A stretch of DNA of 64,000 nt, taken from the NCBI RefSeq assembly GCF_037042905.1, contig NC_087251.1:12650001-12714000 (forward strand), written 5' to 3'. Made by a program: the position numbers and the translations under genes. The notes beneath the pieces are model-generated. The model made no database searches, was not told where the DNA came from, and saw only the letters and a list, made by a program, of their open reading frames with translations. Within the stretch, counting starts at the first letter, position 1. Every line of letters begins with the position of its first letter. This document shows, piece after piece, positions 1-64,000 of the stretch. This stretch comes from Lytechinus pictus. Lineage: Eukaryota.

Positions 1-477
1 GTACATCGCTAACAACCGGAAATGAAATGCATTGACATCACCTTGCAGATCCGTATATCTACGGCAAAAAAGCAGTTGAAATTCGACGAAAAAATCTGCG
101 GAAAAACGTTAAAATCTCAGCTTTTTCGGACAGTATCGATGTCGATAGTAGCGCTTACCTTCGGTCAGAAGTTGATTTTCATTTGGGCATAAAATTCCAC
201 AGGATTGATGAAATTTAACGGGATTTTTTTTGATGGACAGACGACAATCGCACATTATAGAGAGCCTAAAATAATGTACTGAAAAACCGGATATGAATTG
301 CGCATTGCATTCTAGGTAATGTAAGGACTGTCCCTATTGGCAATCGGGGCTACAACATGACCGTCTTTGGTCGAAAGAGGGCCAGTGATCGATCGGTGAC
401 GATCATCGGGCGAAAGGAGCTTGTGTAAACAATCACCCCGGGCGGTCGTTGTAAAAACCGCGTAAAGAGAAAGTTAA
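1..477. mobile_element. Probable end of a DNA transposon truncated by the window edge (TTAA-associated)
   Basis: CpG-rich block unlike the surrounding DNA, ending in ...CCGCGTAAAGAGAAAG-TTAA. The other end is not in the window, so the TIR cannot be verified. Confidence 0.3.
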
Positions 478-738
478 GGGTTAGACAGCAATTTTGACAG
501 CTGGAAACAGGTGGTGGTCATAAAATGCTCTCGTTGAATGTCCATTCGTAATAGGTCCATGGTTGACCCAAGTGTGAACATCAAAATCCTGTTGTGTTAT
601 GGCTTCAAAACAATAACATTATTACAAGGATAGGATATACAGGTGAAACCACATTCATGGTCACCTTGAACAGTCATGGCCACCTTGAAATTGAGTTTGT
701 ACATGTATGTACAAGTAATGTACTTCCTTGGGACTTAA

Positions 739-1133
739 AGGTAAATGCTAGTTTTGGTAACGATATCAAAATGAGTTCGTACAGAATCCAATGAAATGAC
801 CACCAAAGTGTTGAATTGTATAAATAAAACGCATGTGCCAAAGGATTCTGCAAGAAATTGTGTAATTGCTGAGAAATCAGCACATAAGCACAGGATTCGG
901 GTAGAGCGTCGGGCCCGACGCTCAAAGCAATAATTATACACTGTCCCACGTGCGCTTATCTGTGTTGGGGAAGTTCAGTCTGAACATTTTTCAGCGTAGA
1001 TTTCAAGATTTCACAAAGTTCAGTTTATGTAACTGTACCAGATCTAGATCCTCGATGATATACTGACAATTAAGCCTGGTTTTACAGACTTTCTCATGAA
1101 ATCAGTGTTTACTGCAACTACTGGAATTTCTCT
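739..1133. mobile_element. Non-autonomous TTAA-target DNA transposon (Kolobok-like MITE)
   Basis: TTAA at 735-738 and 1134-1137; imperfect TIRs AGGTAAATGCTAGT / AGAGAAATTCCAGT; a diverged inverted copy lies at 6630-7009. Confidence 0.7.
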
Positions 1134-3644
1134 TTAAAGACTTCCTCTAAAAGAATGCCTTCAAAGAAAATGAAAAAACAGAGGCAAGTAAAAAGATATC
1201 TGATCAGTCAACAAACCTCATGGTCATAATAAAGTGTAAAATTCTAATTAGTTGCAATAAGATGACTATCAAAATGGAAACATGATGGACTTTATTAATG
1301 CACAGAGAAATGAATGACCCAGGGCTTTTCTTCAAAATAAATCATGGCATAATGAAAATAAAGAGATCAACAACAAAATTGCAAAAGCTAGCCAATACAG
1401 TTTTAGAAAGAGTAAATTTTCCAAATGCTAAAAATAAACAGAAAATGAAAAAAAAAGAGAAAAGCTTAACTCTGCATAATTTAGACTTGTCATCCCAGCA
1501 CACTGAAGATTATTAGTATTAAAAAATTTCTGTGCATATATTATTTTAAATACATAATAGTTTTTCAAGCAATATTGCTACTACTATTGATATCGCATTT
1601 GTAATATGATATATTCATACATTGTTGATTAAAATTAAAGTTCAATTATATACAGTACATAAATATAAAAAAGTTACATTGTATTCACTTCTCAGCAATC
1701 AAAATGTGAACTTTTCAAAGTTATAAAACCAACATGATGTGGTTCAGGGCCTGTTTAACAAACCTCACAGAACAATTTCCATTTCTATAACACATGTTTC
1801 TCCATGTATAGTAAACCATGATGATAGACTCCTAAAGAAATCATGGCCTAAGTCTAATAAGCACACATAAGGAGCTTTAACCTTTCCAAAATAAATCAAA
1901 TCATGCCATCTTCAACATGATGACCTAACTTCTAAATCTGATTGTATGAAAGTATGATATTGACGTTTGTTTTGATTCTCATCTACAAGATGATAAATGC
2001 TTTGCTTTGACTCCCAGTGAGCATGACAAAAGGAAGACAGCACTCAGAGCTTTCACATGATAAAGCCTCATTCTGGTGCAGAGAATTAGATTTAAACTGA
2101 TGCAGAATGGCTTCTGTCTGCTACTGGGTGTCCTACAGGTTCAAATACTGAACTGAAAAAAAAAATAATTCAGTAAAAATCAAAGGCATGAGTGCTGATA
2201 CTTCATCAGTGGAATGTACAAGTACAGTAGTTGCAAAAGGCTCCATCCAAGAAAATGATACATCGTGATTTTACATTTTTCACACAAAGATCCTGTGGCA
2301 TAATTAGAAAGTTGTATGAACTAGAAAATACCTCCAGAACATCACTTCCTATTGTCAATTCATTGTTATAGTATGTTTTCACAGAAACTAAATTCTACAC
2401 ATAAATACTGATGTCCAATGACTTTGCTCTAATGCTGTCAAATTATTTATAAAAAAAAAAACTCTTTACCCCAAGACCAGAAAGTCCTTGTAATATTATT
2501 TCCGAATGCTGTACTGATTCATTCATTCAGTCATTTAAATCGTTTCAATGTAGGACATACAATTTTTTTTTAAAGATGATTTGAGAATGTTTCATCTGAA
2601 TGCAGATCTTTGCAAAGATATGCATTTGCATGTAAATGGTTGCTGTCAATCTGCCATACACCTATACATCATATCAATGCAGGATAAGTTGGTACACACC
2701 CTAAAACACTCGTGTGAAAAGGTTCGTTATGAACATCTCAGGGATAAGTGTAGCATCCAACCTCTTGTCACCTCCATTCTGTTGGCTTGATTGATGATAG
2801 TTCAAGAGCTTGCTCAGAAAGTGTTTGCATAGTGCTTTGGTGTCTGGAAAGTATATACTCCCTTCCAAAGAAAGTCGGCAATGACTAGGGTACACTGACA
2901 AGTACTTAGACAGAGTTGTTCAAACAAGAACTTAAACATTGACTTTAAAACATGTTTATTCACCTCAGAAAGATATGAAGGCCAGATACATGTATGAAGG
3001 ACAGCAAAATGATATGCTTTCCAAATATTAATCATCCAAATAATTCAGGCTAAATAGATTTAAAATTAAGAGTACAGTTACATCTATGAGACCATAAATA
3101 GACTTAAAATTATATAAATTTAAAAAAACAAATTGAGCTTCTCCAAATTCAGACACTCTGTCCAAAAAATATTTTGAAATAGGCCTATACAGAACAGACT
3201 GCACTGACTGTATAGAATTCATCCTCAGATAATCCAATATTTAATAAAGAAATATCATTGCTCATTCATGAATGAGCTATCATATGGCATCAAAATAAAA
3301 TGATGAAGTCTTCTCAATATATGTGGATAAGAACCAGACATATGGCTACTGAGATAACTAATCAGAGATTACTTCATTAACCGATAATAACTGGATTTAT
3401 TGTAATATCAGATGGATTAAAAAGGATAAGCAATGATCCTCTTACTTGAGACAGTTTTTCTCAACCAGATTCTCCATGCCATATGGCAAGTGGCCACATG
3501 GATAACTCCCATTAAATCAAAATACAAATTGGTCTGGCAAAATATAACAAAAATGTATCTTGGGGAGGAGATTAAAAAAGATTTTTCTTTCATTCATAAT
3601 ACAAGTATATCAGACAAAGTATAATATAGACTGTATCTTTGAAT

Positions 3645-4194
3645 CCCGGGGGGCCACTTACATTGACGAGTGGATACCATGCGCGACCAAAAAAACACGT
3701 AAAAAGGATGTCCTTTTCACGATATGGCACGTTACGTACGTAACGTGATAAGGGTGTCAAAAACACAAAAATAATGAAAAAAGGGTGTCTATTTCGCTAG
3801 GAAAATTACGTGTTTAGGGTCGAATTTGCGGGAATGTTAAAACAAAATTAAAATGTTTTATAAAGGATGTTCATTTTGCCCCAACACTTCGTGTTTAGAG
3901 TCCGATTTGCGCGAGGTGAAGAAGGTGGGGTCGTACTAAACCAAATAAGGTAAAGCCGACGACCGAAGGACCCGTAACAATAAAACATTCCTGTACTTGT
4001 TTAGGGGTTCATTTCAGGGAATATTTGCCAAGAGTATCGTTTTGTTTCCAATACTTGTTAAGGGTAGGGTTTCACACGCCATTACTTGTTAAGGGGTGCA
4101 TTTTCAGAATATGGAAATTACGTGTTTAGGGTGCTTTTCGAGACCCCATAGTCGCGCATGGTATCCACTCGTGAATGGAAGTGGCCCCCCCGGG
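3645..4194. mobile_element. Non-autonomous DNA transposon with ~45-bp TIRs and 8-bp TSD
   Basis: TIR CCCGGGGGG(G)CCACTT(A/C)CATT(G/C)ACGAGTGGATACCATGCGCGAC at both ends; perfect TSD CTTTGAAT at 3637-3644 and 4195-4202. Confidence 0.92.
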
Positions 4195-5419
4195 CTTTGA
4201 ATAAAAAGTAATAAATTTACATGGGCAAGTATCTCATAGAAGATTGTCTTTTTTTTATCTATACATATATCATAGGAAAAAAAAGAAGAACATTCGTACA
4301 CAAATGTTAAACCCTTTCCTACATTGTAAGTGTTGGTTAAAAATCAATAATATGTACATGTATTGTGTGAAGTATTTTTACTTTCTCTTTAACTTTCAAA
4401 TTATGTTAAAAATGTTGTAGCTCTAGTACATTTTTATTGACTTATTCTATTTGAACACTAGATTCTAAATGAAATTTAGATTTGCAAGAAACCAATTTTG
4501 GTTTTAATGGAGTATTCTAGCTATCTTCCTTTTGCTTTTAAGTGAGGATATGATACAAGATTCCTTGCATGAATCAATTATAAAAAATTCAGCCATTTTG
4601 TGGAAGATTGATTATGTTTGGAGGGAGTATCTTTACCTCACTGCTTTTGATTACTCCAACAGACTCTTTTCAACCAGAACTCTTCTAACAAATTACCTCC
4701 ACCTTACTTAGGCCTCCCAGTCAAGTTCAAATATAGACTATTAAGTGACCTCTTTCAAGCAAATTAAAACACCATCCTCCTCCCTACAGCATCTACAGAC
4801 ATGCTAGCCCTGTTCCATCCTTCATTCATTTTCAATTTTGTCCTTTTTTCGAGCAACGTTATTCCTTTCCAAAGATACAAACAGAAAAAAATAGATTTGG
4901 GTCAAGTTTCTATGTGGATTGTGTATATCAACTCTGAGTGCAATATTATTGGTGAAAATGAGAAAGAAAAATGTAATAATCTTAGAAGCAAGGCTAATAA
5001 GGAATCCAAGCACACCCAATCATTGCAACCTCCTAGCCTAGGGGCCATTGTTGTACTTAAACTCTGCTCCCTGCTCGGCACCACATTTGCAAATATGATT
5101 AGTTTACCGTCGTGTATTTTTGCCTAATGCCCGGGACAGATGATTTAATTTTCAGATCATAATACGTGATTGGATTTCCACACACTTGAGGTTTCGGTTG
5201 GACTGACGGTCGGTCGGTCAAACGATGGCTTGGTTGTGGGGGGGAAATGATAGCCTGCTTGGCTAAATGAATGGTGGATGGTCAGAACTGGAGTCTGAAG
5301 ATGGGAATAATTGTTTTGGTGACAACTAACTCATTTTGAAATGAAAATCATTTGTTTCTGTTATTCTTACTCATCAGTGCTATCTATATCTTCTCGTTTA
5401 CAGATATTTGTCACATGCT

Positions 5420-5493
5420 TTTTTTTCTCTGTCTCCATGTCTTCATCTTCCTTCCTTCTTCCTTCCTCTCTTCCTCCTCCCCCCCCCCCCCCG

Positions 5494-5526
<33 letters not shown>

Positions 5527-5760
5527 TATATATCTGTCTATATATCTGCCTATCTCTACCCCTCTACATCTATACCTACTTCCCTCCTCCCATCCCCCTC
5601 TCTATCTCTCTCTTTCTGTCTTTCTCTGTCTCTCTCACTTACAGCCACCCCCCCCTCACTCATATCAAGACTGCCTACCATCCTTATTTTTTATATAGTA
5701 GATCTCTATCTTATATTCTATCCCAATCTCTATCTCTCGCCCATCCATTTGTATTTTCTG
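5420..5760. repeat. Pyrimidine-rich low-complexity tract with poly-C and (CT)n microsatellite
   Basis: (CT)n at ~5496-5524 and degenerate CT/CTAT repeats; explains the S/L/P-rich ORFs at 5341-5919. Confidence 0.85.
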
Positions 5761-6629
5761 TACTATCAAATTCAATTAAGAAGAGGACAACAAACATGGC
5801 AAATATCTATCTCATCATCACCTACAGAGAAAAAAAGTTTCATGGCTCATCGGCTACGTAGCTCACATAACATGCAGAGAGGCAGATGGGTGGACAGATG
5901 GATGGTGGCAAATAACTGATTTTCCTTCCAGTCTGCATGTGGGGGAGATGTATTTACATGAAAACTAACTGATATGAAACTTAAATCATACTAGAGGTTT
6001 ACAATTGGGTTACCTGATTACCACTGCTCAGTGCCCACACAAAAACTTTCAAGTTCGCTGCTGAAACTGAGAGTTCAACCTCTTGATATTTCTAACTGAT
6101 GATTTCATTAGTCAAATTTGGAAGAAGAAATCATGGAGAGGGTTCTAAATTAGGCAGCTATTTTTATTTTAAAACTCAAAGAAGTCCTCACAACTTGAGC
6201 AGCTATATTCCATACTTACATGTAAGCCTTTAAAACCTGAAAGTTTTTTTTACTAATGCAGGTTTTAATTTTCTTGTCATCCATGTATGTTTACATACTA
6301 GGTAAAGATGTTTCATGATTTCTATAAAACATTGCTCACCAAATGAAAGCAATACATTGGAACATACTTTGATATAAATACAATATAATAATTATCTCAT
6401 TTCCAACATGCCTTAAGTCTTTTTAAGGAATATAATTTCTATATCCACCAGTTTCATACCAATCCTTGAACTCATCTCATCCACCCACGTTTAAGTATTC
6501 TTCTTATAATACATGTAGTTGGTCCTTATTATCACATTAGTTTGTGTTTGCTAAATTCAAGCAACACGAAACAATGTGATTTTTAATAAGTCATATTAAA
6601 GAGTACATTAGTAACATTTTCAGACTTAA

Positions 6630-7009
6630 AGGTAAAAGAATGTAGTTGCAGCAAACAATTATTTCATGAGAAAGTCTTTGAAATTAAGTGTAAATTGTCA
6701 CCAATATATCATATATCTAGATCTGGTATCTTAATGTAAACTTATCTTTGTGAAATTAAGATAATGTTGATGAACACTAACACAGAAAAGCATATGTGGG
6801 ACAGTGTATTAATATTGCTTGGAAATAGTACACTGTCCCACATTTGATGGAATTCCGTGCTTATTTTACACATTTCTCAGCAATTACACATTTTCTTTCA
6901 GAGCCATGTGCCACATATTCTTTATTTATACATACAAACACTTAGGACTAATTTTCTTGGATTCTGTTCAAACTCATTTTAAGATTGTTTCAACAACTGG
7001 TATTTATCT
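6630..7009. mobile_element. Diverged inverted copy of the 739-1133 TTAA element
   Basis: TTAA-AGGTAAAAGAATGTAGTTGCAGCAAAC...TTTCATGAGAAAGTCT is the reverse complement of the 1085-1133 end; internal homology continues (TGGGACAGTGTAT, TTTCTCAGCAATTACAC). Confidence 0.75.
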
Positions 7010-7602
7010 TCAAGTAATTGTTTTGTCAAGTGTGTTGATTATATAAATTACATGTATAATGGATGGTATATGATGTGGTTTAATAGAAAAAGACACATAA
7101 AATAATAAGTATTAATGACTTTAGAGTTATAGTTTCACTTTCACGTTTTCTATCACATGTCATACATGTACCTGTCATCTAGATAATTCTGTCCTCTGTA
7201 ACTTGACAACTTAGTCTTAAATTATGTCATTTAGCATCTGGCAGAGTGCAAAGGTGGTTAGTGGGTAATTTATCCAGATTTGTGTCATACTCTTGACAAT
7301 GCTACAAGGATTTTCAATTCTTGTTTCATTTCGTTTATTGTTTCTGCAACTTTTTTTATAAAATATTCAACAACGATAAAAAAAAATGAGAACAAGGTTG
7401 TATTTTCTATAACAAAAATATTTCAAAATGTTGCAGGGGTTGCCACTTTATGACAAAGTCTGACCAAATTCCATTCCAAAACAAAATGATGAAGACTAAC
7501 TACAGTATATGGGAAAAAAGAAGAAGGAAAGAATGCATGTTACTTAACTTCAAGTTTACATACATGTATAGAGAAAGTTTACCATTTTTTTTATTTGAAT
7601 TT

Positions 7603-8379
7603 GGGGCAGTTCCACGGTTATGGAGTGACATTCAGAAACAAGTTTTTAGCATTCAAACAAAGATATCACCCATATTTAAAAAGTTATTTGCAAAGAAATG
7701 GTACCTGACAGGAGTTGCTTAAACCCACTTTTCAAATAATAATATTTTTTATTTTGATCCACTGAATTAATGAGATATGAATATTCATAATCATGGTTAC
7801 GGAGTGACGTAAAATGGACATGCATATTTGAGGAGAAAACTTATTGCTCAAACTCTGTGAACTTTAAATGGCTATCACAATGTTGAGTTATTGATTGGAT
7901 TCTATGTTGTTCTAGCTTTAATATGCTGCATTACATTAAAAAATTTGTGTATTTTTTCATTAATTACAACTTAAAAACATAAACCAATACCCGGTTACGG
8001 AGTGACGGTTACGGAATGACATCTGAAATATTCACACACAGGCAACGTAAAATGAACTTATATTTTAAAATTTTCTTTTTGATGTGATGTAAAATGATGA
8101 CCTTCAGATTATCCAAAAGAAAACTTGACAAAAAAAGCAAAAGTTTTCCGTTAAATTAAAATAAAGTAAAAAACAATATATGTAGTCCCATGTATAGAAT
8201 TTTTTGTATTGTTTGGATTCACCTATAAGGAGATGCATAAGAAAAAAATTGTGGCTAACTATGTTTCCCTTTTGTATCTATGAAAACACATATGGGTTTT
8301 AAGAGAAAATTTTGATCCAGATTTAAAATAGAGCCAATATAAATTTTTGGAAAATGTCCACTTTTGCTTGGAATTGCCC
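7603..8379. mobile_element. PIF/Harbinger-like MITE
   Basis: Termini GGGCAGTTCCA / TGGAATTGCCC flanked by TTT on each side; internal repeated motif GGTTACGGAGTGAC. Confidence 0.6.
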
Positions 8380-8694
8380 TTTGCCTATTCCTAAATCCAA
8401 CAATACCAGAGGTATCCAAAGATTTAAAGTAGCAAAATTTGTATACTAAAGTCAGGACCTACAGGTAAGCCTGTAAAGGTCTTGCCTATGTACCTATCTG
8501 ATTGGATCTTGGAGTTGTGGTAGTCCATGACATGGTTGGAAGAAATCTCAATACAAGTACTGTTCCAATCAAAATTACTAAATATTGAAAAGAAGGCAAA
8601 TGGCAATTATCTCTACTGGACTTGCAGCATCCTTATCTGCAGTGTACTTAATAACCCTTGTCCAAGAGAGCCTTTGAACTTGAAGAGGACTGGG

Positions 8695-8710
8695 TCAGAG
8701 ACACTTGTAC
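8695..8710 (-). CDS. Putative terminal coding exon of the 7TM gene (R-YKCL-stop), followed by 3' UTR
   Basis: Strong acceptor TTTATTCTTTCACAG|G after a 95-nt intron; the phase-2 join from exon 9041-8806 gives AG|G TAC AAG TGT CTC TGA. Confidence 0.45.
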
Positions 8711-8805
8711 CTGTGAAAGAATAAAAATTGCATGAGAGCAAGAAATGCTACATGCAATTTTTCATTTTTTTTTTATTTGAGTGTAAGAGATACCAAAGGT
8801 CTTAC

Positions 8806-9041
8806 CTTTCCAAGTAGACTGGCCTTGCTGCATCTTTGCCTGTTCCCCGATCCAAGCGGGTCTTGGAACTATTGGAGTGCCACAGGCATTCTATGATGTG
8901 CGGGTGAAAGCGTTTAGACTGAAGCCGTGAGAGAGTCAGGGCCTCGGTCTTCCACTGCTGGTAGTGGTCCGGATGGAACGTCTGCAGGAGACCTCTGCGA
9001 GGGGATCCGTTACTGGTCTGCCATTCTACTATGCCAAAGTT
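8806..9041 (-). CDS. Internal exon of the 7TM gene; kinase N-lobe-like segment
   Basis: Acceptor TTTGTTTGTTTTTTAG, donor AAG|GTAAGA. GC-rich, open in phase 0: NFGIVEWQTSNGSPRRGLLQTFHPDHYQQWKTEALTLSRLQSKRFHPHIIECLWHSNSSKTRLDRGTGKDAARPVYLE. Confidence 0.75.
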
Positions 9042-9226
9042 CTAAAAAACAAACAAATTTGTAAATATTAAGCTACAGTAGGATGAATAGAAACAAGCAG
9101 CAAGATAACAGATATATGTCATTCTGATAATGGTGGAAGCAGAGGGAAGACTGAGGAGAAGAGGATAGGGAGAGACAAGGTGGATGAAAAGAATATGAAG
9201 AAAAGAGGAGCAAGGGGAACAAAATG

Positions 9227-9278
9227 TTGATGATAATGAGGAGGAGGATTATAATAATGATGATGATGTTGATGATTA

Positions 9279-9318
<40 letters not shown>

Positions 9319-9338
9319 TATGATGATGATGATGATGT
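9227..9338. repeat. (ATG/GAT)n microsatellite
   Basis: Imperfect trinucleotide run; source of the poly-H and poly-M ORFs. Confidence 0.9.
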
Positions 9339-10836
9339 TGACGAAAGAAAAAAAAGGAGAGGAGAATAAGGAAAAGGGGAAAAGAGAAGAACAAATGAGG
9401 ACAATGAAGGCAAGAAGTAGAAAAATCTGAAATTTAAGAAAAATAAGAAGTAGAAAAAAATATACCGGGGGAATGACTTATGTTGACATGCAAAAAATTT
9501 ACTTGGGATTAAGATAGCAAAACCTAATTCCTGCATGTATTGGGAACATGGTCTAGTTTTACTTCCACTGGGTAATCACAAAACAGATGTAAATCTACCT
9601 TAGCAACCCACTTGTTGTCCTTGACAACAGGAAAGTGGAAAATTGTTGGCAAATCATGTGGCAACATCCTGCAGGAAACCTAGATACAGAGAATTATCAC
9701 TGTTGAAAGAATTAACTAAAAAAATCAGGAGCACTTAGGACCCAGCAAATTGGCATACTGAGAGGTAATTCTTTCTTCAACATTACCAATAACATGAGCA
9801 CATAAACATAGAAATTCATTAATAAAAAAAAAGACAGAAACAGAGAGAAATTGTTTAAGACCTGCTCAGAGATCGGTCCTCCAAGCAAAGTGAGGGATTA
9901 CAAGAATATTATCACATTATGGTTAAAATTGAGAAAGGAAGCAAATAAAATTAGAAAAGGAAATCAAGAAAAGAAAAGGAACAAAAATTTTAAAAAAGGC
10001 AAGCAAAAAAGTTTGAAGACTATAGACTTAGATAAAAGAGATAGTGAGGAAATAACAAGGAAAAAAGCATAAAAATATAATTTAATATAAAAAAGTTTTA
10101 CAAACATTTCATATCAAAGAAATACAAATGCTATTATTAGCAGAGAAGAAAAATGAAAAACTTTAATGTAAAAAAAAAAACAATTAGACACATGGAAATA
10201 CTTTTGATAAGACTTAAAAAATTAAATATAAGAGTATGAGAACCAACATTTGTATTCCTGTAAATAAATTAGTCTTTTGAATAAAGAAAAAAGGTCGGAC
10301 TAATATCAAATATTATTACTCCTAGGGCTCTCATCATAGGAATAAGTTGTCTGGCCTATATGCATGATGTATTATGCAATCATTATTAAACCAATTAGCC
10401 CAATCAATTATCGGTACTGATGACATACATAATGCACACAGAATGTAACCAAAGTACATTTTGCTCAACATTACCATGTACATGTACATGAACAGTTAAA
10501 ACCCAAAAGGGATTATTGTGTAAATCATTATCCTCAAAAGGTCCAAATGCCATTTATGTAATTTTCAGGAAAGTATTTGTTGGTGGTTTCAATTAAATTG
10601 GCTGAAAGGCTGATATTTTTTTTCACATAAAACAAATAAGAGAAGGGTTTCTAAAATACATGTTTATCATGGATAAGTCGATTTGAAATTCATGAATACA
10701 ATTTCCAACTGTCAAAATATCTAACTGTAAAGTTATTGAACTTTCATCAGTCATCATTCTCTTTTTCTAGCATGCAATGGATGCCAATGTATCAGACTGC
10801 TCCTCCTATTTTTTTTTAATGAGAAAAATTCCTTAC

Positions 10837-11054
10837 CTCTGGTCTTGCTTGCATGAGGACATGCTCTACCCACGATGCTTCACCCGGGGCGCGGTTGCTA
10901 CCCCTCGGCAAGGTATCATGAGTATGCGGCCCCATCCCGTTGGCTAGGGCTCCCTCTAAGTCTGTTCCCTTTCCATGGCCAGAAGCTCTAGAGGGTGGGA
11001 CTGTACGAGCAAGCTGACCAAGCCCGACACGTAAAGCACTGCCACCTTTCACAG
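10837..11054 (-). CDS. Internal exon of the 7TM gene (cytoplasmic linker)
   Basis: Acceptor TTTTTTATTTTCAG, donor GAG|GTAAGG; 218 nt, phase 1 to phase 0. Encodes AVKGGSALRVGLGQ...SWVEHVLMQARPE and matches the phases of both neighbouring exons. Confidence 0.75.
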
Positions 11055-14000
11055 CTGAAAATAAAAAAGTAGTAACTGAAAATGAGCTGAAATTTGTGAA
11101 AACTGATGAGCACTGGTGAAGTGTAATATATTCCAAGATCATTCTTAACTACTTTCATGAGGACTTTACAAATAGGAAATCATGAAGGAATTTTCTTAAA
11201 ACTTTCATTTAATTTCAGATCTGAACTAAATACAGGCCTTAAATTCCATTGCAACACAAGTGCATGATTCAAAAGGAACACGATCCTAAAATTCATTTCA
11301 GATTTTGAAATGAAAAAAGTCATCTTTCAGCTTAAATCTTTTGAAATTTAACCTGTGAAACTATGAAATCCCTCTGAGGTCAAAAGGCTTTCCATTCAGA
11401 GTTGACAGTGAGAACATTCCAAGACCTTTAGGTCATTCAACCACCCCATTAAATTTTGATGTTGTTCCACTTTTTCTTTCATTCTTGATGTTTTGTAGAC
11501 ACCCATTCTTGACAAACTCTTTGGGTGATCATTTTACACTTTGGTTTCCATTCCTACAACATGTCTGATATAAGTGATAATATTTCAATCCCATGAAAAT
11601 CATAGAGGGGCGTACATGATTGTAAGAAGAAGCACATGCTGTTTACGTGAAGTTAAAATACATTTGGAGATGTACTGTACGGTCATTCATTTTTCATAAC
11701 AGTGAACATCTTTCTAAAAAGACATGAAAGAGCAAATTCTTTCTTTTTTAGATTATCTTTCATGAACATGTACAGGTCTGCTACTGATTTTCTTTGAATC
11801 TCTTTTTAACATGACTTTTTTTTTATTCATTTTCATTTTATGATATAAATTAAGCCTATACTAGTATTATATAGTTCCAGGGATGGTGCCAGAGTTTTTT
11901 TAGAGTGGGGAGGGAGCATGACGTGAAAGTATAGGGAGTAAGCCTATAGTTCTACAACACTTCCTATAATTTTCAATTATTTGTCTTCTCAATCCCCCAA
12001 TTTATGCACACTGAAAATCATAGCTCAGTCACCCCCCCCCCCCCCCAACAAACCCACTTTGTGGTGCCACTTACATGTATGTAGTTCACTTTGCTTTATG
12101 GAATATTTACTATACATGGAATGATTAAAATATCCACACCTGAAACATTTCTACAGGTTTTATTCATGTTTAAAAGCAATTCTAAGGATTGGTGATTTGG
12201 TATGCCAACTGATTTGTTCTGTTTTCTCTTAAACAATTAAAATGTAGTATCCACATTTGTGTACTCTAGCCTGTACAAGGTGAGGTCATAGTACCAACAT
12301 TCCCAATTTTTATTTTCCAAATTTATATGGGTCTGCAATATGTGAGTTGTCTCAATAGCATTTATGGTCAGTTTAAAACAGCAGGGCACATGTCAGCAAC
12401 CTCGGTATTTGATTTTAGAAAGACAATAGGCCCATTGACTACCAGAAAAACCACAAAAAACCTGTAGATTACTCAGTCAGGTCTGTGGAATCTACAGACA
12501 ACCAGAATATTCAATGAGTCACACTCCAAGTCTAGATCATCAAAATCTGCATTCACCTTCTCTCATCAATAGTTTCCCTGATTTATAAGTTGTGTGTCAT
12601 TATCGACAACTTCCTGCGTAATGTTCAAAATTATACAGGTATTGCGGTCAACCATCATACTATGACATAACCAAGAAGCTATCACATAAACCTAGATGTG
12701 AAGGGGCACCCTTCTTGAAGTCTCAAGTGCCTGTTAACTTGAGGATAAGTGTCGGATCAGGGAGTTGTTCCAACCTTAGGAATGAAATGAAGAAGATACA
12801 TACAATATGTCTCTTCATTCATAACACAGTGACATTCACCTCTGAGACACTTGGTTATGATAGATCCAGATAAGGATTTTTAATTTCAAGGAGATCATAA
12901 CAAAGTTCCTTCATTGATCTGGTTGGAAACATTTTGGATCTATAAGTTTGACCAACTTTGTTATGGGGAAAAAGGTTGATAATAAAAATAAGATTCATAT
13001 TTGAGTAATCCTACAGTGCATTGTCACAGTCAAACAGCATGCAATTACAATGTACAGTGTACATGTACAGGTATGCTACAGTATCTTTGGTAATGACTGC
13101 AACAGATCTTGAAACTACATCGTTCTTGTCTACCTTTCTTTCTTTACAAAGGGCACCCAGTAGGCCTAAAGGCAGTATTACCAGGTATATGATACTCCCT
13201 GATATCACTGTCACACTCTAAACAAATGCACATCAGATTCAAAATCTATTACATACATTCTTTCTAATCAGTGAAATTTATAGGGAATACACACTTAATA
13301 GAATGATACAGAAACATACATGTACATGTAATGAAATTTTAAATAAAGTTTTGCAAGGAATCAATAGTGGATAAGCTCCATTTCACACAAGTAATTTCAA
13401 CAATTACTCAAATATTGATATTAGAATGAAGACCATGTGAAAGAGCTCTCAATCTTATAAGATCAGCTAAAGGCCTCAAATCTTTTCTTCTTTGATCAAA
13501 GCACATGGTGGTTCATGTGACTTTTAGCAAAGCAAACCCTGGATACCCTTTTTTACATGGCCATGCATGTGGACCTGATCATCTAGATACTGGTTGGGCA
13601 ATGAAATAGATACTTTGAAGAACAGTGTCTACTAATTTATGTAATATATACAATATATACTGGTAGAAATTTGTTAGCCCCTTATTGTGCTAATGATTTA
13701 CAATCCTCTCCATTAAAGAACTATCGAAAGTCTAATCTAAAGTTTGTAGTAAAAATGATGGTTATCAACTCAGTGCTTAAAATATGATTTTTAAAAATGT
13801 GCTTCACATTTCTACATTATACTATTTAAAAAAGTCTGAATGGCCTTCTGTCCACAACAAACTGAAGACACCTTGTGACCTCTCATATCAAATTGTCTAT
13901 GATATCCAAATGTAAACAAGCCTCTTCAAGATATTTGTAAGGGGTTCACTTGTCAAAACTAAGGTTCTTGTAAAGACAAATTGGGTAAAAATTAATTTCA

Positions 14001-14309
14001 GTATATTCTGTAATTAAAGAACTGTAAATACTCTCTACTTCATACAAACCCATTCACCTATCACGTACATGTATGGAATAACAAGGATGTTACTGTTGGT
14101 TTTGCCAACTTTTTGCATGAACAGAGCAAGATGATAAGAATTTTCAATGTACTGTGATCTACAAGGTATGTACAGTGTATGTAAAACAAATTGGCATAGA
14201 TCACAGCTGAAATGGGCCTTTACTCCTCCATGATAATATATTATAAATAATTCAAATCATACAGAATGGACCACAAGAACTGAAATCCACAAAAAAATAG
14301 AGTTGATAT

Positions 14310-15293
14310 TTAAACTAAACCATTCATGAAATCCATCACAAATATTGGCTCACCTTTCTTCCTGCAGGTATGCCAACAGGCTTCAAGAGTGGTGTCCTCC
14401 AGACCAGCATAGAAGACGTAGATGACTGGTCCGATGATCCCACTGAAAGGAAGCACTATCCCGAAAACCCACTGGAAAACCACCGTTGGAATACTCACAT
14501 TGAGATTAGCACCAAAGATGGCTACCACTCCAGGGAAGCGGAAGGCAACAGTGCTGAGCATCATGAGGCCAACACGTTTGACCAGAGCTGCATTCTTCTG
14601 GATGACTCTTGCTTCCATGGGTGTTACCCCTACAGTGTTGCGCTGTTGCTTGTGGAGCTGGCAGGCGGTGACGACGATGAGCATGAGCAGGATGATGATA
14701 GACAGACCATCCATGGAAGCCAGGACTAATGTGTAGATCCACATTGGTTGTTTCTCTAGCATGGTATGAAGTGGGAGACAGAGATAAACCTTGGATGTCT
14801 GTTGGGCTTCAGCAAACACAGGGAACGGTATCAGAGGCACTACAGCGAAGAGACCAACCAACACCCACTCTGCAATAAGAACGATCCTCAAGGCATTGAG
14901 GTACGACTTAAGGTTCTTGAATCGCCTTGGCAACAGGAGACGGAGAAGGAAGCTACTGGCTAAGGTCACCATGGTCCACATGCACATGGTGGACGTGGCA
15001 ACACCTACGAAGCTTGCAAAGCTACATAGAGCCTTGATGACAGTTTCATCTTGATGATGGCTTAGAACAATGTTTGTGGTGAGGATAACATAAGGATGGA
15101 GGCAGAGAAGGAGGTAACAGAAGAGTAAATTGTGAATAAGGAAAGCATCTACAGGTATCTCTCGCTTCCGGACCACACCCAAGATGAGGATAATGATGTT
15201 GACTACAAGTACAGCTGTTGCCACTGTCCACATGACAAAGGGAAGGACCTCATCTTGGGTCAAAGAATTGATTTCCTCTTGAGGTTCTTCCAT
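14310..15293 (-). CDS. Rhodopsin-class 7TM receptor domain, LGR/RXFP/GRL101-like, encoded in one exon; probably spliced at 14354 rather than read to the stop at 14310
   Basis: 327-aa ORF with seven hydrophobic segments. LGR-type hallmarks: TM1 VLPFVMW..VLVVN, TM3 LCSFASFV, ECL2 YLCLPLH, TM7 WVFGIVLPFSGIIGPVIY. Strong donor AAG|GTGAGC with the exon ending at 14354 (phase 1). Confidence 0.88.
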   Translation of the reverse strand: MEEPQEEINSLTQDEVLPFVMWTVATAVLVVNIIILILGVVRKREIPVDAFLIHNLLFCYLLLCLHPYVILTTNIVLSHHQDETVIKALCSFASFVGVATSTMCMWTMVTLASSFLLRLLLPRRFKNLKSYLNALRIVLIAEWVLVGLFAVVPLIPFPVFAEAQQTSKVYLCLPLHTMLEKQPMWIYTLVLASMDGLSIIILLMLIVVTACQLHKQQRNTVGVTPMEARVIQKNAALVKRVGLMMLSTVAFRFPGVVAIFGANLNVSIPTVVFQWVFGIVLPFSGIIGPVIYVFYAGLEDTTLEACWHTCRKKGEPIFVMDFMNGLV

Positions 15294-16673
15294 GGTTATC
15301 CTTTTAATACTACTATAATTGAGAAAAAAATAACACTCTACACTATGATGTTCTTCAAGAACAGGAGTACTGTCTAGTTAAATTGGGTTCATGAATAACA
15401 TTGTTTCTAAATCCTTGGATCCAATATGCTGGAGCCTCAAGGTCTCCTTTAATGAAACAGCTACCATCCCATGTCAATGTTTGATGCAGTTGCTTTCTTC
15501 ACAGTAATATCACAATATCAGCAGCACACATCACATTGTATGTGCAATCTTCCCTCTTTATACAAATGTTCTCCACAGCTCATTTAAACCAGAGTAAATC
15601 CATTTCAAAATCTGTGCCTCTTCTTTGTGAATCCATTCACATTATAACTTCCTGAGAGGGTTTCCTTTCATGGTTACTCTTTGGTTCTCTCCTCAACCAT
15701 CTGTATTTTAGTTTGCATCAGGTTAAATTTCAGATAAAACAATCCAGCTAAATCTTCCCTATGGTATAAGCCACTGCATCATACAATCCAACAAATTTAC
15801 CAAGCAAGATCCTAGGGGGATAAAAGGAGAAAACACATAAATGCAATAAAAAATAGACCATTTACATGTATATCATACAAATCAATTTCAACATCACAGA
15901 TTTATGGTTTCAAAAGACCAAGTCTAAAAACAACACTTTAGAAGTCATAGTTGTAACAAATATTTGTTCAAACAAAACAACAGCAAAAATATATTTTGCC
16001 ATTATAATGTGTATCATATTTAAATAACTTCCATTACACTGATCCTTTTATTCTGGCTGTAGGCAATAATACCTTACAAATTAAAGATACATGAAAAAAA
16101 GTCACATCATATATCTGCTCAGAAAAACAGCATGAAAGTATATACCGGTATATTAAATGGTATTAACTTTTATGAGATAAGCCTTTCCCTAAACTGCAGT
16201 TAAAAATAATCACTGACCTTTGAGGTACCATCATAAATATATTCCTTTCTCAATCAATTGTACATTTCTTCATCATCAGTACCAAACACTCACATGTTAA
16301 TCGAATTATTACATTAACAGAATAATAGGAATATTAAAACTCTAAATTCAAAATTACAATGAACAGTGTCAATGAACTGACTGAAGTTTGATAATAACCA
16401 GCAACAGTTTCTTATGAAGATCTGCTTTACCGCTTCTTCTAAGCGAAAGACAAAATTATGCCTGCCAGCAAGAAAATATTGTTCATTACTGAAGATTCTA
16501 GTGGAAAATATTACAAATTGCCAAACATATTAAAATTAAATCACATACATGTATCTTAAAAACATTCCAAGTGATGATGATCCCGGGATGATCATGTACA
16601 TGTAGCAAGAAAGGCCAAGGATGCCGGGCAAGGATGGATGTTCTTTAGGATGAAAAAGTTATACCACACTCAC

Positions 16674-17100
16674 CTAATAAACTCCCCGAAGGTACCGGGG
16701 GAACATTTCTTAGACGTGCAGGGCGATGCGAATCAATGCAACTTTGCAAGTGGTTCTCAACAAAACTGGTAGCCGGTAGCTCTCTTGATGATAAAGAATA
16801 TCCAGTCCACGTCTGTTTTAGTAACCAACAGTGAACAGATTTCAATAGTTGTGAATCAATACTTGGCGCAGAATGAACTTAATTGTTATTTTAACACTTA
16901 ACAGTGATGATAAATTCCAACAAAAATGCGAATGGTTACGCCTCCCCGAGCTCAGCTAGCGGCACACGCACCTCTCGTTCGATCGGCCAGCTGATTAACG
17001 GTGCGAAGCCCATTTCATGAATGAGCGTTGTGTGTACGGTGTCTACGGTACGTCTTCGCGTGGGGATTCCTCATAATAGGTCACACGCGAATCGCACGTG
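16674..17100 (-). promoter_or_regulatory. Probable promoter and non-coding first exon of the 7TM gene
   Basis: Local CpG-rich island (~16930-17100) with E-boxes CACGTG and CAGCTG, followed on the minus strand by a consensus donor TAG|GTGAGT at 16674/16673. Confidence 0.5.
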
Positions 17101-17846
17101 TGTGTATTAAATTCACAACAATACATGTATTCTTGCCCAGAACAGAAAGTAAACATACAAACAGACATAAGTATTGTGTAGCATTGTATACTTGGTAGGT
17201 ATTTCTTCAATATTTCACTATAGCGACCTATCTATGTGTAAAATGTATGACACTGTGATAGGTATTAAAGCAACTTCATCATTTTTTTTTACAAAAAGGA
17301 TTCATTTTCTTCAACAAAATATTAACGGAGTATTAGATATGTCGGATTTCTCCTCCACTTCTCCAATTCATTTCGCAGACCATTTTTCACAAATACATTC
17401 TTATTCTACTTTGATTCCACATCATAATTGCATCTTTTTATTTGTCATCAAAGTTTATTCTTTACATTGAAGTGCTCCTTTAATCTTTTTACTAGAGATA
17501 AATGATTTAAAATCATAATTATGCCTACTTATATTTCTCATCATATATCAATTATCACAAGTCCCTTGATGCTTTAGAATAATTTATGGAATTCCGTGCA
17601 CATCAAATATTTCATATAGTTTTCTTCCGGAGTTTTCTCTAGGGCCAAATCACAATCCCGGTCACAGTCATCATTCCTCCTTCCTTTTTTGTCGTCGTCG
17701 TCGTCTGCTACCGCTGTGATATTGATAAGCCGTTTCATAGTGCATCGACAGAGGGCGATATACCTAAGTATAAAAAAGTTCACATAGATCTAAAGTACTG
17801 TGTGGACAATGTTATTACGAAACCTGTAACCCTACCGTTATTAATA

Positions 17847-17990
<144 letters not shown>

Positions 17991-18224
17991 TATTTCTACG
18001 ACTATTTTCATTCTTTAACTTCCCCTCTTCTTCTTCCTCTTATTCTTTTTCTTCATTATCATTTTTTCTTTTTCTCACTTTTATAGCGTTTCCAACTGAA
18101 ACCGTTTTTATATTATGTCTTATTTCAACTACCACAACTACTACACATACTCGATTATTCTTTTTCCTTTTCCCCTCTTCCCTTTCTCCCTATTGGATCT
18201 TGTGACTCCTTGTTTCATCCTTTC

Positions 18225-19415
18225 CAGGGGCGGATCCAGCTTTCGCCAATAGGGGGGGGGGGGCTGAATTTTTCCACTTATTTTTTCACCGATCGGCCGC
18301 TCAAAGTTGATTTTTTTTTTTCTTTTAAGGGGTAGTCCTAACAGTTACTTCTTATTTTCCTTTAAAACGGCATAAATATGTACATGTATTAATCTATAAG
18401 CCTTTTTTAATATTGCTTGCGCGAGCTAAAATTTTTGGAAATTTTGTGTATTTTGTCTTGAAAATTGAACATTATGCTGGGCAGTGTTTGTGATCCTGAA
18501 CAAGATGTGTATGTAACACTGCAAGCTCAAAGCGCGAGCAGAAATTTTTAATGTACGTTCTGGCCTGATCAACATGTGAAGGACTGTTTGCAGTGAGCCA
18601 TGAAGACGATACATATTACAATAATGAAACAATGTGAGCGCTAAGCGTGAGCTAAAAGGTTTGGACATTCCGACCTAAAATAATTGATATTCTAGGCACT
18701 TTTAGTAATCATGAACGGGATAGGTATATGTTTTGTAAATCATGAAAAGGATGGGTAACTGGGTATCTTCATATAAGTCCTAAATTAATAATAACAAACA
18801 TAACATAACAAAATAAAGAGTATTACAAGACATTATTATCATGTATATCATATTTACGCTTATACACAGTAAAAACGCTGTTTAAAATGTTATACAACGC
18901 TGTTTACTATATGAACCTTACAGTATTTGTTTAACCGTTTAAACAATCATGTTTCATTTTTTGAAGATTAGATATTAAAAATCAAACTTTGTTGCTTAAG
19001 ATTTAAACACTTGTTTAAACTGTTAAAAAGGTTATTGTAAGGTTCATATAGTAAACAGCGTTGTATAATTATTTTTTACTGTGTAGATTTGATAAACACA
19101 CACAAAAAACGCTGCCTCAGATTATTTTTTAAGAGTAAAACGGAGGGGCTTGCCGAAAAAAAGCTTGTATAAAAGGCAAGCCCCTAACCTTACTTTCATT
19201 ACCTTATTTACACACAAATAAAAAAATAAGTTCGTAATAATAATAATAGTAATAACTACGTATGTGCACTTTGCAAAACAATCTGAAAAAGCCTAAAAAA
19301 ATAAATCATGGAAAACAATGCGAGGGCTAAGCGCGAGCTGAAAATATTTGATATTCCAATCTGAAAAAGGGTTAATTTAAGCATTATTTCAAACACTGTG
19401 TAGGAAATATTATTA

Positions 19416-19446
<31 letters not shown>

Positions 19447-19790
19447 CATCATTATTATCTTACTTATTAATCTAATAAGCCTAATGGGATCGTGAAATTT
19501 GTTGATATTATGGCCAGGAAACTGGACATTACGGCACTTTTGTAACTATGAACAGCTAGGATGCATGTTTTGATATATTTCAGCAATTAATGCGAGCGCG
19601 AAGCGCGAGCGAAAATTTTATATAGTAACATGATTTTTTCCCCAAGTTTTCCCCTCATTATTTTATTCACTCGGAATCCTACTCTTATTTTTCATCTTTT
19701 TTTTCTCCTCCTCTCTTCCCTAATTTTCTGTTTTTCTATCCCTTTTTTCTTTTGTTTCCTTCGCCAATGGGGGGGGGGGGGGGGGGGGCT
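18225..19790. mobile_element. Interspersed repeat starting CAGGGGCGGATCCAG with GCGCGAAGCGCGAG motifs
   Basis: GC-rich head plus poly-G; recurring GCGAGCGCGAAGCGCGAGC...AAAATTT units; reverse-complement similarity to 21392-22650. Boundaries approximate. Confidence 0.55.
18865..19083. mobile_element. Palindromic MITE (CACAGTAAAAA termini, TA flanks), nested in the 18225-19790 repeat
   Basis: TA-CACAGTAAAAA...TTTTTACTGTG-TA; the arms ATACAACGCTGTTTACTATATGAACCTTACA are inverted. Confidence 0.8.
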
Positions 19791-20768
19791 TTCTCAGTTC
19801 ACATGTATTAATTTTTTTCCTTAATCTCATTTTTCACCGAAATGTCTAACCCCCCCCCCCTTTATTTTAATTTGCATGAAATCCATTTTACCCCCATTAT
19901 GTATAAAGCAGCACAATTTTCTAATTTAATCTGTTCCCTTGTCTGTGAAATTGAGGCAAAGCGATCTAAATTTGGAATGTTGTGACGTCATTCATGTCGT
20001 TAGCACCACACATCACCAATTATACAATTAAAATGTTTGGCACTCAGTCGATGTGAACTATGTATTGGGTCCGAAAATATAATTATGTTAGAATTAAATG
20101 CGCGTTCTGGTGATACCTCTTTCTTTACTGAAAATCGCATTATGAGTTATACAAAAAATAAAAGAAAATATACCATTTTCTGGTGTAGCCACCCTCAAAA
20201 ATAATCAACTTGTGTTTTAGTCCATTCAAACTGTTTAAATGGCAAACTGTATACAAGCTTGTATGACGCTTTATACCATATTTTTCTGTAAAATGTTATT
20301 CCAGTGAAAAACCATTTAGAAATTCTATTTGTACATTATGAAACTTTTAAATATTGCTTGATTAAATCCAGCTTTTAAGATAAAGTTTAGAAATAATAAA
20401 AACAAAAATATGATAAACAATATATCCTCTCCCAACTGTGGACCTATCTGTAATAGGTCCTGCTTTCTCTCTTTCCTTTCACACTACCTATTTTCCCCTT
20501 TGATTTTTTTTGTTGGGGGCATGCACTGGCAAATAATAGGAAAGGGGGATATTCACCCCCATATGGTGTATAATACTCCGTACTTAAAGTGTCATGTATG
20601 CCTACATTTCCGCGTCACCCCCACCCCTTTCTCCCTCTTCTACTATCTCCCCTTTTCCAACCTCATTTTGGAGCCCTTTCTGTTTCAGATTTCCCCCCTT
20701 TCCCAACCCGCCTCTTTTAAATTATTTTGTCACTATGATATCATACGAAAGTGGGACCATTGGGTATC

Positions 20769-21281
20769 AGGACAACTACCCCCTGGACAATCACCCCCCG
20801 GACAACTACCCCCGGACAATTACCCCCCGAGGACAATTACCCCCCGGACAATAACCCCCCGGACAATTACCCCCTGAGGACAACTACCCCCCGAGGACAA
20901 TTACCCCCCGGACAATTACCCCCCGAGGACAATTACCCCCCGGACAATAACCCCCCGGACAATTACCCCCCGAGGACAATTACCCCCCGGACAATAACCC
21001 CCCGGACAATTACCCCCGGACAACTACCCCCCGGAAAACTACCCCCCGGACAACTACCCCCCGGACAATTACCCCCCGGACAACTACCCCCGGACAATTA
21101 CCCCCCGGACAACTACCCCCCGGACAACTACCCCCCGGACAATTACCCCCCGGACAACTACCCCCCCGGACAACTACCCCCTGGACAACTACCCCCCGGA
21201 CAATTACCCCCCGGACAATTACCCCCCGGACAACTACCCCCGGACAATTACCCCCCCGGACAACTACCCCCCGGACAATTA
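20769..21281 (+). repeat. ~15-bp minisatellite GGACAA(C/T)TACCCCCC (left arm of element A)
   Basis: Tandem array with variable C-run length. Confidence 0.95.
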
Positions 21282-21391
21282 CACAGAGTCATACGTCGGC
21301 CGTACGTTTGACGTAAGAAGTACTCAAGGCATTCTCGAGTATCTTGGAATCAAACATACGCCGTAAGAAAGCTGTAAAATTTAGCTCCATC

Positions 21392-22650
21392 CATAGGCGG
21401 ATCCAGGGGGCCGAGGGGCCCGCCCCCCCCCCCTATCGGCAGAGCAAAAAAAATGAAGAAAAAAAGGGGGAAAGAAAGAAAAAACGAAAAAATAAGAGGA
21501 GGGAGACGAGTGCAAAAAAAAAAGGTCAGGGGATGACTTGGAAAATGATTTAAAAATATATTTCATGTCACTATATTAATATTTTCGCACGCGCTTCACG
21601 CTCGCATAGCCTGTTCGATGAGATACACATTTTGCTAAATAGGCTGATATGTAGCTTAAAATGTCAAGTTTTGAAGACGATATTACAAAGCATATTTCAG
21701 CTCGGACATTATTCATAATTTTGTTTGATTTACAAACTGATTTTTAAGTGCTCTGTTTAATGTCTGTTTTATGGTGTGAATATAACTTGCAGCTTGCGCT
21801 ATGCGCTCGCATTATTTGATTTGCCAAATTAAATATAAAAATAAATTCTTAAAACCCCCCTTTTATGACAGTTTACCAAAAATTTCGTCTCACGATTTGC
21901 GCTCGCATTTTTGTTAAAAATATATCAACTCACAAATCCTATTCATGATTACAAAAGTGCTTAAAATATCCAGTTTTCAGGCCTCAGTGTCAACACATTT
22001 TACTCACTCATTTAGGCTTATTACATTAATAAATATGATAATAAAATTTTCATGAATTCTTAATGACTAAATTGTCCCTTTTCAGAAAAGAATATCGACA
22101 ATATCACAGTTTCATATGTTTCATATCGCGCTCAGGAAGAGGAATAAGAAAGTTGTCATCATTTTTATATGATGACAAAATGTCCTTAGACCTAGAATGT
22201 CCAGGTCCTCGGTCAAAATAATAATGAAGATATCAGCTCGCGCTTCACACTCGCATAATTTATTAAGTGCTTTCCACATCCACTTCACAATTACCATACA
22301 CAATGCTTTAGATAGTGCTCAAATTCACCATTTTCATACCGGAATATCAAGTATTTTCCGCTCGCGCTTCGCGCCCGCATTGCTTTTTCAATGAGATTAA
22401 TATCTTGCTCAATATAGGCTGATATGGAGCTTAAAATATCAAGTTTCGAAGTCAATATACAAAACATATTTCATCTCGGATATCGAGCTTTCATTATTTT
22501 TAAATTTACAAATTGATTTTTCAAGTGCTCTGTAAAATGTCAGTTTTATGGTCTAAATATTAATATTTTCAGCTCACGGTGCTTGGTCGCTATATTTGAT
22601 TTGCATAGGCCTACTTCTTTATAAATTCTTACAAACCGTCCTTAAAATGC
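21392..22650. mobile_element. Interspersed repeat (CATAGGCGGATCCAGG head) inside element A
   Basis: Same motif family as 18225-19790, with internal motifs in opposite orientation; internal direct duplication offset by ~775 bp (21640 vs 22415). Confidence 0.55.
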
Positions 22651-22841
22651 ACCTTAAACGAATTGTATACTATCATGATTGCCAATTTGTATAGAAAAAA
22701 CACTGTATTTGATTATGTCATATTGTTTACTATTTAGTAAATTTGGTACTTAATTACCTACTTTAATGTTTAATTACTTTCACCCAAGAATAATACACAC
22801 AAAAACACTTTGTAATTTACAAGGTGTTCTTGTGGGTGCCG

Positions 22842-23238
22842 GGTAAAAATGGCAGAGGTAAAAATGGCAGAGGTAATAATGGCAGAGGTAAAAATGGCAA
22901 AGGTAAAAATGGCAGAGGTAAAAAATGGCAGAGGTAAAAATGGCAAAGGTAAAAATGGCAAAGGTAAAAATGGCAGAGGTAAAAATGGCAAAGGTAAAAA
23001 TGGCAGAGGTAAAAATGGCAGAGGTAATAATGGCAGAGGTAAAAATGGCAAAGGTAAAAATGGCAGAGGTAAAAATGGCAGAGGTAAAAATGGCAAAGGT
23101 AAAAATGGCAAAGGTAAAAATGGCAGAGGTAAAAATGGCAAAGGTAAAAATGGCAGAGGTAAAAATGGCAAAGGTAAAAATGGCACAGGAAAAAATGGCA
23201 CAGGTAATAATGGCAAAGGTAAAAATGATAGAGGTATA
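22842..23238 (+). repeat. 15-bp minisatellite GGTAAAAATGGCA(G/A)A (left arm of element B)
   Basis: Highly regular tandem array. Confidence 0.95.
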
Positions 23239-23529
23239 AATGGTCAGTTTTAAACCCCCATGCCAAAAAACCGAAAAGCCCCTCCAGGTACAGTAGATTA
23301 AATATGAAAGGTTCTGAGAAGAAATTTGGAATTATAATGTTTGACTAATGGAAAGGGTAACATTTTCAAATGATGCTGTAGATCTTCTGCACCAAATTGA
23401 TAACACTTGAGTTGGTATTTCTTATTTTTTCCTAAACTTACATGCACGGTCTTCTCATGTCAAATCGCTCTTCTAATATTAAAATTTGAAGCACACTTTG
23501 GATCCCAAGTATTATACTTCATTCATTAC

Positions 23530-23994
23530 AGGGGAAATTCACACTGACATAAAGATTATTGTAGAAATAGCAGAAAATAATTAAAATGATACTGGTGGGG
23601 GTTTTAGGGAATCCATCAAAGATTTAAAAAGCTGTTAGAATTTTACATTTTAACGGTGACGTCATTTGCGAGCAGTTTTTGGTGTAATAAAAAATATCAA
23701 TGAAATGTCAATTAAAAAAAAAAATGAAAATGGCTTTTATTGTAACATACAAATCATTTCACATCCGCACCTGAAAGATTTTTTTTAGCAATCATGAACC
23801 ACTGATTAAAATATTGAAAAGTATACATTTTGGTGCATTAAATACGGGGCAGCTGCTAGTATATGACGTCACAGATCATAAAAACTCAAACTTCTAATAA
23901 CTATCTTAATCTTTGATGGGCTTGCCGCAAACTTTCACCAATATATTTTTCTGCTAATTTTACAGTAAACCATTTGTCAGGGTGAATTTCCCCA
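23530..23994. mobile_element. Kolobok-like MITE nested in element B
   Basis: TIRs GGGGAAATTCACACTGAC / GTCAGGGTGAATTTCCCC; related copy at ~55440-55896; carries TGACGTCA at 23657 and 23864. Confidence 0.7.
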
Positions 23995-24249
23995 TCAAAA
24001 CAGGTCGATTTTTCCCAAAGTAATGTAATTCAGAACTTAATATGTAAATGTGTTTATTAATTTCTCTTTGTATATATGTTTAATCGTTTTATGATTTCTG
24101 TATACAGTGTATACTGAATCATTTATTTTTATTATTATTTATTTATTTTTATTTTTATTTGTTTACTTTTTATTCATTTTATATATATATATATATATAT
24201 TGTTTATTTCTTTATTTTATCTTATTTTTTATTCATAAAATTTACTTAT

Positions 24250-24442
24250 AAAAGGGGGCCTTCACCCTACAAGCTCTGCTTTTTAGTTGGTCTCCTTCCC
24301 TTTCGATTTCATGGTATTATTGTATTATAAAAAATGATATAAATGTTATATTTTGTAAATATGTGTATTGAACTATCATTGTAAATGTAAAAAGATTGAA
24401 AGAGAAAATAAATGAATTGAATTGAAATTGAATTGAATTGAA
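24250..24442 (+). mobile_element. Probable 3' tail of a non-LTR retrotransposon (L2/CR1 group)
   Basis: GGGGGCC...GGTCTCC stem, AT-rich tract, AATAAA, then a (TTGAA)n tail. Confidence 0.4.
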
Positions 24443-25092
24443 TGGTACCTAAGAAACACCTAAAAATTCAAATCCCTGATTCGCTACACATTTCAAAATT
24501 AATGCGGTAACCGTTACCATAGAAACTAGGGTAGGAACCTGACATCCACTTGGACTAGGTGCAATGAGGTATTGCTCTGAGAAACTGAACACTAGTTGCT
24601 ATTATTATATCATTTACATTAAATTAATACGTATCATATCAATATCTATTCGGATCCATTATGATGTTGAAATATGAAAAATTGCTTTTATTGCAGAACG
24701 TTTTGTTATTTTTCTGTTATCCAAGTTATGCCAGTGGTTCAAAGAAATCCCGAACTTGTCTATTTCAGTGTGTTAATGGTAGCGCACATTGGTCTTTACA
24801 TTAAAATTTGTTTGTTATGTATGGGATGAAGTGCTGTTCTACTATACGAACTGGCCAAGATAAATACTTTCATCAATCACTAATTGAAATTATTTTGGCA
24901 TGAAATAGTTTGAGTTTGATCATATCAACGATAAAGTATAGACCTAAAATGATGAAAGAAAAATCCATATAATATCTAATCAGTTCATAATACTCCTTTC
25001 GTCGAGAGGAGTCCATTCAAGTTCAATAACTATGACTGATATTAACCGAAAAGGTTCTGTTTTTTTCCTTGTTGATGTCGCATATCATGATC

Positions 25093-25547
25093 TTTACCTC
25101 TGCCAGTTTTACCTCTGCCATTTTTACCTCTGCCATTTTTACCTTTGCCATTTTTACCTCTGCCATTTTTACCTCTGCCATTTTTACCTTTGCCATTTTT
25201 ACCTCTGCCATTTTTACCTCTGCCATTTTTACCTCTGCCATTTTTACCTTTGCCATTTTTACCTCTGCCATTTTTACCTTTGCCATTTTTACCTCTGCCA
25301 TTTTTACCTCTGCCATTTTTACGTTTGCCATTTTTACCTCTGCCATTTTTACCTCTGCCATTTTTACCTCTGCCATTTTTACCTCTGCCATTTTTACCTC
25401 TGCCATTTTTACCTTTGCCATTTTTACCTCTGCCATTTTTACCTCTGCCATTTTTACCTCTGCCATTTTTACCTTTGCCATTTTTACCTCTGCCATTTTT
25501 ACCTTTGCCATTTTTACCTCTGCCATTTTTACCTCTGCCATTTTTAC
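25093..25547 (-). repeat. 15-bp minisatellite, inverted (right arm of element B)
   Basis: (TTTTTACCT(C/T)TGCCA)n is the reverse complement of 22842-23238. Confidence 0.95.
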
Positions 25548-26218
25548 ACCGAGCCTCTCTTGTGTGTATTATCTTTGCATAAAGTTTTTTAGCTTACTGT
25601 ATTAAGTTATAAAGCCACATCTTAATCTGGAATGTGCACCAATTGTTTAATAATTCTTAGCTTCTTGTTGGTTGAACTGTTTTAAAATAACAGATTTATA
25701 GGTCTAATTGACAGTGTTAGTGTTGATAGTTGCGTTATCGACTTTCAATATTTCTACCTATAAAGGTGTCTTTTTTACGTTTTATCTATTTGCCTGATTT
25801 CTTACCTGAAATTAAACCCAAAATGAATATTTTAAAAACTCAGATCAGTTGGAATCAGAGATATTCAGCATTTGTGATTATTATGACTAATCGTGTTCAA
25901 TTGTTCTATGAAAACTTAGAATGAGGACCAGTTTACAAATTTTCTGATGTATATATGCATAGCCAAACGGGAGGTTTCGGGTGCAAGCCCCCCCCCCCCA
26001 TTTTTCATGATGCAGAAGGCGCCGCTAAACAAAAACAAAAAAGGAAAAAAGAAGAAAGTGAGAGAACAGGAGAAAGAGCAATATAAAAGAGAAAGAAAAA
26101 GTTATTAACGTAAGATAAAGAAGAAAATATTTCGGAAACCTGTGCCACCGACCAAAACTTACAATGGGTCCCGCTTAATTCTAACATTGATGCTGGAGAG
26201 AAGGGGGGACTTTCTGAA

Positions 26219-26458
26219 GGTAATTGTCTGGGGGGTAGTTGTCCGGGGGGGTAGTTGTCCGGGGGGTAGTTGTCCGGGGGGTAGTTGTCCGGGGGTAGTT
26301 GTCCGGGGGGTAATTGTCCGGGGGGTAATTGTCCTCGGGGGGGGGGGGGGGGTAGTTGTCCTTGGGGGGGTAATTGTCCGGGGGGGTAATTGTCCTCGGG
26401 GGGTAATTGTCCGGGGGGTAGTTGTTAGGGGGGTGATTGTCCAGGGGGTAGTTGTCCT
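26219..26458 (-). repeat. G-rich minisatellite, inverted (right arm of element A)
   Basis: (GGGGGGTA(G/A)TTGTCC)n is the reverse complement of 20769-21281. Confidence 0.95.
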
Positions 26459-28419
26459 AGAACCGGACCATTGCCCCCTGCCCATGACACTATATGTGGC
26501 TAATACTGTTTACATATTTGCATATTTTTCGTGTCTTTCCCCTATCTTTCTTCATCTTTCACTCTCTGTCCTCTTCCAATCTCCATTCTGGTGTCTGATT
26601 TCTCTCCCCTCTTCGCTCTCTCTCTCTGTAGTTCTCCTCCGATCTCTTACTTTTTCTCCCCTTCTCTTGTCCAAGTGCAAATTGCTCCCTCTCAAAATCT
26701 CCTCCCTTTATCTCACTCCATCCATTCTCCCTTTTGATCTCTATAAAATTTGCATTCCTTGTAGAAGATGGGGGGGGGGGAGGGAGTCGATTCATTGATG
26801 GCAAATTTAGGTGTCTTAAGCCTATTTTTTTTTAGTCATCTAGAATTTCACTCAGGCCTCCACGTTTTTTTTATACTTCTATTCATCACTCAAAGATGAG
26901 GAGGCTTCAAATCTTGTGCATGGATCCAGACTTTAGCATAAGGATATTTTCTGGTAACTTGAACTCTCAGACTTTGTTTATCACTCCTCATTGTCCATTG
27001 TCACCCCCCCCCCCCCGTAAAGACATTACCTAGATTTGTTATCATATTGAATTTATAATCTATGTCTTTCATCAACATGTGCAATAAGTTGATTATCAAG
27101 CAGAGACTAGTAATCAAAAACAGAATCATAAAATTGTTATTTGCATGTTTTTTCCTTCTTTTTTTAAATGTATTCTTTATTGGCATGACCATTGTTTGTG
27201 GTTATGGATACAAAAACACATTTTAATTCCCATTTCAGAACCAATATTAATATTATCAAAAGAAAATAAAAGGAATACCAAGAAAACAAAGTGATGGAAA
27301 GAAATATACATACTTAAATCAATTAGAACACTTTGTGTAACAAGGCATCATTTTCTTTCCTTTTTTCAATGTGTGATAATAATAGTGTAACATATCTCCA
27401 TAACTATATATATATATATTTCGATATAAACATGATAAATACACATGAAAATCATTTCCTATGTGACACTTCCCTTGCTGTTAACGTGTTGAACAAAAAT
27501 TAACTTTTCTATATAAAAACTACACTAAGAACAGCAAGTGAGTGATAAGGCATGTTCGATATAAAAGACACTACTTCAAAGAGATGCTATAGAAAGCATT
27601 ATTTAGCTTGGTACACACACAAACAAATGATTATGTGCATTAATGAGCATTCTAGAAAATATCTGTCTAATAAATGAGAATAACAGAATGATATAATACA
27701 TTATAGATTACTGTATAACCCCCCAAATCTATCAATCTTTGAATCAATGAAATATAATAGACAGATGAACTTTTATTTCATCAGAAATGCCACTGATTTT
27801 GAGGGAAAAGGAATGCATTATCCATACCAGAGTAAAGATAAATCAACTTTCTGATTTTGTTCCTCAACACCTGAATAAGAAGTTTAAAATAAAAGAAATT
27901 GCATGCATACTCACCAAGGGATATACACTTCAATGAGATGTCTTAAAACTTCTGATATTTTAAAGAAACAAGCAAAACTTGTTATTATATGTGGATTATC
28001 TACTGTTCTATTTGGTTTGGCCATTCTAAATGACATATAATTGAATTCAAAGTTTTTTGTTCTCCAATATAATACATGACAGTGATTACACTTTTCTTTT
28101 TTAATTTGAGATCTTACTTTTGCTTAACTTTGGAGTTCACTTCCAAAACAAATATTTCACGTCACAGGTGGCCAAAATTTACAACTCAAAATATGAAGAA
28201 AATAAAGTTTATATCTTATTTTGGCACATAGGTGAAAAACATTTATTCTGCATATCATGCACTGTTGCTGGATACCAAGTGATCCTGTTATAAATGCATG
28301 TTGCAGCATTATGCATTCATGATTTATACAATTATATGCCATCCTACTGGCGAAACCATGCAAATTTAAGAGTGATTGCAAAAACAGACCATAGATGGTT
28401 CTCATTCAGCCCTGTTGAA

Positions 28420-28458
28420 AGAGAGAGGGGAAAGAGACAGAAGGAGAAAAGGAGAGAC

Positions 28459-28493
<35 letters not shown>

Positions 28494-28545
28494 GAAGGGA
28501 GAGAGAAAAGAGGAGAGAGATATATATATAGAGAAAGAGTGAGAA
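28420..28545. repeat. (GA)n-rich microsatellite
   Basis: Directly visible. Confidence 0.85.
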
Positions 28546-31456
28546 ATCAAATAAACTAAAAACCTTGATATGAAAGCCTAATTTCTCCAAGGTTCAATGC
28601 ATTTTTTGTTTGCACCAAATGATGAACACTGCATCTTGCCACGTAAGCAATTTTGTAATACATACAGACATATGATAGCAGCATGAATAAGACACCAAGA
28701 CCAACCTTGATTATTCTTTCCTATATTGGATATTCAACCTAAGAGGCACGTAGGCTTAGGCTATTTTGAGACCATTAATAATTACAGCATAACTATACAG
28801 AAAGAGCATAGGGCATCGACAAGGCTTTTCAAGCTATAAGAAAAAATTATGTATTGAATTTTGAAGAATATCTAAGCAAGGCCATATTGCCTGTGTCTAC
28901 TCTCACATCACTTTAATATTCTACATTCTAAAATACTTCTCATTGACTGTTTAAAATCAATAAGTAGCTGTAATTTTCTTGTTTTAAGGGTTAGGATGCT
29001 AATCTAACTTTTTTTTGCTGATATCTGAGAGGGTAAAAATACATGGTATCTTCAAACAGACATTTAAAAATGGAATGCCTGCAAATAAACATTGTCAATG
29101 CAGACAAAAGTCCCATTCAGTCAATTGGCATTCAAATATTACAATAGAAATCTTGAAAGACTTAAAAAAAATCATAAGATGTGATAAGAATGTTGAGGAT
29201 TTGGGGAATGTAGGAATGGAAATACACATCATATATGAAAGATATGGATGCCCGGTAAAGAAATGAAAGGAAGTAATGGAATATGATATTTAGAATTGGA
29301 TATTGGTGATGATGACAAAGTCAACCAATTTAGTGTAGTTTTGTAGCTTTTAATCTTGCAATGTGTGAACTGATCTTTTGTAATAGGTTTAATTTGAAAA
29401 AAATAAATTCTAAATGTAATCAGACTTTACAATGTTTAGTGTAAACTTCATGCTGCATATTTAAACAAAACCAAGGTTATAGTCTCTACACCATTTTTCT
29501 AAAAGTAGCACAATATTTGGGGATAAGTTTTATGTCATACAATTACATTATCATAATCACAGCAAGAAAGACATTTTCCACATACAAGAAATAATTTCAA
29601 AATAAAGAATTGGTATGACATATGGTTATGATAGCAAAATGACATGGTATGAATGCAGAAATGATGAAGGACCTACCAACATCACTATTGGACAGTGTTG
29701 CCAAGATTTAGAAATTAAAATTATGAGCATCTGTTCTGATATACACCATAGACAAATCTATAAAAAAAAAATGGCAGTTTTTTTTCCCTATGAAATATGA
29801 ATCAAATGCTCAATGTTTCCTCAGGTTTTTGCATATTCATAACTTTACACGAGACACTGAAATTAATTTAAATAGCCACATAAGCTCTGTTTTAAGTTCC
29901 AACAATACGTTATGCAGCTGAAGAATATACAGCATTATACCTCTTCCCATAAGATTATGGTTTACATGCATTAAATAGCAGGTTATTCCTCTGTCCCATT
30001 TTAAAGGGTTATTCCATGCACTTGAATATACAGGTACAGTCCCATAACAAAAAACTTTGCAATTGTTTGTCAATTGATTGCAGTGATCCACATGTACAAT
30101 TAATTTTACAAATCAACTGTGCAACCAATCACTAACCTTGAGTTTATTTAGGGGTATAGACAAGGACTACAATTCTGCAAATTTGTTCTATTATTATTTT
30201 TATCTTGAGAAAATATGGAATATAATATACATTTTGTTGCCTTAATTTTGGAGGGGATTTGCAAAAAAAGTTAAGTCAAAGAATATTGTAACATTTGACT
30301 TGATCACATATTTGTTGGTACCTAAGTCTATGATTGAATTGTCAAAACAATAGGACATGATGATGAGGAAGAGGAATATCAATTTTTTTAATGATGTCAA
30401 AGTCAAATACATGGTATGAGAGCAATGCATTGCAAGGGTGGTGGCATTACTTCTAAGTTGATTTGAAAACTGTTGTTCTTATCTTATTCAAAGTTCTGAT
30501 TGAAGTCTAAGAACAAAATACAATTTCAAAAATATGTTAATAATATCAGAAGCTAGAATATAAAAATCAAAATATAATATAAAACAGTATAATTGGGAAA
30601 TGAAATGAGTTGCATTGCTCTGCAAGATTAAAAAAAAAAACCTTGAAACTATATTAATACATCAATATTAACCACAAGAACTGTGCACAGTCATAATACA
30701 GATGGCATTAGCTTAAAAAATATATATATAGAACTAAACATCGAAAGATTTAAAACTGCATTTGCCAAAGCTATCATTTTAAGTGCAGCAAAAGATTATG
30801 TAGAATGTTTAACTGTCTACAATACATCGTTTGATATTAAAAGATTCTGTGATCATGCCAAGTCTTATTGTACTGCATTTTGCAGACGTCTACAAACCCA
30901 TATTATTCCTTGAGTAAATATCTATTAATAAAGTTGCTATGGTAACAGTGAAAATGTACATTCTATAATTTACCACAATGCTGATGAGAGCAATATCATT
31001 ATATACAAATTCAATTAATAAACAATCATATAATTACACTGAGATTTTTATTACTTAAAAATTATGAATGGTCAGAGAGATAGAGAGAGAGAGAGGAGGA
31101 AGGGGAGGGGCAGAATTTGAAGTGTGATTCGCGTAAACATATAATAAGAACATGAATTGCAGCAAAAGCGCCTGAAGGCTCGGTACATATTCAAATCAGG
31201 CAAAATAACTCCTTTTTTCAGGTAAAGATCATAAAGAAGCCTCTGATGTCAATTTACATTGAAAGGTAAAAAAATATCCCAAGTTTTATAAATAAGGCAT
31301 TGACTAAGAAAAAAAAATTAAACATAAAAATTTGGTACCAAAGAATAGCACGATAAGACATTACATTACTGTTCTGAGCTAGCCATGTTATATATTAAAC
31401 AGAGATCTTTTTTAAAGGTGATACACAACTGATCTCTTCCGTTTGTCCATCTTTAA

Positions 31457-32051
31457 AGGGGAATCCAACCCAAATAAAAACTTATTTTTATAAGAAAAAG
31501 AAAAATCAGGTTAGTTGATAGGTGAAAGTTTGAACAATATTGGACAAACAACAAGAAAGCTATGAATTTTTAAAAGTTGTAAATATTGGTAATCACTAAA
31601 CTCATGGAGACTTCAAATTGGCCACATATGGGATGTCATAGTGATGTAAGGCAAGGACTACTCTTCCATGTACTCCAATACATATTATGGCTAAAATGTC
31701 ATTTTTCCCAAAAGTTTTATTTCAAATTACATTTATCTTTCATGAGGACATTAAACAATATACTACCTGGGTAATATTCAGATTACTGCCCCAGGGGAAT
31801 GGGTACTTAAAAGAAAACCACAAATCCCTGATAATAAAGTACATGGCCTATGGGAAAGTTGTCCTTGCCCCTTGTCATAATTTACTTACCCAGTTGCCAA
31901 TTTGAAATCTACATACTATTAGTGATCTCAAATTTAAAGCAGCTGTAACTTTCTTATTGCTTGTCCGATTTCTTTCAAACCTTTAGCATTCTGTTTAATT
32001 TATTTTTCTCCATCCCAACACAACATTTTATGGCCAAGGCTGGATTCCCCT
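31457..32051. mobile_element. Non-autonomous TTAA-target transposon (Kolobok-like)
   Basis: TTAA at 31453-31456 and 32052-32055; TIR AGGGGAATCCA(A/G)CC. Confidence 0.85.
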
Positions 32052-34103
32052 TTAAATACTTAGAAAAATGAATATTGAATTTGTATCAAATCCCTAAAAA
32101 ATGAAATAAGCTTTGAATATACTGGTTTACTAAAGTAATATCTTAGTGGATGCCCAAGTTCATTTACAAGTAGTAACAATATAATACCTTACCACTAAGT
32201 TTGCAAGAATAAACTGAAATGAATTAGTAAACAAGAAACCTGTCACCACCAGTAGATGGAGTATGAGACAATTGGGATATATTACATTTGATGAGTATTC
32301 TCATTGATGTATACAGAGTAGCATGGGTCACCTGAGAATGATATGACTTATGCAGTGATGTTATATATATCTCACATTCCCGGGAATTGAAGGGCAATTT
32401 TACATCATTAATATCTGCCATCTTTTATGAAACTCTCCCAGTCAGGGTAAATTGACAGTATTGTTCTTTTTTTATCAATTTAATTGTTAAGGAAGTGGTT
32501 TCTTTTCCAGTTAACAATATTCAAATCATTCAAGTCGACTTAAGAATTTATGACGTCAATCTCTCCCTCTTTAGCATCCATGTTGTGTACAAAGACTTCC
32601 AAATTTAGAATTTAGAAAAATCATTTATCCTGAACTTGGTTCTTGCATAGTTGCAAAACAGTAAAGACAACAAGATTTGAAAGAGGGAATACACCACATG
32701 CAGCCTGAAGGACTGCAATAGAATCAGAATGACCTAGGGATGTTTCACAAAGGTTAAGTTTGACCAAAAGTCACCTTGTGTATAATTCCATTGATTATTA
32801 CACACTAGAGCACATTCCATAAAGTGATCTGGCCAAAGCAAGTGGGAATTTAAGTTTGATTTTAGAAAAGACTTGATTTTTGCGAAACACACGCCCCCAA
32901 CAAAAAAAAATTGAGTTCACGTTTTACTCTGAATTGGAAAGGCCACTTTACATTCAAAGGCCACTGAAGTATTTTTGGCAAATCAATCCCATAAGAGGTA
33001 TATCAAAGGGCTCAATAAAAAAATTCCATCTAAACAAAATGAATGTGATCTCATGTAATACAAATGACATCAGTCAAATAAATAAAATAAATGTCACTAT
33101 AAAGTTACTGAAACTATCTGCATTCAAACTTTGATTAATCACTTCCTGGCTTTATAACATGTAATTTATAAGTCTATAGAAAACCATGTACCAAAAATGA
33201 CATTTGATTACAAATATTGGTTTAATATGTTAGTGTTGAACAGCGCTGTGTTTGAATTTATTTCATTAAATAGGAGGCCATCTTTAACTGTTAATTAAAA
33301 AGATTTGATCAAGAAACCCTTTGAAGTTACTGAAGTAGGATTTGTGATTTAAGTGTGAACACTCTTAAGAAAAGTAATGCAGGTGAGATTACATTGCAGG
33401 ATATGCATTTCAGTCCTTGTGCGGACTAAAATAACCTAATAAATGTCGTTCAACTTAACAAAAAGGTCCTCTGACAAATCTCACCACATAAAATCTTAGA
33501 TCTGGAGAAGAGGCAGATATAAGCACCTTATAACAACCTCTAAAGATTATCTTCAGGGTTGCATGTGAACATTGGACAATGATAAGGGTGCTGTTTATTA
33601 ATTCTTACAATGGTTAACCCTTTGCTTACTGGAACTGGGTGATCTTTGTACAAAGCCTATGGAAATTACAGGCTTTAGTTGTCGAAAGGTTAACCCACTG
33701 CTTAACAGATTTGGGCAATCTCTGTACAAAGCCTTTGGGAAATGGTTAGATATATATTCCTGCATATAACTCTTGGCAAATAAAAAAAGGAGAAACTTAA
33801 TTCCTCTTCGCCATCTCTAATCCTGAGATTCAGTTTGACACTTAACTAATGATGAAGAAGAAACTCAAATTCCATGTCGTTCACGTTTTTGTCAACATCC
33901 CATAATGCTGAATGCTGTCTGCAATGTGTTGGATGATTTAATCTCCTTCGATGCCATCATTGTCGTCTTCTCATGGAATGATTTTATATGATGTTGAGCA
34001 GGAAGGATCGCATCCATCGCTATCCCTCTCTCTCTTTCTTTCTTCAGCTGACTGTAATCAGTTCAACATTACACCACACTACAACTATAGAGGGCAGCAT
34101 GGA

Positions 34104-34319
34104 CTATGACGCTGGTTTGGTGGGTTGTAAATCAGTCCAGACTTGGATCATCTGATCAAGACCATAGAGATAACCATCCTCATGATTGCCCTCCACCCAT
34201 GGCGTCCGGTGGTCGTTCGTGCAGTTGTCAGGGAGGGGTGTGGTCTTTCCGAAGTCAATCATCCAAACGCACGCTTTGCCCGTCCTATCGTGAACAAACA
34301 GGAGCGAACTGCCAATGAC
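34104..34319 (-). CDS. ITPKB: Inositol-trisphosphate 3-kinase, last coding exon
   Basis: [11 protein letters not shown]...WMIDFGKT...[15 protein letters not shown] contains the SSLL and IDFG motifs of the IPK family; acceptor TTTCTCTTGCAG; stop TAG at 34104-34106. Likely co-ortholog of vertebrate ITPKA/B/C. Confidence 0.97.
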
Positions 34320-34774
34320 CTGCAAGAGAAATGAATAAAAGATAAGAATAATAGTACAAATAAATGAAAGAATCATTTTGACCTAATTTTGCTTTCATTG
34401 TCTAAATGGTCATATTTTCCATAAAATGGTCCAATTTCAATTTCCTTATTAACCTAAAGCCAGGAATAAACACATAAAACATTGGGCATTGGCTGCCCAT
34501 AACATGGAAGACACCAAGGGCACTTTTCCTTTAAAAAGATAAGAAAATTCAAAACTAGATCACAAAAGCCAATGAGCAATTAGAGTTCAATATAGCAACC
34601 CAATAACTATGGTGATGCTCACATTTTCTTATTTTTGTTTTAAAATGCTTATTTCTTTCACAGGAAACAAACACATGATTACTCTAATTGCTCTAGGCTA
34701 TAATTAGTTTGTAGGCTCTAACTACCAACTGCAACAAAGGAATGAAATTTGTCTTTTTTTAGTACTCTACTATA

Positions 34775-36522
34775 CAGTGCGTCCCAAAAAAACTATACAC
34801 TTTTGGAATGGCTGCCAAATAAAAAATAAAGCACTTTGGGGGAATTAACTTATAGATATGGAAAGCCAATAAAGTCAACTTTCAAGTGACACCAAAAAGT
34901 TGGAAAACTATTCATGCTTGAGCGAGCACTGCCCACTGAAACATAGGGTATGAAAATAAGGGTGGGCCGGAATTAGCCTTCCAATTTCTTTCAGGTTTTT
35001 TGTTTGGTACTTGCAAAGTTGAGGATTATTTGGTAAATTAAAGATCAAAATGATCAGTTAGTTGTTTTTGAAAATTTAATGCGTTATTAAATTGATTTTT
35101 ATTACATTAAAATTTAATGCATGAGTGATCGTGAATTGCAATTTTAGTGCAGCATTTTGTCTTTATCATGTGGATCTCAACAATGTGTTTATGAAAGTCA
35201 GGAGAAGAGGGGGTAATATGACTTAGGTAGGTGAAGTACGTTGATGGGATAAAGGTCAACAGAACATTTAGCAACCCCTCCCTCCATCTCAACCCCCCCC
35301 CCCCCGCTTCTCTCCTCCTCAGATACTAAGCTAGGCTAGGCTGGGCAGGAATTAGCCTTACAGTTTTTTTGAGTGGTTAGTCCTTTGGAACTTGATAAGC
35401 TAAATTAATGAGTAAGAAAAGTTTTGGTTTCTTAGGCAAATTTCATGAGTTACTAAATTGAAATTTAATGCATGAGTGAACAGGAATTGAAATTTTAGTA
35501 TAGCATATTCATCTTGTGGACCTCAGAAGTGTGTTCGTGAGAGTCAGAGTAATGTGATGGTACCTGTTACAAGCAAGAGGGCGAGATATGCTAAGACTTG
35601 GTTAAAAGGGCATTCCTCTTCTTTTAGTCCTTTTACAAATTAAAAGTCATATGAACCCTCCCTCTCCACCCCCATTTCCCAGCCCCCCCCCCCTCTCTGT
35701 CTCACTTCCTGGATTGTAGCCTATTCAAAACTTAGCTGCCAAGTGACCGGTGGCTGATGGTCACTTTTTTATTGAATTATTACCAAGAAATGTAATGATT
35801 ATGATGATTAATGAAATAATTTATTGAAAAAAAAACTGAATGTTTGATCACATTGAATGAGTTGATTTACTGATGAATTGTTGATGAAATGATTGATAGG
35901 AAAAAGTTGATGCCCCAATTCAGAATTAATCATTAAATCAACATTCTGCTCTGGACTTCACGCGTACATGACAATAGCCATCAGTCTCTCAACAGGAGGG
36001 GAGGGCGGGAAAGAGGGAGGGGGCTGAATGTTATGTTGACCCTTATTCCATCGACCTACTTTTCCCACTTAAGTCCTATCTCACCCCCTATTCTCCCGAC
36101 TCCCATGAACACATTGCTGAGATCCACATGATAAAGTTGAAATGCTGCCCAAAAAGTGTAATTTGTGTTCACTCATGCATTAAAGTTCAATTTAATAATT
36201 TACAAAATTTGCATAAGCAACCAAAACTGGTCACGGTTGATCATTAATTTATTGCAACGCCCTTAACTTTGCAAGTTCGAAAGGATTTGCCTATTAAAAA
36301 CTGACATAAATTGGAAGGCTAATTCCAGCCCACCCTAATTTTCATACCCTTTGTTTCAGTGGGCAGTGCTCGCTCAAGCATGAACAGTTTTCCAACTTTT
36401 TTGGTGTCATTTGAAAGTTGACTTTATTGGCTTTTCATATATGTAAGTTATTTCCCCCAAAATGCTATATTTTTTATTTGGCAGCCATTTCAAAAGTGTA
36501 TAGTTTTTTTTGGGACGCACTG
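34775..36522. mobile_element. Non-autonomous Tc1/mariner-type element with very long TIRs
   Basis: TA-CAGTGCGTCCCAAAAAAACTATACACTTTT...AAAAGTGTATAGTTTTTTTTGGGACGCACTG-TA; inverted similarity extends roughly 500 bp; no transposase ORF. Confidence 0.92.
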
Positions 36523-37974
36523 TAGTTTCCGGTGTTAAGGCAAAAAGTAAGGTTGAATCCCAAGGTCTATCCTTAAATTATATCTTACAGAAGAAATTAT
36601 CTGTTGCTGTCATTTGCGTGTTAGTAAGTTGGATTATATGATTATGATAATATATGATCATTTCTTTCAGATTGAACTGAAAATGCTATAACATACGCTG
36701 TTGCATCACAGATATGACTTATGGTAAAAATCAACTCCATTGTGATCAAGACTCATTATCTACTGATTCACTTTTCTAACATGCCTTTATTAATTTCATT
36801 TTTTGTATCATTTGAATTTTTGACCTTCAATAAAATTTCTCATATAATTTTTACTTCAAACTGATTTTGTATGAATTTATGTTGAAAAGAGAAAACTTTG
36901 TGTGAATTGAAGAAAATAAATATTTATCTGAATAAATACATAGAAAACTCATGAAAACAATAGTAAGTCTTCCACAAATGTCACAAGTGCTAGAATTTTT
37001 GGATAACATTAAAATATCACAAATCAATCTGTATATATTCTAAGAGTCAATGAATGATAAAAACATTTTTGCAGGTTCATTTTGTTTCTAATTATTTCCT
37101 TTAAAAATCTGAACCCGTTTTAGTTGATATTCTGAACTTTCACATAATTCAGAAGTTGATTTACCAACTGTCACATATTATACATTTTTTTACCAGACTA
37201 AGTGAAGTACATTACAATCTAACTATATCACATCAACTAGAAATTGAATTTCAACAACACTTTTCTTTGACCAAAGACTAAAAATATTTGCTATGTCATT
37301 CACAAGTACTCTGCTTTAGGCTTTACGACAGATGTAACTGTAAGTGCTACGGTTGATGTACTTATCCTATTAATAAAACCTTGGTTAATATTACTATTCT
37401 TTTCAGATGTGATTCAAGTATCATTTTGATCTTACGGAAGTGTAGTGGCATTTTTTTTTTCCAGTTCATTCTTTGCGAAAATTTGAGGCCTGATTTTTGT
37501 TCATATCTATATAGAACACTCTCTCTGGAATGTTTCTATTTTTCTCCAAAAAGGGTTCTTTAAGCCCTTGTCTTACATATCTCGTGATTGAATATCAGAA
37601 ATTTAGACAAAGATTATATCCTGAACTTTCCTTGCTTGAAAAAGCAGTTTAACCTAAAAAAAAAAGCAGCTATTTTGTTTTAATCAGGTATCCTATCAAT
37701 AAACTTTTCATGTCCAATCACAAAATTCATCCAATAAAATACATGTTTATATTATATTCTTAACACTCCAACATAATAAATGTATAAAGGCATAAAACAT
37801 TCTAGTAATGCACTGGAAAAGTTACATGATTTTTTTTTAAATTCATTTACTTTTAGTTTATTTATTCATTTTATTTTATTTTATGTTCCTTTTTTTTTTA
37901 ATTGTTTTTTGTTTTTTTTTGGGGGGGAGCCGGGGTTACCAAAACTTTAAATAGGCATGAATAATTTGACGCAC

Positions 37975-38148
37975 CTCGTGATTGCTAAAGAATGGTGATG
38001 CTTCTAACGTTGCTCGGATTGCCTTGAGTCTTCTGATATATCTAGCTTGGACTTCTGAATCACCGTCTAAGAAGAAGTTGAAGCTCTCACTAATCTGATC
38101 TCTCGTCTTTGTTGTCTTGAAGTCACGACTGGAGTGACCATCGCCTTT
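37975..38148 (-). CDS. ITPKB: Inositol-trisphosphate 3-kinase exon
   Basis: 174 nt, phase 0-0: KGDGHSSRDFKTTKTRDQI...RLKAIRATLEASPFFSNHE; CAG acceptor, GTGCGT donor. Confidence 0.95.
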
Positions 38149-38967
38149 CTGCAGTGGATATAATTCAGTTAAGGTTGAAATATGTGGAAGTCAGTATTCT
38201 GTAAGATTATATTTTATTTTATACAGAGCATAAATGTACATGAAAGTAACAGGAAAATTCAAAATTCAGACTGAGAATTAAAGAAAATGTTTTTAAAAAG
38301 TAAAAATAATTCGTGAACTATGTGAACTGCATCAAGCAATAAATCAGAATGAAATAAAAGACAAAACTCCTGAGCTTTGCTAAGGCAACTTTGTCAAGAA
38401 ATCAGGGCCCTGTATCATAAAGGTTTGGTGTGGATTTCAAATATGAAAGAACAATTTTAATTGGGTCCTGGTCACTAGCGTGAATAAAAAATACACATGC
38501 AACAATGATCTTGATTGGTTATTGCCATTTAGCCATTGATTTCATTCCTTTGGGCTACATACATGTAGCTCAGATTGCATCAACTTGTCTTGATGAAGAC
38601 AGGAATCTGGATTTTTTTTTTCTCTCTCTTTTTTTTTTAAGTCGGGTCTGGGGCTTCTCGACCTGACTTATAAATTTGATGAGACAGAGTTTCTTCTTTT
38701 CTTCCTAACTCACTTTCATCTTCTAGTTTGCCTTTTCAAATGTAAGCACTTTTAATTTTTCAAAAACTCAAGTTTTATTAATCTACTAAGCCTTATTGGG
38801 GTTTAGGAAAAATATGTATTTCACTTATGTCAACTACTGTTCAATGGATAAATACAGATATGATTGAATTATAAAAAAAAGAAATTGTATCTGCTAAAAA
38901 GGGAAATCCATGTTATTCAGAAACATAGAGGGTAAAAGGGAGGAAAGAGAAAGAAGATAAAAAGGAG

Positions 38968-40122
38968 AAACAAGTGGAACGCCTCTGGCAGTCTCGCCTG
39001 CATTACGCAATTTAATATAGCAGCAGTGCTAACTTTGAAAACTACTATAAAATAAACATTCACAAAAACATCATTCATATAATGACATAATACCACGTTC
39101 ATTGACCATAAATGACATTTGAACGGAGACTTAAGACTGTCAACTACACCCATATCCACATTTCATTCACTCTATCCATAAACTTTCAAAGTTATGATGG
39201 CACTTCAACAATTACCCCAACATGGCCTAAGTTTATTGACCTTAACTGACCTTTGACTTGGTTTTGTGACCTGAAACTCACAGTGGATGTTCAGTGATGC
39301 TTGATTACTCTTATATCCCAGGTTTTATGAACTAGATCCATAAACTTTCACAGTTAGGATGGTAATTCAACAAATACCCCCAACACGGCCAAAGTTCATT
39401 GACCTTTAATGACCTTTGACCATGGTCATGTGACCTGAAACTCATACAGGATGTTCAGTGATACTTGATTACTCTTATGTCCAAGTTTTATGAACTAGAT
39501 CCATAAACTTTCAGAGCTAGGATGGTAATTTAACATATACCCCCAACACGGCCAAAGTTCATTGACCTTAAATGACCATTGACCATGGTCATGTGACCTG
39601 AAACTCGCACAGGATATTCAGTGGTACTTGATTAACCTAATGTCCAAGTTTCATGAACTAAATCCATAAATTTTCAAAGTTATGATGGTAATTCAACAAA
39701 TACCCCAAACTTGGCCAAAGTTCATTGACCCTAAATGACCTTTGACCTTGGTCATGTGACCTGAAACTCAGGCAGGATGTTCACTAATACTTGATTAACC
39801 TTATGTCCAAGTTTCATGGACTAGATCCATAAATTTTCAAAGTTATGATAGTAATTCAACAAATACCCCCAACTTGACCAAAGTTCATTGACCCTAAATG
39901 ACCTTTGACCTTGGTCACGTGACCTGAAACTCGAGCAGGATGTTCACTAATACTTGATTAACCTTATGCCCAAGTTTCATGAACTAGGTCCATATATTTT
40001 CTAAGTTATGATGTCATTTCAAAAACTTAACCTTAGGTTAAGATTTGATGTTGACGCCGCCGCCGCCGCCGCCGTCGGAAAAGCGGCGCCTATAGTCTCG
40101 CTCTGCTATGCAGGCGAGACAA
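38968..40122. mobile_element. Helentron-associated (HINE/DINE-1-like) non-autonomous element with internal 163-bp tandem repeats
   Basis: Subterminal inverted repeat GTCTCGCCTGCAT (38991-39003) / ATGCAGGCGAGAC (40108-40120); terminal hairpin at 40095-40120; (GCC)n just inside; A-rich flanks; no TSD. Confidence 0.7.
39165..40015. repeat. ~163-bp tandem repeat, about 5 copies
   Basis: GTGACCTGAAACTC recurs at 39266, 39430, 39593, 39756 and 39919. Confidence 0.93.
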
Positions 40123-40783
40123 AAAAAACTGAAAAAAGAAAAGAGAAAGAAAGCGGGAGAAAGTAGAGAAAAAGAAAGAACAAATAGAATACAAGGAGAG
40201 TGAGATCAAGTAATGCAAGATCTAATTTGACAGGTTTTGATCCATTGCGTGAGAATGACTCCTCATTTAAATTGAAAGGAACATCAAGTGATGATGCTCT
40301 CCACACTGTAACTAAACCAGGAGCTGTCAGTTCTACAAAAGATGTCATTTAACGAACTACTTGATATATGACAGTTTGTAAATCAGATTTTCTCAAGAGT
40401 TTCTTTCATCTATAGACTATGGTTTAGAAGCCACATGTGATGCTCATATGGAGATCATCACACCCCTTCCCTACAGAATACTTCACCCCCCCCCCAAAAA
40501 AAAGGAAAAAGAAAAACCCCTCCTGCCATGTAATGATGCGCTGTTCAATGCTGTCAAAGCAAAATTAATTTAACAATCCACAAATGCATAAAAAAGCATG
40601 ACATAATTCAAACCAAAATTTAACTGATTTGATTCAAAATTGAAATTAAAATGTACCTTCTTCCTAATAAGGACCCGATCAATTTGCATCAGCTACACAT
40701 TGTGAAAGATTGTTATCAAAGTGATAGAATGTACATGACCCCCCCCCCCTCTTTATAATCTCAACAAAAAAAAGTTTCATTAC

Positions 40784-40933
40784 CTTTATGCCTTCTATCC
40801 TAAAGCCTAGAGTTGCCGAAGAGCTGACATATTCCCTCCATTGCATGTAGCGTGGTTTGATGACGGCTTGTCTATTGTTCTCTTCTTCAGTTGGCTCGTT
40901 AGGATCGATCTCAATCATCTTCTGGTACATGTC
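40784..40933 (-). CDS. ITPKB: Inositol-trisphosphate 3-kinase exon
   Basis: 150 nt, phase 0-0: [18 protein letters not shown]...[32 protein letters not shown] acceptor, GTAATG donor. Confidence 0.97.
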
Positions 40934-43611
40934 CTGAAAAGATTGAAGAAAAATAAAACATATATATATATAATCAAACCTCCTTATTCTTAAAGGGGGT
41001 TTGTCCGTCAATGATGTCATTTGCACAGTGTGAGTCCTCTAATAGATAAAGTGAATGCATGAATGTTGAATGTTGTTATACAGTAGAGTTGAACTCAGTT
41101 GACAAATGTTATAATTCTATTGGGTATATCACTGAGACTACATCATCAAACCAATGCATTCTGGGTAATGTAACAGGAACTATTTGAGCAGTTCAGGACT
41201 CTAGGAAATGCTGTTCAATGTGGCTGTGATACACTGCCTTTTTAATTAACTTAATCAGAATTAAGTGCTCTATGATAATGCAGTGAAAATTTATCCATTG
41301 ATTAATTTCCTTTCATGCAATTTCATTTCATATTTCTTTTGATAAGACAAACAAATGAATAACTTTCATTATGCTGAACATTAATATAATGATGTAATAA
41401 CTCAATGCCAACACATTCAGTACAATTTATAAAGACAGATTTTATATCATATTTTGTCGTCATGAAAAGGAACACTATAGTTTTAACCATTTCTGTATTT
41501 TCTATTGTCAGACATATCATGTCAAAGGAGAATTAATGCTGGTGTTAACGTACATGATGCGCCATCTTTTTAATTGACACTCAGCAAATAAAATACTGAC
41601 ATGCAGTTAATCTATTTGGAATTTCTTGTCTCTAAATATGCAATTTTTTCTGTTATTCATCACTGATGAATATATTTCTGCATAAAAATAAATTCATAAA
41701 TGACTCCAAAAGCATGGCATGTCTAAAGAACCACAGCCAGTACTTACTTTGATATATTACATTAAATATTGCAAGACCAACCTTCCCTTAGCAGAAAATG
41801 AAATAATGCAATAGGCCGCAAAGAAATTGCTCTCCATATTGCAAAATCTTGATGGATCCCCTTTTCAACTTGTTACCATGGCAACCAAACTAAAAGCTTT
41901 AGATGTGTGAACAATGGGGATTGCTGCCTCCATTAAAACGAGAGTGACAGGTAATGTATGGATTGTCCATTTTCATTACCACAACATATTCTATATATTC
42001 CTTTTGATGTTATCAATTCATGATCTCTTGCAATATACTGATGATATACGGCATTATTTTCCCAGCTGACGTTGGAACGCATTTGTATGAATTATGTGCA
42101 TTAAAGTGATAAAAAAAGTGTTTGCATTATTCATTGCATTAGGTGTATAGCACTCAAAAACATGTTACGAAACGTGCAAATATTTTCACCTGCGTAATAT
42201 GGTCATGTGAGATCGAATGGTTTACTTTAGGAAAAAAAAAGAGTCTGGCGCAAGTCCTGAAATAAAGTTTTCTTTTCACCTCGTCTTTTGTGCCCCCTGA
42301 ATGAAGGGCCCGGGCACATACCCCTTGCCCACCCAAAACTAATATATAGGGAGTGATGTGTAAAATATATAGTCAAACATTGACCCTAGTGCAAACTTTC
42401 TCTTGAAAATTTTTCAAATTTTTTGTTTAACAGAGCTATGATTCCTTTTTAAAAATAATATATTTAAGAAATAATCAAATAAGTCTTTAGGAGAGAATAT
42501 GAAAGCTTATCCTAGAATGAAAATTCACCCCTCTACAGGTATGCAATCTTGCATTACATGGGAAAAGTAATATATAATCTTGCATATGTAATTAAGAAAT
42601 CTGTGACAGACTAGCTCATCTTTTTACCATTTCAAATGGGATGTTCCAGTGCTTATACAAGATATTTTTGATGAATTGATTCCATCTTAATCCGTAGATT
42701 AACTCATGTTTAAAGTGATGAAAAGTTACAAGAATATTCATTACCCAGCTGACACACATATGACTACGTTAATAGTCACAAATGACCATGTTTTGTGATT
42801 AGGTGACAATAGGACAAAAATAACATGATTCTTTATCAGATTTAACTTGACTGCAAATTATGATATGAAAATATGTTCTTATTTCAAAAACTCACAAATT
42901 TAGTGTTCCGAACCACTTTAACTAATTTCTTTAAAATCAGCTAAAAATATCACTTTCACACTTTGAAATAAGAAAGTGATGAAAAAAAGTGAGAAATAAG
43001 TCAATCTATATATACAGAAAGAAAATTGAAAAATGTTTACATTTGGTAAATTATAAATAGTTTAAGATGCTAAAATAGGGAAGTAGTTCTCTGTATTCCA
43101 TTTGTAATTTTCTAATTCAGTGAAATATATTAATTTTTATTTCACCTGAAATTCTCCTTGATCTACTGTCCAAAATGCAATTTCTTGCAGTGAAGAAAAC
43201 GTATCAAGGACATAAAATATAGATTGCAATTTAGGATGGAGTATTTGATATTCTCACAGTAGGGGGTTTTAAAGTGTATTCTCCATGGGTATAGTTGATT
43301 TTGGACCTTGAAAGATACGAGAAGGAGCAGGGATATTTGCCATTCTCAAGCTAGCTATAAGGAATGGGTACCTGGTATCATACTATTCGACTTGAAGCAG
43401 TAACTTTGGGATTACTTTTGTTTAGTTCAGCAGATATGTACTGCTGTGAAGTTGCAAAACCTACCGATTTTTAAGGATTGTTTCAAAATAAAAATACTTA
43501 AGTTTTTATCAAAAAATTCCTTTGTATAACGCACTTTTGGAATAATAAGCATGAAGAAGAGTAAACAATTTCCCATGGATAGGTATTCATTCAAGCCTTA
43601 TCCAATATTAA

Positions 43612-43895
43612 AGGGATGGTCAGGCTGAAAATATCTATATCCCAACAAATAGAGTAAAATTCACAGAGCAAAATGCTGAAAATTTCATCAAAATCGGATA
43701 ACAAATAACAAAGTTATTGAATTTTAAAGTTTATCAATATTTTGTGAAAGTAGTTATATGCACGTCGTCATGAATATTCATTAGGTGGGCTGATGATGTC
43801 ACATCCCAATTTCCTTTTTCTTATGTTATTACATGAAACAATAAATGTTTCATTTTTTCATTGAGATAAAAATATCTCCAGCCTGGACCATCCCT
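43612..43895. mobile_element. TTAA MITE, internally deleted relative of 46320-46931
   Basis: TTAA at 43608-43611 and 43896-43899; TIR AGGGATGGTC(C)AGGCTG; ~245 bp nearly identical to the left part of the 46320 element. Confidence 0.88.
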
Positions 43896-44214
43896 TTAAG
43901 GGACTTAGAGATAAAAACACAACTCTCTAGCTGTACATTCCTGCATACCCTGTTACATGTGTACCATTGTGAAGTATGGGAATACCCCCCTCCCCTACAT
44001 ACACACACCCTTTGTGGCTCAATATCTCAGAAATATCTATCTTTTTGAGAAAGCATTAATATTTTGTCCTCCCATAATACCTCTAGAAAAAAATCAAATT
44101 GCCATGATAGACATTAAATCTTCATCTAAATTTTCTTCTAAGTATCACCTTGCTTTTATCAACATCTTTATAGAGAAAACTAGACGATACCTCCCCCACA
44201 TAAAAAATACAAAC

Positions 44215-44269
44215 CTTTCTGAGTTTTGGCTTTTCCCTTGCTTTCATGAGTTCTTCTTCCAGATATGTT
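44215..44269 (-). CDS. ITPKB: Inositol-trisphosphate 3-kinase exon
   Basis: 55 nt, phase 2-0: (R)TYLEEELMKAREKPKLRK; TAG acceptor, GTTTGT donor. Confidence 0.93.
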
Positions 44270-45095
44270 CTATCAAACACAAAATGAAAAGAAAAATACA
44301 TAAGCATTTAGCAATATTGTAGCTTATCCTTCATTACATCCTTCACTTATCTGTCCTGATTACTGTTAAAGTCACTGTGAAAGTTGAAAGCAAGAATTAA
44401 CAACCAGCATAATAAAAGAAAGATTGCCATCAGAGGCATGAATATTCATATTGTTTTAGAAAATCTAGGGATACACTTATCTTTTCACCATCATTTTGGG
44501 ATTATTAGATCATGGTAATCTCATGAATTACAGACTCTGGGCTCGAGCCTGCATGAATAAGTAGCCCCTTGTAAACAAGATACTTAAACATGAAACCAAA
44601 GCTGCTGAGATGAGAATGGTTTCGTTTTGCTGACGTAGGTTATCAATGTAATGTTCTGAATGAAACCGTTAAGATAGCGAGTTTGGCGACTTTGTCTTTT
44701 GTCTACTTACATCAAGGAAATGGACAATGATCGGTTAATTTCCTTATCATCCTTTCACTTTTTATTTGTTTTAAACTCGCACTTGATTTCAAACATTCAA
44801 AGATTAGGAGATAATGGCATTTGAACTTTTGAGGAAAAGAACAATGCTCTTTAGTTTGATATCACACACAAAAGAAACAACAGAGACAGAAAATAACAGA
44901 AGAGGAGCAGGGGTAGTCAACAGAGAGATCAATAAACATAGAAAAGAGAAAAGATAATAAAGAGGACTGAGGTTAGAAGAGGAAGAAAAAGAAAGAATAA
45001 AAAAAGCCCCCCCCAAAAAAAAAAAAAAATGGAAACACCCCCACATTTAACCCAGTTACATGCAATATATAGGCCAGTTTGCACTGACCACTCAC

Positions 45096-45168
45096 CTCGT
45101 TCCCATCTTGCAGTCCATGACAGAGGGGTTGTCAAATTCACCTAGAAGATCTTGCATCTGAACATATT
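45096..45168 (-). CDS. ITPKB: Inositol-trisphosphate 3-kinase exon (PxxxDxKxG signature)
   Basis: 73 nt, phase 1-2: (K)YVQMQDLLGEFDNPSVMDCKMGT(R); donor GAG|GTGAGT. Confidence 0.96.
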
Positions 45169-46014
45169 CTGATAAAAACAGAAGGATGGTTAAGGAAATT
45201 ATCTGCATAAACATTTGGCGAAATTTATTTCATCTCATAGATGCACCTGTAAATACCATGTTTTTGAGCAGGAATCTTGCTTTTAAGGTGTTCTGCGTTT
45301 TTTCTTCACAGCAGCTAAGTTTTCCTGTATTGTTCATTGTTTTGTTTTGTTGATTATGAAATGCGAGGATGAGCAATGAAGTCTCCGGACTTTGAACCAC
45401 AAGGTCTGGGGTTCAAATCCCACCACAGCGCTTGTGTACTTTGGCAAGGCATTATCTACATTTGCCACCCTCCACCCAGGTGTAATAAATGGGTACCCGG
45501 AAAGAAGGAATTCCTTGAATGCTTGAGCGTCCAATCAGGATAGCAGTGCTTAAACCGGGGTAATAGTATGCAGCACTTAGAAATTTGTATTAAGTGCTAT
45601 AAAAATGTTGCAAATTATCATTATTATCAATGAACAGATGATTGCAGGGTTCTTGTATAAAAGATGAGGTTCCAATGTTTGGTGCCAAAATTGCAAAGAA
45701 ATATAACATGAAATAAATAATTCAAATAGATTACAAATAAACTGTTGTCCGCATGACCAAAATTTAACATGAAGAAATAAAAGCAAGTGACTGAAATCAA
45801 GATCTAATCCATGTGTACAGTTAATTAACAAATTATTTCATACATTTTGTGAAGCAAAGTACAATGTAGAAAGAAAATTAAACCAGAAAACAGTACATGC
45901 TTATCATTAAATGCCTGTACGACTGAAAATTCTGTTTTTAACAGGATTTGACTTGAAATCAATCACTTGAAAATGTACACTTTTACACTTCTCAATTTTG
46001 TCATTAAAGGATAC
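45169..46014 (-). other. U12-type (minor spliceosome) GT-AG intron
   Basis: 5' splice site GTATCCTTT (46014-46006) and branch site TTCCTTAAC (45197-45189), both perfect U12 consensus. Confidence 0.93.
45370..45628 (+). mobile_element. tRNA-derived SINE (5'-degraded copy)
   Basis: B box GTTCAAATCC; core TTTGGCAAGGC...CCACCCAGGTG...AAATGGGTACCCGG; tail AAGTGCTATAAAAA...(ATT)n; homologous to 51555-51912. Confidence 0.8.
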
Positions 46015-46155
46015 TTTCTGAATTCCTCTCTACAATTCCTTTGTATTCTGGTATATACGGTCTTAGAACGTCTGACATTAATGAACTCAACGCAGTCTGT
46101 TCCTTAGGGCAGTATTTCTTGAGGATTGTACCATATTCACCAGCTTTAAAGTTAC
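46015..46155 (-). CDS. ITPKB: Inositol-trisphosphate 3-kinase exon
   Basis: 141 nt, phase 1-1: (G)NFKAGEYGTILKKYCPKEQTALSSLMSDVLRPYIPEYKGIVERNSE. Confidence 0.96.
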
Positions 46156-46319
46156 CTGCAGAATGATTAAAAAATAGAAAAAAATAAGTTAAGATCTTTG
46201 ATGAATACATCCAGGCCTGTAAGAAATAATTTTAGGGAATGTCTAGGGTTTTACTCCTAAACCCTTACTAGGCTGAGTGTGCAGTTTGTACCTTGGCCAG
46301 TGTTTAACTAGCATGTTAA

Positions 46320-46931
46320 AGGGACAGTTTGGGCTAAAAAATATTTATATCTAAATAAATAAGAGTAAAATTCACAGAGCAAAATGCTGAAGATTTCATC
46401 AAAATCGGATAACAAATACCAAAGTTATTGAATTTTAAAGTTTATCAATATTTTGTGAAACAGTTATATGCACATAGTCATGAATATACATTAGGTGGGC
46501 TGATGTCACACATTCCCACTTTCCTTTTTCTTATGTTATTACATGAAATCATAAATGTTTCATTTTTTCATACATGTGTATTAAATGATGAGTCTCCATT
46601 ATGATGTAATAAGTTGCGGCAATAAATAACTAATGCACTTAATCAGTAGTCAATCCAATTGTTTTAGTTCTTGGTAGAAAAGTTTTGAATAAACTTAATC
46701 TAATTTCATATGATACAATACAAAAGAACAAGTGGGGATATGACATCATCAGCCCACCTAATGAATATTCATGCAGACATGCCTAGAACTGTTTCACCGG
46801 AATAATGCAAATCTTTAAAATTCAATAACTTTGTTATTTGTTATCAGATTTTGATCAAATTTTCATCATTTTGCTCTGTAAATCTTACTCTATTTATTGA
46901 GATATAAATATCTCCAGCCTGGACCATCCCT
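46320..46931. mobile_element. Palindromic TTAA MITE (Kolobok-like) with ~190-bp inverted arms
   Basis: TTAA on the left, CTAA on the right; arms inverted (AAAATCGGATAACAAATA / TATTTGTTATCAGATTTT; CATTAGGTGGGCTGATG / CATCAGCCCACCTAATG). Confidence 0.85.
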
Positions 46932-47272
46932 CTAAGGTCTTAAGAATACTGACCCAGTATACTAAGATATTTTTTAATTCACTAATATGATTTCTCTTCA
47001 TAGGGGACTATAAACAATAAATTTGTAAGATTGAATATACACTTGGATCCTAATGTTAATGTTGCTATTTCAGTCAATTATCTGTATTTTTTAACATCAC
47101 CTTACACTTTTCTTATAATACATCATGTTCTGAGTTTGGTATATAATACTATAGATAAATTTGGATGTATTAAATCAAATAAATCCAATCAAATTTCAAG
47201 TGAAGTTTTCAGTGTTTTCAATCACAAAATTCTATTGAAAAAGAATATCAGAGAACCAACCTAACAGACTTA

Positions 47273-48078
47273 GGCTGCGTTTATGCGACCTCAAGCCAGA
47301 ATCATGATTTGAATCATGATTTGAATCATGATTCAAAACACAAACATGAATCACAATATCACAGAATCAGCGTTTAGACGACCTTCATTCCAATGCTGTT
47401 TCTCCTCGGATTCGGACCATTCCAGTGCGCATCACTAGTGCGCAGTTTGACAGAGGAAGTTTTTCGCACATGTTTCGGCTCTCGAAAAATCTTTTGCTTC
47501 CAGAATTCAGTCTATACCTCATTTTGTTTACTTCTATCATATAGGGTCCATATGCTTCTATTCATCTTGTTAGTTTATCCAAAATGGTGTTCGGAAGTGA
47601 ATTTCAGCGTAGATCCAATTTAGTATTGATACTGTATACTCAACAACTGAGATCATTGTGTGTCCAGTTAATTCATTTACTAGAACTTGAAGTTGAAGAC
47701 ATGACCAAAAAATGAAAAGTAGTGGACGATGCGATGACCAACACAGAGCTTGAACATGACAAGAAATGCATGCGTAGTACATATTCATGAACATACTGCG
47801 CCTTGAACTAGGCAAGAGTCAAACCGAAAGTAGCCCGACACAACAGTGAGGTCATAGAATCATGATTCAAATCACGATATCGTTTATTCGAACATTTTCG
47901 TACGTGATTCTGCAGAAACGTCTTTCCAAACGCCCCTTTTTTCGTGTTTCATGTTTGTGATTCTAATCATGATTATATTCAATTTCGACTAAACGCAATC
48001 GTGATTCTGCAGAATCATGATTTGAATCATGATTCAGATCATGATTCTAGGGTAAAAAAGTGGCGGATAAACGCACCC
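47273..48078. mobile_element. PIF/Harbinger-like non-autonomous element with subterminal 12-bp repeats
   Basis: TIRs GGCTGCGTTTATGCG / CGGATAAACGCACCC; flanks TTA/TGA; tandem GAATCATGATT(T/C) at both ends. Confidence 0.75.
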
Positions 48079-51000
48079 TGAAAAAGGTCCATACACTTTG
48101 CCTGAAAAGAGCCAAAAGAGCTTAGTAGTTACTATTTTACTTAAAGGGCAATAGTAATTGATATCACACTTCTACCAAAGAACATTTTGACTCTGCAACA
48201 GACATTGAAGAATAAACTGCACCTTGCAATTTTGATAATAGGCTCTCTGAGCAGTCATTATAATGGATAGATACACTAATGCTTCCTAATCAGCAAAAAT
48301 GTCAGAAAATAATTGAGTTTGGAATACAAGGATACATAGATGCACAAATCTTTCAGAAAATTGGAAAGGGAACAGAGTTATCTGAATACAGTACTAGGGA
48401 TTTACGTTAACTGGCATTGGAAAAGGTTGCTTGGATACATTATACTGTCATATCATAAACAGACTGACTGATAGTGATACAGAGCATTCAATATTGATCA
48501 GCAAAATGCTTTGGAAAATGTCAATCATTTACAAAGAAGATAATTATGTAATTCCAGTCCACATTGCTCTAATTCAGTACGCTGCTTATTGATTTCTTCA
48601 TCAAAAAAAAAAAAAAATCTTGGTTCATGATAATATCAGTGAATTTCTCACAAAAAAATGCAATGGTGGTACTATAATTCTACAGAATATTTTTCCAGGT
48701 AAACTGCAAAGATAGTGGCATGGATTTGGAAGGGGAAAAAATAAATCTGCTTCAGGGACTGTAATTACCATCAAGCATAGTACATGACAATACAGCAGAT
48801 GATCATTGCCTTGAGAAAGCAATTACGAAGCTGTCTATATTTCTCTGTATCTTCTTTGAGTTCTTTTCTCAAAGCGAAGATTACGATGGATCTAATGAGT
48901 CTTCGTAATGATATTTTACATCCCACCCGTAATGCAAATAAACCACCTTAATATCCTAGCCAAAAGGGAAGCAAAAAGAGCAGGGAAAATTGAGGCAGGC
49001 GAGATGGGGTATTTACACCATCCCTATCACGAAATATACCTGTAATTTTTTTAATCTGGAATACATTTCCAAACTGTCAATGCATATATTTAGCCTACTT
49101 GAAAAGTAAGTACTTGTAATATCCCCAAGAAAATACTTGCCTAACAGTAGGAGCTTTCCAAAATTAGTGAATTTTCACAGGATTTTTCTAAGGGCACCAG
49201 TTTTCAAAAACAAATTTCAAGAACTTTTATCACATCAGAGAGATGAGACAGGATGAACATAATTCTTCTTTGTAGAAATATGATTCTGGTATGGGCAGGT
49301 GTCGATGTGCAAAATAATTATCAGGTACATTATTTTGAGGTCTATTAAAAACTCTTGTAATTTACAGATATTTTTTAAGATTAAGTCGGTGTGAATACAC
49401 TTTCTAATGGCTTTCGATAATGGCAGTTTTGATGTCTCTATCAAGCAATTTTCCGCCATGTTTGAGGTTTTTAATGCATATTTCCTTCAGGCAAGGATGT
49501 GTTTTGAAAGAATAATAAAAAAAATCACCAAACTTGCTTGAGAATAAAGGGGGAAATCTTACAAAAAGAAAAGTTTGAAAAACCATTGAATAATTGATGA
49601 AGATATGGAGAAAAAGGGAAAAATGTAGGGGGTAAAATGCATTTACATTTGCATTAAGGTCTGTCAAGCTAACAATATTAACCAAATCTGAATGGCTCGT
49701 GCTTACTCAGAAGTTTGTATGTGTAGAAATCGTCAAAAAAGATAAAAAAATATAATTACTTAAAATAACAATTCAGTTACCACTATTTTTCCAACTGAAA
49801 TTAGTTAAAAACTGATGAAACACATTATGACAGAGAATGCAAATCACAAAAAGAATATGCTGTTTCACTCAAATCAATTAAAGATAATTTTCTTTGTAGA
49901 ATTATTGCCATCATTCAGGTAGTAATTTTAGCAATGTCCCTAATTTTGGCTTGTATGCGGTTAGGCCTATTAGGATCGGATGATAACTCGCTATTTTAAG
50001 GGACTTTAATCGCTGGGCCAGGACCTCCAGGTTTGGTGTTCACTTGCGGGTCCAGGATGACGTCAAAGCCTACAGGGCGATGACAGTAGTAACGTCACCA
50101 CAGCGAGCAGTGCACCCCTTCATGTGTGACAGGTGGCTAACAATAACCCCATTCACACTACTGAGGGAAATAAGGTAAACCATGAAATATTAAATGAGCA
50201 TTAATGTTCAATTTAATAAAACAAATGTTTATAGTAGTTGCAATTTGAATGTTAGATAGTCAATATAGTACAGAAAAATAAAGTAGGTCTATGAGAGTGA
50301 TAATTCATTCTCGCTATTTGTCTTTTTGAGTGGAAAACTACAATATCCCTAAAAGATCCATAAAGTTTGGTGCAAAAAAAGTGTTACCTTTATCAAAGAG
50401 CCATGTTCACACAGTACTGAAGGATGTTGCTTGTTACTTGACTGAGTATTAATTAGAAACTGGTTTATTCTGACCTTAATTCAACTATATAAGTATAGCA
50501 TAAGCAGGTAGTCATTAAAAAAAAGTTGTGGATAAAATATACAGAAATACATTCAGATTTTTTTTTTATTCTATCAAGTAATCTTTTCTTGATTTATTGA
50601 ATTATGTAACCCCCCCCAAAAAAAAACCTAGGGAACTTTACCAGGTAAGAGAGGCAAAACAATGGTAAGTCTTTCATTTCTTTTTTTTTACAATCATCAC
50701 TTAAGCCTATTTAGACCTGAAACTTTTATTTTCATATATCAAAATAGCTTCAATGGTAACTGCTTGACTTGTTTTAAGAAAATATAAATTTCATCCCTGC
50801 TGGGTTGGATACATATTCAGGCACAAGATCAAAATCTCAAAGACATTCAAGCTTCTCCTTTCTTTTTTTTTTGAGCTATAAACTATTACCGTCAAAGACA
50901 AGATTCTTGTCGCCTTTTCTACGTTTTAATCCATTCCTTACGTCAGCAAGTCATAAAACATTTATCGTCATGCTTTGTCTTTGGGTCCACTAACTGAGAG

Positions 51001-51554
51001 TGACAATGAAGCTTGCAAATTGAGGAAGGAATTATTTCCAACACACTGAACAAATTGCATGGAAGAAATTGCAATGGCAGGAAGCACTCTTTCCAAGTTC
51101 TTGTGGGAATTCATCAATATCATACTGCTTTAAAAGGTCTGAAATAATCTTTGGTGTAGAGGCTCAATATGTTTGAAGACTCTTTTCTCTCATGCGACAA
51201 CTGAATCGACAACTGAATTGTTTTCTTGAAACACGATATTTGAGAGGTCCATTTTGAATTGGCATGTGCAAACAAGTACATATGCCAATTCTCATTGCAG
51301 TTTGATAGATAATGCTTTTTTTACATTAAAACTGGGCATACCCATGGTTCAGTGGTTCTAACACCTGCAAGGTTGCCTCATAAACAGTGGGTCCTAGATT
51401 CAATTGCTGACGAACTTGCACCAAACACTAAGCATGGGACCTTCTGCCTTCCAACCCGATACTTATTCGAATGAAAAAAGGGTTAATTATTAATAATGTT
51501 GGTCAAAGATGAGCTAATAAAAAGGTTTACTAGTAATTCTGTTAATTAATAAGT

Positions 51555-51912
51555 TAATAATAATAATCCGTTTTTTATATAGCGCTTAATACATCGGAAC
51601 GACGTGTCTAAGCGCTTTACAGATATATTATTACCCCGGTCATCGGATTCAATCAGTCATTCCCGCACACAATGTGTGCACATCCTCCACTCCCTGGGGA
51701 GTATTCCAGTCAGTCGCCGGTGAGGCGCACACAGTACTGGACAAGCTACAATGACTTTCACATCCTACCGGGTACCCATTTAGCACCTGGGTCGAGAGTG
51801 GCAAAGTGTGGATTAACGCCTTGCCAAAGGACGCCAGACCACGGTGGGATTCGAACACACGACCCTCTGTTTACAAGGCGAGAGTCAGAACCACTACACC
51901 ACGGCTCCTCCA
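51555..51912 (-). mobile_element. Full-length tRNA-derived SINE
   Basis: Minus strand: A box TGGTGTAGTGG, B box GTTCGAATCC, core CTTTGGCAAGGC...ACCCAGGTGCTAAATGGGTACCCGG, LINE-like tail AAGCGCTATATAAAAA..(ATT)n. Confidence 0.9.
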
Positions 51913-53655
51913 CGTTATAGTATGTGCCTGTGTTTTTTATTCCTGTTTTCTGCCATTTGTTATTTCTGTTTGTCATTATTCATGTAGTAATAATACCTAA
52001 TTAATAACCTACTTATTACCATTAATTATTGCTGCAGTTTTATTGTATCATGATACAATAAATTTCAGAACAGTACTATGTCATTGCTTCTTTATGTCAA
52101 TTTATGTTGTGTTCACTGCTCTTAACTTTTAGAATCATAACACATTCTGACAGCACTAACTATCACTAATGTAAAGATTACAAACCAAAGAATAAAAGCA
52201 CCAACTTTAGCAGACAAACACGATCAGAGTCCTAGATGCCATATTGATTGTGTCCTTTTCCAAACTCTTGAACTCTGATTTGTTTCGGATTTGCAGCAGC
52301 CCCCATAGCTGCTGTGAAAATGACGTCAAGACACCAGGGATGGGATAGAAGAAGGTCATATAACAATTCTCTTTTGACTCATACTTAAAGAGCATGTCAA
52401 CAAGTCCTCAAAAGATCAGATGAAGGAGTGAGCTATGTCTCCGGAAATATGTAACTCTATAAAGTTCTGTAAATTTACAAACCTGTATACAAACATGTTT
52501 AAAAATCAAAATATTTTTTCTCATTCGATAGTTTTTATTCACTCTACTTCAATTTAAAATGTACATAATAAAGCAAAGTTTAAAAGATATTTAACATCAT
52601 TCACTTGACCAGTATTGGAAGAAATCTTCGGTTCTACGATATTTCCAGTTCCAACCATGGATCCTAATAGAACAAATTGTAAAATGGTGTTTAATAATGG
52701 TTCAATGTAAATTTCATAACCCAACAAACCTTTACTGCTTCTCTTTTAATTAAAAAAAAATTCCCTTGAAGTAAAAACAGATCCAGAGAAAATCATTTCC
52801 TTCATACACCATTACAATATTTTTAATTTAGATCTTAAAAAATTCTATGATCTAACATTTCTTATTAAAAATGGTATCTTTTTATAGATAAAGTTACTAA
52901 TGCATTCTGTAACCGTTTTAAAATGTTATGGATCACCGAGGCTCGAGTGCTCGGGTAGGAAAGGTAACTTCCGTTTGGAAGAAATGTCACATCCGACAGG
53001 CTTCTTTCCCCCAAATAACTTAGCACTTACATTTTTTGAAAACTAAAATAGTTAATGCAATAAGGAGTTTCAAAATACTTTCTGTCATTTAAAGATTGAT
53101 ACTATACCCACATTTTCAAGAGATGTCAGTTTCTATTTCATCAAAATATTCCTAACATCTTGAACTTTTAAAATCAGTGCATAACTTTCCAATAACTTTC
53201 AAACTATTGAGAGTGGACACACCTTATTAGGGTGGTTCTAATGTCAATGAAAACTTTTTCAAAGGGCAGGCAGGAAGCCCAAGTGTGAATGCGTCATAAT
53301 GATGACATTTAACTTTCCTTAATGTCTTGTCATATTGTCAGGATCGATATCATCCTGCATTGTAGAAAGAGACAATTTTGATATCTATTCATTGATATGT
53401 AAAATTGGAATATAAAAAACATCTGGGACATCTTTTAAACTATTCTACAAATCAAATAAAAAACATCACTTAAACTTGTAAAGTAAAATTGAAAATGGTA
53501 TCATCAGAATGCTTTCTCCTTCACTCTCATAACTATGAGTTATCAAAAAAAGCATATTACAACAGCTTCTGGAAAGGGAAAATACATTCCACTCAACAGG
53601 GAGATCTAATTTTTTAATGAAATACATCATTTTTTATAATTCATTTGATCTTCTT

Positions 53656-53823
53656 CACTAAAAAAAGGGCATGATGATTAAGCCCGCAATTTAACAAATG
53701 TTTAAACTTTTATAAACAACTTGTTTCAAGGTTTAGCAAGCTTATTTAAAAGTTAAACATAATAGTTGTTGGAGTGACAGGATTAATCAATGTGCTTAAA
53801 ATTAAACAATTTTTTTTACAGTG
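53656..53823. mobile_element. Degraded CAC-terminal palindromic MITE
   Basis: CACTAAAAAAA...TTTTTTTACAGTG with repeated TTTAAAC motifs, resembling 18865-19083. Confidence 0.4.
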
Positions 53824-55439
53824 TTGTGTGAATGACACTCTGAAATTGTCTTTTTTTTTTTAACTAATAAATAACATTGTAAGAAAAAAGATTTTTGAGC
53901 AAATTGAAATTTGTGAATGAAATTTTTAAAGCAAACTTACACAAAAATATGCAATTTTGAAAGCAAACTGACACAAAAATATGCAATGATGTGAATGACC
54001 ACTTGAAAGTTTGTGCTGACTTATGTGTGCCCCTGTCTGTCTGTGTCTGATCTGCATGCCCTAACGCAACCCTGCTTCCATGATCATACTGGATCAACAT
54101 CAATCAACTATCTTAGGAACATGATATGACAAGACATCAAAACAAAAATTACAGGCGTTGAACGTTACTGTATCTATGTTTATTCAATGTTACAATGCTG
54201 ATATACTATGTGCATGATGAAACACATGGATACACAGTTTAATGATAAAAACATTCTCACAAGAGTTCAGAGTTTTACTTATGTATTTTCTGGTAAAAGT
54301 TATCATTTCCAAAATTTATGCAAATCATGAATCAAGTCTAACTCTAAACAGATGAAGTTTCGCTCTGATGAAAGAATTTTCATTAATTAGATAAAAAGGA
54401 AACACATTTTCATTCAAGAGGGACAGCTGTACTGGTTTCCTTAAAAAGGTTGTAAACAAATTAAAGTTTAATCACTGATATAAAAAAATAGTCTTTATCC
54501 TGTTTCCCAATTACACAAATAACATTTTAACAGCTGGTTCTTTTCAAATGTTAATTCGGAGGAGGGGTTATGGAGATGGGTACTTGTGGAAATGAATGAA
54601 TTATTTCATTGTGTTGCTGCATGTAAGGCTCATCTGCAAGCACAATTTGTTTACAGAGGGGTTTTCTCATTCTTGTAAATGAAATAAAATGTTAATTTAT
54701 AATTTATTCATAAAATGTTCATAATTGATTTTAATGTTATTGCCTATCTGAATACATTGTACCTGTGTAGACTGTGCTTGTTGATATGTAGTGAAATGTG
54801 AATAATTTTACCAAAACATCTATTACATGAGTTTGAGTTATGTTAAATGCTGTTTATGAGTATGTAATCGTTAAATTCAGACAATATAAGACCTATTTAA
54901 TCAATAAGCCAATCATCCTGAAGCTATCCCTGCTCATCATAGTATCCAATGAACATCATTGTCTCTTTAGAAGTCTGAGGGCTGTAATATTAACCAATGT
55001 CTTTCAGTTCACTGCAAGACCTCATTTCTAAAGCATGAATACTAAAGCCTGCCCAGTTGTATTAATTGCCATAATATGTTCAGATGCACAGAAAGGTAAG
55101 TTGCTATTGATTCATATGGCAAAGTAATGCTCTGTCATTAGCTTTGTTATATTACATTTCACTACTCAGCGTTCAGATACATTTTGAATATCCATTAAAT
55201 AGCTATACATCGTTAGGTATAAGATATGTTTTTAGTCTGAACAGAGGGCTAGGGAAACAACAAGCTAATCAAGTAAGTGTGCATGGTTACTCTCAGAATA
55301 GCAGTCAAGATGTCAATGATGGAGAGAGATAGAGGGAAGATGTAATTAATTGGTTTGTTAGAGGAGACTTGTTTTGTTGCAGTTCTTACAAAATGGTTCT
55401 GATTAATGAAGACTAGGGCCCCTCATCAGGTAACAATAT

Positions 55440-55896
55440 TGGGTAAATACTTCTGATATATTGTAATTCCGATGAAAATAATTAATAATTAAAGATTAAG
55501 AAAGTTATTAGAATTTTTAAGTTTTGGATTTGTGATGTCACAAATGAGCAGCTGCCCCAAATGAATATGTAATATAAAATGCATGAATTTCATTATTTCA
55601 ATGGTTCCTGATGATTTATTTTATTTTTTTCATGATCGGATGTGAAATGATTTGTCTATTGATATACAAAGGACCGAAAGGTACAGTAAAAACCATTTTC
55701 TATTTTCTGAGAAAATGACATTTCATTGATTTATTACCATACAATACGTAGGAATGCTGCTCGCATACGACGTCACAAATTAAATGTTCTAATAACTTTT
55801 TTATTCTTTGATGGATTTTCTCAAACCTTCGCCAATATTTTAATTATTTTTTCTGCTATTTGTACAATAAAGTTTTTGTCAGGGAGAACTTCCCCT
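55440..55896. mobile_element. Truncated copy of the 23530-23994 MITE family
   Basis: Right end TTTGTCAGGGAGAACTTCCCCT-TTAA; internal similarity (GACGTCACAAAT, TTTTTCTGCTATT). Confidence 0.65.
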
Positions 55897-56013
55897 TTAA
55901 TTCTTTGAGAATGAGGTAAGCATTGAACATGTCTTTAAATCAATTTTTAAGTCGTAATATTTCATCAGCTATCACTCTCTGTGTCCTATATCAGCACTTA
56001 TGCACGGGTCAAA

Positions 56014-56274
56014 CACTGCAAAATCTGAGGTGTTGAAAATGACACCAGATGGTGACTATAGCAAACTATACCCTATGACACAAGTTGGTTTCTACAGAGA
56101 ACAATACCCTAAGGTGTAATAATTACAAATAGAGTTTAAACACAACATCAAGAGTGTACAAAGGTTTTAGTATCACACCAGTGTGTTGAACTTACACCAT
56201 GAATTTGGTGTAAACTGATTACTGTGGGGATGTTGGCCCTCGTATGCACACGGATTAACACCAGTTTTTATTGT
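56014..56274. mobile_element. Degraded MITE with CACTGCAAAA terminus and ACACC motifs
   Basis: CACTGCAAAA..GGTGTT on the left versus AACACC..TTTTTATTGTG on the right. Confidence 0.4.
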
Positions 56275-58120
56275 GTAGTGTCGAGTCCAAGTATGCCTTC
56301 AATACTATCCTCAAGAAAAGCACTTTTCAGTAGGTCACCCACTCAAAATAGCTCACCTATATACCAATCAGGATCTATGTCATAGGGATATATTTATACA
56401 TCATTTATCTTGAGGTCTAAGCCCGCAGGGGCCAAGAGTTTCCTTGCTAACTTTTGGCACATTGCGGTCACTTGTTTCCTATATCACAGCAACGCAACAG
56501 CTGCATGAGGAAGATTTTTTTAAACGAAAAATGATACGATTTTACAGGAAAAGGGGACTGCTTGTCTACGTCATTATGAAAGAAAATAACTTGAAACCTT
56601 AGTCCATCCCCTCATAACAACAAATAAAACCAAAACAAAACAGGGTGGAAAATTGCATGATTATCAAGACCATTAACTTTAAGCTATAAGCCATCATTTT
56701 CCAAATTAACAAACAAGAACAAGGTAAGGTGCTACATTCAAATTATAAAATGTAAGATGTCATCAATTTTAGTACTCATTAAGGTATGGAATGTGTCAGC
56801 TTTCAAAATAAATAAATGAAAATTAAAAAGAAAAATGTTAATTTAAAAATGTCTACAAAAAAGAGAATTATGTAAGACTTATTTTTAACAAAGCAATCGA
56901 TTTTCTTGTTTTGTTTAGTTCCAATTGTAATTCTTAGCACAATAGCACTAATGAGCATCATCATTTATCACTATTTTTTTTAAAAGAACCCTGTAGAAGT
57001 ACAGAAATACGAGAGGTATCTTTCTTATTTTGAAATAACCAGCCAAAAAGTTTACTTCCAAATACATTTGAAAGCTTTGACATTTAAACAGGATCATGAA
57101 AAAGCTCTGATTTCACTTTCTCCGCATCTCCCTTCCCGCCTCCTCAATAACCCTTTTTTTTTCAAGTCGTGTTTTCAGAATGACCAACTTATTTTCGGTT
57201 TTGGAACATTAGCCCACTCGTGATTATGCAGATTACAAATAGCTCAAGCTTTTTCACTATATTAGAAATAGCTCACCATTTACCTCTTGGGGGTGTAACT
57301 CCCTGGAGAATACAACCGTTAACCCACTGAATACTGAATTCTTCTGCAATATTGCTCCTCTTTTCAATCATTTTCCCTCAAATCAAATCACATAAGACCT
57401 CTAGTCTACAGCCAAATATTTGAATACAAACAATGTTGGAGGAGTCAATACCTTTGAAAGCCTTAAACCAGGGGTTCAAAACACAAAGTTTGCAATATAT
57501 TAGTCAGCAGGCACATACCCTTGGTTCTCGCAATTCACAAAGTGCATTAAACAGTCTGAAGTAGTGAGACTAGATTTGCTGTCACTGGCTCTCACAGACA
57601 GAGCCTTTGGCATCTAGTCTTCAAAGTATACAAATTATTGGTTAAAGTGTCTAATATATGAGTCTGTGATTGCAGAAGAGCAATAAATCGCTAAATGATA
57701 ATGACCAATTAAGATCATTGTTACATGCAAATTTTGTTCACAGCACTGACCAGAAACCAATCAGAAGGGTTCTTTCATATTTGCAACCCATCCATCGCAA
57801 ACCTTTGTGTTATATACTCCAGATACAGGAAGAGAGGATATATTTGTTTTGGTCTGGTAGCAAAATAATTCCACATTGCCAAAAAGAAGTCATGATTACA
57901 TACAACAATATGAATTGGATGGGGGTTTTCTAATTATTTTTTTGTTTAACCTAAGCTGTAACATGTTCTTTATTATTCTTTACATGAAATTGAGTTTATT
58001 AATGTTGCGCTAACGCTTCCCAAGAAACCATGTTTTCAGAAAACATTAAAAATGCTTATTGTTGCCCAATTTTAAAATATGAACATATACTTAGACAGCT
58101 AAATTGTAATGAGAACTTAC

Positions 58121-58220
58121 CTTGATGACCCGCTAATTGAACCCAGGGATATTTCTTCTTGAAGGATTGGACAAAGGGTGACCAGTGAACCATGTTGCGG
58201 ATTTTTCTCCAAGAACTTGC
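58121..58220 (-). CDS. ITPKB: Inositol-trisphosphate 3-kinase exon (calmodulin-binding segment and start of catalytic domain)
   Basis: 100 nt, phase 0-1: [33 protein letters not shown](G), closely resembling the vertebrate ITPKB segment; TTCTTACAG acceptor, GTAAGT donor. Confidence 0.97.
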
Positions 58221-59289
58221 CTGTAAGAACAAATAAAACAAGAGAAGTACACGTCAAGATACCAAATAAATATTAACCATTAATTTCATTAATTTTATTG
58301 ATATCCTACAATCACCTCAGTCCACATAATGACCAATAAAATGAACTGAAGGGGAAAAACATGGAAGCTAAAAATACCTTGGTACTTTAAAACAGAAAAA
58401 AGCAATAAATGTTATCAACCTGAATGATATCCATTAATCTGGCTGATAATAACAAATCCTGTAGAACTGTGACAGAAAAATCTGCTTCAATGAATTTGGC
58501 AAGCAGCATTTGCCTTCAGCGCAAAGAAAAGATGAAGCCTCATTTCCACTTGCAAATACAAATACATGTATAAACCATTCAAACTTTAGTGAGAATCAAA
58601 CTTTCATGATCAAGACAACGATCAATGCATGAGATTGAATGTTATGTGTATAAACAAGGGAATAAATCTGCAAAGAAATCAAAATGAAATCAGAGCTAAC
58701 GAAGAGGTTGGTTTTACAGATGAATGCTATGGTTACAAGTTTACAACGGCTAAGGAAACGGTTGTTGCTACTACATGGTTATCATATATATTTAATGACA
58801 AGTCAATTGAACTCCTCAAAAAAAAATACTCAAGAGCTTACATTACTGTCTATATTCTACATATGTTTTTAGAATCCAAACACAAAACAATATCAAAATT
58901 AGCAAACCTACGCAATGAAAACCAAAACTAGTCGCCCCCAGGAAGATTTTTATACTTCCGGCTATTAACCCCTCAATCCAGGACATAAACAACTCAGTTT
59001 CATGCAAAGTTGGAAATGGCGCTTAGTTTCACTTGTAAGAGTATTTTTTTTAATCATATGTACGTAATGAATTAATATTCAGTATCATTTAATGGTGGTA
59101 AATAATACGACCCTGGTATTAAAAACTATTTCAATCTATTCTCATCCCATACACAAATGGTGGGAGATGAAATTATGTATATTGCTTTGCAGTAGTTTCC
59201 TTTACCTTTATCAAGAACTGTAAAAATCAAATGATTTTTAACAAATCACAACCATGTATTTTGGACCTGTGATTGATACCTTAAGTGAT

Positions 59290-59520
59290 GTCTTGAAGCA
59301 AACCTTTTTGCAACAGGCCCAGGATCTAGTAGACAGGTTTCAGATGCTAGAAAAGCCACATGGACTAAAGAAATATATAATCAACTCTATAACTTTAAGA
59401 AAATTACAGACAAAGAAGTTATGTGTTAATGAGAGTTGGGGCTGGACTTCCTCCCAAACAACGGAAGACACTGAAACCCAGTATGAAATAATTAGGAAGA
59501 CCAATTATGAAAACTTAAAT
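59290..59520 (+). mobile_element. Possible decayed RTE-type LINE reverse-transcriptase fragment
   Basis: QQAQDLVDRFQMLEKPHGLK...INS...QTKK...EIIRK resembles the region after the FADD motif of RTE ORFs; similarity judged by eye only. Confidence 0.35.
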
Positions 59521-59939
59521 TTGCCCTTATTAAGCATTCCACTAGCATGATTTGTAGAGGAAGTGGTTCTTAACAGAGGGGGAGGGGGCAACTTTGTAAA
59601 GAGGCTAGTTTACTTCAAATAACTTATAACATAATTTCAATTTGCACTATAACAATTTAAACAGATGTACACAGGCTGTTTTGCAACTTGAGGGATCTTT
59701 TTTCAAATTTTGGGGTGACTTTCCCTTGTTCCATATGTTATGACTGGTCCTTATCATGCATCAATATTTCACTAATCGGGACTATAAATTTGGGACTGAA
59801 ATATGTGATTGACACAATAAATTGATATCCTTTTGTCTCTCGAATGTATCCAAACAGGGGAAAAAATCAATCAGAGTACAATTTTTCTTGGTGAGCTTGC
59901 AGCTATTTTCAACATTTCTTTCTCATTATTGAACAAACA

Positions 59940-60369
59940 TATACCCCTTTCATAAACCCAATAAAACCTATCCTCCAATTAGCCGCCTAAGAGTAATGCG
60001 GATAATTCAATAAAAATTGCGTTCACAAACTCCGAAAATTATCCGCATTATCTTTACGAGCGCCCGTCCTGAAAAAGGCGGATAATCGTCATGACAACTG
60101 GACACGACCCCTCCAATGCGGCTGTGTTGGAAAAGGGTGACCTTGTGACCGCACCATGGCAATTATCCGCATTATTTGGAAATACGTTCATAAACTCAAA
60201 ATCTTGTCCCGATGCCGCTATTATGCGGATAATAGCAGCATCAGAATAATGCGGATAATAGCAGCATCAGAATAATGCGGATAACTCTTGTCCTCCTCTG
60301 ATTTTACGACCAAATTATGCTGCTATTAGCCGCATAATTGGGTTTTATTGGGTTTATGAAAGGGGTATA
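59940..60369. mobile_element. MITE with ~30-bp perfect TIRs
   Basis: TATACCCCTTTCATAAACCCAATAAAACC / GGTTTTATTGGGTTTATGAAAGGGGTATA; internal repeated GCGGATAAT motif and a 26-bp tandem duplication near 60224-60285. Confidence 0.88.
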
Positions 60370-61047
60370 AGGAAATGGAAGTTTGACATGAATACATATC
60401 CTTGGCTCAATGACATGCACAGGAAGTTACATCAATTGAATAAAAAGGTAAATATCAATTTTATCATGTCATGCATTTTTAAAATAACAATCTCATGAAA
60501 ATGCTACATGCAAAAAAATACCAGAGTTGAGATCCACATGAAGTTTAAATACTAAAAGGGAATAAAATTTGACAAAATTGAACAAATCTTATTTTGTCTA
60601 ATAGAAGCCCCTTGAAGTGTGTAACCTGTGTCACTTGTGGGTGGGGAGGGGCAGGGAAAGAGATGATTCAATGTATCATGCAGTAGTCTGGTATACTGCT
60701 ATGTCAGAAGACATCTTTCTTTCACATAATCTTTACAAAGATATTAGATTTAAAAAAAACACACAATGACAATTTGTTAGATGGCTCAAAACTAAACCAT
60801 ATTTGCTACTTAAAAACAGTAGTCTCTCAAACATTGCAAGCAATGTACAACCAAAATAAAACAAATCAACACTCTAATTATCAAAGATGTCAAATCTTGG
60901 AAATCTTGCAAAAAGACAAAATAAATCATAAAAAACAAGCAAAAGTGCATAAAAGCAATATGTTGGACGCAACGTAGAGTTATAATTCATACAGTCCAAG
61001 GCCTGAAGTAAACAACACTGAATATTTCTTTAAAAATGATAACCTAC

Positions 61048-61191
61048 CAGTATGAAGACAACACATCCAACAAGTATCTCAACATAGACTTCTGAGGAGA
61101 ATGAGAGACTTTTCATGGCTGCCACATTAGAAATGAACGAGGTAGATGAAGGAGGGACTGTTTCAGGTCCAGTGAAAGTCCTGGATGGCAT
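61048..61191 (-). CDS. Candidate alternative first coding exon of the IP3 3-kinase, ending in a hydrophobic stretch
   Basis: ATG at 61191 preceded by an in-frame TAA; 48 codons MPSRTFTGPETVPPSSTSFISNVAAMKSLSFSSEVYVEILVGCVVFIL; donor CTG|GTAGGT in phase 0, compatible with exon 58220. Confidence 0.45.
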
Positions 61192-62330
61192 AATGAAGAG
61201 TTACCAAGAGAAACACAAGAGCTAATCTTCAAACCCAAAGGCACCCCTATAGGTCAACCTTGCATCGGTACGTTGTTCAATTCTCTGATGGAACAATGCA
61301 GTTGACTGAACTGGAAGTCTCTGACAAGTGGTGGAAGTAAGACAGGTGCTCAATTAATGTGATGGACAGACTGCAGCAATGGATGGCAGAGTGATAAATG
61401 CAGAGCAACTTTAAGGTTTTGAAGTACAACTGATGGACTATCAGTTGACCAATGACGCTACTCTCTGTCAAGTTGTAGAGTAATGTGGGCAAACTTTCAG
61501 CAAGTCAGGGCTATCAATGATTCGGCAGGCACTTTCTAGCTCTTGGCTCTGACGACATCATCAGGGGGAAGGAAATCTCTTGCACTGGGTTGCTAAGCGT
61601 TGCTAAGTGACGTCTGTCACTTCCAACCAGCCATTCACACTCTGGTTCTGTATCTCCGTTTGATGAAACAGTGTGTTTCTTGAGCTTGGCTTTGTGCACA
61701 GAGCAAGCATGTGTGCCTCGATGAGTGAGGAAGAGAGGAAGTTTTCACTTATATACCAGAAAAAAACTGTTACTCTCTGGATTCTGTTAGTGAAGCCAAG
61801 CGAATGCAAGGCAGGGAAAGCAATCAAGCTATCTGAGAAAATATGAACTACACCCTCTACAGTTTGCTGCCTTACAGTTCATTCACTGGAAATACAATTG
61901 GTCACAGAAAATACTTTTCATGTTGATTTAAGTGTTATTTTTTCCAAAGATGAAATTGCATGTCTATATAGAACCAATTAGTAAAATATTGCTTCAGCAT
62001 TTATGGTAATACTCCATTAAAACAGGTGGATCCAAAACACATTTATATAATGCCAATTGTTTTAGGGCACAAAATTAACAAAAATCCCTTTCGATCATTT
62101 ACCATCTGAGACATAATGATATATCCTATCCCATTTTAATTTTCAATGAATGAATGAAATCTTTGAAATTGTTACAACTTATTGATGCAACAAACAATAT
62201 ACTGTATATGACAATGTGTCTTGAACTCGCAACAATTGTGTTGCATCACAAAAAGCTGGGGGTTTCAGTTACAAAAAAAATGTATTATTTACCATTAAAA
62301 GTTTTATTTACATTTCTTGTCAAGCAGTGG

Positions 62331-62623
<293 letters not shown>

Positions 62624-63332
62624 ATCACTGACAATTTGTCGGCGTTCTTCTGAACCGTAGTATCAGTCAATTTGGGGGGGGGGTTTAAATCAATATTGAG
62701 ATTTTTGCAGAAAATGAAATTATTCTGTTCATAACTAAATTTCTAGGTACCAACTTATTTTAGTTTCTGAGATATGAAACTAAAATAAGTTGAAACTGAC
62801 AAATTTATCATCATTATGGTAAGAACTGTTGTTATCCATATGGATGTCAAATTATCGCTACCATTATTATCATATTCATAAAACAGGTTAGGTTTTTTTT
62901 AGTAAAGTAAATGAAATTTATTAATTTCAAGAAATGTGTGGCCAAGAATGGAAAATCCTAAACCTAAACAATATGTAAAATATCTACTTCAAGTTAAGAA
63001 TTTTCTAGAGCAAAATGATACAACTTTATTCCAATATCTTATTTCTCCTTTCATAATTCAAAAAAAATAATTCTAAAATGAAATATGATGGGAAATCTCA
63101 AGAAAAAGATTATTTAGCAAAATGATACACCATATTTCAAAATCATACTACTCCTTTCATCATTCCAAAGAAATTATTACAAAGTGAAATGATATAGAAA
63201 ATCTGTGCATTTATGGCATGAATACTCTTCACAAAACCACAATGACTAAGAGAAAATTAATGAAAATTCTGGACATCTACTGTATCCATCTTCCCTAAAT
63301 CTCAGAGATTCCAATTGCAAACAATAAAGATG

Positions 63333-63396
63333 GTTGCCATGGTAATATCTATGTAAGAAGGTAAGTGTTGCCTGGCAACAGGGTTGCCATGGCAGT
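63333..63396. promoter_or_regulatory. Cluster of three RFX X-box-like motifs
   Basis: GTTGCCATGGTAAT, GTTGCCTGGCAAC and GTTGCCATGGCAGT within 64 bp. Confidence 0.55.
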
Positions 63397-64000
63397 GGCA
63401 TCGGGAAGGAGAAAAGGACCAAGGAGTAAGAAGACATTTCTTATCACTATGAAGCATAGGGAATATGTTAAGGTAACAATTAAAAATCAAATTAGGAAAA
63501 CATTCAGATAGAGATTAAAAGGGATTAAATGCCTTCAAGGGAGATTGAAGTGATCGGTATAAATCATACAAACTCATGAAATTCTGTCTCTCTATATACG
63601 GGACCACTTGGTCACACTTAAGAAGCGATACTATGATAGGAAAGAAAAAAGAAATACTTCAAAAGAATTCATCTAAGGTTCTAAAGAACAGATATTGCCA
63701 ACATTGTGATACTAGTTTATTTTGTAAGATCTCCTTATTCAGCAGCTCTCTGATATCCACATAAATTCAGAAAACACAGTACAGGCTATTTAGGGCCTAC
63801 ATTTAAGTGCTCAAAATGCCATTTTTCAAGAAAATAAAAGTCACAGACAGACCCCCCCCCCATCCCCCACCTAACCACCCCATTCTCCCAAAAAAGTAAT
63901 AAATAAACCCTAAAATACAAATAAAATACCAATAAAACTGTAACTAATAATTAAGGTCTCAAGTTCTCCAGATGAGTCTTTTGCAGACTTTCTTAAAGCA

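What the first reader, a model, noticed from the sequence alone, without database searches (positions are those of the whole stretch)
8695..15293. Candidate GPCR-pseudokinase fusion: LGR-like 7TM spliced to a kinase N-lobe-like tail
Seen: the apparently single-exon 7TM ORF has a strong donor (AAG|GTGAGC, exon end 14354, phase 1) just after TM7. It joins in frame to exon 11054-10837 (phase 1-0), exon 9041-8806 (phase 0-2) and a short terminal exon at 8710, giving about 469 aa. The tail reads ...ARPENFGIVEW...RRGLLQTF...QQWKTEALTLSRL...HPHIIECLW...PVYLE. Established: this order of motifs parallels kinase subdomains I-V (FGxV glycine loop, beta3 VAVK strand, alphaC glutamate, HPNI, beta5). GPCR-enzyme fusions such as oomycete GPCR-PIPKs exist, but they are not the standard architecture for LGR/RXFP receptors. 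Inference: the glycine loop and the beta3 lysine (Q here) are degenerate and I find no HRD/DFG C-lobe. This would therefore be a catalytically dead or truncated kinase-derived scaffold on a rhodopsin-class receptor.
Basis: partly seen in the sequence, partly recalled or inferred. Interest (0 to 1): 0.85.

Follow-up and report, generated by a model that had tools for sequence, protein, structure and literature searches.

The report
Sea urchin receptor fused to dead kinase
The window holds the first third of a real, spliced sea-urchin gene in which a hormone-receptor-like seven-helix membrane protein is fused to a complete but catalytically dead kinase domain, and the same fusion is found from sea anemones to amphioxus and molluscs.

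Summary
One transcript-derived contig joins them exactly. The proposed last exon at 8710 and the ~469-aa length are wrong. The gene leaves the window: three more exons lie 14 kb, 97 kb and 99 kb downstream. The product is 1252 aa, 92% identical to an old full-length S. purpuratus model (P0169).

The protein has almost no ectodomain. Its 7TM bundle is LGR-type (RXFP1 profile E 3.4e-25; FSHR Z 27.6). A linker leads to a whole TK-like kinase fold (c-Kit Z 22.8 in the amphioxus orthologue), split between helix F and helix H by a ~550-aa disordered insert.

In urchins the beta3 Lys is Gln, the HRD Asp is Arg and the DFG Asp is Asn, so it is a pseudokinase. The 7TM has also lost the DRY Arg and the NPxxY Asn.

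Relatives with the same layout occur in all four echinoderm classes sampled, hemichordates, amphioxus, molluscs and a brachiopod. The Nematostella relative still carries LDLa/LRR ectodomains and intact GPCR motifs.

The urchin fusion got one sentence in a 2023 paper, based on truncated models. A 2025 survey states that GPCR-TKs are absent from animals other than sponges.

The parts
16673..17022 (-). 5'UTR exon; its upstream end is not determined
   Evidence: Contigs X19 record 10 and X1 record 5 join 16673 to 15810. The border is GT-AG, give or take one shared G.
15294..15810 (-). 5'UTR part of the large exon. It has an in-frame stop at 15378-15380 upstream of the ATG, and 18 upstream ATGs when counted with the exon above.
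   Evidence: X19 record 10 is contiguous over 14354-15810. ORF limits come and the uORF count.
14354..15293 (-). Coding exon 1 (940 nt, residues 1-313): a ~20-aa N-terminus, seven TM helices and helix 8. Donor AAG|GTGAGC, phase 1.
   Evidence: RXFP1 7TM E 4.4e-6. Model of the 99%-identical P0165: helices at pLDDT ~85-90, FSHR Z 27.6.
10837..11054 (-). Coding exon 2 (218 nt, phase 1 to 0): linker AVKGGSALRVGLGQL...WVEHVLMQARPE, mostly low-confidence or disordered.
   Evidence: tblastn at 91% to P0001. Joined on both sides in X1 record 4. pLDDT below 50 for residues 332-366.
8806..9041 (-). Coding exon 3 (236 nt, phase 0 to 2): kinase N-lobe strands beta1-beta3, helix C and beta4 (NFGIVEW, GLLQTF, QQWKTEA, HPHIIECLW).
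   Evidence: Strands 372-381, 384-394 and 400-408 and helix 410-429 in the P0165 model. Foldseek hits to TrkA-type and JAK/TYK2 JH2 domains, E 2.5e-5 to 6e-5 over 166-178 columns.
1..8805 (-). First 8.8 kb of the 13,960-nt intron leading to coding exon 4 at C7:12644845-12644653 (outside the window). It contains repeats with very high RNA depth.
   Evidence: Depth table.
8695..8712 (-). Not supported.
   Evidence: The sequence is. No listed contig or joint uses it, and the X1 contig continues 2546 nt elsewhere. No orthologue ends this way.

Best explanation
The finding is the 5' third of one ~108-kb minus-strand gene. It has 6 coding exons plus a 5'UTR exon, and its introns measure 3.3, 1.8, 14.0, 82.6 and 0.44 kb. 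It encodes a 1252-aa membrane protein.

Shown:
(1) A short N-terminus with no LRR ectodomain.
(2) A rhodopsin-class 7TM bundle closest to LGR/relaxin/glycoprotein-hormone receptors.
(3) A ~70-aa linker.
(4) A complete tyrosine-kinase-like fold. Residues ~385-612 supply the N-lobe through helix F, and residues ~1161-1252 supply the closing helices with the CW..EP motif.
(5) A ~550-aa Ser/Gly/Arg/Asp-rich disordered insert between those two kinase segments. It carries short conserved motifs (CSxDSGxSS, SSLSKFYVRK).

In sea urchins the beta3 Lys is Gln, the HRD Asp is Arg, the DFG Asp is Asn and the glycine loop is degenerate.

Inferred: the domain cannot transfer phosphate and is a pseudokinase. 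Since the 7TM has also lost D2.50, the DRY Arg, the NPxxY Asn and (in urchins) W6.48, it probably does not activate G proteins in the canonical way. The most likely mode of action is a membrane-anchored pseudokinase scaffold or allosteric switch. The state of the 7TM bundle would be passed through helix 8 and the linker to the pseudokinase. Output would go through binding partners of the pseudokinase, the phosphorylatable insert and the C-terminus, as in JAK JH2 domains or ROR/RYK/PTK7-type receptor pseudokinases.

The family arose from a type-C (LDLa+LRR) LGR that acquired the kinase-like tail before cnidarians and bilaterians split. Bilaterian members later lost the ectodomain and the G-protein microswitches.
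For: Gene structure. The junctions 14354|11054 and 10837|9041 lie in one 4008-nt contig with 2546 nt more beyond 8806. That length equals exon 4 (193) + exon 5 (2070) + exon 6 with stop (102) + 181 nt. All borders are GT-AG and the phases fit. The 1252-aa product is 1155/1257 identical to P0169. No retrocopy exists in the 812-Mb assembly: there are only exon-wise hits on C7 and paralogues at 26% identity or less.

7TM. RXFP1 E 4.4e-6 with one sequence and 3.4e-25 with the family profile; TSHR 3e-17; C. elegans LGR 1e-15; LGR4 3e-13. FSHR Z 27.6, rmsd 3.3, 270 residues aligned.

Kinase. Pfam PK_Tyr_Ser-Thr is above cut-off in 9 of 10 relatives scanned; Nematostella scores 21.6 against 23.1. In the amphioxus orthologue model the 7TM, residues 356-592 and residues 924-994 are mostly at pLDDT 80-97, and residues 594-914 are below 35. 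c-Kit gives Z 22.8 with 243 residues aligned over model 354-997; LIMK1, ROS1, EphB1, IRAK4, JAK2 and RET give Z ~22.

Dead catalytic residues. Lck HRDLRAAN aligns to HTRLESTN. beta3 Lys is present in 13 of 16 members and is Gln in the 3 echinoids. The alphaC Glu is present in 16 of 16. The HRD Asp is present in 1 of 16 (Saccoglossus). The DFG Asp is present in 10 of 15.

Lost GPCR switches. 0 of 10 bilaterian members keep D2.50, R3.50 or N7.49. Nematostella keeps NLALAD, DRF, CWMP and NPVLY.

Constraint. Urchin against S. purpuratus: kinase core 223/228 identical, 7TM 288/311, insert 488/548, C-terminal module 87/92.

One origin. A single collinear BLASTP match of urchin 8-539 to Nematostella 2646-3192, E 1e-27. 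The Patella kinase core (E 1e-15) and C-terminal module (E 7e-5) are collinear with the urchin's.
Against: No biochemical data exist, so loss of catalysis and of G-protein coupling is inferred from motifs alone. Some pseudokinases lacking these residues still bind ATP or catalyse by other routes.

The junctions exon 3>4, 4>5 and 5>6 were not seen directly in this species. They rest on orthologous single-gene models, canonical sites, phases and the contig-length arithmetic.

The runs that gave the spliced contigs are only guessed to be RNA. The two raw RNA runs cover the exons at depth of about 1 or less, and the exon-2 bin has depth 0.

The full kinase fold, including the return of the C-terminal helices, was modelled on the amphioxus orthologue (22% identical overall), not on the urchin protein. 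A two-chain fold test of the urchin pieces gave no verdict (see Tried and rejected).

Pfam 7tm_1 does not match the urchin 7TM at E<=1. NCBI models of this species and its relatives end after exon 3 or 4, so a short isoform cannot be excluded.
Confidence: 0.75

Rival explanations
1. The kinase-like domain is still an enzyme. It would be an atypical kinase that uses other residues (as WNK or CASK do), so the protein is a true receptor kinase with seven TM helices.
For: The fold is complete. The alphaC Glu is invariant in 16 of 16 members, the beta3 Lys is kept in 13 of 16 and the DFG Asp in 10 of 15. Saccoglossus keeps Lys, Glu, HND, the catalytic-loop Asn and DFT together. The kinase core is the most conserved part between urchins, 223/228.
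Against: In the window's protein all three key residues are replaced at once (Lys to Gln, HRD Asp to Arg, DFG Asp to Asn), and there is no GxGxxG loop or APE motif. The catalytic Asp is missing in 15 of 16 members. High conservation is equally expected of a binding scaffold.
Confidence: 0.1
2. It is still a conventional G-protein- or arrestin-coupled GPCR. The kinase-like tail would only tune trafficking or desensitisation.
For: The 7TM fold is intact with the TM3-ECL2 Cys pair, and Tyr of the NPxxY position is kept in the 6 deuterostome members aligned. The Nematostella relative has all canonical microswitches plus an LGR ectodomain. The Ser-rich insert resembles a phosphorylation barcode region.
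Against: 0 of 10 bilaterian members keep D2.50, the DRY Arg or the NPxxY Asn, and urchins have Arg for W6.48. There is no ligand-binding ectodomain. Pfam 7tm_1 gives no match at E<=1.
Confidence: 0.12
3. The main product is the short form the reader and NCBI describe: 7TM plus an N-lobe stub of 465-545 aa, ending by read-through of the donors at 8806 or after exon 4. The long form would be rare.
For: NCBI models P0168 (465 aa), P0164 (465), P0165 (544), P0001 (545) and P0002 (543) end this way. X19 record 8 runs unspliced across the 8806 donor, covering 8229-8835.
Against: Both read-through tails differ between species straight after the donor. The donors are canonical and conserved. The X1 contig continues 2546 nt past 8806. 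Exons 5-6 are 89-95% identical between urchin genera. Full-length single models exist in at least 12 other species. A half kinase fold would be unstable.
Confidence: 0.05
4. These are two separate genes: a nested single-exon GPCR inside a kinase-like host gene. The joined contig would be an assembly chimera.
For: The current S. purpuratus annotation splits the locus into a 545-aa and a 742-aa model, P0001 and P0167. Exon-1-only ORFs occur in public assemblies: P0009, P0011 and P0170-P0175.
Against: Two independent contigs join exon 1 to the next exons at exact GT-AG sites with 0 mismatches. The frame is kept across all junctions. The same 7TM-kinase order is found in cnidarian, deuterostome and lophotrochozoan proteins.
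Confidence: 0.03

Closest known systems
Type-C leucine-rich-repeat GPCRs (RXFP1/RXFP2, snail GRL101) and other LGRs (FSHR, TSHR, LHCGR, LGR4-6)
   Same: These are the best sequence and fold matches of the 7TM: RXFP1 profile E 3.4e-25, FSHR Z 27.6, LGR4 Z 25.6. The TM3-ECL2 cysteines and the CLPL motif are shared. The Nematostella family member has LDLa, LRR and 7tm_1 like GRL101.
   Different: The urchin protein has no LRR/LDLa ectodomain, lacks the DRY Arg, D2.50 and the NPxxY Asn, and carries a ~940-aa cytoplasmic kinase-like extension that no described LGR has.
GPCR-TK of choanoflagellates and sponges; GPCR-TKL/K of acanthoecid choanoflagellates, oomycetes and amoebozoans (eLife 2025, PMC12716839; van den Hoogen and Govers 2018 as cited there)
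   Same: A 7TM followed by a C-terminal protein-kinase-type domain of TK/TKL affinity. None has been characterised functionally (passages read).
   Different: [quoted passage not shown] This family is in cnidarians and many bilaterians. Its 7TM is LGR-derived rhodopsin-class, the kinase is degenerate and it is split by a large insert. Homology to the sponge and choanoflagellate fusions was not tested here.
'GPCR-type transmembrane kinases' listed for sea urchins (CSBJ 2023, PMC10463195)
   Same: It is the same gene. The paper's alignment and table hold XP_030855453.1 (= P0001, 545 aa, 7 TM, PF07714 at 462-527) and XP_041469348.1. The text says they nest in the TK clade.
   Different: The mention is one sentence and rests on the truncated 545-aa models. 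In the passages and supplement hits that I saw, nothing is said about dead catalytic residues, the full length, the LGR origin or the wider distribution.
Pseudokinase modules in receptors and JAKs (JAK/TYK2 JH2; ROR, RYK, PTK7; kinase-homology domain of receptor guanylyl cyclases)
   Same: A TK-like fold without catalytic residues, tethered to a membrane receptor. TYK2 and JAK2 JH2 are among the best Foldseek hits of the urchin model (E ~3e-5, 166-178 columns). The scaffold/allosteric mode of action is the one proposed here.
   Different: Those sit on single-pass receptors or cytosolic kinases and pair with an active enzyme domain or co-receptor. Here the anchor is a 7TM bundle and no active partner domain is in the protein.
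Split-kinase RTKs with a kinase insert (KIT, PDGFR, VEGFR)
   Same: The kinase fold is interrupted by a disordered, phosphorylatable insert. c-Kit is the top VIA kinase match (Z 22.8).
   Different: From my recall, the KIT/PDGFR insert lies between the lobes near helix D and is under 100 aa. Here the insert is ~320-800 aa and lies after helix F.

Membership tests
Rhodopsin-class (class A) GPCR, LGR subfamily | Seven-helix bundle with class A topology | tested here: met
   Model of P0165 (308/311 identical to the window's 7TM): FSHR Z 27.6, rmsd 3.3, 270 aligned; TSHR 26.4; LGR4 25.6.
Rhodopsin-class (class A) GPCR, LGR subfamily | Significant sequence similarity of the 7TM to LGRs | tested here: met
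   phmmer against RXFP1 E 4.4e-6 and FSHR 1.1e-3. Family profile: RXFP1 3.4e-25, TSHR 3.3e-17, LGR4 3.3e-13.
Rhodopsin-class (class A) GPCR, LGR subfamily | Match to Pfam 7tm_1 (PF00001) | tested here: not met
   No family at E<=1 for the window's 7TM or for P0001/P0002. The Nematostella member does match, E 1.4e-33.
Rhodopsin-class (class A) GPCR, LGR subfamily | Leucine-rich-repeat (with or without LDLa) ectodomain | tested here: not met
   About 20 residues precede TM1, and an in-frame stop at 15378-15380 lies in the same exon upstream of the ATG. LRR and LDLa are present only in Nematostella P0017.
Rhodopsin-class (class A) GPCR, LGR subfamily | Activation microswitches D2.50, D/E-R-Y, CWxP, NPxxY (motif names recalled) | tested here: not met
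   The urchin has Y, SSF, FRFP and GPVIY at these columns. 0 of 10 bilaterian members keep D2.50, R3.50 or N7.49. Nematostella and the three LGR-like controls keep the conserved Arg (D-R in three, H-R in the fourth) and NPxxY.
Eukaryotic protein kinase superfamily (TK/TKL-like) | Match to Pfam kinase models above the curated cut-off | tested here: met
   PK_Tyr_Ser-Thr 42.5-45 bits (cut-off 23.1) and Pkinase 33.3-33.5 bits (cut-off 31.7) for P0001/P0169. Exon 3 alone gives no hit.
Eukaryotic protein kinase superfamily (TK/TKL-like) | Complete bilobal kinase fold | tested here: met
   Amphioxus orthologue model: c-Kit Z 22.8, 243 of 279 aligned, model range 354-997. Urchin partial model: TrkA-type and JAK/TYK2 JH2 hits at E 2.5e-5 to 6e-5. 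The full fold was not modelled on the urchin protein itself (1252 aa exceeds the size limit).
Eukaryotic protein kinase superfamily (TK/TKL-like) | Catalytic residues: beta3 Lys, HRD Asp, DFG Asp, Gly-rich loop | tested here: not met
   The window's protein has GLLQTF, HTR, NFT and NFGIVEW. It is therefore filed as a pseudokinase, not a kinase.
Eukaryotic protein kinase superfamily (TK/TKL-like) | Placement in the TK group rather than the TKL group | tested here: inconclusive
   The best profile hits mix TK (TYK2 6.7e-15, JAK2, Eph, Lck) and TKL (LIMK1 2.5e-14, RAF1 1.5e-11). The catalytic loop H-x-x-L-x-A/S-T-N and the CW..EP motif look TK-like (recalled pattern). No labelled tree was built. 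PMC10463195 places it in the TK clade.
GPCR-PIPK (oomycete/Dictyostelium RpkA type) | C-terminal phosphatidylinositol-phosphate kinase domain | tested here: not met
   Only protein-kinase families were found in the cytoplasmic part of the 10 relatives scanned.
GPCR-TK of sponges and choanoflagellates | Common descent of the 7TM and TK domains with those fusions | not tested
   No sponge or choanoflagellate sequence was among the 30 of 150 hits whose names I looked up. The eLife supplementary sequence files were not opened.

The most novel reading that the evidence does not exclude
This is an ancient eumetazoan signalling device that has gone unnoticed: a relaxin/GRL101-type LGR hard-wired to a JAK-JH2-like pseudokinase. 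The cnidarian form is still a complete hormone-type receptor (LDLa, LRR, DRF, NPVLY) with the pseudokinase attached. Bilaterian invertebrates then stripped off the ectodomain and the G-protein switches and kept the 7TM-pseudokinase core under strong constraint. That would make it a G-protein-independent 7TM pathway. It would work through a pseudokinase scaffold and a phospho-regulated disordered insert, which carries a DSGxxS degron-like motif and ends in a possible PDZ ligand. It appears missing from the animals where signalling has been studied most: no vertebrate, arthropod or nematode member was seen among the hits I named. Because insulin/relaxin-family peptides use both RTKs and type-C LGRs, the fusion could mark an old physical link between the two receptor classes.
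Probability: 0.3. Interest if true: 0.85.

Novelty: new variant of a known kind. Interest (0 to 1): 0.68.

Why it matters
GPCR-kinase fusions are known from protists, choanoflagellates and sponges. None has been studied functionally, and the latest survey states that they are absent from other animals (passages read).

This locus shows that a rhodopsin-class, LGR-derived 7TM fused to a TK-like pseudokinase exists in many animal groups. It is kept in cnidarians, echinoderms, hemichordates, cephalochordates, molluscs and a brachiopod. Between sea-urchin genera the dead kinase core is its most conserved part (98% identical).

The family gives experimentally tractable systems for asking how a 7TM bundle can signal without G proteins and what a receptor-tethered pseudokinase does. 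Urchin embryos, Nematostella and amphioxus are all available. The family also offers a natural series from a 'complete' receptor (Nematostella) to a stripped one (urchin), and from a nearly intact catalytic set (Saccoglossus) to a fully dead one (echinoids).

There is a practical point too. Current NCBI models of this gene in four urchin species are truncated or split because of an 82.6-kb intron.

Tried and rejected
1. Pfam on the three window exons alone found 0 families at E<=1. The kinase signal appears only when exon 4 is included.

2. A word-index search for longer relatives of the tail scored none of 605 candidates. This was a false blank: the exhaustive search found the long relatives.

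3. tblastn of five long relatives against the 50 kb downstream of the window found only exon 4. Exons 5 and 6 were found only by the whole-genome search and lie 82.6 kb further on.

4. Complex prediction of urchin residues 375-640 with 1150-1254 gave no verdict: runs 0.01, 0.81 and 0.02, with the median under the mark, the controls not run and my alignment not used. It counts neither for nor against.

5. The look-up of sequencing runs listed no RNA holder on record. The holders X1-X18 are only guessed to be RNA. The raw RNA runs X21 and X24 gave depth of about 1 or less on the exons and 0 on the exon-2 bin, and no gene junction appeared among the listed joints (292 more joints were not shown).

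6. VIA second look at the urchin model: the 50 rows shown are all GPCRs, so that list says nothing about the kinase part. Foldseek was used for that part instead.

7. Rfam on window 1-20000 gave 0 matches.

8. The search of earlier findings had nothing on this genome.

9. Literature. There were no hits for six gene or protein accession terms. Nothing relevant was found in passages of the oyster kinome paper, the P. lividus genome paper, the cnidarian LGR review or Veenstra 2021. Searches turned up only the two papers cited. The Bradham 2006 sea-urchin kinome paper is not in the library and was not seen.

11. A processed retrocopy as the source of the spliced contigs is rejected, because no contiguous genomic match exists.

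Full report
WHAT IS IN THE WINDOW. The minus-strand ORF 14310-15377 carries an ATG at 15293 and seven hydrophobic helices. tblastn with the two closest public proteins places the next coding pieces at 11055-10837 and 9041-8805. Those proteins are P0001 from S. purpuratus (545 aa, 93% identical) and P0002 from Diadema (543 aa, 81%); they were 2 of 3 hits at E<=0.001 among 5082 candidates.

TRANSCRIPT EVIDENCE. I laid four public runs on window 1-20000. X1 record 4, a 4008-nt contig at depth 10.9, lies on three pieces:
- 8806-9041 (record positions 2547-2782);
- 10837-11054 (2783-3000);
- 14354-15360 (3001-4008).
The pieces follow one another without a gap in the record. The first two have 0 mismatches and the third has 2 mismatches and 1 gap.

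X19 record 10 (2262 nt) covers 16673-17022 joined to 14354-15810. It has 454 further nt, which equals 218+236. X1 record 5 also joins 16673 to 15810. So the '7TM ORF' sits in the second exon of the mRNA, and a 5'UTR exon lies at 16673-17022. An in-frame stop at 15378-15380 in the same exon rules out an N-terminal extension.

X1 and X19 are Logan contigs whose RNA nature is only guessed. Intron-less joins at exact GT-AG sites still require spliced RNA or a retrocopy. The 812-Mb assembly holds no retrocopy: it shows only exon-wise hits on contig C7 and paralogues at 26% identity or less. The raw RNA runs X21 and X24 are too thin to add anything, with depth of about 1 or less on the exons and 0 on the exon-2 bin.

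THE GENE LEAVES THE WINDOW. X1 record 4 has 2546 nt beyond 8806 that do not lie in the window. The orthologues continue after ...PVYLE with RYICTTYYQHG...LHENNVVHTRLESTNIMVGGNPE. The whole-genome search finds this at C7:12644845-12644653, 5.2 kb before the window start (window = C7:12650001-12714000). That exon ends at a strong donor, GAG|GTGAGG.

The NCBI models P0001, P0002 and P0165 read through this donor into different junk tails. P0168 and P0164 (465 aa) instead read through the 8806 donor. P0168 is identical to the window's product over exons 1-3.

An exhaustive HMMER search gave 253 hits at E<=0.001, 9 of them at E<=1e-30. It brought up long relatives. The cluster look-up then showed an older S. 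purpuratus model, P0169 (1254 aa), that continues ...GGNPE|NKVKAVISNFTSAIDY....

tblastn with five relatives found nothing more in the next 50 kb. A genome search with the Acanthaster protein pointed to C7:12.56 Mb. There P0169 aligns to a single 2070-nt exon (C7:12562073-12560004, 89.5% identical) and to a last exon (12559561-12559460 including the stop, 97%).

The assembled model has six coding exons, all with GT-AG borders and compatible phases. It has a 3759-nt CDS encoding 1252 aa, 1155/1257 identical to P0169. The introns are 3,299, 1,795, 13,960, 82,579 and 442 nt. Exons 4-6 sum to 2365 nt, which leaves 181 nt of 3'UTR in the 2546-nt remainder of the contig. The fit is good but indirect.

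THE PROTEIN: 7TM. Pfam finds no 7tm_1 at E<=1. A PDB sequence search does hit the RXFP1 7TM (E 4.4e-6) and FSHR. The nine-member family profile gives RXFP1 3.4e-25, TSHR 3.3e-17, a C. elegans LGR 1e-15, LGR4 3.3e-13 and LHCGR 4e-12.

I made an AlphaFold2 model of P0165, which is identical to the window's product at 308/311 positions in the 7TM and 73/73 in the linker. The helices come out at pLDDT ~85-90. It matches FSHR at Z 27.6 (rmsd 3.3, 270 aligned), TSHR at 26.4 and LGR4 at 25.6, with many other class A receptors at Z 24-25.

I aligned ten bilaterian members with the Nematostella relative and three canonical LGR-like proteins. The TM3 and ECL2 cysteines (CLPL) are kept. The microswitch positions are not; the motif names here are recalled, the residues are read from the alignment:
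- D2.50 is Y in urchins.
- D-R-Y is S-S-F.
- CWxP is FRFP.
- NPxxY is GPVIY.
None of the 10 bilaterian members keeps D2.50, R3.50 or N7.49.

THE PROTEIN: KINASE-LIKE PART. Pfam PK_Tyr_Ser-Thr scores 42.5-45 bits against a cut-off of 23.1 in P0001 and P0169. It is above cut-off in 9 of the 10 relatives scanned.

The P0165 model shows, for the exon-3 product, strands 372-381, 384-394 and 400-408 (the last carrying GLLQTF). Helix C is 410-429 and carries the QQWKTEA glutamate. Strand beta4 follows, and then from exon 4 come beta5, helices D and E and the catalytic-loop strands. Foldseek aligns 166-178 columns of this part to a Trk kinase and to JAK1, JAK2 and TYK2 JH2 pseudokinase domains, with E from 2.5e-5 to 6e-5.

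The urchin protein is too long to fold whole, so I folded the 1001-aa amphioxus orthologue P0007 with a 21-row family alignment. The 7TM, residues 356-592 and residues 924-994 are mostly at pLDDT 80-97. Residues 594-914 are below 35. VIA-align matches model 354-997 to c-Kit (Z 22.8, rmsd 4.0, 243 of 279 residues). It matches the same span to LIMK1, ROS1, EphB1, Csk, IRAK4, JAK2, RET, SYK and ACK1 at Z ~22. The kinase fold is therefore whole, and its closing helices are supplied by the conserved C-terminal module (...LLNILKACWSREPCPEANDVHCMLDNC... in the urchin).

In the window's protein the core is ~385-612 and the closing module is ~1161-1252. Between them lie ~548 residues rich in Ser, Gly, Arg and Asp. 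The profile hits mix TK and TKL kinases (TYK2, LIMK1, RAF1, JAK2, Eph), so I leave the group open.

DEAD CATALYTIC SITE. Lck's HRDLRAANILV aligns with HTRLESTNIMV. Across 16 members:
- The beta3 Lys is present in 13 and is Gln in the three echinoids.
- The alphaC Glu is present in 16.
- The HRD Asp is present in 1 (Saccoglossus, HND).
- The DFG Asp is present in 10 of the 15 that reach it; it is NFT in the window's protein, NFS in Acanthaster, EFG in Antedon and GF in Nematostella.
There is no GxGxxG loop. The window's protein has lost all three key residues at once.

The core is nevertheless the best-conserved region against S. purpuratus: 223/228 identical, compared with 288/311 for the 7TM, 69/73 for the linker, 488/548 for the insert and 87/92 for the C-terminal module. 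That pattern argues for a constrained non-catalytic role.

THE FAMILY. I looked up names for 30 of the 150 listed hits. Members with the same order of 7TM, kinase-like core, long insert and C-terminal module come from these groups:
- Echinoids: S. purpuratus, two Lytechinus species and Diadema.
- Other echinoderms: a sea star (Acanthaster, 1324 aa), a crinoid (Antedon), a sea cucumber (Holothuria).
- Hemichordates: Saccoglossus, Ptychodera.
- Amphioxus, where the protein is annotated 'RXFP2'.
- Bivalves: Argopecten, Pinctada, Solemya.
- Gastropods: Patella, Biomphalaria, Plakobranchus.
- A brachiopod: Lingula.

Hydrophobic segments lie almost entirely within the first ~300 residues in all 11 members tested; two members show one extra hydrophobic stretch inside the kinase-like part. 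The Patella kinase core (E 1e-15) and C-terminal module (E 7e-5) are collinear with the urchin's. Three of the named hits were unrelated fungal or oomycete kinases, and several hits had no name. No vertebrate, arthropod or nematode name appeared, but that is not a test of absence.

The Nematostella protein P0017 (3282 aa) is the key relative. Its ectodomain holds C-type lectin, F5/8C, three LDLa, five MAM, LamG, fn2, pentaxin, CUB and LRR domains. A 7tm_1 domain follows (E 1.4e-33), then a compact kinase-like tail without the insert (PK_Tyr 21.6 bits, just under the cut-off). One collinear BLASTP match joins urchin 8-539 to P0017 2646-3192 (E 1e-27). The family-specific strings (W..E, NII.YCWH, VVHN, the CW-type last helices) are shared. 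P0017 keeps NLALAD, DRF, CWMP and NPVLY.

The simplest history is this. A type-C LGR gained the kinase-like tail before the cnidarian-bilaterian split. Bilaterian lines then lost the ectodomain and the G-protein switches and gained the insert. Echinoids went furthest in eroding the ATP site.

HOW IT LIKELY WORKS. The architecture, the splice chain in the window, the folds, the residue losses and the conservation are shown. The rest is inferred: no phosphotransfer, probably no canonical G-protein activation, and signalling by conformation and binding.

I put about 0.9 on the structural description. I put about 0.85 on catalytic death in urchins. I put about 0.5 on the scaffold/allosteric mechanism as worded.

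The insert carries motifs kept across phyla: CSxDSGxSS in echinoderms and Lingula, with D-S invariant in A1, and SSLSKFYVRK. Most non-echinoderm members end in [ST]-[ED]-[LI], which resembles a class I PDZ ligand (recalled consensus). These are leads only.

WHAT IS ALREADY IN PRINT. PMC10463195 (2023; passages and supplement hits read) lists XP_030855453.1 and XP_041469348.1 as GPCR-type transmembrane kinases. [quoted passage not shown] That is this gene, in its truncated form.

PMC12716839 (2025; passages read) describes GPCR-TKL/K and GPCR-TK fusions. [quoted passage not shown]

Searches found nothing on the full-length protein, its pseudokinase nature or its distribution. The library lacks many subscription papers, and I did not open the eLife supplementary files.

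VERDICT. The extent was underestimated: this is a whole split pseudokinase on an LGR-derived 7TM, belonging to an old animal family. I rate it a new variant of a known kind (GPCR-kinase fusions), with interest 0.68.

Noticed in passing
window 668-1334, 3336-4669, 6004-7337, 18010-20000: These islands lie inside the gene's introns. Their summed RNA/contig depth is very high in all four runs (hundreds to more than 10,000, against ~10 for the gene's exons), with many partial and two-place alignments. They look like dispersed repeats or transposon-derived transcripts. There was no Rfam match in 1-20000.
   Followed up: partly
window 22842-23243 and 25093-25547 (also 20770-21282): Two arrays of one 15-nt satellite lie in opposite orientation: the unit GGTAAAAATGGCAGA and its reverse complement, 27 and 30 copies, ~1.85 kb apart. 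A third 15-nt array (GGACAATTACCCCCC) lies at 20770-21282. An ORF through one array gives a spurious Pentapeptide_3 hit.
   Followed up: no
window 15294-17022 (5'UTR): The 867-nt spliced 5'UTR seen in the contigs holds 18 upstream ATGs, all with short uORFs of 1-29 codons. This hints at translational control.
   Followed up: no
window 9224-9341: An (ATG)n-type trinucleotide array (39 copies, 81% matches) lies in intron 2. It gives long His/Ile/Met-rich pseudo-ORFs on both strands. It is not coding.
   Followed up: no
C7:12559460-12562073 (loci L014) and public models P0001, P0167, P0168, P0164, P0165, P0002: Current NCBI models of this gene in four urchin species are truncated at read-through donors or split in two (545 + 742 aa in S. 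purpuratus). The likely cause is the 82.6-kb intron. An older S. purpuratus model (P0169, 1254 aa) had it whole.
   Followed up: yes
own product residues 845-855, 1004-1014, 1248-1252 (encoded outside the window, L014): Short conserved motifs lie in the disordered insert and at the C-terminus. CSSDSGISS resembles a DSGxxS phosphodegron. SSLSKFYVRKK is another kept motif. The C-terminus reads [ST]-[ED]-[LI] in hemichordates, amphioxus and molluscs and TEVPL in urchins, which may be a PDZ ligand.
   Followed up: partly
P0155 (Saccoglossus) in alignments A1: Saccoglossus is the only member that keeps the beta3 Lys, alphaC Glu, HND, catalytic-loop Asn and DFT together. It might still be an active kinase and would be a natural contrast to the urchin protein.
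   Followed up: no
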